DNA of 63,928 bases, counting the filler, from Hyphochytrium catenoides (lineage: Eukaryota > Protista > Hyphochytriomycota), in the NCBI GenBank assembly GCA_900088475.1. It is 10 parts of 10 records of this genome, joined end to end, with 100 filler letters (N's around TTAATTAATTAA, not from the genome) between each part and the next. Parts side by side here need not be neighbours in the genome. Positions count along the whole stretch, not along the records: positions 11,309 to 34,506 come from FLMG01003690.1; 9 more parts are not named here. One strand, written 5' to 3'. Every line of letters begins with the position of its first letter. The stretch's first letter is position 1. The notes beneath the pieces were generated by a model. That model saw only the letters and a program-made list of their open reading frames with translations, did not search any database and was not told where the DNA came from. The translations under genes and the position numbers were made by a program. Positions 1 to 63,928 of this stretch are shown here, in pieces.

Positions 1-382
1 GGGGGGGGGCGCGCGAAGAGAGAGAGAGAGAGATGGAGAGCGAAAGAAAGAGAGAGATGGAGAGAGAGAGCGTGTAGAGAGATGGAGAGAGAGAGAGAGA
101 GAGAGACGGACGGAGGGAGGGAGAGAGAAGAGAAAGAGCGGAGTTCGAATGAGAAGAGAATCCTCTTCTTTCTGTCACGAATGACTTGGAGTCCCAAGAT
201 AGATACTAGAGGAGCGACATTCCCTAAGTCTGACATTTTGGAGAGGCAGAATGAGTTCCTCGCTTAACTTGGGATCGTTGCGCTGACCTAGTGAAGTCGC
301 TACTAGCAATACGTCGCACATACAGAGCACAAAGCTTAATAGCTGCCGCCCAGACAGCGCAAGCTGTTCGGCTTTTTCTCTT

Positions 383-3300
383 TTAGCCCGCGATGTCTCT
401 TCTTAGCCCGCGATGCCTCCTCTTCTTTTCTCTACCTTTAAAGCGCTTCGTCTCTCTTTCTTTCCTTACGTTCCCTCCAACCGGCAATGGAGTCTGACCC
501 TCCTTCCATAGTGTGAACTCGTCAATCGTCTCTCCGGTTGCTGTCACTGCGCGGAAGACTAACTTCTCTGCCTCTACTTCTCCCATGGCGTAGCCGTACG
601 CGCCTTTTCTGGCTACCTCTCTCCAAGGAACATCCATGTAGTCTGCGTTATCTAAATCAAAGCCTGCCATTCCCACTGTGACGTGCCTGAGTCCAGGAGA
701 GGAAAGAGAGGAGACGCACTCTCCCTCGTAGATTCTGCAGGTTCTCTCATAGCTGTGATAGTGGCCCCAGAGAGCGAGGTCCACTTTGTACTGGGTCAGA
801 AGGTCTTCAAGTGCCCTCTGAATACCCTGAGCCGTCTGCCAATCAGCAGCATAGTCCTCGCTGTTGTACATTGGACGGTGACCTGGAATGAAGAATAGGG
901 TGACAACAGAGACGTAAGAAGAAAAGGGAGAGAGCGAGAGAGCTGATCAGCGAAAAGAGAAGAGAAAGAGAGAGATGTCGATCAAATTGCAATGGAGAAG
1001 TGGGCCAAATGTCATTCAGAAGTATCATGTGGAGAAGAGTCACCGGAAGAGTAGCCGCGGCTTTCCGTTCTGCCTGCCACGACGACCGCAAAAGAGACAG
1101 ATTGATGAAATAAGGGAAAGAGCAGGGAGAGACCAGAGGCTAGATAGAGGAAGTACTTGAGCCATAGAAGATCGGTGACACACCTGTTAATATCACCCAC
1201 GGAGTCCTTCCTCGGTCTACCCTTGAGAGGTCCTCCTGCAGCCACTGGTGCTGCGCCGAGCCAGGAGTAAAGTCGTGCTCGGTCGAGATCTGGATAATGT
1301 GCGCGAGGCCATAGTTGAAGCTGTACCACCACACGCCGTGACCTGTGCTGGGCGCCGAGTAGCGATGCACCACGGGGACTCCGCACTAGCAAAAGAGAAA
1401 CGACATAGGGGGTTAAAGTCACTTAGCTAGTGTAGTGAGGAGGTCAGAGCTCCCTACACCCAGGCACCCTTTGCACATATGGCGTTTAACTCCCTAAGTC
1501 TAAGGCTTCTCTTTGCCGTCAGAAGGGATCTGATCTCTCTTAGCTTCGCTACCGCTACCTACTGTACCTCTTACCTCTCCGAAGCTNNNNNNNNNNNNNN
1601 NNNNNNNNNNNNNNNNNNNNNNNNNNNNNNNNTCCCAACTGATCGAGGCCACACAGAGACTCATGTTAGAAAGGCGGAGAGAGACAGAGAGGCATCTGAA
1701 AGGTCAAACGTCTATACCAATGAGGAAGTAAAGCAAGAGGGAGACGTGCTATGTTAGAACAGGAAAGAGGTTCTTATCTCACATGAAACCTCGCCCCCAG
1801 GCGTAAGAGATATCCCCGATGTGCAGGAGAAAAGCAGGAGACTCTTCGTCAGGAAGATCCTTGACAAGGTCGCGAGTCAGAGCAGCCGAGACGTTACGGC
1901 CGCCAAACACAGTTCCCTGATCACCTGACAGCGGGACATTAAGTTAGTGGAGGCGAAAAGCAAAGGAGTTAGCAGAACAGACGAATCTCCCCAGGTTCAG
2001 ACGGAGCTCCAAGGAGAGAGTACGTAAGAGAGAAGAACAAACCTCATCAAAGAGTAGGTGCACGAGAAGGACAGAGAGAGAGCAGCACCCTACCAAAGAC
2101 TATGAATTTGACCTTTCCCCTATGTGATGCTCCATGAGGGCTAACGAAGTCAAAGACTTCTGACCAAACCGTCTCCTCACTCCCTTTCTCAGTCTTTCCC
2201 CTTCCAACAGCCACCTGATAGTAGTACTTTCTCCTGCTCTCCAGTCTCTTTAGCTCCACAGTGTGGAAGAAGCCGGGAGAGATAAAGTATCCGCCCGTAG
2301 TAGAGTTAGCAGGAAACCCACACATATCTTCAGCACGATAAGTCGTCGTCTTTCCACCGGTTGCGAGGCGAGATAGACGCTTTGGGTCCAAGCCATAGCG
2401 CACAAGAGGAACTCTCTTCTCTTCCCCTGCCATCCCCGCAGGAACATTTGTCACGAACTTGATCTTAACGCTGTTCGGGTCATCCGAGAGCTCCAAGTGT
2501 ACCTGAAGCGGCTCCGCCTCAAGGTGAAGGAAGGAGAGAGGAGATGACTCTGCAAGTCGGGTGGGAGTGTCTGCTGCACCACCCTGTTCGAAGTACCGAA
2601 CAACTAAGGGCGTCCGGATGTTCAGGACATTTGGGATGATGACCTGCTCATAATTGTTAGGGGAGGGAGGGTCAGAAAGGGAGAGACAGACAGAGAGAAA
2701 AGGAGAGAAAGAGATAAGAGGAGCGACAGCAACCACAGAGCCCACCATCCAAACCTTTCATCTACAACAGAAGTAGCACTCCCTCTTCGTCTTTCGTGTT
2801 CGAGAGAAGAATGAAGCTGGAAGGCGAGCAGTGTGCTTCAGACAGGCAAAGCGAGGAAGCAAAGAGGGCTAGCTGCCCTTTGGCCTGCAGGACAAGCGGC
2901 AGAACCTTACCCATCCAGAATCCCTTGGCTCTATACTCTTTTGTCCTTCCTGCAGCCCTGTGTCCGTCGGCTGATAGAGTCGGAAAGTCTCAAGAAGGTC
3001 TCCATCGCCAGTGCCTTGTATATAGAGACCAATCCAGTCATAGGACCCGGGATTGGCTATGCCCTGCCACGAGACTGTGCGCAAGAAGGCGAGTGAGGAA
3101 CGGATCGAGGCATATAATGGAGTAAGAGAGAGCGCAGAGAAGGTGAAGGGAGAAGAAGAGAAGGATGGTGTTTATGAGAGAAAGAAGGAGGAGAAGAGAG
3201 GAGTGGTCGAAGCAGAGAACGAGTAAGCAAGAGAATCGGGACCAGCTTTATGGAAAAAGAACTAGGTCTGGAAAAGCAAAGGTCGCCTCCGGGAGAGACG

Positions 3301-3640
3301 CAAGAAGAGGGGCGGACTGTTCCTCACCATTAACAGCCTCCCCGCTCCGGGTCAGGGTGGTCCCTCCGCTAACCACTGATAGTGCCGTTAGTGATGGCGC
3401 TGGTGACTGCTGGAGTATCAATGTTGAGAAGGACGAGTTTGAAAAGAGCGCAGGATCCCCTGCGGTCCACACGACGGATTCTTCACTAGCAGAGCTTGCA
3501 GCTGCCCGAACGTGATAACGAGTACAGCTCGAGAGCAAGAAGCACTGATAGAAGAAGAAGAGGAGATAGCATGGCCAGACGAGACATATCCCTAGAGTCC
3601 TGCGTGGGGCTGCCCCTCGCCTAGCTCCGACGCGCGGCAT
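383..3640 (-). CDS. Purple acid phosphatase (secreted metallophosphoesterase with FN3-like N-domain), copy A, multi-exon
   Basis: Spliced exons give an N-terminal hydrophobic segment, DWIGLY, EPLQVHL, YRAEDMCGFPAN...PGFFHTV, GDQG, LHIGDISYA (1800-1925), WYSFNYG...STEHDF and DLALWGHYHSYERTC, which are PAP metal-ligand motifs. The GNHE exon is not visible and probably falls in the N gap at 1587-1632. GT-AG introns. Confidence 0.92.
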
Positions 3641-5009
3641 TTTTCCAGATAGTTACAGCGTGAGACCTTGCTCTACACTTTTGCCTGGTGCCTCACTCTT
3701 CTCAAGGGCTAGCATGTTTGAGAGTGAGCAATCCACTGCCAGCGGTGCAACTGGATGCCGTTCTCGGTTGTATGGACTCACACAGAGACCGCATCTCCAC
3801 TGTCCTAGTCATGGAGCTGGAGGCTTCAGATTGGCAATGACGAAGCTTCATCAGACAACAAGAATCTGTCCCGCATCTTTCCTTTCAACATCTTGTCCGA
3901 AATATAGTGTCCGTTATCATGTCGACTCGTGGAAGATTCATTGAAAGGTTCAGAAAACTCTTTTTGAAAGGTACATGAGGTAGTTGCAAGATGAAATATT
4001 GCATTAATTTTCCTTTCATTTGAACACACAAGAACCTGTCCGAAAATATTACTCTCTTGTCTTTGGATGCGACTGTAGGCTAATAACCTTGGCTATCCCC
4101 CGGGGGACGTCAGAGCCCCCTTCCTACAGATGTCCTCCAGGACCTCTCATGCACGTCTGAAGCGACTTCGGAGCTTTGCTTCTCCTCTCATCAGAGTCTC
4201 AGAGTCTCAAGTCCACAGCGGGAACTCAGCGTTAGAACGAGGGAGAGGAGGAGGTAACGAGCCAAGCTTGCAAGCCTGGGTAGGGTTGTCGAGCAGGCAG
4301 CAAGACGAAGGAAGGTCCAGGGTGGTTGCGACGAGAAGCTTTGGCGGTGTCACTCGAGAAGAAGACGGCAGCGGGCCCAAGGGCGAGGCCACCGTCAAGC
4401 CGCGGGTCATGGACGGACTAGGGCAGGCTCGCCACGACCAGGGGCCGGAAGGACAGGCGGGAACCCTGTTCTCCACAGGAGCGAGAACTAACATCTTCAT
4501 TTTCCGCCATTGCCCGATAATACTGGCTGTTCTCCACGAGTGGAGAGCAGATGGCGGCAAATTATGCGGGCGCCGGAACGTCAATTCCCTTGCCAACGAA
4601 TACAGGAGCATACTATGGCGGTCGGGGACGAGGAAAGTTCTGACAGATAAAGGGGGGGGCGGGGATTGTGCCAAGGAGCGCGACTCTTGCCTTTATTAAG
4701 GGTGAAGAGCACCTTATTACAGGTCTGCGTCCAAGGAACAAGCGCATAAGGTGAAGATTGACACAGGCGCGGAGGTGTCGCTAGCCAATCTGGAGTGGTT
4801 GGGACCAACAATGTTAAGTGTCAAGCAGCTGAGGAAGCAACAGACATTGCATGGTGCTTTGGGCATCGGCTCGATGAGGATTAGAGGTCGGTGAGGCTGG
4901 TAGTTCAAATGGGGTCACATTGTCTGGAGGGCTGGAGGGTTTTGGCGGTCGCCCAAGGGCTAAAGACCGACCTGCCTCTTGGTCGGGACCCCTATGGTAT
5001 AGATCAAAC

Positions 5010-5492
5010 GAGGTAATGGGTGAAGACGGTCACCGCCCACCAGCTCTCGTTGCCGCTGTTCCATCGCGGCGTAGGTCCTTCGCTGCTCTTCACTGACTAG
5101 AAGCATCATATAGTCAAAATCAGAGGCGAGATAGAGCTCCAACACCGACATCCGCCGTTCCTCAGACTAGCGCTCGGTGCCCCTCGCGGGGTTCTCAAAT
5201 GTTGACTAAAACTGCTTTTTCCATCGAATGTGGGGACTGCAGCCCAAAAGCGAGATCGGATCGCGATCTTCAATGGGAATAGCAGTTTAGTCAGCAGTTA
5301 AGAGCGGCACCGCGCGCTACTCGGAGGAAGAGAGGATGAAGGCATTGGAGCTCACCCTCGCATCTAGTTTTGAATAGGTGATGCCCTTAACCAGCGAAGA
5401 GCAGCGAAAGGACCTACGCCGGGATGAAATAGCGGCTACCAAAGCTGCTGGACGGTGACCTGCTTGACGATTCTGACACCATTCCACGCGTT
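5010..5492. repeat. Imperfect long inverted repeat (arms ~5010-5229 and ~5269-5492)
   Basis: The reverse complement of the left arm (ttcgatggaaaaagcagttttagtcaaca...gaagagcagcgaaggacctacgccgcgatggaacagcggc) aligns to the right arm (ttcaatgggaatagcagtttagtcagca...gaagagcagcgaaaggacctacgccgggatgaaatagcggc). Confidence 0.85.
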
Positions 5493-6110
5493 TACCAGCT
5501 GGTGACTAACCAGCGTCAAGCATCGGGAAGGTGCCGGAGGCCTCGCTTCCTTTCGAGGAGCTCTGTGGACAGGGTCTATTTGGGGATGGTCACAACTATC
5601 GGAGGTATATTACAAAGGAACGTTGCTAAACTGCCAATTCCTCTTCAGCGCTTGCTCGGGAAAGGCAAGCCGCTTTGTGGGGGTCAAGAGCAGCAGCGTT
5701 TGATACGTTAAAGAAGGAAGTTGCTAGAGGAACCAGTCTTCCTACATACACCTGACTTTTGAAGGACAGCACCGTTCGTCGTGACACGGATGACTCAAAG
5801 GACGCAGTGGTCAGCGGTCTTTGTCCGACAAGAAGAGCACGGGCAAGAGCCTAGTTGACAAGGGTCCGAGCCCAAGCACCCACATTGTTGGAGGCCAGGA
5901 CAGTCTATTGGGCTGTCAAGAAGCTGCGGCGCTCTTTGTCCTAACGGTCCCTCTCCTACTGCTCAGTCTCTCCTTATTACTTTCTCTGCGCAGTTTCACT
6001 TTTCTCCTGTCTTTGCTTGCCTCTCTTCCCTACTACTAGTTTCTCTCCTTTGGCTTGAGCTTCTCCGTCAAACATAGGGAACAGGTCTAACATCAAGAAC
6101 GGATACATTT

Positions 6111-7660
6111 TTAGGCTTTTGTTAGGGTGAACTCGTCCATCGTCTTCCCATCTTCATCCATCAACACTCGCATTGTGAGACTCGCTCTCTCCACCTCCAC
6201 CACTGAGTAGCCGTACGTTCCCTGCAGCGCCACCTTTCGCCAGGGAACCTTCTTATACTTGCCATAAGCTAAACTATTGCCTGCCATTCCCACTGTGACG
6301 TGCACAAGGCCAGGAGAAGAGAGAGAAGCCACGCACTTCCCTTTATAGACTCTGCAGGTTCTCTCATAGCTGTGATAGTGGCCCCAGAGCGCGAGGTCCA
6401 CTTTGTACTGGGTCAGAAGATCTTCAAGAGCCCTCTGAAGGCCCAGAGAGGTCTTCCAGTTTGGCTGGTGGTCCTCACTGTTATACATCGGACGGTGACC
6501 TGGAGAGAGAGAGAGTCATGACATCGAGAAGACGAGTTGTTAGACACATAGGTAAGGTGATGGTCGAGGTGCACAGAGTAGAACAAGAGAGAGGGAAAGA
6601 GCGATGACATTCAAACTACGGACACACGAAGAAGCTGTTCTTTTTAGACTACTTGCGTTCACATAGGACATGACGGACTTGGCACATGAAGAGAAGGCCT
6701 TGAGAAGATGAAGAGCGAAGAGTTCAGGACAACGAGGGAAGGTGCGGGAGAAGAGAGAGGGAGCAGGGGGTGCAAGTAGCCATAGAAAGCAAGGGGCAGA
6801 AGTGACCAGAAAAAAGACAAGGTGAAAGTCAAGAGAGAGAAAGATCTGACCTGTGATCACCACCCACGGAGTCCTCTCTCGGTCCACCCTTGAGAGATCC
6901 TCCTGCAGCCACTGGTACTGCGCTGAGCCAGGAGTAAAGTCGTGCTCGGTCGAGATCTGGATAATGTGCACCAAGCCATAGTTGAAGCTGTACCACCACA
7001 CGCCGTGGCCTGTGCTGGGCGCCGAGTAGCGATGCACCACGGGGACTCCGCACTATAGGTTGAGAGGGGAAAGGTTGACGTGAAAAGAAGAGAGAGAGAG
7101 GAGAGAGAGAGGGAAGCGGAAGAGAGACGGCGAATGAGTTTAGACAGGAATAGACCAATGGCGGAAGTAGTCCCGATGTAAGCCTTCATATCGATTGTTG
7201 GTGTCTCTTCCTCTTCTTAGTTGTTCTCTCTCTCTCATCAGCCTCTCTCCTTCCCAATTGGTTCCTTTCTCCTCTCCCGCACTCCCGCCAACAATTCACG
7301 TTCCTTCCCTCTTCTCTCCTCCACGCCTCTTACCTCTCCATGGCTATCATCTCCATAGTTGCCCCAGGACGGATGGAAGCCTAGTCCCGCGCCGCTGGGA
7401 TCTTTGTCGGCGCCTGAGACATGATCGTACTCGTGGTTGCCCATGCTCACCATATAAGGGTAGCGGGAGGCGTAAGGCTGGATCTGTGTGCCCCACTTGT
7501 CCCAACTGGAGGCCAGAAGGATAGAGATGTGGAGAGTGCCAGAGAAGGAAGAAAGTTAGAGCCCATGACGATTCCACGTGATGTTCAAGCTGAGGCACAG
7601 CCACCGAACAAAAGAGAAGGAGAGAGGACGAAGAGAGAGAGAGGACGAAGAGAGAGAGAG

Positions 7661-7705
<45 letters not shown>

Positions 7706-8062
7706 AGAAAGCGAGACAGCGAGGAGAAGACAGAGTATTGCGAATGGTCTCTGATAGCTTGTCAGCTCATCGGAGAGAACTTACAGGTATCCTTTGCCCC
7801 TTCCATAAGCAATGTCTCCAAAGTGCAGGATGAAGGCAGGACGGACATTCTCGTCCTCAAACTCCCTCACCAGCCGCTCCTTGAGGACTCTTGAGGTCCA
7901 TGGCCCACCTTGGACTGTGCCCTGGTCGGCTGTGAGAGAGAGAGAGAGAGAGATAGTGATGGAAAGAGGACGGCAGGGTTACATGAGATTTAATTAGAGA
8001 CAAAGGAGACAATTCGGGAAGTGCAAAAGAGGTAGCGCGTGGGCTGGAAAGAGGGAGGAAAG

Positions 8063-8120
<58 letters not shown>

Positions 8121-8122
8121 GT

Positions 8123-8170
<48 letters not shown>

Positions 8171-9630
8171 AAAGACAGAGAGGGAAAGAGAAATTCAGAA
8201 GTAGAGAGAGAAAACTTAGGAGCAAACCGTACCAAGCGCAACGAAGGTGACCTTGCCATCGTGTGTCGGGGCATGAGGACTAACAAAGTCAAATACTCCG
8301 GACCAGACCGTTTTCTCTCCCTGACTCTCTCCCTTCTCAACCGCCACCTGATAGAAATACTTCTTCCTGGGCTCCAAGTTCTTGAGCTCCACAGTGTGGA
8401 AGAAGCCGGGATGGATGAAGAAGCCGCCAGTAGTCGAGTTAGCAGGGAAGCCACACATATCTTCTGCACGATAGGTCGTCGTCTCTCCACCTCTGGCGAC
8501 CAGAGAGAGAGCCTTGCGCTCTGTCCCATAGCGTACGATTGGCGTGGCCTGCGTCTCTCCCCCAGTCGGAATGTTCGTCACGAACTTCACTTTCATTGCC
8601 AGAGGATCGTCAGCAAGCTCAATGTGCACTTGCAGAGGCTCCTCATTGAGATTTCGGAAGGTTAAAGGAGACGATCCGGCCACTCTGGAGCCGATCTCTG
8701 CCTTTCCTTCTTTCTCTTGGTTCATATAACGGAACACTAAGGGCTTTCTCACATTGAGCACGCGGCGGACCAGTAGCTGTGGGAGACAGAAGAAGGTATA
8801 AGCGGGAGAGGTGAGAGAGAGAGAGAGAGAACATGGAAGAGAATTTTGAAGAGAAGAGAGGAGCCAGAGAGAGACGAGCTGGAGAGAGGAGGGGAGGAGA
8901 GAACGAGAGAGGGAAAGGAAGCTGAATAATAACCACAAGNNNNNNNNNNNNNNNNNNNNNNNNNNNNNNNNNNNNNNNNNNNNNNNNGCCTTAAAGGCAC
9001 GCTGTTTCTCAAGAGGAGCGTCATCTTCTGATCCCTCAATGAACAGACCAATCCAGTCAAAAGGCTGCACCGTCGGAATGCCACGCCATGTGACTGTGGA
9101 GAGCAAGAGGGAGAGAGAGAGAGAGACAGAACGAGAGAAGAGACATAGAGAGAGACCGATGGAGAGACAGAGAATGTCAGATTGCGAAGAGCGGGAAGGA
9201 CGGCCTATGATAGTCACAATAACACCTATGGACTTGAAAAGAGCAGGACACAAGAAGAAAGGGACGGATCGTTCGAGAGAGAGAGAGAGAGAAGACAGAT
9301 GCAAAGAAGGGTCCCATCACCTTGGACGCTCTCTCCGCTGGCCTTCAGCGTTGTCGTTTTGGTGACCACAGAGACCGCTGTGATCTCTGGCCATCCTCTC
9401 CTTAGAGATGCAGTTGGAAAGGAGACAGGCCTTTCGAGCGGACTCCAGACCGCGACGTCATCGCTCTCTCCCTCTCCGCTGTCACTTCTCTCTCCACTAT
9501 CGCTTCTGTCGGCACTATCGCTTGTCTCTCCCAGTCCTTCTGGAGAGAAGACAGGCTGTCCCGATGCCAGGAATAGAAAAGAGAGAAGAACAGTGAAAAG
9601 GGAGAGAGAAAATATGCCCAGACGGGCCAT
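6111..9630 (-). CDS. Purple acid phosphatase, copy B (tandem paralogue), multi-exon
   Basis: Signal peptide MARLGIFSLSLFTVLLSFLFLASG; motifs ADQG, LHFGDIAYG, MVSMGNHEYD, GHRPMY and GHYHSYERTC; same exon layout as copy A. Confidence 0.94.
8063..8165. repeat. Intronic compound microsatellite (GATA)n-(GA)n
   Basis: Directly visible tandem GATA run followed by a GA run inside a PAP copy B intron. Confidence 0.95.
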
Positions 9631-10795
9631 GTCCAGATGCCTCTTCTGTCCTCGTGGACTTATAGACTCCTATCTTGATCTTTATAGCCTCCTCTTGAGT
9701 GTCTTTCCTTCTCTCTTTCTTTCTTTTGCACTGGCCTTCTTACTATCTCATGTCTTATGCTCTTCTCCGTGTCTTTTCTTTGCAGGAGAGTGTATCTTGC
9801 TGTCCTGGTCAGAGGTTTGAAGACCGTTGCAAGGGCTCGGAAAGCTGAAGAATGGCGCCTGGCAATAGAGAGAAATCCTCGCTTTTCCAAAGCCCAAGAG
9901 CGTCAGGCGGCAAACTGACAAGAGAGCAAACCGCAAGAGAGAGAGAGAGACAAAGAGAGAGAACAAGAGAGAGAAAAAGGGATGCAAAGAAGATCACCAG
10001 ATTTAGAACACGTGAAAGAGACACTGAAGAGAGACTGACCAGAAGATGTTAATTATAGAGAGAGAGAGAGAAAGAGAGAGAGATAGGAAGAAAGATTAGG
10101 TAGAAAGAAGGAAGAAGAAAGTTCAAAGCTTCGACAGCGGAAGTAAAAATGCGTTGCCCGCACCGGCGTTGGAAGGTGAAGTCTATTCTCTGCTTTGCCG
10201 TCTGTTTGTTACCTGGCTGGCGGCGCCGTTTGAGCGGCCATTGGGATGGCGCCCGCTTTGTTCCTGGTCTCTCTCNNNNNNNNNNNNNNNNNNNNNNNNN
10301 NNNNNNNNNNNNNNNNNNNNNNNNNTCTCTTTATTTTTCTTCTTTGGTGCACTCTCTTCACCCTTGCACACTCGCCACCCTTCTCTCCTCCATATCTCCA
10401 GTATCAGTGACTTGCTCTAGACAGGCAGTCGTGTTAAGCTGCTGGTTCTATGGCTGACATGCATGTCAGTCACTCTCCTTCTCCTCCCACGTTCTTTCTC
10501 TCGTAAGTCGTTTTTAGCTTCTTAACGTTCCTCAGCTCCCATTGGTTCTTTCCTCTTCTGTCTTTCTTCTTCCACTCTCCTCTGTCGCAAACTTGTACCT
10601 CTCTCTCTTTCTCTTTCTCTCTCTTTCCCTTTCTCTCGATCTCCTCTATGCGCTGGCTCTCTCGACTACTGCTAATCTTGGTCCTTCCAAGCTTTTGTAT
10701 CTCTTTCCACTCTCGCTCTTCGTCATATACTCTATCTCTCTTCTCATANNNNNNNNNNNNNNNNNNNNNNNNNNNNNNNNNNNNNNNNNNNNNNN

Positions 10796-10826
<31 letters not shown>

Positions 10827-11208
10827 GGCCTCTCTCTTCGCTTGATATTCTGTGCTCAAGAAGAGGAAACTGCACTGGTCAAGGGACACACCGAAAGTGC
10901 TGGAAAAATAACGGACCACCGATCGAACTTATTTCAATGTTTCTTTCATGAGCTCATAGTTCCCTCACTCTTCTCACACTCTCAATGGCTCCGCCAATAC
11001 CTGGTAAAAGGGGGTTTTCGGAAGGAAGAGTGTGGGTTTGGATTGAAATTTATTAGGAGTTTAGGAAGCTTTCGTTGACGTTCGAAAGGTTCAGAACACG
11101 CTCTAACGCTTGGTGATGGACCTTTTGCTGTGCCCTTGATTGATCTCTCTGCTCCCTCCCTGCTCTGCCTCTCTCTCTCTCTCTCTTTTTCTCTCTCCCT
11201 CTCTCTCT

Positions 11209-11308
11209 NNNNNNNNNNNNNNNNNNNNNNNNNNNNNNNNNNNNNNNNNNNNTTAATTAATTAANNNNNNNNNNNNNNNNNNNNNNNNNNNNNNNNNNNN
11301 NNNNNNNN
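11209..11308. other. Artificial scaffold spacer N-TTAATTAATTAA-N (also at ~34507-34605, 51081-51180, 53155-53254, 55249-55348, 56769-56868, 57873-57972, 59800-59899, 62565-62664)
   Basis: The same 12-mer, with stops in all six frames, sits inside ~100-nt N blocks nine times. Confidence 0.97.
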
Positions 11309-11310
11309 TC

Positions 11311-13446
11311 ATGTTCCTGGAGGGCAGCGGACTTCCTCTTAATCGCCTTGCCAATCTCACGAGAGATACCCTGAGGATCGGAGGATATGCAGACGCCGAC
11401 CTGGGAAATCGGTTGGTGGTCACAGCGACCAAGACGAATATCTCCACCGCGGGAGGTGTGGGTGGCAACCCGAGGTCAATCGCCTACGAGACCAGAAATC
11501 TCAGTGGCTGCAGCCTGGACGCCTATAAAAGGAGCGTCAGGACCACGCTATTCGGCCGTACAGCAAGCATCATAGCCTACTGCCTCTCAGGAAAGGTGAC
11601 AACCGACTATGCAGCCGTCCGCTCGCACTTCCTTTCCTATTACACAGGGGGCAAAGGCGACACCCCGTACAAGATCAGCACGAATGACTACATTTCCATG
11701 GCTAACGAGGTGCCAGTGGTGGACATTGCAGGAAGCATGGCAACTGTTCCTTCCAGAGACTTCCGGCCTGGTGAGGAGGGCAGTCTGGACCTTGTCTCAG
11801 ACCAAGTCCTGCTGCAAGCTCTTTTGAAGACGTCAGACCGCTGTCACTTGCTTTTCTTCAATAAGAATGATGATGTGGCTACCGCTATCGCCAGCAATCG
11901 GCCGTTCTCGTACAGCAAGATCATCAACTCTGCCGGACTGGCGGAGTTCTCGTACGTGGCTGTGAGCGAGCTTTGCTACTGGGAGATGCAGAAGGAGCTG
12001 CGAGAGGGTTACGGACTGAGATATGAGCTTCGTCAGACGATTAGCACCTCCAGTGAGTCTATCGATGTGGCTCTCGGAGGCGATGTGGGTATCAGCTCTG
12101 GATATATTGCCGTGTACCTGTCGGGCCTCGTCATGGGCAGCCTGGTCATTTCCATCCTCATCAGCGTCAGGTACTACGCGCCACTGCTCAAGCGGCTGGT
12201 ACTTACCTTTGTAGCTTACCAAGAGAAAATAATGGAGTCCGATGCTGATGGAGAGGACAAAGAGAGACTCCAAGGAAAGAAGTGCAGGGTTGTTCTGAAA
12301 GAAGGGTACAGGTTGGAAGATATCTCTTCCACAGAGTATTTGCTCTATTTGTCGAATGCATCGGAGAGGATCCAATGTGAACTCCCAGCCTCTCTTCGCG
12401 TGGTAGCATGCATTCCTAACGTTGTCTACTTACTGATCAGCTCCCTGGGTGTGGAGTGTGAGTATCTGAGCCCGATGTTTGCTGTTACCTGCACTGACAA
12501 AGGCTTTGAGCGCACTCTATTCGACAATATGGACGTCCGCTCTATGTTAGCAGCTATCGGCATTGCGCTGTCTATCTCTGCCTCCGGGACCTTTGGTGTT
12601 CAATCCATGTCCACAAGATTGCGTCGGCTGCTGCACGCGCTAATCCTGGTCATTGGCGTCAGCTTCTCCTCTCTAGCTCTCAGTCGCTCAGGAGGTAGCA
12701 ATTCCCTTCTTCTAAGTTTCTTGCAAGCACAGATGCCCCTCGAGCTCTTAGCTGCTATCGTCCTCATCACAGCTGCCATTAAAGTCCACTTTGGCTCCGG
12801 AAAGGGATACTCTAGCGCTAGTCGGGCCAAGGGCGTGCTTTCAACCACTGTCAACGCTGGTCCGCGGCTGCACAGCACCCGGCAACTCCTAGATTTGGCC
12901 ACCCGGTTGCCTCAGATCCGAGTAGATGCGCGTTGGGTGCATGAGAACGAGGCTGTGTTGAGTGGACCTCTCGTTCTGGATCTTCTGGTTAGTTGGCTAG
13001 TGAGATGCGATCCTAGGCTACCTCTCTGTGAGCTGATCACCATCAGAAAAGATGGCACCTTAAGCTACATTTACTGCAGGCGGCTCTTGCCTTCCTCCTC
13101 CTATCAACCCACTACAAAGAGCTCGACAACAACTTTATTGCAGGCGATAGGAGGAGAAGAAAAAGGAGAGAAAGATAAGCAGGGCAGTGGTGTGCTCCTT
13201 GCCAGAGTGAGAGCCCAAGGCAGACTTGGAGCCAAGCTATTGGAGCTGACAGGGTTGGCGAAAACCCTCGAGACAGTTGCTATTGAAGTACCAGCAAACG
13301 AGAAATGGACCAAGAGGATGGTTGAGGAGGCAGAAGAAGAGAAGAGTAAATTTCTACCGCGAAGGGCAGGGGGCGCAAAGTTCCAGCTGTCCATCGGGGT
13401 GGCAGAGTTCTTCGCTCTTTGCCTCAACCAGAAGCGCTTTGCCTAG
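11311..13446 (+). CDS. Uncharacterised intronless multi-pass membrane protein (711 aa; 5' end may be truncated by scaffold edge)
   Basis: Long uninterrupted ORF: ~260-aa polar N-domain, TM-like GYIAVYLSGLVMGSLVISILISV, 3-4 further hydrophobic segments and a polar C-domain. No family recognised. Confidence 0.75.
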   Translation: MFLEGSGLPLNRLANLTRDTLRIGGYADADLGNRLVVTATKTNISTAGGVGGNPRSIAYETRNLSGCSLDAYKRSVRTTLFGRTASIIAYCLSGKVTTDYAAVRSHFLSYYTGGKGDTPYKISTNDYISMANEVPVVDIAGSMATVPSRDFRPGEEGSLDLVSDQVLLQALLKTSDRCHLLFFNKNDDVATAIASNRPFSYSKIINSAGLAEFSYVAVSELCYWEMQKELREGYGLRYELRQTISTSSESIDVALGGDVGISSGYIAVYLSGLVMGSLVISILISVRYYAPLLKRLVLTFVAYQEKIMESDADGEDKERLQGKKCRVVLKEGYRLEDISSTEYLLYLSNASERIQCELPASLRVVACIPNVVYLLISSLGVECEYLSPMFAVTCTDKGFERTLFDNMDVRSMLAAIGIALSISASGTFGVQSMSTRLRRLLHALILVIGVSFSSLALSRSGGSNSLLLSFLQAQMPLELLAAIVLITAAIKVHFGSGKGYSSASRAKGVLSTTVNAGPRLHSTRQLLDLATRLPQIRVDARWVHENEAVLSGPLVLDLLVSWLVRCDPRLPLCELITIRKDGTLSYIYCRRLLPSSSYQPTTKSSTTTLLQAIGGEEKGEKDKQGSGVLLARVRAQGRLGAKLLELTGLAKTLETVAIEVPANEKWTKRMVEEAEEEKSKFLPRRAGGAKFQLSIGVAEFFALCLNQKRFA

Positions 13447-14322
13447 GTTATCTGCAGTGTACGCACCTTAGCTCAAGATGTCACCTCGGTCATGAGGCAC
13501 TCTCTCTGTACCATCCATAACTCTTATCAATAAGATGACTTTTCTTCTTCTGCTCAGTGGATGACTTTTCTTGTTCTGGCTCAGCTAGCTCACAAAGACT
13601 GCAGTCTCTTCAATCACTACGCGGTAATATTAATTTACTCTCTTAAGTGGCTGATCACTTCGATGAACGTGCTCGAGTATTACCAAGAGTTCTGTCTCTA
13701 GCCTTCAACCCATCTCCCGAGGCCATGCATCGCAAATTCACCTAATGTGAAGCCTTCTTTTGCTATCCCGAGAATCTAAGGATTAGTAGTCCTCTCTGCC
13801 GCGTAATGGCTGGACCACTTGATGGTGGTGCTGCCACAAGGCAGTAGGACTAGGTGAGAGGTAACAAGCGGCGTCAAAGAAGAGAGGCGCCGAGATGATC
13901 AAGCTCACGGTGTAGATTACACAGCCATCAAGACACTGTCGTCCTCTTTTACAGGTACGGTGGTAGGTTGTGGCTATGACCCTTTTGGGTCTGAATGAGC
14001 TAGATTTATAGTCGCTAGTCAATCATGAGATGGTTGTCTTATGAAAGGCCGCAGGCTCCTGCTCTCCTGCCCTCCCCGAGTTCTCTTTATCGCCAGTGAA
14101 TGTCCGGAGAGTATCAGACTCTTGACTGCGATCCCCTTTCTTTTACTTGCTCTGCCTCTTAGTCCTTGTTGTTACGTGGTTGACATGTAGATGGCGTAAA
14201 GATGAGAGAAAATGAAGGATGGAATGATGAAGGACAGGATGATCCTCTTGAGGAGCTGGAGTTGTGAGCCACATCTTCCCTCTGTGGCAACGATGCATGA
14301 AGTTCTTCAGCAGGAATGGCGC

Positions 14323-16623
14323 CTATTCTCCCGACGAGTCTCTCGGCCGGCGATGGGCATTGCTCTCTCCTCCTCTCCAGTTCCGCATAGGGGCTTCATA
14401 AGAGACGGACGCGGTTATAAAGAACAGCCGACTAGGAGCTATGAGCTCCGTGTTGTTGGGTTGCTGACGAGGCGTTGGGTCTAAACCCACAATCCTTCGA
14501 TCGCTAGCTAAAAGAGAAGCCGATCCCGTTGACCTAGACGAAGTCAACATGAGATGATAGAGCAGAGGAAGAGAAAAGACGATGATAGAGGTCAGCCTTG
14601 CAACGATGAAGCTATCTGTCGTGATATCCAAGCCCGATCGCCCATCATGGTCGTTCTTTGCCGCCACCCCGTCCTCAAAGAGCTTTGTGACGCGCAAGAT
14701 AGTCCTAGAGCGGATGTAGAGGCCGCCGTCTTGAAAAATGACATCATAGAGGAACCAGGCTTGAGTAGCAAGCAGCGGAAGCAGGACAGCTGCACCTAGG
14801 AACGTTTTACTGACGAAGTGAGCACCAGGAAGATCTGGGCTGTTTCCTTGTCGAAAAGGTAGAATGGCGTCAGAGAAAAGGCAGCCAAGGAAGAGAAGAC
14901 ACCAGGCAAACAGCGCTAGACAGCGCTCATCGTATTGAAAGGCGTCCGAGAGGGAAAGAAAGAGGGCCACTACTTGGAGAAGAAGGAAAGAGAAGTCAAA
15001 GGAAGAGACACAGAGCAGCCTCAGTATGTGTACATTCCATAGCGTAGAGAGGTGACCGAACGTCACAGCATTCCAAAGAAGAGCGACTGTGGCAACGATA
15101 ATAGAGGGAGAGGACCACATCTCAGACTGGACTAGACAGGACCGTCTAAGCTTCCCAAGGATCAGAGCTGCAGGAATCGTCCACACCCCAAGAGCCATTA
15201 GCATCCGCATAGAGACGGGAGCCGTGGTTGTAGGGCGCTGCGCTCTTTTGCCACCAGACTTTGCAAAGGAAAACGGTGTCACCCGTTGTTGAAAGCTCTG
15301 TCTCCTCCCAATACAAGGTAGAAATTTGCTTAGTCGATCAACCATGACATAGTAAAGAGAGTGCTCAGCGTCCGGGTGACCAAAGGCTTGAGGCGTAGAG
15401 AAAAGGAGAGTCACGAGGTCTTTCTCCTGTGGCCTTGACGCTGGCAACTGGTTTTCGTTGACGTCCACAGCGCCTAGACTTAGGACCATATTACCCTGCT
15501 GACCAGCTGATGCTAACCCATGACGAGGTGATAGAGGGCAAAGAAGAAGCGGCCACTGCAAAGTTCGACACTGGACAACTCTCTTACTCCGAACAACACT
15601 GGTCTGTCGCCCGTCTTCCGCTCCACGCTTTCTCAGCCGACGGACAATGGATCGCCCTCCTTGAAGCACCCACGGGACGATATAGATTATGATAGTCAGT
15701 GCACAGTTGACGACGATGTCCTCTCCCGTTAGCTCTCTAGTCCCCAGAGGCCACCTAAGGACCTTCCCGCCTCTAAACACTTTGAAGACTATGCTTCCTG
15801 CGAGGATCGCATGGAAGATGAGCCCGATCAGATAGGACCAGAAGTTGGACGCACTGGACCTAAAGCCATAATGATAGCTATCTTTGAATGGCCCTGCCAA
15901 TATACATATCAGACCAGCTGCAGTGGAGAGAAAGAATCCACGGGTACCGCCCAACATAATGCCTGCTGTGCACCACATGGCGAAACCTAGCAGAATAATA
16001 GCCCAGAACTGGACATGAGGGACGGAACTTCTCAGCAGAGTGAGGTTGAGACACAAGACGATTTGTATGTTGGCCGGAAGAGCACCGATGAATGCATAGA
16101 CTGAGAGGTAAGTCCCAGCTTCATCGTCTGCAAGTAAGGCACAGCAGATGGCAATGAGTGCAGCATTGTAGAGCAAAAGAGAGACATCCACCACCTTCCT
16201 ATGTCGGCGTAAGCTGTTGAAGAATCTTTGGTGCCCATCTCGACCAAAGATGAGGCCTCATATAGAGTCATTGAAGTCCACGGTTGCTCCGCTTCCTCTT
16301 CCATCTCTATCTTTGATGGGGCTCAGAAGGGGAGTGAACTCCCAGCTTATTACGCTCTTTGGGCTTATGTCACTCAGCATTTTCTCTTCGGCTTTTACCT
16401 TGTCATTGGCATCCTCGGCTCCCCCGTTGGCATTCCTTTGTGTCTGGCTGTCGTTCTCCCTTCTCTGAGCTGTAGTGGCTACCAGATCTTTTCGGTCTGC
16501 TGCTCGCTGGTTGACTTCTTTGAAAGCTTCTTTGGCTGAGGGCTTGTGGGTCCGTTGTAAGAAGGTTTCTTGTTGCTCTCCGTCAGTCATCGGGGATCCC
16601 GGCAGCGATATTACTGGTGCCAT
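14323..16623 (-). pseudogene. Multi-pass membrane protein family, copy 1 (single in-frame TGA at 16258-16260; pseudogene or recoded)
   Basis: ORFs 16258-16623 and 14323-16194 are in the same frame. Read-through gives VDFNDSI*GLIFGRDGHQRFFNSLRRHRKVV, collinear with the paralogues. Shared motifs LTGED, QWPL, SFDF, YDERCL, TDSFIVAR. Confidence 0.8.
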
Positions 16624-18258
16624 CGTAGTGTTTCCGCCTGGACAGGGTTATCTTTGATGGATGCGCTTGTGCTCGCTCAGCTGTCGCCGACCCTTCCACG
16701 CAGACTGTAGGAGATCCCCCTTCTTCAACTGCAACGGAGCAGGCTCACGCGCGAGCACGTCATCCAATTCTGGAGAGTATTCGTGCACGAGACGCCTTCA
16801 TTGTCCTTTATGCTGAGACTCCTTCGCCCTGGAGCATTAGGATCTTTACCCCTTCTTTCATACCTCATATCACCTGCGGGAACACTCTTATCTTTCAAAC
16901 CATCTCATATCTGTTAACTGAGGGTTGATACCTTTCTTCTCTCTATGTGGGTTCAATATCTCCGCTTTGTTTCGTCAGCTCTCATATGTTCATCTTTTGC
17001 CCTCTTGCTCTCCGTTCACCCTTTCTCTCTCTATCTCTTCTTGTCTCATACTACTCTTCTTCGCATCTTTGTCTCCGCGCTTTCTCTACACCCTCGCTAG
17101 GTCTACTCGGTGCAGTCGCTACCAACCCAGGCCGACGATCAGCATCAACCCACCGGTCATGCCCCAGTCCTTTCCTTTCCTTCCCTCTCCACCCCTCCCT
17201 TTGTCCTCGTAGTCATCTTCTCTGCACTTGGTCGATGACAGCGGCGTGGCATGCACTCTCAATCCTCTTCTCCTCTTAGTAAGTAGGGGAGCAGATCTTC
17301 AAGCCAGTTCAAGGCCAAGCGGCAGGAGATGCAAGCAGTGCACTAACCATCCGGGCTGCTGAGGCAAGGTCTTGTAACGCGCCAACCCGTTGTAGAGATT
17401 CACTTGTCTATTGAATGGATAATAGCAGTACTTGTGACCAGAGGTGGTCCATATGAGAGACGGGTGAACCATACCCCTGTTCCTCACACAGGCGGTCCCC
17501 GTAGACAAGTTACCCCAAGACCTCTTCCCCCAATGAAACGCCTCCCAGAGCGACCTCCACAGTGGACCATGGGACGTTGTTGAGCCTCGATTAAGCTAAG
17601 ACTCCATTTGTAGAGGGTCAACACAATAAATTACAGGCCTATTACCGCTAACGGCCGGCACTACCGTTTCCTTGTCTTTGAGAGCCAAAATCAAGCTCTT
17701 TCTCCCGCTAAACTTTGTCACAGTGAAAGGAGGAGGCGGCAGCAGCTTGGTCGAGCCAGCGCGCGGCTGCCATCATCATCGATCGCTCATTAACTTCTTT
17801 ATGATCCCAACACGGTGATGATGATGGGAGAAGAGCGACGAGGGGTGGACGAAGAGGACGCGGAGGGAATGATTATCATGGTTACGGCGGGCAGCCTAGA
17901 CTAACAAACCAACTTCATCGCTCGCTCTCCTCGGCGTACCCTTAAGAGAACTGAGTCATTCCCGGTGACCGGATGTAGCGCAGAGAAGAGCACGCCGCCT
18001 GGCGTTATGTTAATTAACAGAAAGATATTTAGACTTCAAGGTAAGGCAAGTGGGTCCCCTCTTTAGAAGACTGGCACGGAAAGGTCTCGCACTCCTTGGT
18101 TCCGCAGCATAAGAGGTAGTCTCGTCTTCGCAGCAGCATAAGAGGTCCCTCCTCGTTTCTTCTAGCCGACAATAGCTCTATAATAATAAAGTGTCGTTCG
18201 GAGGTTGTCTAATGTAGCAACGACAATGACGCGTCCTACACTGTCAGCCAATAAGACC

Positions 18259-20706
18259 TCATGGTGGCTTTCGCACGGGAATCTCGTAAGAAACACGTGT
18301 TGTGAGGAAGAAAAGTTCTCTATCACGGCGTCTTCCTGTCCATTGCAAGGCAGTTGATGGTGTAGCTGGCAGGCACTTCCTCTTCCATAGATGATCTGCC
18401 CCTGAGGTTACCCTCACTTCTCTTTGCTTATGATGTGCCGCTTCTAGAGCATCGCCCCAAAGAGAAGGCGTCATTGAGAGAGATTGGGCCAGTAGATGGT
18501 GCAAGAGCGGTAGCGAGAAAAGAATGATTGAGACCTGTCTTGCCACGATGAAGCTGTCAACACTAAAGTCCAGGACTGTGGCCGCACCTAGTGACCTTGA
18601 TCCCTCCTTCCCTTCTTCCTGGATCGTCTCAACCACCCCTTCTTCGCGATGTTTGGTTATCTGCAGCACCGTTCGCGAGCGAAGGTAGTCACTACCTCGT
18701 CCGAAGGTCAAGTCGTAGAGAAAAGCACATTGAATTGCGAGCAACGGCAGCATCAACCCTAAGCCCTGGAAACGCTTAGTGATAGCCTTCTCACAATGAC
18801 GACGGACGCTGCCGTCTTCTTCTTCCTCTGGCAACACTGGAAGAATGCAGTCACTAAACAAACACGCCACGTATAAAAGACACCATGACAGAAGAATCAG
18901 ACAGCGCTCGTCATACTCGAAAGCGTCGCAGTATGAGAAGAAAAGCATGAATGCCTGAAACGTAAGAAACCAAAAGTCGAATGAAGAGCGGAGAACTAGG
19001 CGAAGAAGCTGCACATTCCAGACTCTGGAGAGATAGACGAAAGCAGCCAAATTCCAAAGCAACGTGGTGACTCCAATCACAATGGACAGCGAGGTGAGAG
19101 ACTCATGAGACATTGTCTTTCTCCTGTTCCCGATGATGTATCCAGCTGGGATCATGCACGCAGCACCGTAGAAGATCAAAACTCTGACCAGCACGATAAG
19201 CCACCCCTCGAAAGGTTCTCTTGTCTCCACCTTGTCCGCCTTTCTTCTGGGACCATCGGTCTCGACCGCAGGCGCAGCTGTACTTCCCTGTCCAACCGCA
19301 GCAGAAGGAGGAGCTTCTACATGGATCTTCTTTGGCTTTGCATGGGCCTTGCCTTCAGACTGAGAGTTCTTCCTGCGTAACCAGTCCGTCAGTCTCTTAA
19401 AGAGGACAGACCCAAGCGCTATGAACCGGTTATAGCAGAAGGAAAATAGATCCTCTCTTGGATGCAGCAGCCGCCGTGTCCTTGTGGGCCTTTCAAGGGT
19501 TAACCCCACGATAGCGTCCATTTGTGCTTCTCCTTCTCCACCAGCTCTACCTTCCTGCTGTTCCTTGAGGGCGGTCTGTACATCTCTTCTCGCTGGAACT
19601 TGAACCCTAGTAGTTCCATGTGGCTGACCTATCCCACCAACAGCAAACGACAACGCCGGCGGGACGCTGCAACAACTTCCTTTGCTGGTATCTACTACTA
19701 CTGATGCATCGTCAGCTATTTCAAGTGTAAGAGGCCACTGCATGCTGGAGCAGAATATCCTTCTAGTTAGCATTGCCCTCTTTTCTTCTGTCCTCTCCTC
19801 CCTCGGTGGCAGCGTTTGGGAAGAAGAAGGAGCTGTCTTGAGAGTAACTCTTCCACTACTTCCCCAGCGTTCGAAAGCCTTCCGTCTTCGAAGGATAGAT
19901 ATGCGGCTCGTGGCGATCAGATAAGGGATAAGGAAGAATATTGCTGTGCCCGCACAGTTGACGACTAAATCCTCTCCTGTTAGCTGACGGCTGCCGACGG
20001 TCCACCTTAGTACCCGACCACCACGAAAGACCTTCATTGATATACTAGCAGCCAACATTATATAGAGAAGGGTGGCGAAGAGGTAGCCCCAGAAACTTCC
20101 TGACGATTGCCTGGCACGGTAGTGGTTGCAATCCATCAGCGGGCCTCCCGTCACAGCGAGCAAGAGCCCAGCGCTGCAGAGAAATGTGCCACGTATACCT
20201 CCAAATGTCATCCCAACCGTCGTCCACAGCGCCAACAGAAGGAGGTGAGTTATCCAAAACTGGGCGCTCTGTGCTGACTTCTGGAGAAGCTTAGGATTGA
20301 TGCTCAAGAGTAGCTGCACGCTTCCTGGGAGGATACCCAGAGCTGCGAAGGCCGACAAATAGGTTCCTGTTGCCTCGCCCACGACTAGTGCAACAGTTAA
20401 TGCGCCAATAGCCAGATTGTAGGTAAGCAAGACAGTCTTGGCAATAAATCTGTGACGGCGGATGGCGCGAAAGTAGCGCTGATGCGCCTGTGGGCCGAAG
20501 AGATAACTCATAAACGACTCATTAAAGTCCACGACCACCGTCCCCAGCCTCCGGTCCTCCTCGTTCTCAAGAAGAGGAACCAACTGCCAAGCTCTGAGCT
20601 TTCTCTTAGAGGAGTCAGCCGCCAGATCCTCAGCTGGTTGAACGTCTTTTCTATTAGGAGTTTGTCTCTCAAACAAATGTCCAGGAGACGGCGAAGCGGG
20701 GGCCAT
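18259..20706 (-). CDS. Multi-pass membrane protein family, copy 2 (intact, intronless, 815 aa)
   Basis: About 10-12 hydrophobic segments in two blocks; motifs VDFNES, FRGGRVLRW, RQLTGED, QWPL, SSFDFWFL, CDAFEYDERCL, FSDCILP, DSFIVARQ, LFFLTTRVSYEIP. Confidence 0.9.
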   Translation of the reverse strand: MAPASPSPGHLFERQTPNRKDVQPAEDLAADSSKRKLRAWQLVPLLENEEDRRLGTVVVDFNESFMSYLFGPQAHQRYFRAIRRHRFIAKTVLLTYNLAIGALTVALVVGEATGTYLSAFAALGILPGSVQLLLSINPKLLQKSAQSAQFWITHLLLLALWTTVGMTFGGIRGTFLCSAGLLLAVTGGPLMDCNHYRARQSSGSFWGYLFATLLYIMLAASISMKVFRGGRVLRWTVGSRQLTGEDLVVNCAGTAIFFLIPYLIATSRISILRRRKAFERWGSSGRVTLKTAPSSSQTLPPREERTEEKRAMLTRRIFCSSMQWPLTLEIADDASVVVDTSKGSCCSVPPALSFAVGGIGQPHGTTRVQVPARRDVQTALKEQQEGRAGGEGEAQMDAIVGLTLERPTRTRRLLHPREDLFSFCYNRFIALGSVLFKRLTDWLRRKNSQSEGKAHAKPKKIHVEAPPSAAVGQGSTAAPAVETDGPRRKADKVETREPFEGWLIVLVRVLIFYGAACMIPAGYIIGNRRKTMSHESLTSLSIVIGVTTLLWNLAAFVYLSRVWNVQLLRLVLRSSFDFWFLTFQAFMLFFSYCDAFEYDERCLILLSWCLLYVACLFSDCILPVLPEEEEDGSVRRHCEKAITKRFQGLGLMLPLLAIQCAFLYDLTFGRGSDYLRSRTVLQITKHREEGVVETIQEEGKEGSRSLGAATVLDFSVDSFIVARQVSIILFSLPLLHHLLAQSLSMTPSLWGDALEAAHHKQREVRVTSGADHLWKRKCLPATPSTALQWTGRRRDRELFFLTTRVSYEIPVRKPP

Positions 20707-21591
20707 TTATTCCTCTTGGAGCGAGATTGGCTTGGAGAATGCTCTCACACACATTTCTTCTTCATCAGATGCAAATGTCGTTGACTTCAACAGCGGAACC
20801 GCCGTTAGATCAGAGCTGCTGCTTTGATCAGCTGCGGCCAGTTCAATGAGTTGACTGTCCTGGACAGGAGGAGCTTGTCATAGCTCTCCGCTGTGTTACT
20901 TTCCGCTTGACCAACAAGCTAGTTCCGCGCTGCGCGAGGAGAGAGGGAGGTCTCAGCTGCTAAGGCCCTGGCATCTGGGCTAAAAGCCCATCACCAGCCT
21001 GGCAATAATCAAACTCTTTTCCTCTTTTCTTCCCTAATGTTCTCCATCCCTTATGCAAGGTTTGTCAGCGTCCTGCATGTCTGCTTTCCTTCTCCTTTCT
21101 TCCTCCTGTCGTCCCAACCTCTTCCGATAGTTCATAGTTGTTGTCCGTGCCTGAGAGCATCAGGCGGATCAGGCGGAACTGTGTAGTTCTTTCCACCTCC
21201 TCCATGCCAAGGACCCGAAGTTCCTGGATTAGGAAGAGACAGAGCCGAGGACTATTGATAAGGACTGAAGGAGAGAAGAGGATGGTGACAAGAGGACGAG
21301 GGGCAGTTTGTAGAAGAGAGAGGAAGGGAAGAGAGAGAGTGAGGAGGAAGACAGAGGAGGGAGAGAGCACCAAGAAGAGAGAATAAGAGCGCGAGAGAGA
21401 GAATTTGGATTGGACGACTGGTGCGAAGAACGAGACAGTCAGATATGACATAGGGAAGGAGAGAGACGAGAGATGGAGAGAGAGCGACAGAGAGAGAGAG
21501 AGGAGAGAGGAGAGCAGTGAGTAGAGGAGAGAGAGGAGAGAGAGGAGAGAGGAGGAGAGAGGGATGGAGAGGGGGGAAGAGTGGGAGGAGA

Positions 21592-21630
<39 letters not shown>

Positions 21631-22463
21631 GAAAGAGAAGAAAAAAGAGAGAGAGAGAGAGAGAGAGATGAGAAAGAGAAGAAAAAAGAGAGAGAGAGAG
21701 AGAGAAAAGTATGGCGCTCGATCGTCCATCTTGTAACCGCCGACACTTTGAAACGCCTACAGTTCATAAGTGAGCTGTCCAAATATCGTCGCCTTCGGTA
21801 TCTATCAAGGCAACAAGCCACCCTAAACGTACAATCACCTGTTATGCGAAACCTGTCCTTGGATAGTCGTATTAAACATGTCACTGATAAGCGGAAATTC
21901 CAGAGAGACAGAGACCCAGAAAACTGATGACGAAGGTGACGTTATCTGCCGCCACGGACCTTGGGCTCCAGAGGAGGATGTTAGACTTGTGATGATGCCA
22001 CAGGACGACGGGCGCCGCAGCGACGGGCCGCCTGCCCTGTCGGTCGTGGAACTACTCCTCACTCACTGATGATCCAGCAAGCTGCCTTCGGTGAGCAGGA
22101 CTGAACAACACGGATCAGAGCATCGTGGATGACAGTTCAGTTGCTTTAATGTCTCTATTCGGATCTCACGACCTGCGCATCACAAGCAAACCTATCATGA
22201 ACATGATGAAAGAACGTCTGTTGTCTGTCTAGGAATGATGTTTCCGGCCTCGCGAATAGTGCTGCTAGTAGTGGGTCAACCCGTAGGCAGGTCTGCATGG
22301 CTGGCAGTATCATCATATGCCACTAAGAAACAGTGAGGACGTCAAGAAGGAGACGCCTTATTGATGAACATCTGCAGGCGTCCTTCTTGTTCTTCTTGGT
22401 CTCTGGCGCGGCGCGGCCAGGTTTGATTTGTTCTTGTCCCTTCTTTGATCTCTCCTGTCTGCG

Positions 22464-24670
22464 ATGAGTGACAGTGACAGTGGAAGGAAGGTGCTGCTGC
22501 CTATGACCACCAGGGCATCTCATGACCCCCAAGAAGGGTACAAGAATGGAAGCTTGATCTGGGAAATTCTGCCGCTATGGGACACTTTGGAAGACCAGCA
22601 GCAAGATCAGATGACCATAGACTTCGGCCGCTCTGTTTGTGCTCTCATCTTCGGCCAGCAAACCCATCGAAGCTTCTTGCACGCGCTTAGGCGCCATAGA
22701 AGCCTAGTTAGACTTTCCTCCGTTGCGTTCTTCGCAGCTCAGGTGGCTGCCTCAGCGGCTTTAGTCGTTGGGCAGTCTACGGGAGAGACACTGGCCATCT
22801 TCTCTGTTGTTGGTGCAGTTCCGGCAATCCTGCAGATAGTTCTGGGTCTGAATGTGACACTTCTGCGCAAAGTAGCAGGAAATCCTCAGCTCTGGCTCAT
22901 TATCATCCTCCCCATTGCTCTCTGGGCCACAGTTGGTGTCATGGTGGGCGGTACTCGCGGCACATTCATCTCAATATCTGGGTGCTTGATCTCAATAAGC
23001 TCTGTTCCAGTGAATGATAGCTACCATTATCGGTTTAGGTTTGTTGGCCTTCTCTTCTGGGGATAGTTCCTCGCCTCCGTCAACTTTGCCATGCTGGGCG
23101 TCAGCATGGTTTTGAAGCTCTTCAATGGCGGCAGGACAATACGATGGGCTCTGGGTTCCAGAGAACTGACCGGGGAAGATATCGTCTTGAACTGTGCAGC
23201 CACAGCCATTATCTGCACTCTGCCTCCGCTCATACCCGGCTTTCGGACTCTATGGCGGCGGTTCGTTACAAGAAGCAGATTACGAGGCACAACGCTTGCA
23301 GCTGCAGCTGCGGCAGTGATGCCGCAGGAAAAGGCAGCATGCTCGGAGCGCAGCAGAAGGGCGAAGATGATCCTTTGCTCAACCATCAATTGGCCTCTTG
23401 TACTCTTACCGAGGGACGGGGAAGAACAGGCACCTCCAATAGATAATACAAGGATAGAAGGAGCAAGTCCTCTCACTTATCGTGGAGAGCTAGCACCGTT
23501 GATAGTACAGGTGCCCAGGAACATGCCCACCCTACTGGCACAGGACACTGTCTTCTTACTTCTGAAACGTGTGCTTCAGCAAGTAAAGCCATGCATCTTC
23601 AGTTTTGTCAACCATAAAGAGCAAAAGAGACTATTATCAAGCCATGAGCCTACTAAAGGCAAAAAGGAAGGCGAGGAGATCATTCGTCCAGTTCGAAGGT
23701 AGGAGGCCAGAGGCTTACGCCGGGACGACCTGTGGAGAGGCTCATGGTACATGTTGGACTATTTATGGGAGTGGTGCTGATCTTTGTAGCCAACCATGTT
23801 ACCCTGGCTCGAAGGGAAGCATCATCTTTGGGTCAGGCCTCAGACTCCTACCGCATTCCATCTCTTCTGCTTTCTATGGTTACCACGGTGTGGTGTCTAG
23901 CATCTGTTCTTTACCTGTCATCTCTATGGAACTGTCAACTCGTCCAGCTCCTGTTGAAGAGGTCTTTCGACCTATGGCCTCTGCTTTGTCAAGCAGCTAC
24001 ACTTCTTGTCGCACTTTGTGATGCCTTCGAGTACGACGAACGTTGTCTTCACCTGATTTCCTGGAGCCTTTTGTACGCAGCGTCTCTCTTTAGTGATGCC
24101 ATCCTTCCGTCTGTTGGTCAACAGGGGAGCGGACCATGGATAGTAGTTTCCAAGCAGGCTCTCGGAGGAGGAGCAGTTCTTCTTCCGCTCTTGGCCTTCC
24201 AATCCTGGTTTCTGTATGGACTCTTCTTCAAACAAGATGCCTTATACCTAAGACCAAGGACAATCCTGCGGATTACCAAGTATCTAGAAGATGATGGAGG
24301 GGTGCATAGGGAAGCCTCAGCTCAAGTGTCCAGCAGTAACCTTGATCTCAGCACTGACAGCTTCATAGTAGGACGACTGACTTCCATTATAGTCTTTTCT
24401 CTTCCTCTTCTGTACCATCTGCTTTTCTCGTCTTCTTCTCTCCTTGGTTCTTCTGGGTGTCATTGATCACAGCTTAAGAACGGCCCCAGCAACGTCGTTG
24501 GGAGTCTGCCTGAAGGTCGATTGCTCTTCTTCCTTACAGGCTCTGTGGCTTACGAAATCCCTACACGGAAGACCAAAATGAAGATCATCGTCGGAGAAGA
24601 GGCAACCAAACAGCAGAGAAGAGACAATGTACACGCGACGCATCAAGTGGTGCGTGATACTTTGGATTGA
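22464..24670 (+). pseudogene. Multi-pass membrane protein family, copy 3 (inverted; two nonsense codons plus one frameshift)
   Basis: TAG at 23064-23066 replaces the Tyr of FWxY; frameshift between ~23657 and 23700; TGA at 24464-24466 is followed in frame by the conserved LLFFLTGSVAYEIP; final stop at 24668-24670. Confidence 0.88.
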
Positions 24671-25031
24671 GGACAAGGCTGCTGGCATTTAGTAATGTCT
24701 ATGATGACAAATTGTAGGAGGAAAACAGCAGTCCCGAACAAGCGGCCACCCGTCGCCTGCTGTGGCAGCAGAGGCAAGCTTTATTAGCAGCACACTATTG
24801 AACTCCTTCCTTCTAAGCCTCCGCGAATGGTTCATTGATCGTCGCTGTTTGAAGCCACGGACAAGAAGCCACCTGCCAGCGCTTCCTCCTCCGCAGTCAA
24901 GGAAGAAAAGGTTCCCTTCTCAGTCCCTCTTACCCTAATAGGCGTCGTTCATCGCAATGTGAAACAGCTTTAGCAGTCCCAGCAAAGAACAAGAAAAAAA
25001 CGGAATCTGTCCACCGTTGCTTTGCTTGATT

Positions 25032-27653
25032 TTACTCAGAACCTTGCATAAGAAGTGGTTGGGCAGGCACATCGTAGCATGTGGCCCCAGTAAGGAAGTA
25101 TAATGGTCTGTCTCCTCCCCCTCCTTGGCCCAGCCTTTGCTGCGCTGTCGATGACAATAAGGCAGAGGTGGGCGGAGCACGGAAGACAGAAGAGCAGGCA
25201 ACGACCAGATGATATAGAAGAGGAAGAGAGAAAAGGATGATTGTGGTCTGCCTGGCAACGATGAAGCTATCTGTGCTGATGTCTAGGATCGTGATAGCAG
25301 GCTCATATTTTGGATCTTCGTCTCCTTCTAACTTGCCGACCACCACCCCATCTTCCAAGTACTTGGTAATCTGCATCACTGTCCGGACTCTCATATGCAG
25401 ACCACTGTCCATGAAAACCAGGACGTAGAGTAACCAGGATAGCGTAGCAAGAAGAGGAACAAGCATCGCCAGCCCAATAAACTGCTTTGTGATGATGGTA
25501 GTAGCCGGCTTCCCTCCCTTCTCTCCTCCCGGTAATGCAGGCAGAACAGCATCACTGAAGAGACAAGCATCATACAGAAGGGTCCATGACAAAAGGACCA
25601 GGCAGCGCTCATCGTACTCAAACGCGTCGCACAGCGCGATAAACAGGGCCCAGGTCTGAAGCCAGAGAAACCAAAAGTCAAAGGAAGTGCACATTAAGAG
25701 CCGCAACAGGTGCAAGTTCCAGCTCTTGGCCAGAAGGAGAAGGGACATGAGGCTCCACAGTAGCGTTCCTGTGGCTACTATCGGAGAGAGCCAGGAAAGA
25801 AGAGAAGAGTTTGGTGAGCCTCTCCTCCGATTTCCTAGGTACAACCCTAAGGGGATCATGCAGGCCACCCCGCAAAAGAGAAAAGTGCGCAGCACCAGAA
25901 GACGCCACTCTGGTCTCCCGTACTCGTCTCTCTGCCGGTCGGCCGTTGGACCTGTTGCTTCCCCTTGGCCTGGCTCCTTGATATAACTCGATCTCTCTTC
26001 TTCCTCTTCTGTGAAGGAGAAGTGTTCTTCCTTCTCTCTCCTGTTGTTCTCGTGCGCTTGGATCTTTATTGGTCTTCCTCCTGGGTACGACCTACCCTTG
26101 ACTGCTCTTGTCCTCGCATTTGCATCATCTTCTTTTCTTTTTTGTCTTGTCGCGCTGGAGAGTTTCGTCCAAGCGGCGACCACTCTAGTAAAGCATGAGT
26201 AATAGAGGTTGTCGTCCGCGTGTAACTGCATACGTTGAGGATAGGAGAGAGCGAGGGGAATGATAGGGAAGCGCAACCCATCGACCCTCTGCTGTGCACT
26301 CCCTAACACTGTGGACACGACAGAGGCGATGTTACAGGACACGGGGCTCTTATTATTAGAAGCAGCGGAGCCACCAATTGAAGAAGAAGTGACTGAGTCC
26401 GGAAGGGAGGGAGGCTCTGGGACAGCTTGAGAAGCAGATGGCGCTGTTGGTGGCGGAGAAGAAGAAGAAGCACCCTTCTTTAGCTTTTGCTCCTGACAGC
26501 AGGCTCGCCTTCGTCGTGTAAGCTCTAACACCAGGGGCCACTGGATACTAGGACATTCATACCTCCGCATGGTTATAGCGCTATGGTCCGTACTAGCACC
26601 GGCACATCTCTTCTTCTCGTCTCCTCCTCCCCCCCCTATCGCCTCTATAGTCAGAGCTCTACGTTTTGGAAGCTGCTTTTTCCTATGTCGTTCTTCCACT
26701 TGCCTCCAAATGGTCCTTGAGTAAGATGAGAGGCTGGGAAAGAGGAATAGCACAAGGGTAGCAGCACAGTTGACCACAAAATCCTCACCCGTCAGCTGCC
26801 GGGAGCCAATAGTCCATCGTAACACCGTCCCACCCCGGAAGACCTTAAGCACCATGCTGGCCGCGAGCAAGGAGTAGAGTATTACCGCGAAGAAATACGC
26901 CCAAAAAGAGCTTGAGGGACGTCGGAAGCGGTAGTGATTACAGTCTCTTACCGGGCCGCCAGTCAAAGCCTGCAGCACTCCCGTGGAAGAAAGGAGTATG
27001 CCTCGAACGCCGCCCAGCATCACAGCGACAATAACCCAGAGTATAAGCAACACACAGTGAAGTGCCCAGAACTGGGCTGAGATTGCCGCCTTCCTCAATA
27101 AAGAGGGATTAATGCTCAGGATTAGCTGTCCCAGGCCCGGAAGAACTCCAAAAGCCGCACAGACGGATAAGTAGGCTCCAGGAGCCTCCCCGACCACCAG
27201 CGCAGCTGCTAGAGAGCCGATGGCGAGGTTGTAGGACACAACAGTCACAAGCACGATCTTTCTGTGCTTCTTAAGCAGTCTAAAGTACGCTGTATGCCCT
27301 CTAGGGCCGAAGAGGCGTGCACATATTGAGTCATTGAAGTCCACCAGCAGTGATCCCAGGCGTTCTTCTTCCTCCGTTTCCCATAGAGGGACTATCGTCC
27401 AGCAATATTCATCCGTCTCATGTCTCTCTAGCTTTTGAGTCGACTCCTCTCTTCCCGATCCTCCCATCTCCTCTCCCTTCAGCCCTACCCTTTCAGGTTT
27501 TTCGCGCAATGCGTTCGGGCTTGTTGAGGACAGCACCACAGGCTTATTTAGAAGGCTAGCAGATGTAATATGAGCCATGGTAAGCCGTGCTACGGAGAAT
27601 GTGTGCTCCCTTACTATCCGTAAAGCCTGATGCGGTGTTGCCGCAGACCCCAA
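25032..27653 (-). CDS. Multi-pass membrane protein family, copy 4 (intact, intronless, up to 873 aa)
   Basis: Same motif series as copies 1-3 (VDFNDSIC, RQLTGED, CPSIQWPL, SFDFWFL, CDAFEYDERCL, TDSFIVARQ, LYFLTGATCYDVP). The true start is probably a downstream ATG. Confidence 0.9.
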   Translation of the reverse strand: MGSAATPHQALRIVREHTFSVARLTMAHITSASLLNKPVVLSSTSPNALREKPERVGLKGEEMGGSGREESTQKLERHETDEYCWTIVPLWETEEEERLGSLLVDFNDSICARLFGPRGHTAYFRLLKKHRKIVLVTVVSYNLAIGSLAAALVVGEAPGAYLSVCAAFGVLPGLGQLILSINPSLLRKAAISAQFWALHCVLLILWVIVAVMLGGVRGILLSSTGVLQALTGGPVRDCNHYRFRRPSSSFWAYFFAVILYSLLAASMVLKVFRGGTVLRWTIGSRQLTGEDFVVNCAATLVLFLFPSLSSYSRTIWRQVEERHRKKQLPKRRALTIEAIGGGGGDEKKRCAGASTDHSAITMRRYECPSIQWPLVLELTRRRRACCQEQKLKKGASSSSPPPTAPSASQAVPEPPSLPDSVTSSSIGGSAASNNKSPVSCNIASVVSTVLGSAQQRVDGLRFPIIPLALSYPQRMQLHADDNLYYSCFTRVVAAWTKLSSATRQKRKEDDANARTRAVKGRSYPGGRPIKIQAHENNRREKEEHFSFTEEEEERSSYIKEPGQGEATGPTADRQRDEYGRPEWRLLVLRTFLFCGVACMIPLGLYLGNRRRGSPNSSLLSWLSPIVATGTLLWSLMSLLLLAKSWNLHLLRLLMCTSFDFWFLWLQTWALFIALCDAFEYDERCLVLLSWTLLYDACLFSDAVLPALPGGEKGGKPATTIITKQFIGLAMLVPLLATLSWLLYVLVFMDSGLHMRVRTVMQITKYLEDGVVVGKLEGDEDPKYEPAITILDISTDSFIVARQTTIILFSLPLLYHLVVACSSVFRAPPTSALLSSTAQQRLGQGGGGDRPLYFLTGATCYDVPAQPLLMQGSE

Positions 27654-28887
27654 GCTTCTGTCATTATGAAGGAAGGACTTGTCCGCCTCTTCTTCGTGTT
27701 GCTCTACCCTGCTTCTGTTTTTGCACTAGGGATCAAGCTGCTAGCAGCAGGTAGGGGCCAAAGCTCTGCCAAAGCGACTACTATTACTGCTACAATTTAT
27801 GATAATCTCAGGGAGCACCTCCAAAATGATGAGGCTTTCGGAGGAGGCAATGGGCTGTTGAGGTCGAGCCGGGCTTCGTTAATCCGTGCTGTTTATGATT
27901 CTACTGGTCTTGTCTGGGGTTCCTATTCATCATCTTGCCCAAGACCGGTGTCTTATTATAGTCATCAGGGCCTGGGGGATAGTAACCTTCAACCCCATCT
28001 CTTGCTACAGCCGCACGACTGGAGGTCTCCTATCCTATTCCTCTGACATCCATCTCCGCGTCATCATCAACAGACAGAGGGCACGGGCCTGCTGCCTCCT
28101 TTATGTTACATAGGCTGCGCTGCGTCTTGTGTACCAGTCGCGTCTCTCAGGTTCAGGACCCGGTAAGAAGCGTTAGTCGTTCTTAGGAAGTTGCTCCCAG
28201 GCGGTCACAGCGCTAATGAGTGACCACAGGTGGTGGTGCAGGCGCAAGTGCACTGAATGTAACGGACGAGGAGAGGGGGAGAGGGATTATAAGAGATCTA
28301 AGAGTCATGATAACCGTTGCCTGAATCAAATACTAGTTATGTCTTAAACTGAATTCCCAGTTATCACCGAGGCCGCTGTAGCTGTCTCGATGTCTCCTTC
28401 AAAATCTCTCCCGAGCACTTTGAAGTTCCCTCATCCACGCACATCATCGGCACATCATAGAAGATCTTGATCGTGGCCTTCCCCTTCGGCGGTGTCCAGC
28501 CCCGCCCGTGGCAGTCACTCCTTGCGCTCCCGGGTCCGAGGAAGAGCACAAACAAGCAGAGGGGAGCGGCTGTCACACGTGGAAGAAGGAGTCTTCATTG
28601 CTGTCCAACCAGAGGCAGTTATTGGGGTGACAAAGGCATCGCTCTTAGTAGCCCGAGTGCTCTGACAACTGCACTGGGCAAGCTCACAGAAGCGTGAGCG
28701 GCTTGGTGGTGCGAACGAGCGAGCGTTATAGGTGGACTGACACTTCTGCAAGTTTATAGCTCGACCGAAGGCATCAAAGAAGCTGCCTCAATCTCATGCA
28801 GTTCGCTTGCGTCTCCTTAGACTCCATACATCATTAGCATCGTCAGGCCCAGTTGAGCGAGGGAAAATCCCTTCAGGATCGACAGAT

Positions 28888-31800
28888 ATGGACAGAAGGC
28901 AGGCCCGAAGTACCGCTCCGCGATATGCGGGAGCGTTTCGATCGCCTGCTGCCTCGTCGTCCACTGGCTTCTCCCGAAGCTCTATTCTTTTGCTCATCGG
29001 CGCGCTAAACCTATTTGGATTCCTCCTACTGGTCAGAACAACGCAGCTCGTGCTCTCTTTGCCCTACCTTCCTTTATTTCAGGACTACGTCGTATTATGT
29101 GTGATGCTTCTCAAACGCACGAACTCCAAATTGCCGCCTTACCCTCCCTCTTTCCTACTTTTCACCTTTCCTCTAGCTGAGCTCCACCAAGCCTCTCTTA
29201 CTGGTCCTTAGATCTAGAGCCTTATCGGTCCTCCAATCTCACTTTGACTGTTAGAGCTCGTACAAGATGGGGTCGAAGCACGATTCAACGTCGTTTTTTC
29301 GAGGGTCCGACCTTACCAGCACCAGCGGGGTACTCACAGATGCTGAGAAGAAGAGCAATATCAGGGTTCAGACACGTTCACCTAAGTCAGCAGCGTCTCC
29401 CAGGTCCACCTCACCATCTAGCACAATCCCTCCGGCTTCTTCTCCTGGTGCTGCGCCTTTGAATGCCAAACAGCTGAGTGTGCGAGAAGCTATGCGCTGG
29501 GCGTGGAACGAGGGCTATGCAAAATATGCCTGGGGAGAGGATATCTTTCTTCCTCTTTCCAAGCAGGGCGGGCGATGGAACGGTTATAACATTGGCTTGA
29601 GTATCTTGGACTCTCTCGATACCCTCTTCTTGCTTGGAATGCAAGAAGAATATCAAAGAGCTCGCGATTGGTGTAAGAACCAACTATCGTTTGAGGTGGA
29701 TGTCTACGTAAACCTCTTTGAGACATCTATAAGGGCACTCGGCGGGCTACTCAGTATATATGCCCTCACCGGTGGGACGCAGCTTCTTATCTTCTTTCTC
29801 TTATACCTTCTTCCCCCTCTCACTCCTCGACCTTTCTTTTTCGCTACAAAGCCTCACTCCATTCTAACGCTCACGTGAGCTATTCACTCCTCCTAATCTG
29901 CTCGTCTGTCTTTGAACAGGTGAAAAAGTCTTTCTTGACCGCGCTGATGACTTGGGCGAACGACTAACGAAAGCGTTCACTTCTTCTAGTCTCATTCCAT
30001 ACTCTGACGTGAATTTGAAGGTAAGATGATGGTGAGAGAGGCCATTCCATGCTTTGTTGAAGCGGAGACGACTTCTACTGGTGTGGGGTGTCTTTCCTAC
30101 AAACTCATTGAAGCACTACTCTATATGCCTCTAGCGGGTCCCCACTTTTGCTAGCTCTTTGTCGAACTCGGCTAGCTCACGAGTACGCTACACATGTCCT
30201 GATTATGTTGTCCCAGACCGGAGAAGCCAAGTCTCCGGATTTTTCTGCGTACAGCTCTACGTCTGAGGTTTCGACCATCCAGCTAGAGTTTCAGTACTTG
30301 AGTAGACTGACGGGGAAGGATAAATACAGGCAGCTTGTGGACAAGACGTCAGATGCGGTAAGCAGCACCAAGCCAACCTTTCTTGACTCCATTTCCACCC
30401 TCCCACGGTACCTGCTAGGTCTTTCAAGTGGGTTGTTGCCTTCCTGAAAAGCTTTCCTCTAACCTGGAAGCAGCATTCAGCTCATCCGTCAGTCAGCTCA
30501 GTATTCTACACGGGCTCTGGGCCACGTTAGCTGCCTCTCTGTTATTCAAACTAGAGGGTCTCTTGTATCTAGTCTTAAGGTTCTTATGGACTTGTTGCAT
30601 ATAGCTAGCAGCCCTCCCCAAGACTGATGGACTGGTCCCTGTACTAATCAGCCCCGAAAGTGGGAAGTAAGTGTCTAGAACCGGAATTGGGAATGCTTAG
30701 ACTATTTGACAATAGCGAGGCGGAGATAGTCTGTAAAGCTAGCTAGGTAGTGGTCGACTTATGAGCAGCTTTGTAAAACCGAGATGTGAGCCTAGGGCAC
30801 CTAACCGTCTTAGCTGACCCTTTCCTTTCTTCTCAGGTTTGATACGTCTAGTATGATCACCCTAGGAGCGAGAGGTGACAGCTATTATGAATATCTTCTA
30901 AAGCAGGTACGAAAACCTCTCTCGCTTATGACTCCTGTCCCTGTCACTGCTCTGCCTTTCTCTGTTTTATTGCCAAGTGTGTCTCTGTTGCAGTTTAGCC
31001 TTTACTCGTTCTGCACTAATGTTCACTTGATAACGTGTGACAGTGGCTTCTTGGCGGCAAGCGGGAGGATAAACACAAAGAACGCTATTTGGATGCCATG
31101 AAAGGTCGGTCTTAGTCCTGTCCTTCTCTAACCCAAGATTGTTGATGGAACAATAGTTGTAGCGCTGGTAAATCCCCTTTATTTGCCCATCGCGACCTCC
31201 TCTTCAGACATCTCTCTTACTTGTTAGATACTAACTTCCTTCCCAACGATGTTTCTCTACCGCAAGGACTCATTCTATGCCGTCCTTCTTTTCCCATCAC
31301 ATTGTGGGGTTTGTCTAGTGCTAGTGCCGCATGATCTCCCTACCGCCAACACATGCAACCTTCTTGTTCTAAAGTGCGATTTGCCACTTGCTCTCTCGAC
31401 CACTTTGCAGGGGTTATGAACCGGCTCCTGAAAAAGAGCAAAGGCTCTCGTGCGCTTGTGTACATCGCGGAGCTCTCTCCTAAAGGAGAGGTGAGGAACA
31501 AGATGGATCATCTGGTATGCTTCATGCCCGGGCTACTGGCTCTCGGACACTATCATGGGCTTAAGGAACATGGCCACCTGGAGGCAGCTCGGGAACTCAT
31601 GTACACCTGTTACCAGGTGATTAGTATAGTCTTACCCTTCTTTCCCTCAATGTCCTACATTTACGACTCGCCTTCGCTTTGTTTTGTCAGTCTAAGCTTG
31701 TTCTCTCTTTTGTTTCTTTCTTGTGTTTGCTTAGCCTGCTGCTAGACTCGTACTCACCTTGTCTGTGCTCATGCTTCCTGCATAGATGTACAAGGCAACT

Positions 31801-32352
31801 CCTTCGGGTCTAGCCCCTGAGATAGTCTACTTTGATGAAGGAGGGAAGGATATGTCCATCCATCCCTATGATGCCTTCAATTTGGGCCGGCCAGAAACCA
31901 TAGAGAGTCTATTTATTATGTACAGAGTTACGGGTAAGGGACATCCTTTCACTGAAGCTCTTTCACTGTAGCTCTCTGCAAGTACTGGTTCTTCCCCTGT
32001 TGTTGGAGCTCATCGTTATCTCGTGCCTGGCTGGCTTTGTTGACCTGTTTCCTTGCACTGACGTCTGCAACTTGCTCCAGGTGATAACAAGTATCGAGAT
32101 TGGGGCTGGGAGATCTTCGAATCTTTTGAGAAATATGCGAGAGTTAAAAGCGGAGGCTACTGTGCTTTGAACAACCTGCTGGAGAAAGAGCCACAGTGTA
32201 GGGACACTATGGAAAGCTTCTTTCTTGCTGAGACGCTGAAGTACTTCTTCCTACTATTTTCTGATGATCCCACTCTTATTCCTTTGGATCAGTTTGTTCT
32301 CAACACTGAGGCACATCCGCTTCCTATAAGTGCTAAACGTGGCGCTGTATAA
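28888..32352 (+). CDS. Glycoside hydrolase family 47 alpha-1,2-mannosidase (MAN1B1/MNS-like type II membrane protein), multi-exon
   Basis: N-terminal TM, then [97 protein letters not shown]; GT-AG introns. Confidence 0.96.
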
Positions 32353-32726
32353 CGAACCATAAAGGAAATCAAATTATCTTGCCACCGTTTCTCTCCCTGT
32401 ATGTAGATCCCGCTTTCCTGCTGCCCTATGCCTATTTTTATGGAAAGATAAGGAAGTAGGCCACTTGGCCTTTCCCTAGCTGTTTCGCCGTTTCTATAGA
32501 CTTTCTCGTTCAGAAGGAGGCTGTTAGTAAGGAGTAATGATAAAGCACATGGGTATAGGGTCTCTCTAACATCTTAGGAACTCCAATTCTCTGTGGTTTC
32601 CGCACTAGTGTCACGGCCATTACTATGCTGCCTGAGAAGGACTAGGGCTTCAGTGAAGATCTTATATCAGTGGGAGGACCCGCGAGGGAAGAAGCAAGCG
32701 GGACTTCTGTCAGCTCAGATGTCAGG

Positions 32727-34192
32727 CTAATGGGCAGATTGCCGCTCTACGATCTTCTGGAAAATGTTGACGAATGTGTCAGGTTCTTGCGCTCCGGAGA
32801 TGGTCACCCTGTCGTCGATGATAACTGTAGACAACAAAATGGCATGTCAACGGACAGGGACTACTTAGATAGTCAAAAGCAAAAGCAAGGTCATCAGAGA
32901 ATGGATGAGGGCTCCCGATATACATAACGAGACAAAGCTCTTGATCAACGGAGGACGAACGAGGGAAACGAAATTAGGTGCTGTCAGATAGGAATCCTTA
33001 ACCAAAGCTAAAGAAAGAGGGAAGAGGGCGTGCAACAGCTAGGTAGCAGAGACTTACAGAATGGAACCCCAGTGATTCCCCACTTCTTTCTCCAGGTGTT
33101 TATCTCTTGGCGCACCTCCGCTTCTCCCTCTCCATTTCGTAGCATCTCCTCCGCTCCAGTCACTCCGACACCGTTGGCTGCTTCGGCAAGGACTGCAGCA
33201 TCTGAAATGTTTTTGCTCTCGGTAAAGTAGCTCTTGAAGAGAGTTTCCAACATTTGACCCTCCTTACCCTTTCGACAGGAGCAGTTAGCGGAGAGTGGGG
33301 CGAGTGAGACTCGACAGAGACAGAATCCAGGAGGAGGAGAATCAACATCAAGCATGCAAAAGCCTTTACTAGAAAGATAGACCATTGGACCGCTTCTGCC
33401 ATAGAATTACCTAGAATAGGCATCTAAGAATGATGGAAGCAAAGAGAGACGCAAAGAGCAGACAGTAGGATGGAGACTCCAACACGAAGAGGTTGTGGGT
33501 CAGAGGGTACCTGCTTTCCTGCTAGAGCAACTAGACGGTGGCTGTCTAGGGTGTTGCCCACTTTGCCCTCGTACTTCATATCGATCCCTTCTCTTTTTGC
33601 CACTTCCACCATGTAAGGGATCATCTTTTCCACTCTGTCAGCTCCGAACTTCTCTCTGTATCTTTGCTTCTTGTCTACACCTTCGCGAGGGAGTGTCGGA
33701 TCCAGCTCGTACGGCCACCACTTGATGTTGAAGGTCAAACCCTCGTATTCTTCCTTCATCAGGTCAATGGCGGTCTCCAACCGTCTCTTGCCAATGTAGC
33801 ACCTGAAGAACGGTGGATACAGCATTTTACTAAGTCTGCCCAGGAGCCTGCGGGCCAAAGATGAATAGTGGAAGAAGCAGAAAGTGCAGCGGAGAGCTGG
33901 AGAAGGGCCGTGCAGAAAAGAACACGACAATCAAGAACTGAAAAGTGAGGAAAAAGAAAGAGGTGAGGCAGGAGATAGAAGCGAAACTGTGGAGACAGAG
34001 CGGTACCATCATCAGAGGAGCATAAAAACAAGATAGACAGGCACCACGAAGACATCATAAGGCAGGTTCAGCGCTTCTCCGCGGAATGGAGAACCGTGGT
34101 CCGTTGATCTCCGTGATATCTGTCACTAGGCCTTACCAAGGGCAGATTGTGTCACTGACGATGTCGATCTTGATGGGGCGGAGAGCAGGCAT
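32727..34192 (-). CDS. DsbA-family (FrnE-like) thioredoxin-fold oxidoreductase, 4 exons
   Basis: Spliced product MPALRPIKIDIVSDTICPW|CYIGKRRL...PYELDP...NTLDSHRL...GITGVPF|FIIDDRVTISGAQEPDTF; the CPWC active site is split by an intron; cis-Pro GVP motif. Confidence 0.93.
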
Positions 34193-34471
34193 CTTGGGCC
34201 AAGCTTCTTGGTCTTGCTCTATGGTAAAGTCGCGCTGTAGCTTAGCGTATAGACTTTATCGTGTCTCTACTCTTTCCGTCTCTCTCGATCAACACTTCGA
34301 AGTGCGGAAGGGTAACTGGAGCTGTGAGGATCTGTAGGCGTGCCGATAGGTCGGTAAATGAGATCTGAAAAGACAGAAACATAGCTGGTATCGCTGGAGG
34401 AACATGATAGAAGATGAGTTCTATGTCTCTTGAGAGAGAGAGAGAGAAAGATAGAGAGCAGGGAGAGAGAG

Positions 34472-34506
<35 letters not shown>

Positions 34507-34814
34507 NNNNNNNNNNNNNNNNNNNNNNNNNNNNNNNNNNNNNNNNNNNNTTAATTAATTAANNNNNNNNNNNNNNNNNNNNNNNNNNNNNNNNNNNNNN
34601 NNNNNNTCTCTCTCTCTCTCTCTGCGTCACCATGTTTGCTCCTTTCTCTCTCTTCCTCTCTCCATCTCCTTATATTTATACATATGTCGATCGCTTCGCA
34701 TCGGGATAAAAATAAAAGAGAGTCCTTTCTCTCCCTCTTCCTCTTCTCTCTGCGTCTTTTCTCCTTTCTCTCCCCATACTTCACTGTCTCTCGATCTCTC
34801 TTTTATCCCGTTCT

Positions 34815-35599
34815 TCTTACCTTCGGAGACGGAGTGAGGTTGATCTTGACGGTGGAAAGGTGCCTGATGATGATCAAGAACTGCCATGGAGAGTCAGAGA
34901 AAGAGAGAACTTGCAGAGAAACGGATCTCTCTCTCTCATTCAGAGCAGACTCAAAGATTTCGACAGAAGCTTTGAACGGGAGACCAGACGCCTCTATTAA
35001 GAAAAGAGGAGGAAGAGAGAAGAAGAAGAGAGGGATAGAGAAGAAGGAGAGAGAGCAAAGAGGGAAGAGAGAGAGAAAGAGAGAGAGCAGAGAGAGAAAG
35101 GAAAGGGAGAGAGAGACACACAGAGAGACAGACAGAGAGACAGAGAGAGAGAGAGGGAGAGACAGAGGGAGAAAGAGGGAGAGGAGAGAGAGAGAGATAT
35201 AGAGAGAGAGAGAAGTCACTGTTCAGTAAAAGCTAAAGACCGAGAAGAGAGAGAGCCAAACTGTAAGTGCCTAAGTGCTGGGAGGGTTAAAAGACGGAGA
35301 GAGACCTGCGTGAGGACATTCTGTCTCAGGACAGGATCCCGCAGCTGGAGCTTCAGCAGTCTGCTGTTCGTCAGATACTTCGTCTGAAGAAAGAACTCTT
35401 CGTTCTCTCCTTCCTCTTCTTGCATGGCCGAGGCTGTACACAGGAGAGAGACAGCTTGAGCGGGGACACTCGAAGTCCTCTCCAGAGGGGGAATCTCCGG
35501 TCTCTCTTTCTCGTGCAAACTTTTTTGAGAGCTCTCCGTTTCCTCTCTTTTCTCTCTTTGATACACCACTCTTTTTATACCTCGTTGTTTTTGGCCCAT
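34815..35599 (-). CDS. THOC1: THO complex subunit 1 (THOC1/Hpr1)-like, partial exons
   Basis: FFLQTKYLTNSRLLKLQLRDPVLRQNVLTQ|FLIIIRHL resembles the conserved THOC1 block (KFLTS..L..LQL.D..FRR..L.Q.LI...YL). The rest of the gene is lost at the scaffold edge or in the N gap. Confidence 0.7.
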
Positions 35600-35854
35600 C
35601 GGTTCTCTTCTGTTCAGCTCTCTCTCTCTCTCTCTTTCTCTCTTTCTNNNNNNNNNNNNNNNNNNNNNNNNNNNNNNNNNNNNNNNNNNNNNNNNNNNNN
35701 NNNNNNNNNNNNNNTCTCTGCCTCTCTCTCTCTCTCACGCGCTCGCGCTCTCTCTCTCTCTCTATCTCCCTCACTCTCTCTCACGCGCTCGCGCTCTCCC
35801 TCTCTCTCTCTCCCTCTCTCTCTCTCTGTTTCTCTCTCTCTCTCACGCTCTCAA

Positions 35855-35894
<40 letters not shown>

Positions 35895-36395
35895 CTTCTG
35901 TCTCTCTCTCTCTCTCTGGGTGTTTTGCTGTTGTCTCTCTTTCTCCCTCTGTCATTGCCAGCCTCCCTGTCTCCACTATCTCTCTTATCTCATGTTCACC
36001 CCCTTGGTTATCTATCTCTTTCTTGGCCTCTGCCTCTTCCTCTTTTTTCTCTACAAGTAGTCTTTCTTCCTCTTCTCTAGCATCGTTATTTGATGAATGA
36101 TCTTCTTGGCTCTCTTCTCTCTTCAAAGAGCTATTCTGTGTCTCTCTCTCCACGGCTTCCTAGTTCCCAAATGCTTCACACCTTATACTCGAGAGAGAGA
36201 GAGAGAAAAGAGAGAGAAAGGGGGGAGAGAGGGACGAGCACAACATAATGAACGTTGCAAGAACTTTTGAACAGTGAGAGGGAGACGGTTTTACCGACCT
36301 CATAGAGAGGAAAAGGACAAGCACGTACGAGGGAGAGAAGCCGGCGGCAGAGCAACTCCCTGCTTCTCTCAAAGAGAAAGAGAACAGAGAAAGGG

Positions 36396-36439
<44 letters not shown>

Positions 36440-36444
<5 letters not shown>

Positions 36445-36840
36445 GTCCTTTGGCGCGAGGAAGGGCAAGCTCGAGGTGGTGGTGAATGTGTATGACCTCC
36501 ATCCTTCCAATCAGTACTCCCACGGCTGGGGCCTCGGTCTCTTCCACTCTGGAGTGCAGATCAACGGCACAGAGTACACCTTCGGCGCGGGAGGAGGAGT
36601 CTTTAGTCACACCGCAAAAGAGGCACCAGGTGAGAAGGAGAGAGAGAGAGAGAGGACAAGAGAGAAAGAGAGGGAAAGGGAAAGAGAGGGATAGAGGGAA
36701 AGGAGAGAGAGAGAGAGCGAAGGGGGAGAGAAGAGAAAATAAGAGAGAAGAGAGAGGGAGAAAAGGACAGAGAGGTAGAGGACAGGGAGAGCGAGGGAGA
36801 GAAGAGAAAGGAAGAGAGAAGAGAGAGAGAGAAAAGGACG

Positions 36841-36885
<45 letters not shown>

Positions 36886-37081
36886 GGTATCCTTCCCTCT
36901 ATACATAGATTAACCTTCTCTTTCTCTCTCTCTCTCCTCCAGGAGCAATTTTCCGAGAGTCAGTTTCTATGGGAACCTTCGAGGGTCCGGCGCAGGAGGT
37001 GCAGCGCGTAGTCGACAAGCTCAGGGATGAGTTTCCTGGAACAGCTTACAACGTCATTTACCGGCAAGTCTTCTTTCTCTC

Positions 37082-37125
<44 letters not shown>

Positions 37126-38684
37126 AGCTTACAACGTCATTTACCGGCAAGTCTTCTTTCTCTCTCTCTTTCTCTTTCTCTCTCTCTCTCTCTCCCCCCA
37201 ACTCTCTCGCTCTCTCTCTTTCTTTCATTTCTCTCTCTTTCTTTCATTTCTCTCTCTCTCTCTCTCCCAATGAGAAGACCGGCTCATCGATCGTTCTTTC
37301 TACCTGGTCCTATGTATGGCCAAATATTGTCATTCTCCCTTGATCAGCATCTTGTCCCTCTCGCTTTCTCTTTGTATCTTTCTCATTTCTCATCGTCCAT
37401 ATCTCACTCTATTCGTATTTCTTTCTCTTTCTCCTCTGAGTCGCCCTCTCTCTCTCTTCGTTCTCCTTCTCTTACCTGCTCTCCTTTCCCTCTCTGTCTC
37501 TCTCTCTCTCTCTGTCCTCACATTGGAGTCTCTCTCCTCTCTCAGGAACTGCAACACATTTACGAATGAGCTCTGTCTGGCCCTCGTGAACAAGCCCATC
37601 CCGGGCTATATTAACAGAATGGCTTATCTTGGTAGACGGACCAACCATTTTCTTTTCTACTTTTTGCTGCTCTCTCTTTCTTTTTTTCTCTCTCTCTCTC
37701 TGTCACTCTCTCTCTCTTTCTTGCTTTCTTCTTTTCCTCCTAGCGCATTATTGTTACTGAGCATTTTGCTTGCCAAGCGCCTTTAGGGTTTGTACTCTTC
37801 TCTTACTCTTTCTCTCCTGCTTGTAATCTCTCCCTCTGTTTCTTGTGCTTCTTCTCTCCTTTCGTTTTCACTTTTGTCTCACTTCCTCCTACTTNNNNNN
37901 NNNNNNNNNNNNNNNNNNNNNNNNNNNNNNNNNNNNNNNNNNNNNNNNNNNNNNNNNNNNNNNNNNNNNNNNNNNNNNNNNNNNNNNNNNNNNNNNNNNN
38001 NNNNNNNNNNNNNNNNAAACTCTGCGCCTGTTGATGAGAGAGAAGCCGCAGAGGCAACACTTCCTGCGTCTGTGAGCCGACAAACAGGCACAGTGACGGC
38101 CTTCGGAGGTGAGAACGGAGAGAAAGGGAGAGAGGAAAGACAAAGTCAGGAAAGAGGAAAGCGGTAGAGTAGAAGGCTTTTAGGAGGAGAGAGGCAAAGG
38201 AAGCAAGGAGAAAGACGAAGACAGAGAGGAAGAGAAAAAGAGACAGATCCTGCTATATGGTCTCCGAGCTATAGAGCGAGATCACTGCACTGTAAGCGGG
38301 AGAACAAAGGAATGAAAAGAGAGAGAGAGAGAAAGAGAGAGAGTGAATGTGTGCCTGAAAGGAAGCGGGAGAGATGGGATAGGGAGGGGAAAAAATGAAC
38401 CACCACAGGAAAGGGAGAGAGAGAAAGACGAGAAGCGGACTGAGAGAGAAAGGAAGAAGAGAGAGAGAGACACACCATATTCTGAGACGGCTTAGGAGAG
38501 CAAATATACGATGATAGAAGAAGAGAGGGGGCGCCGGGGAAACGAATGGACAATCTACTGACGTTTTATGCTTACAATAGGATCAGGACACTCTTTGGGC
38601 AGCAGCAGCGCTCCCGCGCTAGACAGAGATTCTCTTAGAGAGAGGCGACTGCAAGCTCTCTCCCGGCAGTCCAACGAGAGCTAG
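36440..38684 (+). CDS. PPPDE/DeSI family desumoylating/deubiquitinating peptidase (DESI2-like), multi-exon
   Basis: VNVYDL, GLFHSGVQINGTEYTFG (catalytic His), YNVIYR|NCNTFTNEL (catalytic Cys), IPGYINRMA; last exon GSGHSLG...RERRLQALSRQSNES*. Confidence 0.93.
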
Positions 38685-39539
38685 TCCATGTCGTTTCTCT
38701 TCTCTTTCTCTTGTCCTCTCTCTCCAATGGGCTGCAAGGGGAGAGATCCTGCACATTCTCTACGCGCTCCTCTCTGTAGGAGTCTTTCGCACCTCCTCTG
38801 TCATTCTCTCTCTCTTGCCTCACAGGGTATCCTTATGCATAGGATTGGGTTTTCTCGCTTAACTTCGTCTCCTGTGTCTCTCTTCCTCTCTATTCGTACA
38901 GTCCTCTCTCTCTCTCTCTGTGGAAGCTTAGCTCTTTCCGCGGTCCTCTCCTCACTTTCTGCCTCTCTTCCTCTTTGCTGCCAATGGTAAAAGTGTCGGG
39001 CAGTGGTTGGGATGGATAGCACTTTGGTAAGCCCCAGTCGGCCGAGAAGAAAGAGCAACAGCAGAGCAACACCCTGCGCAGCCTTCTCTCTCTCTGTCTC
39101 TCTCTTCTTTTTCCTGTTTCTCTTCGTATCTATTATGCTAGCTGCCGACGGACAGTCTCTATGGTAATAGCATTTCCAATTCAAGAGGACAAGGCTCTTT
39201 CATCATCTCTCTCCTTATTAGTCTCTTCGCTCTAGCACGACCGCAGCTCAAACAGCTTTGACAGTTGTCTGATAGTCCGCGTACTTCGCTGTTCCCTACT
39301 AAATAAAGCGAGACACCTGGCTAGGGCATGCTTCTCTCTCTCTCTCTCTCTCTCCCTCTCTCCCCCTTTGCTTCCTCTCCTGGACTCTAGCTGTTGACAT
39401 AATATCGGCATAGGCATAAGAAATGGCACATCGTGGGCTCACATCTGTGGCCTCTTGGACCTCAGGGCGTTGAAAGGAAGCTCTGGTAGCACATTCACCA
39501 GCTGATACGCTGCGGCTTGTTAGACAACAGGGAAGAAGA

Positions 39540-39608
39540 CCCCATGAGCTCCCACTTCTTTGTCTTTATGCGGCGACTATGGCACAAAGGCAGTGGGAGC
39601 TCATGGGG
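39540..39608. other. Stem-loop with perfect 17-bp stem (pre-miRNA-like size)
   Basis: ccccatgagctcccact (39540-39556) is the exact reverse complement of agtgggagctcatgggg (39592-39608), with further ctttgt/acaaag pairing inside. Confidence 0.7.
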
Positions 39609-39951
39609 ACGTAGAGATCGAAGACGTCGGCGGAGGAGAGTGGAACGGCTCATGGAGATGGGAAGAGAGAGAGAAGGAGAGTCTTCCTCAGCGCAAGAAG
39701 GAGAGAACCACTAAGAGAAGATGCTGAGTTGGGCGATGGTACTATTAGTTCTGTTAGGTCCGACCAGCACTACGCAGCCAGAGAGACAGCCTCTCACAAC
39801 TTGTCCGTATTCTTTCTTCCTGCAGGCGTCTTTTGTGGCTCAAACGTCTCTTTTCTTTGGTCTAACGTGAGCACTTCTTTCCCATCTCTCTCTCTTTCTC
39901 TCTCTCTTCTCTCGCTTTCTTGCTATCGTTTTTCATGCTCTCCCCAGAACC

Positions 39952-43078
<3,127 letters not shown>

Positions 43079-43966
43079 AGTTTTGCTCGTCCTTCTCTTG
43101 CAGGTCAATTTCGGAAGGATATTGCTCTTCTTACTTCCGTGTGTGGTACGTGGCAGTGGCGATGGGTGGCTCTGGACGAGAGGGGCAAGGTATAGATAAA
43201 GCAAGGTGGGAAAAGATAGAAACTGCTGAGTTTTTGTTGGCGTGTTTTCTTCTCAAGAAACGTCACGTCAGGAGATATGGACAGAAAGGCAGCCGCCAAA
43301 GAATGGTCAGCAGCGAAGCCCTTACTTTAGGGACGAGAGGAGAGAAACAGATAGGAAGAGCCCAAGTCCGCCTAAGCTTGGCAACAGGTAGGCAGAGGGT
43401 GAGGTTGTCTCTGGCTTCCTCCTTGGTTGCGCTTCTCTTCTCTTCTCGAACAGGCAAGCCGTAACGCGAAGAGATTATAGAGATTATTGCCAAAAGCTCC
43501 TCTTTCTTTTGCGAAGATTTATGGTGTCTGGAAATGAAGATTGGTGAGGCAATGATGATTGATAATGTACAGATTTCTAATATGCTATCTATTGCCGTGG
43601 TTATTTTAGTTTATTATGCTGCTTATTGGGAATACCTTCTTGTTCCCTCATAGATGATGCTTTGTCCCTTTGTAATAAAGGTTATAAAAGGTATTCTATT
43701 ACTGGTCTTTTCTATGAGGAACGTGCGCCTGTATGGCCCAAGAGGTGCCGACAAATTATTCTCTACCTTCTCTTCGGGAAGAGATGAGTCAGCCAGAGCA
43801 GCATAAGCCAAAGAGGTTTCCTTTGTTAGTTTGTGAGGAAGGCTCCGCAAGGAGAGACGTAGATGGAGACTAAGAGTCGTCCGGTGCAGTCTTTGGCAGC
43901 ATTTTTCTTAGGGTTTTCCTCTGCTTAGGCAGTGCAGACGCCGTCCATAACGGTACAGATAATAGA

Positions 43967-45496
43967 CTAGTAAGCAGCAGGAGGCTGCTGGACATCGACG
44001 TGAACATGGACATGGACATCTTTCTCTTTCGCGCCCGCTAGAAGGCAGAGACATGAGCCTATCTCTGTTGTTGTTGCCCTTCGGCTAGGCTGTGCTTGAA
44101 CGATCACTTGCACTAAGTGACTGGCAAGTTCGTTGAGTCGCTCCATCTTTGCATCCAGAAGCCAGTGGAGACCTCTTCCCCCATAGCTTTTTATGGCCTC
44201 TTCCACCTCTTTTAACGCTTTCTCATCTCCTTTACAAATAAGAGAGAGACTCTTCAAAGCACAGCTCACGGAGAGAGCACTCCCAACTTCATGGAGCCGT
44301 CTTGCTTCTAAACTTACGCTGTGCGGATCTGGGAGGCTGAGAGGGGAAAGCAGGCGAACCAGAGGCGGTACGGCGCCTGCGGCCTTAACAAGTCGCTTCC
44401 TCTCTCCTCTCCCGGTACTAAGGAGACGCCACAAGGCACCTGCAGCATTAACTCTCTCTCCCTCCGTCCCGCTATCAGCCAGGGATATGAGATAAGGGAC
44501 CGCTCCTGCAGCAATGATAGCGGAGCTCCGTTCTTGCTTGAAGGCTAAGTACCAGAGCGCTCCAGCAGCATTCTCTCTCTGCCTCCCGTTCCCGTAAGCT
44601 AAAAGCTCAACAAGCAAAGGAAATATCTCTTTCTTCTCTCCGATTAGACACTGGTTCTCTCTTTCTCTCGCCAGTATCCACAGGATCCTGGATGTTCTCT
44701 CTTTCTCATAGTCACTTCCTTCCTTCAGAAGCGAGAGCAATAGAGATAACCCTCTTTGCCCTTGCAGCACCGTCACTCTGTACTGCCGTGGAACTTTGGC
44801 CAAGTCAACAAGCGCGTTGAGGGCATTTCTTCGCAGCACCGCGCCTTTGTCTCTAGCCCCATCTCCCATGTTCTGAAGGAAAGAAAGTAAGACCGAGGGA
44901 CCACCTGCGTCACAAATTGCTAGTCTGTTGCCTTGATGACGGGCGAGCTGTCGTAAGATGCCCGCTATGTTCTCCTTCTCCACTGCACTGGCTCTCTCCT
45001 GCTTAGCTAGATGGATGACAGCCGCTATGCCGCCCAAGGCAGCGATTTCAATGGAGTTCGGCACATTGCGCGCCAGCTGCCATAAAGAATAAGAGGCTGA
45101 GACCCTTAGTTCATCGCTGCCGCTGCGGACAAGCTTTAGGAGTCTATGAATCTCTTCCTTGTCGGCGGCAGAAGCAGCCTCCGTTGCTAAAGCAGAAGTT
45201 GCCGCAGGAGGAGGAAGCGCCAAGTTGAGTATGACGGCTGGACATGATGGAAGGAAGCAAGCAGTTCCACCGGTGCCTTTCTTGGTGCGGCCAAATGATA
45301 AAGATAGAATGCGGCTTTCCACTTCAGCTTCACGGATCTTCAGCTTTGTTCCAGGAGGCACAGGAGATGGGGTTGGAGGTAATAATCTATTAAACTTCGT
45401 CAACCAAGCCCTCCGAAGAGAAGAGAAGAGCCGACGCGGAGGCGATGAAAGACTGTCAGACTCTGATTTCTCTCTGTCCTTAGCCCCGCTGGACAT
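43967..45496 (-). CDS. Armadillo-repeat protein (intronless)
   Basis: ~41-aa repeats such as LVELLAYGNGRQRENAAGALWYLA, GAVPYLISLADSGTEGERVNAAGALWRL and GAVPPLVRLL; first ATG at 45496. Confidence 0.88.
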   Translation of the reverse strand: MSSGAKDREKSESDSLSSPPRRLFSSLRRAWLTKFNRLLPPTPSPVPPGTKLKIREAEVESRILSLSFGRTKKGTGGTACFLPSCPAVILNLALPPPAATSALATEAASAADKEEIHRLLKLVRSGSDELRVSASYSLWQLARNVPNSIEIAALGGIAAVIHLAKQERASAVEKENIAGILRQLARHQGNRLAICDAGGPSVLLSFLQNMGDGARDKGAVLRRNALNALVDLAKVPRQYRVTVLQGQRGLSLLLSLLKEGSDYEKERTSRILWILARERENQCLIGEKKEIFPLLVELLAYGNGRQRENAAGALWYLAFKQERSSAIIAAGAVPYLISLADSGTEGERVNAAGALWRLLSTGRGERKRLVKAAGAVPPLVRLLSPLSLPDPHSVSLEARRLHEVGSALSVSCALKSLSLICKGDEKALKEVEEAIKSYGGRGLHWLLDAKMERLNELASHLVQVIVQAQPSRRATTTEIGSCLCLLAGAKEKDVHVHVHVDVQQPPAAY

Positions 45497-46418
45497 CCTT
45501 CTCAAGCCAAATCTAGAAAAGGTTATAAGAGCCAAAGAGAAAGAGCCAGCCACGAAGTTCCCCAGGTCATGCCATTGACTGTAAAAGAGACCTCTGCTGG
45601 GCACCCACTAGCCACCACTCAAGCCATCATATAACTTCCCCACGCCATGCACTAAGATATCGTCTGAGAGAAGTGTCTGGATCTCTGCTTTGTGATCTGC
45701 GTCTCTGTTGAGTCTCAGTCTGGCGCTCACAAGCCGCGCCCAAAGCTTCAGAGATCCTTTGAAGCAGTTGTGGAGGTTCTTTCTGCTATCAGAAGCTGCG
45801 CATCTTTCTGCGTCTGATAATATTCCGGTCCGAGCTACATAACCTTGCAAATCTGTATTATCCCTTTAATTTATCCATGTTGCAACTAATCAACAATTAC
45901 TGAATTAATGTTTGTCATAGGAACTCTTTTGTGGGTTGCGATTGGATATTGTGAACCTAAACAAGCTCCGCCAAGGTGGTGTTGGAGACATTCTGTAACG
46001 CTAATAACCATGTTACCCGCATTACGTGCATATGCCTTTTGTAGCTTTGTACGCCCTATGGTCAGGACCATATTACGCATGGTAGTATCCAGATATAAAG
46101 AGGTCCCATGATTCAAACCCTTGGCCACCTAGGTTTTACCTTCAAAAGAGTGTGACCCATATAACTCAATGGGTGCTGGTTGGGTCACTTCTACGGTATC
46201 CATGGGTTTAGGGTGGGTAACCTGGGCTCTAGAGGGCCGAGAATCAGAGGTCTGACCTTCCTCACAATAATTTTGTCATTCTTGAGCAGCAATAATCTTC
46301 AGAATTGCTCGCTCATCTTAGCGGTGTTGGCTCTGCGGCTGCCGCCAAAGTAAAGAACTCACCATACCTTTGCATTGTTCGCGGTTTCCAAAGCTGTGCT
46401 GTGTGAAAACGAGAAGCG

Positions 46419-49171
46419 ATGTCGTCAAACATCCAGCGTTATGGGGATGCAGGTGTCAACACTGTGGAGGGCAATGTCGCTGGCAGTCGCGCAGCCCGTT
46501 TGGCTAAGCAAAGAGAGAAAGAAAAGCAAGAATATGAGGCTCAAAGACAGGCAATAGAGAGCGAACATGCCAAAGCTGGTGCGCTTAGAGCTTTCCAAGG
46601 GCACAGCGATCATCTCGAAGAAGAGTTCAAGGTGTGCCTGGTCATGTTCCGGTCTGATCAGCTATGATGCTTGTCTGACGTCTTGTCACAGCGCCAAACA
46701 GTGGGATTGGTGACTAATGATGAGTTCAAACGAAGGAGAATTGAGCTTCAGCTAGAAGATAAGAAAGACAAAGAAAGGTAAGCTTCCTGATTAAAGGACA
46801 GAAGTCTTCAGGCCCTCAAAGGCATAAGTGGACTACACTGTTAATGGCGACTGTCTCCCTTCTGCATTTGCCTCGCAGAGACGCAGCAGCTAATGACAAG
46901 AAGCCCAAGATAAAGAAAAGAAAGAAGAAAGTGGCTCTGTCGTTTGCCGAGGACGAGGACGAGGAATCGCCCGAGAGTCCGACTGAGGATAAAAATAACT
47001 CTAATGGGCTAAAAGGTCCGCGGTCTCCTCCTTTCTAGGCTGGCAAGGCTTATGGCCCCCTGGCTCGTTGCCAGCTTCCTACATTGGTGCCAAACCTTCT
47101 CCACTTAACCCCTCAACTCTTCGCGGGCTCCTCTGACAGTGTTGTCTCTCTCTTGTCGCGCTTGCCGTCTCTGCCTCTATTTGTCTTCAATGCTGGTCTT
47201 TAGTCCTAAGAAAAATCGTTTCTCACTTTTGCTAACTGGTGGAACGCAGCGTCGCGAGTGTCCAAGGATCCAGATGTGGAAACGGACTTTCTTCCTGACA
47301 GCGAGCGAGAGAGGCAGCTAGAGCTTGAGAAAGAAAGGTTAAAGGAGGAATGGAAAAGAAAGCAAGAAGAAATCAAAAGTACGCCCTACTCTCTCTTTCT
47401 GTTTCGCCTTCCGTGACTCCCGAGAAATTCTTAAGGAACTTTATTCTTAGCGGCCCCACCCCGCTTTTACTCTCTCCTTCTCTCTCTCTCTCTCTCCTTC
47501 TTTTCTCGCTCTGTTCTATCTCTTCTCTCTCTTTAATCTCTCTGTTCTCTCTCTCCTTGCCTCTCTCTCACTCTCTCTCTCTTTCGCACTCACTGTCTCT
47601 CCACCATTCCTGGCAGAGGAACTGCTCACGGTAACCTATTCGTATTGGGATGGCTCAGGACATAGAAGAGAAGTGACGGTAAGCTTTATATCTCTGCAGG
47701 TCGAATCAGAGCAGGGAAGAGGAAGGACAGGTCTGCTGAGAAAAGGATTCAAGATGAGAGAGAGTCCAAACGGTAGAGGGAACTAGAGGGGTTTAGGTGC
47801 CCAGCCGAAGAGTGCCATAGAAGAGAAGAGCCGTCGATGACTAACCTCATTAATTTTCTCGTTCACTCTTTGTCTTTGAAGGTGGCGAAGGGGACGACAA
47901 TCTTGAAGTTTCTAGAGAAAGTTCGACAGGAGCTCAGCCAAGAGTTTCCTGAGCTCAGAGGCGTGAGCCCTGAGAACCTGATGTACATCAAGGAGGATCT
48001 GATCATACCACACGTACGATATATACTTCTTGCTTAAGTCTTAGACATCTCGCTTGAGCTTCCAGCTAAGGGTGCATCCAGTCTCACCCTTGCTCATACT
48101 TACTGTTGAGGCTCTATATACATCAGCACTCTTCTTAGTGTGAAACTGCGTGGTTCTATATCCTAAGCTTTCCCTTGTTCGGCACACTCACCCGCACTGG
48201 GTCAAGTGTGCTATTGCTTCTTCTCTAATGTTGCTTGGCTCGTTGCCAAGCCTGGAGTACGTCGGCGCTTGCTTTCCCGTCCTGTCCTCTGTGTTGGTTG
48301 ATTTAAACATTCTCTTGCTGAGTCTCCGTTAAGAGGCAGCTTCTCCTTTCAGACGCTACGACGCACTGGCTCTTTCGTCTTCATCGATCTACCGCGCGAC
48401 CCTTATCCTGACACGACTGCTGCTTCTGCTTGATCCTGTTGGCCCTTCCTTCGTTGTTATGCGCTGGGATGCCAGCACTACTCCTTTTATGACTTAATAG
48501 TGACCAAGGCTAGGGGAAAGAGTGGTCCGCTCTTTCACTTCGATGTACATGACGATGTGAGACTTATCCACGATGCCCGAGTGGAGAAAGATGAGGTATG
48601 TTCGTTGTCGCTTTCTCTACTGCTTCTATCTTTTTCTCCCACATAGTGGTATACCCGGCTGGGGCTGGGTACAAGTTTAGAAAGGTTCCCATCTCTTCTG
48701 GTCTTTCCCTGTCTCGTCAACGCATGCTCTCACACAGTGTCTAAGTCCAGTTCGCCTTCGAAACTCTTTGTGCCTGGCTATAGAACTTGCTGGGCCTTGT
48801 GTCTCTTTGCTAACTTAGTCCCGATTATTCATAGAGTCACCCTGGCAAGATTACTGAGCGACGCTGGTACGAGCGAAACAAGCACATATTCCCCGCCAGC
48901 AGATGGGAAGTGGTAAGGACAGTTTGACTTCTGATTTCCACGGTCTTTCATTGTTCGCACACTCTGTACGCCCCCATTTGCTTTGTCTGTCACTTTTTCA
49001 GTTTCAGCTTCTATTCCTCGAGGCGTTATGCTTTTGCTAGTATCTTTCTCTATGAGACGCCCTACCAATCCCGGGCTCACCTGTAAGTGCGTTTCTCATC
49101 ACTCGTGCTCTTCAACTTTTCAGTACGACCCATCCGTCAAGCGAGGGAAGTACACTATCCACGGTGACTAG
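46419..49171 (+). CDS. FAM50: XAP5/FAM50 (XCT) nuclear spliceosome-associated protein, multi-exon
   Basis: [59 protein letters not shown]|[26 protein letters not shown]...[18 protein letters not shown]...YTI. Confidence 0.96.
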
Positions 49172-49677
49172 CGGGATCTCAAGGAGACCCACGAATAGGA
49201 GACGCGTTGTAGAGTATGTATAATGAAGTGCGTTGATTAGACCCGTGATCCAAAGCAACAGTCCTGGGCGTAGCCTACATCTCTCGCGCTTGTGTCGCAC
49301 AACACCAGAAGCAGAGAGTGTCACCCTATCTAGAATTCTCTTCCTTCACCTTCATTCTATGGAATTGCAACCCTGTGTTCTCCCCTTCACCTTTGTTTTC
49401 TCAGCCCATGGAAGGTAGCATCGTTGAGTATTGCCTCCAGCTCACCCAGGGTTGTTATGTTTTTCAACTCCTAAGTTCAAGCTGGCATATGGGTCTCGTA
49501 GTCGCTTTTTTGTTAGATCCTGCCGTGAACCCTCTGTCACTTCTTGATCTTGCTCGAAAGCCTTCAACATGCGGAAGCTAATGTCGAAATCTGCGCTTTG
49601 GGTTCACCCTTAGTCCCGTCAAAGGGTAGCGCACTGAAATAGCTGTCATTGCGTATCTTCTGCTATCGGTCATCTAA

Positions 49678-50949
49678 TCAATCTCTGTCGTCGCCTTGAG
49701 TGTGGTAGCCGACACCCAGGAAGAGATCACCGCTATCGTGTGGCTCTCGCAGGGAGTTGGGAGAGGGCTCTTCCGACGTTCCACTTATCCTGCTTCTAGA
49801 TGTCCGTCTTGACCTCTCTTCATCGCGGGAGAGAGAGCGACTGTCCTCTCCATCCACTGTACTTGTCTTCTCTCTTTTCAGAGGAAAGAGGAAGGGCTTC
49901 TCTTGCTCAATTTGCTTCTCAACCTCCTGTTGTTCCATTTCTTGCTGACGTGAGACAAGGAGCAGTATCTGGCTGAGGAGAAGAAGAGAAGCTCCGCATA
50001 GGACAGAGAACATCTGTGCTTGGGACCAGGATGCGCAGTATTCAGAGAAGGCTGAGCCACAGGGGATATCTTCAGCGCCCTCCACGAAGCTAAGCGACAC
50101 GAATAGTAAAAAAAATAAAGGAGCAGCGATCGATATAAGTGTGTGAACACCAGGAAGGAGGGGTTGTACGAAAAGGCATTAGAGATGGAAGTGGGGCCCC
50201 ATCGATGAGGGCTGACGGTTGAAGCATATGCAAGAGAAGTTGAGCCCGCAAGGCCAGTATCAGACCGGTTAAGGCTATAATGATACGGCAAGACACCCGC
50301 CGAAAGCCACAGAACTCAATCAGTGAAGGGCAATATGACGGCAAAGAGAAGCTGAAGAATATGGGGCCACGTAGCCATCACCGGCCGCAGATTTAGATAT
50401 TAGCTCTCACCTTCCAACGGGGGCACAGATTCCTCCAATATCGGCCTGCGGTATAGCTGCACCACATCCATTCGCGTAAGACCGCGCAATGCCCGCAAAA
50501 TAGACTGCAATGCCAAAAGAGAAAAGTGATAAACAGAGTCCTAAGGCCAAGAGAGGATGAATAATTTCCGAGACAATCCTTTGCAGCCCTTTCTTGTTCT
50601 TCACGCTTGCGCGCTTGCTGGTAGTAGTGAAGAGAGAACGACTCTCTTTCAAATGGACTACGAAGGAGAACAAAATGATCGCGAAGGAGATCGAAGAGAA
50701 AGCTTCTAGTGCTCTCCTCCATGCGGTCCAATTCATCAGCCCGTCGACGTGTTCCTCCAGCGTCTTCGTTGCATCTTTTGCTCCGTAAAGGGAGAGAACA
50801 AGACCCGGAATGGCAAGAAGCATACATAATAGGGCGAAAATGGAGTTTCTGTAGGATGAAACGTCGGAGCACAAGATCATGCAAGAGAGGAGAAGAAAAC
50901 GGCGAGAAGAGTGCGTGTTAAATCGACGACAAGCATTCGCGATCTGCAA
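49678..50949 (-). CDS. Uncharacterised membrane protein (about 4 TM, Cys-containing loop), about 3 exons
   Basis: Three hydrophobic segments in 50407-50949, splice-compatible linker exon near 50150-50275, and a further TM plus charged tail in 49678-50100. Start uncertain. Confidence 0.55.
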
Positions 50950-51180
50950 GACACAATAGCCTACCCAGCAATTTTCTTGGCTGCGCTAGAGGAACAGAGC
51001 TGATTCCTGGTCGGCGGAGGATAAGCCGCGTGAAAGAGTGGTAAGAAAAAAAGCACAACTATTATGTCCCCAATCCACTANNNNNNNNNNNNNNNNNNNN
51101 NNNNNNNNNNNNNNNNNNNNNNNNTTAATTAATTAANNNNNNNNNNNNNNNNNNNNNNNNNNNNNNNNNNNNNNNNNNNN

Positions 51181-53154
51181 CAGAACCGCTGCTGCTGGCT
51201 ATACCGGCCCCACTCACGATGCGCAATGCACCACCCCAGCTACTACCGCCAACACCGCCCAAGACATCGACAGATCCTCCTACTGCACCTACAGTGCCGC
51301 TGCCATAGCCTCCATAAATTCTAACGGCGCCACCGAATGAGGTACTGAACCTTGTTAAACCGGCCTTCAGAGTAATGTCACCACCAACACTTGAACCGCC
51401 ATCGCCCACACTTAGTTGTATGGCACCACCGACGCCAGCCCCGGCAGAGGATCCAGTAGTTATCTCGATGCCGCCAGAGGAATCTCCCAGGGTAGCACCC
51501 GTGGATAACGTCACGCTTCCACTAACACCGCCGGTACCAGAATTAGATGTGCCAAGAACAGCATTGCCGCTGCTACCACCGCTGCTTGAACCTGAGAGTA
51601 AGTCCACATGGCCACCATAATAGCTGATTGAATCACCGCCACGCACAGTAATAGACCCCCCAGCTGCAGGACTTATACTGTCTGAGTCACCCGCAGTCAT
51701 GAGAAGTGAACCCCCATCATACCCATCGCTTGCAGCACGACCAGCTTCCATCTCTATGAGGCCCCCTTCACCATCAAAGCTGTAGCCCACAGATAGCTGG
51801 ATTCTTCCCCCCGATCCACTTGAAGCTCGGCCAGTAGAGAGAAGCAAAGCACCTGAAGATCCGCTTGTACTCAAACCACTGCTTATTTCCAGCTGACCGC
51901 TGTTCCCGGTAGCCCCAGCTTGAGCAGTTCGGATCAAAATCATGCCACTACAAGCCCCTGTCGCGTGGCCTGAAGACAAGACAATATCACCACCAGAGCC
52001 AGAGCTTGCTGACGTCAGTCCAGCTGACAGATGGATACGTCCTCCATCGCCAGTGTCTCCCGTCCCTACTGCAACGTCTATATGCCCTCCTTGCCCATTC
52101 AAAGCGGATCCTGTCCGAAGCCCAATTAGACCTGAATTGCCCAGAGTTGACCACCCTGTCCGAAGCCATATCGCACCGCTTGCGCCATTTGAAGCGTCAG
52201 ACGATAGAAGCTCAATACTACCACTATGCGTTGACCCTCCGGAACCCGTCTGGAGTTTCAGGAATCCACTTGTTTGAGTTCCGGATTCGCCAGAAACGAT
52301 ATTCACATTGCCTCCAGTACCTGCTGTCGCCTCACCTACAGACAGGGCAATAGAACCAGAATCCCCAGCTACGGAGCTGCCTGTGGATAATACGATTGCG
52401 CCAGAGATCCCAAAGGAAGCGCTTCCAGTACTAATAGTAACAGAGCCGCTTGTTCCGGCAAAACCAGCGTCAGCGCTACCAAGCGTTACGAATCCGCTGC
52501 TTGTAGCAATCCCACCACCACTACTCACCAGAATACTTCCCCCTTGGCTGCTTTCACCGCTACCGCCTCGTATCGTCACCCCTCCACCGCGACCCCCGGA
52601 ACCACTACTCCCTACTCCGCCAAAAATACCAACAGATCCTCCTGAGGATGCGCTACCACTTGTCAAGCCAGCAGTGATGGATACACTACCTCCGTCACCA
52701 GTAACACCTGGACCCACGCTCAGCCTGACGCTACCACCAACACCCAGAGAGCTTGAGACTCCGGTATGCAAGTAAATATCTCCAGAGGGTCCAGTCCTGG
52801 ACAATCCCGTCGATAGACTCAAACGCCCACTCACGCCAGTCGTACCCGAATCTTCGGTAGCCAACACTGTATTACCACTGCTGGTACCCTTGCTAGACCC
52901 AGACAGCACCCACAACCCGCCACCATTGTCTACAGTCGAAGTACCGCCCCTTATGGTCACCGAACCACCACGACCATGACTATAGCCTTCCGCATCGCCC
53001 CCTGATATTCTGACGGACCCTCCGGTCCGGTGGTCTCCGAACGCACGGCCAGACCGCACATCGACCATACCACCGACTGCATCGGTGCTGTCTCCAACAG
53101 ACAGCTGAATCATGCCACTAGATCCAGACAGCGCTGCTCCTGTAGAAAGAAGAA
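51181..53154 (-). CDS. Gly/Ser/Thr-rich repeat protein (probable beta-solenoid), internal fragment of a larger gene
   Basis: The whole 2-kb scaffold is open in one frame with a recurring 13-17 aa unit sG-x-I/V-x-L/I-x-t/sG; no start or stop within the scaffold. Confidence 0.85.
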
Positions 53155-53332
53155 NNNNNNNNNNNNNNNNNNNNNNNNNNNNNNNNNNNNNNNNNNNNTT
53201 AATTAATTAANNNNNNNNNNNNNNNNNNNNNNNNNNNNNNNNNNNNNNNNNNNNATCGTCACTCTAGCAGCTCAAGTGAGAAGAGGAGAAGCAACAGTCA
53301 GGACTTACTGCGAGTGTGGGCCTAACATAACC

Positions 53333-53878
53333 TGATGAACTTTACAGAGATGGGTGGCAATGCCTGAAGCTTCTGTATGAGCACAATCTAGATTAAACGA
53401 TAACAAAGGGACTTGGTATTGATGTGTGTGAAGATTTCTCTGAGTCATCACTCAGTCCTGAGAGCCTGGTCTGGACTCGAGATCTTTTGCTCGGCCCAGC
53501 TTCCCTCACCATCTCTCTCTCCTCTGCTGCTCCTGTGTTCTTCTGGAAATTCTTCTCACCTCCCTCTTTCCCATAACACAGGTGTACCCGTAACGTCTAT
53601 GTCCCTGAGAGCTAGGTGTGTATAGAGAGTGACTACTGTACTACTGACAACGAACATAGTAGCACTCAACACACAGGAGCAGCACAGGAGAGAGAGATGA
53701 TGAGGGAAGCTGGGCCCAGCAAAAAGATCTTGAGTCCAGACCAGGCTCTCAGGACTGAGTGATCATTCAGAGAAATCTCAATCATATATCAATACCCGGT
53801 CCCTTTGTTGTCATTTCATCTAGATTGTGCTCATACAGAAGCTTCAGGCATTGCCACCCAGCTCTGTAAAGTTCATCA
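53333..53878. repeat. Inverted pair of ~207-bp high-identity repeats, probably two opposed copia LTRs (53333-53539/53578 and 53671-53878)
   Basis: Arms are reverse complements (tgatgaactttacagag...tgctcctgtgt versus acacaggagca...ctctgtaaagttcatca). On the minus strand the left copy reads TGTTATGGG...TTCATCA and is followed by GGTTATGttaGGCCCA, which resembles the copia half-tRNA PBS GGTTATGGGCCCA. Confidence 0.8.
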
Positions 53879-55248
53879 TTGGTCATCCGAGTCTTCAGAG
53901 TACTGTTCACTGTTTGAATAATCACTGCGTTTGGAGTCTTGGACTTGATCACTTGCTTGGTGCGTTCCTAAGGAAGAATGAGTTTTGTGATCTTCTCCCT
54001 GGGACTGATTCCCCACGGTATTCCCTGCGATATCATTTGGGTCGGGGTTGTCAGAGTTCTCCCCAAGCTCCTCAAAAATATTTTACAGCACTGAGTCGCT
54101 CTCAGTAGACCAGCGTGATCCGTCCCACTCGCTGCGGTTGCTTCAACAAAGACAACATCTCAACGCTCGATGACAGTCTGAGTCCCAAAATCGTATAGCC
54201 GATATGCTTTTAGGTGAGAATCATAACCCACGAGAGCGTATTTCTTCGCCTTCGGATCCAGCTTGCGGCGGTCCCGCTTTGGGACAATGCCAAACGAGAC
54301 ACAGCCGAAAACGCGAAGATATCCAATATCTGGCGGGCTACCAAACCACTTCTCATGCGGTGTCAGTCCATCTAAAGCAAATGTAGGGGTCTTGTTGCTG
54401 ATGTAGACTGCCGTCTTCAGTGCTTCCGCACAATTTGTGCGGAAATTCTGAAGCGAGGAGCATGCATCGGGCTGATTCCACCAGAGTTCGCTGTCGGCGC
54501 TCTGCTACACCATTTTGTGACGGAGAGTATGGGGCTGAAAGCTCATGAATGACTCCCCTCTCCTCACAGCAGAAAGTCTTCATCTCCGCGGAGCAGTACT
54601 CGCCGCCTCTGTCACTTCGAAGTTTCTTCAGTCGCAAACCAGTTTAAAGTCGCTTTAAGCGTAGACCAGTCTGTGTTTCAGCCATCTGGACGAACGTTCG
54701 CAGCGCTGCCATAACCTCACTTTTCGTCTTCAAACAGTACAAGAAGACTCTGCGAGAGTAGTCATCGACAAACACAACATAGTAGCGATAGCCTTCCAAG
54801 TTGGGCACGCTGACAACCCCAACGTCGGTGTGTACAAGCTCCAGTGGTTGAGTACTTTGTCCACTGGACTTCTTCGGAAAATGCTGTCTGGTTAAGTTTT
54901 CCGATCGCACAGTCTTGACAGAAGTCCATTTGAGAGTTGCTTGAGAGTCGAATGCCCTTGGCGGACTTAGCCAGTAGACGGACATCCGATACGTGAAGAT
55001 GTCCTAAGCGTCGGAGCCACAGAGTCATGGACTTCTGGGAGACTCCCTTTGTGGGTTGATCCGTGGAAGTGGTGCATAAGGAGTTGTCGTCTTTCTGGTG
55101 CACAGGCTCTATGGTATTGCCAGTGGCATAGAAGAGGTTGCCAATCTGTGTACCGATGTGTGTAAAGGGCGGGTCGCTGGAGTACTTCCACCAATCCTGT
55201 TGGTCCTCCGGAGCAAGATAGTAGACTTTCCCTTCGTCTTGAAAAAGG
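53879..55248 (-). mobile_element. Degenerate Ty1/copia pol fragment (GAG-pre-integrase and rve integrase)
   Basis: LW.RRLGH...C..C..GK, PLELVHTDV, YYVVFVDDYSR, LRSDRGGEY, PYSPSQNGVAERRQRTLVESARCML; broken by frameshifts and stops. Confidence 0.95.
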
Positions 55249-55348
55249 NNNNNNNNNNNNNNNNNNNNNNNNNNNNNNNNNNNNNNNNNNNNTTAATTAA
55301 TTAANNNNNNNNNNNNNNNNNNNNNNNNNNNNNNNNNNNNNNNNNNNN

Positions 55349-56239
55349 TCAAGGGCATTAATAAAGGCCGCAAATGCAGCTGCAGGCTTTGCAACTGGCT
55401 TATTATCTTTACCCTTCTTAGTGCGCGATTTCCACCCCGCCGGACGACGATGAGCATTGGCCTCCAATGCCCAACATAGTTCTGCACGATGGGTCCTCCC
55501 ATTGCAATGAGGACAAGGATGGCGTCTTCCTTTCCGGGATCTCCTTTCTGAGGATTCGGGCGTTCGGTGTGATAAGCTCTTCTTTCACCAGTAGTAGCCT
55601 CCTGCTGCGCAGCTACAGCTCTACGGCGATTAATCTCATTGATGGGAATCTTCCACTTGATCAGCAGTCAGAGTGCCAGTGCCGCGGACCTGAATTGCTT
55701 CCACAGTGCCTCCAGATGATACTGGCAACCCCATTAGGATGGATGCAATGAGGAGCTTGTCACTGAAGTCTTCGTTGGTCATCATCTCTTTGAGCAAATT
55801 GCATTGTCTGCGTTGCTCATTCATTATGGTTCTTAGATCATCTCCATCCCTATGTTTGTTGGTAAGGAAAGAGATGAGGGTTGTCACAATATTGTTGACA
55901 TTGCGGCTCTCGAACTCCTCTTGCAATTCCAACCATCCCTCCCTGGCAGTTCCCTTCCTTGGTAAGAAGCGCACGAGGTTGTCAGACACGGCAAGGACAA
56001 TCTTGTTGTAGGCCTTCTTGTCATCCCTGAGCCATTTCGAGTCCTGTTCACGTCCTGCGGTTTTCTTGTCCTCCTTTTTGGTGTCCGCTGTAGAGGCTCC
56101 AGAGGGTTCCGGATCCGTAATGTGTGTCCAGTAGACCTAGCTCGTCTAGATAGGCTTCCATTTTGATACTCCAGATAGGGTAGTCATCTCGTCCTTGAAG
56201 CTTGTTGATGGATAGAGCGCCTGAGGGCTGAGAGTCCAT
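55349..56239 (-). mobile_element. Degenerate Ty1/copia gag
   Basis: INKLQGRDDYPIWSIKMEAYLDELGL (copia gag N-terminus), TAREGWLELQEEF, ILMGLP, and zinc knuckle CPHCNGRTHRAELCW...RPAGWK near 55430-55515; frameshifted. Confidence 0.9.
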
Positions 56240-56873
56240 GTTTTTCCAAAAGTAGAGCGGATACGCGAGTTTTGACTGCAGAATCGGAATCTCCGTAAAA
56301 AACTGGGTATTCCGATAAATCTTGACAATCTTTTTGACAAATGTCAAAAATGGTGCTCCAAATGGTGCCAAATAAGGTATATTTCACAACTCACACTGGT
56401 ATAATTGGCACGATTTTGTGAATTAAGAGCTTTTGGCTGTCAATTCACAAAAGTGTCAAATATGGTCAATTACTGTCAAATATCCTGTCAAAATATCGGG
56501 ATAATTGACAGAACATTGGCGATAATTGACACAAAGATGGTAAATTCACTCGTTGAGTGTGGATTCACAACTGGGATGGTAACGGCAATGGTCTTCGGGT
56601 TCCGATCCTGGAGAAGAGTTGGATACTCCAGGGGTGGTCTTGGTCTTGATCCTGGAGGAGAGTTGTGGTCTACTGATTTACTCGAAGTGAGTTGAAGAGC
56701 TTATGGGACCCTGTTTCCTAGTTATCACGTTGTCTAGTTGTTCTGGAGAGTAATTGTGTCTCGTATAANNNNNNNNNNNNNNNNNNNNNNNNNNNNNNNN
56801 NNNNNNNNNNNNTTAATTAATTAANNNNNNNNNNNNNNNNNNNNNNNNNNNNNNNNNNNNNNNNNNNNCTCAG

Positions 56874-56986
56874 AGGTAGCATGCTACCTGTCCTGAAAAA
56901 AATGGGTCCCATCACAACTCTCATGCTACCGATTTTTAGGACGTTAGCCGCTCTAATCGGTAGCATGCTACCGTGCCCGTGCTACC
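56874..56986. repeat. Cluster of GGTAGCATGCTACC palindromes
   Basis: Perfect 16-bp palindromes at 56874-56889 and 56958-56973, plus TGCTACC half-sites near 56924 and 56980. Confidence 0.8.
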
Positions 56987-59900
56987 AAAAAAAGTCTCGA
57001 TGGGAACGACCCTCAGAACTGAAGTGTATTCTTCCTCTTTATAGGCAGCTGGACCTTTCTCTTGTTTGCCTCGCGGTGTTTGAAGTTGATGGTGATGACT
57101 TTTTGTGGTTGGTGGTTCACCTCCTCCTCCTTCTCCCCTGATTATCACTGGAGAGATCAACTTATGATTCTTCTTTTACTTTTACTGATGATGAGTGTGG
57201 AGGAGAGCGGGCTGAGGCCGAGACCAAAGCGTTAATTATAGCTTTCCTCGCTTCTTCTTCTTCTTCTTCTTCTTCTTCTTTTACTTCTTCTTTTACTCCT
57301 TACTTTATCTTAGTTATAGTAGTAGTAGCTATCAATGATTATAGATTATTACCTACAAGTAGTTTCTTCTTTCTTCTTTATTTATAAATAAAAAAAATGG
57401 TGGCTTGTTATGCGGTGTGTGTTATTTTTATCTATGACGATAAGGAAGAAGAAGTGAATGAAGAAGAGAAGGAAAGAGAAGGAAAGAGAAGAAGGAGAAG
57501 AAGAAGGAGAAGAAGAAGGAGAAGAAGAAAGAGAAATGAGGAGGAGACGAGACCTACAAAAGCTCTGGACTCTTCGACGCGTACCAAACATCAACAATGA
57601 TTCTTCTTTTACTGATGGTGAGCAGGGAGCAGGTTCGAGCTGAGATGAGGGAAGAGCCTAAGGCTTCTTTAGCTTTTCTTCTCTTCTTCTGCCTCTTCTT
57701 CTTCTTCACTTTCTTCTTCTTCTAGAATTAGTCTGTTAGTAGCAATACTAGTAGTTCTTCAATATGATTCTATCCATATAACAAAAACCGCTCCTCCCTA
57801 AAAAAAAGGAGGGTGTCGTTGATTGTGTGGGTCACCTGGTGAAGCTTCAATGTGATCGCTCCGCCCTTGATGNNNNNNNNNNNNNNNNNNNNNNNNNNNN
57901 NNNNNNNNNNNNNNNNTTAATTAATTAANNNNNNNNNNNNNNNNNNNNNNNNNNNNNNNNNNNNNNNNNNNNAAGAACAACCACAAAGAGTCAGATGAAA
58001 GAACGTGAGAGAAAAGTTTGATCCTCAACATTAACTTGCTCGTAGCTGGGCAGTGGCTTGATCAAGTTGCTTTCAAGTGGCTACAAGAGGGCAAACCATA
58101 TGAGAGGTCACGGGCCGTGAAGGTGAGATTTGAGGTTTGACGCAAGAATCACCAAGCCAAGAAGACGACAGCAATATCACTCTAAACGTGAAGCTGATGC
58201 CCTCCTACCTGTCCAGTGAGCGGCCACCAACAAGACAGGAGTATGACCCTACTAGAATAATAGTACTCTTTGTCCCAAATGACGAAAGCCTCTCAAACCG
58301 ACTCGCCTGGCAGAAACGCCTTTGTCTTACCACCAGGCGTCCACGGTACTTGATCGAGACAGATCCGACCAGAGGAGTAAAGGATACAGCTGTGCTAGCC
58401 ACGCCCTTTGGCTTTCCTCACGCACGCACATGGCCAATCCACTCTCCAGGAAAAAGCGAGCGAAGAATTGCCTCTAGAAGAGACGTTTTTAGACTCCTGT
58501 CTAACGATTAGGACCTATCTCACTCTCTTCATCAAACGCCAGCGGCTGGCGCTCTTTGCCTCGCACTCATTATGGTGCTTCTTTTCTTGGTCGCTCCTCT
58601 TGTTCAATTATTTCCTAATGACTCTTTCTCTGTCTCTTCCCCTCATGACCCTCAGAGATGGACTACCCCCAACAATGTAATTACAATCCCCATCATGATT
58701 GCCTTGGTGCACCTTCTCCGCTCCCATCATAATTCTACCTTCTCCGATCTCCTTGCCGAGATACACCACAGATATAATTGCCCATCAGTTTCTCATGTTA
58801 TGTAGATAGGCTATCGGCTTCTGACCTACTAGCGAGGAGTAGCTACAATGGCTGCCAAGAGTTGATCGACAAGCACTAACACTGCGTCTGAGGCAGTCAC
58901 CTGGTAGGATAAAACCCATGGTCAGCGTTACCCTGAGGAAGGTACAAGAACGAAGGGGATTAGTAGCGAGGGGATAAGGAGTATGCTAGAGACCAGTCCG
59001 TCTGATCGCTTATGGCGACCGTCATCCTTCCGTATTCGACACCGAGAGGCCTAAAATGAAGACAGTGCAGCACGTGGAATATAATCCATCGACCTTAAGT
59101 TACTGTGGCTGCTTGTTGAGAGTTGTATTACGGCTGATTCGCTCGTCGATCATCTCTCGGTCGTCCATTAGATGGCGGCGTTCGACACATTTGCAAGGAC
59201 GTGTGAATGACGACTCCAAAGGAACGTCCGTTACAAGGACAGGCAGAGGTAATCTGCAGGGACACCCCATCTGGCTGAGCTGCCAACGTTGTCCGGCATT
59301 TCTCATTCACGCCAACATTGACAAGCGACCTAAAGTTAGCTAAATAGCCATCATGTCCGTTTTCCGCTGCTTGAGGCAGTAGATCCTGGCATCATCAGGC
59401 TGAGTCAGAACTCTTGAACCTTCTACTGTAAGTCTTTCGATGTCCAGTCCTCTTACATCATTTCCACCACTTCTCTTCCTCTTGCTCAGACACTCGCTTC
59501 CCGTTATCCCCGTTTCGCTCACTTATGGTCTACCCTCCTCCTCATCACATCCCAGCTGGGAGCACGGCTCCACATTCTTTCCATTTCGCCTTCTTATATT
59601 TGGACCTTCCCTTGTTGTCCTAGATAATGGATAACAACTCTTCATGTTCTTCCTGGATTTGACTCAACCTGAGCTACCCTTCCTCTTCTCACTTGGTAGC
59701 TTTATTGCCGTCCTATATCTATGCAAGGATCATATGAACTTGGTGACCCATACGTTTGCTAAGATTGGCTGCAACCCCTGTGACCCCCTAGCAATCAAAN
59801 NNNNNNNNNNNNNNNNNNNNNNNNNNNNNNNNNNNNNNNNNNNTTAATTAATTAANNNNNNNNNNNNNNNNNNNNNNNNNNNNNNNNNNNNNNNNNNNNC

Positions 59901-61240
59901 ATTCACTTCGCTTTAGTTCTTGGAGCAACAACTTGCCCTTAGCGCCAAAGTTCATGATAGAATAGCCGTGTTGGGAAGTCAGCTCATAATCGACAGTAGG
60001 CAACCACTACCAAGCTAGTAAAGGGGCAGCAAGATTCTCTTAAGCCGTGATCATAACACTGTGCCAACTTTCTATCCCTCACTCCGAGCTCATCTCTCAG
60101 TACTTCCGATGCTCAACGGCGCCTATTATGGGCGATGCCGCCCGCGGAGCTCGCTTGGCGGCAGAACAGCAGAGAGGCAGACCGAGAGCGCGGCCAAAGT
60201 GAAGGAGCGCAATTTGCCAATAAATTCTGCAGATGGTCCAGTTCCCGCCACCCCCAAACATAGTAATACCTCTTATATGACACAAAACCCTGACAGGGAA
60301 GCATATTATTGTGACACTTCCCGCCAAAGTCCCATAATTCAAAAAAGGCTCTTCAAGTACTCCTGGAGAGCCTCTGGAGCGTGAAGATGCATGAGAAGGT
60401 GAGAACCCTTGGCACAGCCTGTAACGGTCCGTAAGATAGATAAACATTGCGGATGCCGCACCAACAGGAAGCTTAATTAATGCTCAAGACGGCTATTGGA
60501 GCCATTGCAGCGCTGCTACAGGCTTATTCCTCCTCTACTCAGCATGCTACCCGGCGCAGATGCCTCTCGCGCCTACCACTCCACGCTCCAGCTCTGAACG
60601 GCACGGGGAGAGTGGGAAGTTGGATAAGGTTGATGGTAATCTCATTGATGTTGCTAGATGGGGCAGACGATTGCTAGAATGGCAGGTACAACGATATGAG
60701 TATATTTCGAAGGCAGTAACATGCTCGAAAGGGAGAGGATTTTGCCAACACGCGCCGTCCTTGCTGCCCATTTATGCCTACAAATATCTTTTAGCCAATT
60801 TCCTTAAGCTTCCTGGTTAACTGCTTCGTAAGGAGTCACCTCAGAAAGTATTGAGTCTCCTCAAGTGGAACGGCAGCGTGGAAGACTTATGAGCTTCCAG
60901 GGTCGTCCTTGTCCTCCATCGGCCCCTTCCGGCAGGACTCCGCTCCTGCTGGAGGTAAGCCACAGGTGATAGCGGACGCCAGTGATAGAGGACGCCGGTG
61001 GAGTCTGGAGTATGCTACTACCGTCTCCAAGCGAAGTTTTGAATCTTTCATTTGCAAGTATCTCTGTCCATCGGTCGTCCTTCACACTATGATCCCTCGT
61101 CTTCAAAGTCGTCCTCGTAGTCTTCAGATGATGAAAGGTAAGTTGACAACGGTGGAAGAGAAAGAGAAGGATGTCAGTCCCTAGACAGTGGAGAGAGGGA
61201 ACTTGGAGATCGAGAAGGCTTTCGCCAGTTGACGCTACAT

Positions 61241-62564
61241 CTAACACTCACCTCCTTTGACTCTATGGCACCTCTTCTTTGGCGATACCTCCATGCACTC
61301 TACAACGTCCTCCAGGACCTCTCCGTCATCTTCAAGTTTCACTCTGGCCTTATTCTTACCAGGGCTAATGAGCGAGGAGTAATGCAGGGGGATATCCTCC
61401 TCAATAGCCTCATGATGTCCATCCTCTGTCGTGCTCGGAGCCGAAGCTCTTACTTCTGATACTCTAGCCGACGAGCTTGATATGAACTTAAATAAGGGAT
61501 GGCTCACACACTCTTGGGCCGTCATCCTGTCTGCCGGGTTAATCCTGATTGTTCGTTGGACAAAGTCTAAGGCTTCTTCCGACATTTTGGAGCCTAACTT
61601 TGTCTTCAGTGCTGGCAAGGTGGATTGAGCCGACAACTCAGAGGTTCGAGCGGAAATGAGTTGTTTGCTCTTCATATGACTAGGTATGGGTCCCAACAAA
61701 CTCTCGATCAGCTCTAGCTGCTGTGTTGTCGATTCTCCTAGGGGATATTGCAACATTAGTCATTACCACGAGGCCATGATACCATAGTAAGCCCTAAGTC
61801 ATGGAGCTGGGCCACTAATACAGCAAAGGGCTTACAGATGGACAAGAAGATTTGAGAAGGAGCTAGAATAATAGGACGATAATGTTCATAGCAATGAAAG
61901 GTCCAGAGCTTCGAAAGCGTGAACCTTTAGAGGCCTACCTACCCGGAAAGAGCGGCTGTCCGTCTAGCATCTCCGCCATGATGACCCCAATGCTCCAAAT
62001 GTCAGAACTAAACGAATAGCAGGACGACCGCAGTTCATTCTCTGGTGCACGGTACCAACGTGTTGCCACATAATCCGTAAGTGGCGCGCCGTCATACGGT
62101 ACGAGACGAGCGACTCCAAAGTCACATAACTTTACAGACCCTCGGCTGTCCAGCAGTATGTTCTCAGGTTTGATGTCTGTAGAGGAGGGCACTATCAGCT
62201 ATAAACTCCCTTAGTATGTTAAGCTGAGGGCCAGAAACGATAGAGGAGCCGAGCAGGTGCAGCCTAGAGGTTTTATAGGAAAAGAATCGTACTTTAACTA
62301 GGTGACATCGAGCTCACATAGCAAGCAAAGCGAAAGTACCTTTAACCCGAATGACAGAGGAGGGCACCGCTAAATGAAAGACATTAAAAGAGGCTTACCT
62401 CGATGAATTATGTTCAGTTGATGACAGGACTGAACGGCAAGGGCCAGCTCATAACCAATCTTATGTGCTCGAGGAGCAGCAATGCCGTTGGGATAACGAG
62501 AGAGAAGGTTGAAGAGATTGTCTCGGGCGTAGTCAAATACGAGACTTAGAAGGCCGTTGTAGCG
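61241..62564 (-). CDS. Cyclin-dependent kinase-like (CDKL family, CMGC) protein kinase, 5'-truncated, multi-exon
   Basis: [14 protein letters not shown]|[32 protein letters not shown] (TDY activation loop), DIWSIG...LDGQPLFPG|ES..QQL. 3' end uncertain. Confidence 0.9.
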
Positions 62565-62664
62565 NNNNNNNNNNNNNNNNNNNNNNNNNNNNNNNNNNNN
62601 NNNNNNNNTTAATTAATTAANNNNNNNNNNNNNNNNNNNNNNNNNNNNNNNNNNNNNNNNNNNN

Positions 62665-63376
62665 GGCTAGGGAGAGACACTTGCTGCCCTTCCAGATCCG
62701 CACTTTCTCTGAGGGAGAGAAGAGAAGGGAAAGTAGCTCTGTGCGGATCAACAAGCTCCTCGTTGACAAGAGTAAGTATTGAGGAGACTCCTTCTTCGCA
62801 GCTTTCCCTGTCTTCCTCTCTCTCCCTTGCTCTCAGTCTCTCTTTCTCTCTCTCTCTCTTGTGAATTGTGTTCCAAGTTCTTTGCTTGAGTGTGTTTTCT
62901 GTCTGTCACTTCTTCTTTCATCTCTTCCCCTTACAACTTCCCGTGGTTCTCTCTGAGAGTCACTACCTTCCCACTCTGGTTCTCTGGTGTCTGACACTCT
63001 GTCTCTCCCCCAGTGCGTCTTCTCCCTTTCTCGTATTCAATTTCCTGCGCGACTCTCTCTCTCTCCTTCTCTCTCTCTTTCTCGTGTTCTGTCCTTCTAC
63101 TCCTCTTCCTCTCCCCCTCATTTCTTCTTCTTTTCTCTCTCTCTCTCTTCTTCTCTTCCTTTCTCTCTCTCTCTATACATATATACTTTCTACGTCTGAG
63201 ATCAATCTTTTTCTTTTCTTTCTTTTTCTCTCTCTCTCTCTATCTATCTATTCTTTCTATGTATCTGTGATCACTCTTTGTTCTCTATGTGCATGGCTAT
63301 ACCGTCACAGTCTCCTCTCATCGTTCAACATCTCACACCTAGTGTCCCTCCCTCTTCTCCCTATATATCTACACAC

Positions 63377-63409
<33 letters not shown>

Positions 63410-63648
63410 NNNNNNNNNNNNNNNNNNNNNNNNNNNNNNNNNCTCTCTCTCTCTCTCTCTCTCTTCTCTTTGCATCAGAGATCTGCTCCCGTCGGGAGGC
63501 AGATCTCTATCTCCAGAGAGGCTGGGTGAGGGTGGACGGCCAGGTGGCGGCATTGGGAATGAAGATTCTTCCGTCTCAAAAGCTCGAAGTTGACATTCCC
63601 ACGGATCTGCAGAAGGACAAGGTCAGAAACAGGAGATGCTTGAAGGAG

Positions 63649-63686
<38 letters not shown>

Positions 63687-63928
63687 AGAGAAAAGAGAGA
63701 GAGCAGAGAGAGAGAGAAGAAAGGAGAGACAAGAACTGGCAGAAAAATTGAAGGGAGCCACTCTTTCTATCCTAAGGAGGAACAGGAGTTACGGAGTCTC
63801 TCCTACTCCGTTCGGACATCTCTCTCTTCTCAGTGTGGCGGCCCCTTACTCCCTTCTTACCCACATCTGTCTCTCTCCTTTCTCTCTCTCTCTCTCTCTC
63901 TCTCTGTTGATAGGTGAACATCATGATG
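62665..63928 (+). CDS. S4-domain rRNA pseudouridine synthase (RsuA/RluB/RluF family), partial; not shown in the ORF track
   Basis: Splicing 62771^63479 and 63621^63914 gives VRINKLLVDKKICSRREADLYLQRGWVRVDGQVAALGMKILPSQKLEVDIPTDLQKDK|VNIMM, matching the R.NK...CSRREAD...G.V..DG S4 signature. The catalytic domain lies beyond the window. Confidence 0.82.

What the first reader, a model, noticed from the sequence alone, without database searches (positions are those of the whole stretch)
14323..27653. Tandem array of four intronless paralogues of an uncharacterised large multi-pass membrane protein
Seen: four ~730-870 aa paralogues (orientation -,-,+,-) share an ordered motif set (W..PL, VDFN.S...FG...H, D..HY, FRGG..LRW..G.R.LTGED..VNCA, C...QWPL, WN..LL, SFDF, DAF.YDERCL, FSD..LP, R.RT...ITK, DSFIV.R, FSLPLL.HL, L.F.T....Y..P) separated by highly variable low-complexity loops. 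I cannot assign a named family; from memory the C-half resembles unannotated expanded 'putative transmembrane proteins' of oomycetes, which needs checking. Inference: intronless, tandemly expanded, divergent membrane genes with pseudogenised members show the birth-and-death pattern of chemoreceptor or ion-channel repertoires. This is the best candidate for an undescribed system in the window.
Basis: partly seen in the sequence, partly recalled or inferred. Interest (0 to 1): 0.8.

Follow-up and report, generated by a model that had tools for sequence, protein, structure and literature searches.

The report
Tandem orphan twelve-helix membrane protein genes
Four neighbouring intronless genes (two intact, two broken) encode an unnamed membrane protein family, also found in oomycetes, built from two copies of a six-helix unit; its predicted shape is closest, though only weakly, to animal otopetrin proton channels.

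Summary
Four paralogues lie at 14323-27653 in orientation -,-,+,-. Copies c2 (815 aa) and c4 (848 aa from the first ATG) are intact single ORFs. Copy c1 has one nonsense codon, also present in contigs of two DNA runs. Copy c3 has three nonsense codons and a frameshift.

The family has no Pfam, PDB-sequence or literature match. An exhaustive search of 1.84 billion representative proteins gave seven weak relatives, one of which links to a Pythium insidiosum hypothetical protein. The best AlphaFold DB fold matches are unnamed transmembrane proteins.

New here: the protein is an internal duplication of a 6-TM unit (hhalign 96%, E 2e-9; reversed and shuffled controls fail). This gives 12 TM helices, a disordered central loop, and conserved charged residues in TM4, 6, 9, 10 and 12.

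My reading is a lineage-restricted channel or transporter-type family evolving by tandem birth and death. Expression and function are untested. The chemoreceptor idea is not supported by the anatomy.

The parts
14323..16380 (-). Copy c1: 685 codons, full set of family motifs, one premature stop
   Evidence: Translation; family HMM E 2e-108
16258..16260 (-). In-frame stop codon in c1, directly after the DFNDSI motif and before TM1
   Evidence: Contigs of DNA runs X1 (15925-16302) and X2 (15983-16302) cover it, and no difference is listed there
18259..20706 (-). Copy c2: intact 815-aa ORF; the protein that was modelled
   Evidence: AF2 model pTM 0.68. Allelic indels inside it are 3 nt long (18804, 19820)
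19897..20451 (-). c2 N domain, TM1-TM6 (residues 86-270), with a conserved hairpin between TM5 and TM6 (FRGG..LRW..G.R.LTGED)
   Evidence: Model helices. Family-wide conserved P127, W151, R172, D192, D246, N250, T254
19213..19896 (-). c2 central loop (residues 271-498): low-complexity and mostly disordered, rich in K and R. It starts with the conserved strand C...QWPL
   Evidence: pLDDT below 50 over most of it; 39 K+R; pN 0.52-0.63 against 0.31-0.38 in the core
18472..19212 (-). c2 C domain, TM7-TM12 (residues 499-745), homologous to the N domain
   Evidence: hhalign of N half against C half: 95.8-96.2%, E 7e-9 and 2e-9, with controls. Conserved D577, Q584, D594, R601, D619, R678, R723
18277..18321 (-). 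c2 C-terminal strand motif L.F.T....YE.P. In the model it pairs with the strand at the start of the central loop
   Evidence: Strands 314-330 and 796-810; L798 and Y807 invariant
22464..24667 (+). Copy c3: pseudogene with stops at 23064-66, 23700-02 and 24464-66, and a frame change between 23657 and 23702
25032..27578 (-). Copy c4: intact ORF, 848 aa from the first ATG
21459..21705 (.). (GA)n microsatellite in the head-to-head spacer between c2 and c3
   Evidence: skew

Best explanation
The locus is a tandem cluster of an unnamed, lineage-restricted family of polytopic membrane proteins.

Shown:
- Each protein is an internal duplication of a six-helix unit, giving 12 TM helices in an N domain and a C domain with the same membrane orientation.
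- Each domain ends in TM5, a short conserved hairpin, then TM6.
- The two domains are joined by a long, disordered, fast-evolving loop.
- In the model, a conserved strand at the start of that loop pairs with the conserved C-terminal strand.
- Relatives exist in oomycetes and in a few unnamed protists. At least one of those genomes also carries them in a cluster.
- Two of the four copies here are intact, and two were disabled recently.

Inferred:
- Because each unit has an even number of helices and the central loop is K/R-rich, the N terminus, the central loop and the C terminus are cytosolic, and the conserved hairpins face outward.
- The family-invariant charged and polar residues lie inside or at the ends of TM4, TM6, TM9, TM10 and TM12: R172, D192, the D246-N250-T254 stripe, D577, Q584, D594, R601, D619 and R723. 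They most likely line one hydrophilic pathway per six-helix bundle.
- The protein would therefore work as an ion channel or facilitator with an otopetrin-like layout (two vestibules per subunit, probably dimeric).
- The repertoire turns over by tandem duplication and pseudogenisation.
For: - Paralogy and lesions.
- The c1 stop is present in contigs of two DNA runs, and the two indels listed inside c2 are multiples of 3 nt, whereas indels in the spacer are 1-4 nt.
- Core pN is 0.31-0.38 against 0.52-0.63 in the loop.
- Family relatives: (7 hits in 1.84 billion), full-length collinear alignment, oomycete link, and AFDB clusters at E 1e-17 to 4e-12 with TM by hit up to 0.73.
- Three paralogues lie on one other contig.
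- Internal duplication: score 64-68, against 17-20 for reversed and 8-15 for shuffled profiles. Each half-HMM also cross-hits the other half.
- The 12-TM models have pTM 0.68 and 0.75.
- Published otopetrin layout: 12 TM in two similar 6-TM domains on a pseudo-two-fold axis, with a polar vestibule in each (10.1101/542308).
Against: - Otopetrins are absent from the Swiss-Prot fold search, which returns only MFS proteins at TM about 0.15.
- There is no sequence signal to Pfam Otopetrin or to PDB otopetrin chains.
- The otopetrin Q-N-Y triads are not recognisable.
- The models rest on shallow alignments of 15-17 rows.
- No RNA run could be listed, so expression is unknown.
- Synonymous sites are saturated, so dN/dS cannot be estimated.
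- The listed c2 polymorphisms are 11 nonsynonymous to 6 synonymous, which suggests only modest constraint.
Confidence: 0.45

Rival explanations
1. It is a true, very remote homologue of otopetrins and conducts protons. This would be a protist and oomycete branch of the OTOP superfamily.
For: Otopetrins from four species and three paralogue classes are consistently the best full-length structural matches with two aligners and two models. Both share a 6+6 parallel pseudo-repeat and cytosolic termini.
Confidence: 0.2
2. It is a chemoreceptor-like or ligand-sensing receptor repertoire, diversifying to recognise varied ligands.
For: The tandem array shows birth and death, with two pseudogenes and variable regions. 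The N half weakly matches AFDB entries auto-named DUF4203 and THH1/TOM1/TOM3, which are 7TM-type (ranks 6 and 15).
Confidence: 0.12
3. It is a very divergent two-repeat member of the voltage-gated-like (6-TM Ion_trans) superfamily, comparable to two-pore channels. The TM5-TM6 loop (..LTGED..) would act as a pore loop.
For: The layout is 2 x 6 TM. One AFDB family member (K3WJ54) is auto-named 'Ion transport domain-containing protein'. From memory, the LTGED motif recalls the calcium-channel filter. Weak partial hits to HCN, MloK1 and NaV appear.
Confidence: 0.06
4. It is an MFS-type or other secondary transporter with the usual 6+6 layout.
For: 12 TM in two homologous halves. MFS proteins fill the Foldseek lists at E of about 0.006-0.8.
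Against: TM-scores to MFS are only 0.11-0.19. None survives the VIA re-rank above otopetrins. No MFS Pfam hit.
Confidence: 0.05
5. It is a membrane scaffold or organelle-shaping protein with no transport role, or a decaying gene family of little current function in this genome.
For: Half of the copies are broken. No RNA evidence could be obtained. The nonsynonymous share among the listed c2 variants is high.
Against: Motifs are conserved between this genome and oomycetes. Invariant charged residues lie in TM helices. The two indels listed inside c2 keep the reading frame.
Confidence: 0.12

Closest known systems
Unnamed oomycete and protist transmembrane proteins (Pythium insidiosum PINS_up004782 = P0009; UniParc UPI00043F1472 = P0007; AFDB clusters A0A2D4C5A0, A0A5D6XGM1, A0A662X8M0, K3WJ54, A0A5D6YL66)
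   Same: Collinear N and C domains, the same signature (N..LL...SFDF.F..Q......D.F..D.R; D at the end of TM4 and TM10; R.R hairpin; C-terminal L.F......Y), and the same predicted fold (Foldseek E 1e-17 to 4e-12, TM by hit 0.58-0.73 for the four full-length hits of about 500-740 aa). Paralogues are clustered on a contig (L002).
   Different: The window's copies are 20-25% identical to them and carry a much longer low-complexity central loop (about 230 aa against about 60 aa) and longer tails. None of these relatives has a name, a Pfam family or a known function.
Otopetrin proton channels (OTOP1-3, CeOtop8; Pfam PF03189)
   Same: 12 TM helices in two structurally similar six-helix domains of the same orientation, cytosolic termini, and polar or charged residues inside each bundle. 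They are the only solved structures that align over both halves (270-360 residues).
Major facilitator superfamily
   Same: 12 TM as 6+6 with an internal duplication.
   Different: TM-scores are about 0.15, there is no Pfam match, and there is no 3+3 inverted sub-repeat signal.
Tandemly expanded receptor or channel repertoires (for example insect Or/Gr, nematode srh)
   Same: Genomic behaviour: intronless tandem paralogues, old divergence and recent pseudogenes.
   Different: Different helix number and fold. The variable regions are cytosolic and disordered rather than ligand-facing.

Membership tests
Unnamed oomycete/protist 12-TM family | Full-length collinear sequence homology including the C-half signature SFDF.F..Q......D.F..D.R | tested here: met
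   phmmer E 2e-14 to 5e-4 against full-length members; alignment A1; window profile against the Pythium insidiosum protein, 93%, E 3e-7
Unnamed oomycete/protist 12-TM family | Same predicted fold | tested here: met
   Foldseek against AFDB clusters: E 1.4e-17 to 4e-12, TM by hit 0.58-0.73 for the four full-length entries of about 500-740 aa among the top five
Otopetrin (PF03189) | [quoted passage not shown] | tested here: met
   AF2 models; N half against C half hhalign E 2e-9 with controls; definition taken from 10.1101/542308
Otopetrin (PF03189) | Sequence or profile match to the Otopetrin domain or to solved otopetrin chains | tested here: not met
   No Pfam hit at E up to 1 for 7 members. 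Whole-length and half-domain profiles do not hit any PDB otopetrin at E up to 10
Otopetrin (PF03189) | Structural superposition clearly above generic helical-bundle background | tested here: inconclusive
Otopetrin (PF03189) | Conserved Gln-Asn-Tyr triad in each domain | tested here: inconclusive
   The family-invariant polar residues are D192, D246/N250/T254, D577/Q584/D594, R601, D619 and R723. No conserved TM tyrosine was found and no residue-level superposition was available
Otopetrin (PF03189) | Proton-selective conductance | not testable with these tools
   Needs electrophysiology
Major facilitator superfamily | MFS fold (TM-score 0.5 or more) or an MFS Pfam domain | tested here: not met
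   TM 0.11-0.19; no Pfam hit
Voltage-gated-like ion channels (Ion_trans, two-pore channels) | PF00520 match and an S4 helix with spaced basic residues | tested here: not met
7TM chemoreceptors / GPCR-like | Seven-helix unit with a matching fold | tested here: not met

The most novel reading that the evidence does not exclude
The family is the first otopetrin-fold channel lineage outside animals: a protist and oomycete 6+6 TM proton or cation channel, carried in tandem, rapidly turning-over arrays. [quoted passage not shown]
Probability: 0.2. Interest if true: 0.8.

Novelty: new variant of a known kind. Interest (0 to 1): 0.55.

Why it matters
The family has no Pfam model, no solved relative and no literature, yet it is conserved between this genome and oomycetes, a group that includes major plant and animal pathogens.

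Recognising the internal 6+6 duplication, the invariant charged residues in the helices and the otopetrin-like layout turns a set of 'hypothetical transmembrane proteins' into a testable channel or transporter hypothesis.

If the otopetrin link is real, it would push the origin of that proton-channel fold far beyond animals. If it is not, this is a new 12-TM fold family that merits a Pfam entry and a structure.

Tried and rejected
- K-mer homology searches with c2 and with a 7-sequence alignment found nothing.
With the window-only alignment it found no relative.
- Pfam on all members, PDB sequence profiles (whole and by half), and the ESM Atlas by features and by shape were all blank or at noise level.
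- No RNA runs were listed, so expression could not be tested.
- dN/dS could not be computed: synonymous sites are saturated (pS 0.77-0.88), so only pN contrasts are reported.
- The 711-aa ORF at 11311-13446 was tested as a possible fifth, divergent copy and rejected (no HMM hit).
- Intron explanations for the c3 and c1 stops were rejected, because no splice-like context removes them.
- DNA self-comparison shows no flank homology that would define a duplication unit.
- The organism could not be identified. Run labels are coded, and the SRR accessions of the related contigs appear in no paper.
- A hint from an SAC1-like permease on related contig L001 is not decisive.
- The MFS, VGIC and GPCR readings were considered and set aside; see the rival explanations.
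Full report
**What is there**

The piece (11309-34506, GC about 51%) carries four paralogous genes in orientation -,-,+,-.

- c2 (18259-20706) is an uninterrupted ORF of 815 aa.
- c4 (25032-27578 from the first ATG) is an uninterrupted ORF of 848 aa. It is 40% identical to c2 over the full length (E 2e-173).
- c1 (14323-16380) has the complete motif set but one in-frame stop at 16258-16260, just after the N-terminal DFN.S motif.
- c3 (22464 to about 24667) has three in-frame stops (23064-66, 23700-02, 24464-66) and one frame change between 23657 and 23702.

A family HMM run over the six-frame translation finds exactly these four copies. It does not match the neighbouring 711-aa ORF.

**Are the lesions and the genes real?**

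Contigs of two DNA runs of the same organism (dated 2011 and 2017) cover the c1 stop, and no difference is listed there. It is therefore not a one-off assembly error, although these runs may be the data the assembly came from.

The same runs show allelic variation. The two indels listed inside c2 are both 3 nt long (18804, 19820). Those in the c1-c2 spacer are 1, 2, 3 and 4 nt. This fits selection for an open frame in c2.

Synonymous sites among the four copies are saturated (pS 0.77-0.88), so dN/dS cannot be computed. Nonsynonymous divergence is 0.31-0.38 in the helical core against 0.52-0.63 in the central loop. The two broken copies are as conserved in the core as the intact ones, so they were disabled recently.

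The duplications are old. DNA-level similarity survives only in the most conserved motifs.

The neighbouring GH47 mannosidase gene is split into at least six exons, and the DSBA-like gene into at least two. The intronless state of the family therefore contrasts with its surroundings.

**Relatives**

- Pfam gives nothing, nor do PDB sequences.
- K-mer searches of 5.8 billion proteins give nothing.
- An exhaustive phmmer search of 1.84 billion cluster representatives returns only seven proteins.
 - Two are pieces of one gene on a Logan contig (L001; 47% identity over the best-matching stretch).
 - Five are full-length proteins of 528-895 aa at 20-25% identity.
- These align collinearly over both halves and the C-terminal motif.
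- One of them (P0007, a UniParc entry) leads to a Pythium insidiosum hypothetical protein. That protein matches the window's profile at the SFDF..Q..CD..D.R signature (93%, E 3e-7).
- The c2 model's best AlphaFold DB cluster hits are unnamed 'Uncharacterized' or 'Transmembrane' proteins. Foldseek E is 1e-17 to 4e-12, and TM by hit is 0.58-0.73 for the four full-length hits of about 500-740 aa.
 - From memory of the accession series, these are oomycete entries; the tool hid the organisms.
- A GC-rich contig (L002) carries three paralogues within 12 kb, so clustering is a family trait.

**Anatomy**

The AF2 models of c2 (pTM 0.68) and of the compact relative P0003 (pTM 0.75) both show twelve TM helices as 6+6. 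Each half ends in TM5, a short beta hairpin, then TM6.

In the N half the hairpin is FRGG..LRW..G.R.LTGED. In the C half it is R.RT...ITK ... DSFIV.R.

A strand at the start of the central loop (C...QWPL) pairs with the C-terminal strand (L.F.T....YE.P).

Profile-profile comparison shows that the two halves are homologous. Two independent alignments give 95.8% and 96.2% probability, E 7e-9 and 2e-9, over 144-189 columns. The score is 64-68, against 17-20 for reversed and 8-15 for column-shuffled controls. Each half-HMM also weakly detects the other half in three copies.

An even helix number per unit gives parallel repeats. The central loop has 39 K+R and is mostly disordered. I therefore infer that the N terminus, the loop and the C terminus are cytosolic and that the conserved hairpins face outward.

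Family-wide invariant or near-invariant residues are P127, W151, R172, D192, D246, N250, T254, W502, F576, D577, F580, Q584, D594, R601, D619, R678, R723, L798 and Y807 in c2 numbering. Many are charged residues inside or at the ends of TM4, TM6, TM9, TM10 and TM12.

**Comparison with solved folds**

Foldseek against the PDB finds nothing significant for c2.

For the compact P0003 model:

- The best Foldseek PDB hit is zebrafish OTOP1, with E 0.039, probability 0.97 and TM 0.31 by query and 0.40 by target. MFS hits reach only about 0.15.
- Other high rows are short four-helix bundles (LRRC8, connexin).

Otopetrins are described as 12-TM subunits. They have two structurally similar six-helix domains on a pseudo-two-fold axis, with a polar vestibule in each (10.1101/542308). 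They are also described as lacking structural similarity to other channels and as conserved among animals (PMC9348849).

The resemblance is consistent but weak:

- There is no sequence signal.
- The Q-N-Y triads are not recognisable.
- The Swiss-Prot fold search lists only MFS proteins at TM about 0.15.

I found no paper linking otopetrins to oomycetes or protists.

**Interpretation**

Securely shown: this is a tandem, intronless cluster of an uncharacterised 12-TM family with two intact and two recently broken copies. The protein arose by internal duplication of a 6-TM unit, and the family is shared with oomycetes and a few unnamed protists.

Inferred at about 45%: the protein is a channel or facilitator with one hydrophilic path per six-helix bundle, lined by the invariant Asp, Asn, Thr, Gln and Arg residues, in an otopetrin-like arrangement. 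True otopetrin homology gets about 20%.

The chemoreceptor analogy fits the genomic turnover but not the anatomy. The variable parts are disordered and predicted cytosolic, the outward loops are conserved, and the unit has six helices.

VGIC-like and MFS readings fail their membership tests. Expression is untested, because no RNA run could be listed.

**Verdict**

Novelty: an unnamed family whose architecture is newly defined here, possibly a non-animal variant of the otopetrin kind. Interest is moderate (0.55), rising to about 0.8 if the otopetrin or proton-channel link is proven.

Noticed in passing
window 11311-13446 (+): A 711-aa ORF that starts at the piece's edge. It has several hydrophobic segments, no Pfam match and no match to the family HMM. 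It may be another orphan membrane protein next to the array.
   Followed up: partly
window 29267-32352 (+): A glycosyl hydrolase family 47 (alpha-mannosidase) gene split into at least six exons, collinear with Pfam positions 1-455. Introns are roughly 40-400 nt. This shows the genome is intron-rich, unlike the four family genes.
   Followed up: partly
window 33008-33930 (-): A DSBA-like thioredoxin-fold gene in at least two exons (Pfam positions 13-98 and 100-169).
   Followed up: no
window 21459-21705 and 34432-34506: Long (GA)n microsatellites. The first sits in the head-to-head spacer between c2 and c3, and its antisense frame gives a spurious 210-aa 'SLSLSL' ORF (21252-21884).
   Followed up: no
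window 15900-20800: Contigs from two DNA runs differ from the window and from each other at many sites (for example 15 differences in 278 nt at 17060-17337, with both forms in one run). This suggests two divergent haplotypes or strains.
   Followed up: partly
L002:14-1666(-), 2960-4806(+), 10001-11866(+): A GC-rich (64%) Logan contig from another organism carries three paralogues of the same family within 12 kb. The middle one is split into two ORFs 14 nt apart (frameshift or tiny intron).
   Followed up: partly
L001:8989-11075 (+): The closest relative of the window's family (47% identity in the C half) is itself split over three frames on its contig, so it is broken or contains introns. It sits next to SAC1-like (CitMHS) and ZIP transporter genes.
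   Followed up: partly
window 14552-14628, 24344-24420, 25207-25283: The TM12 motif (DSFIV.R..SII.FSLPLL.HL) keeps 78-84% nucleotide identity between c1, c3 and c4, although synonymous sites are saturated elsewhere. Possible causes are local gene conversion or strong codon-level constraint.
   Followed up: no
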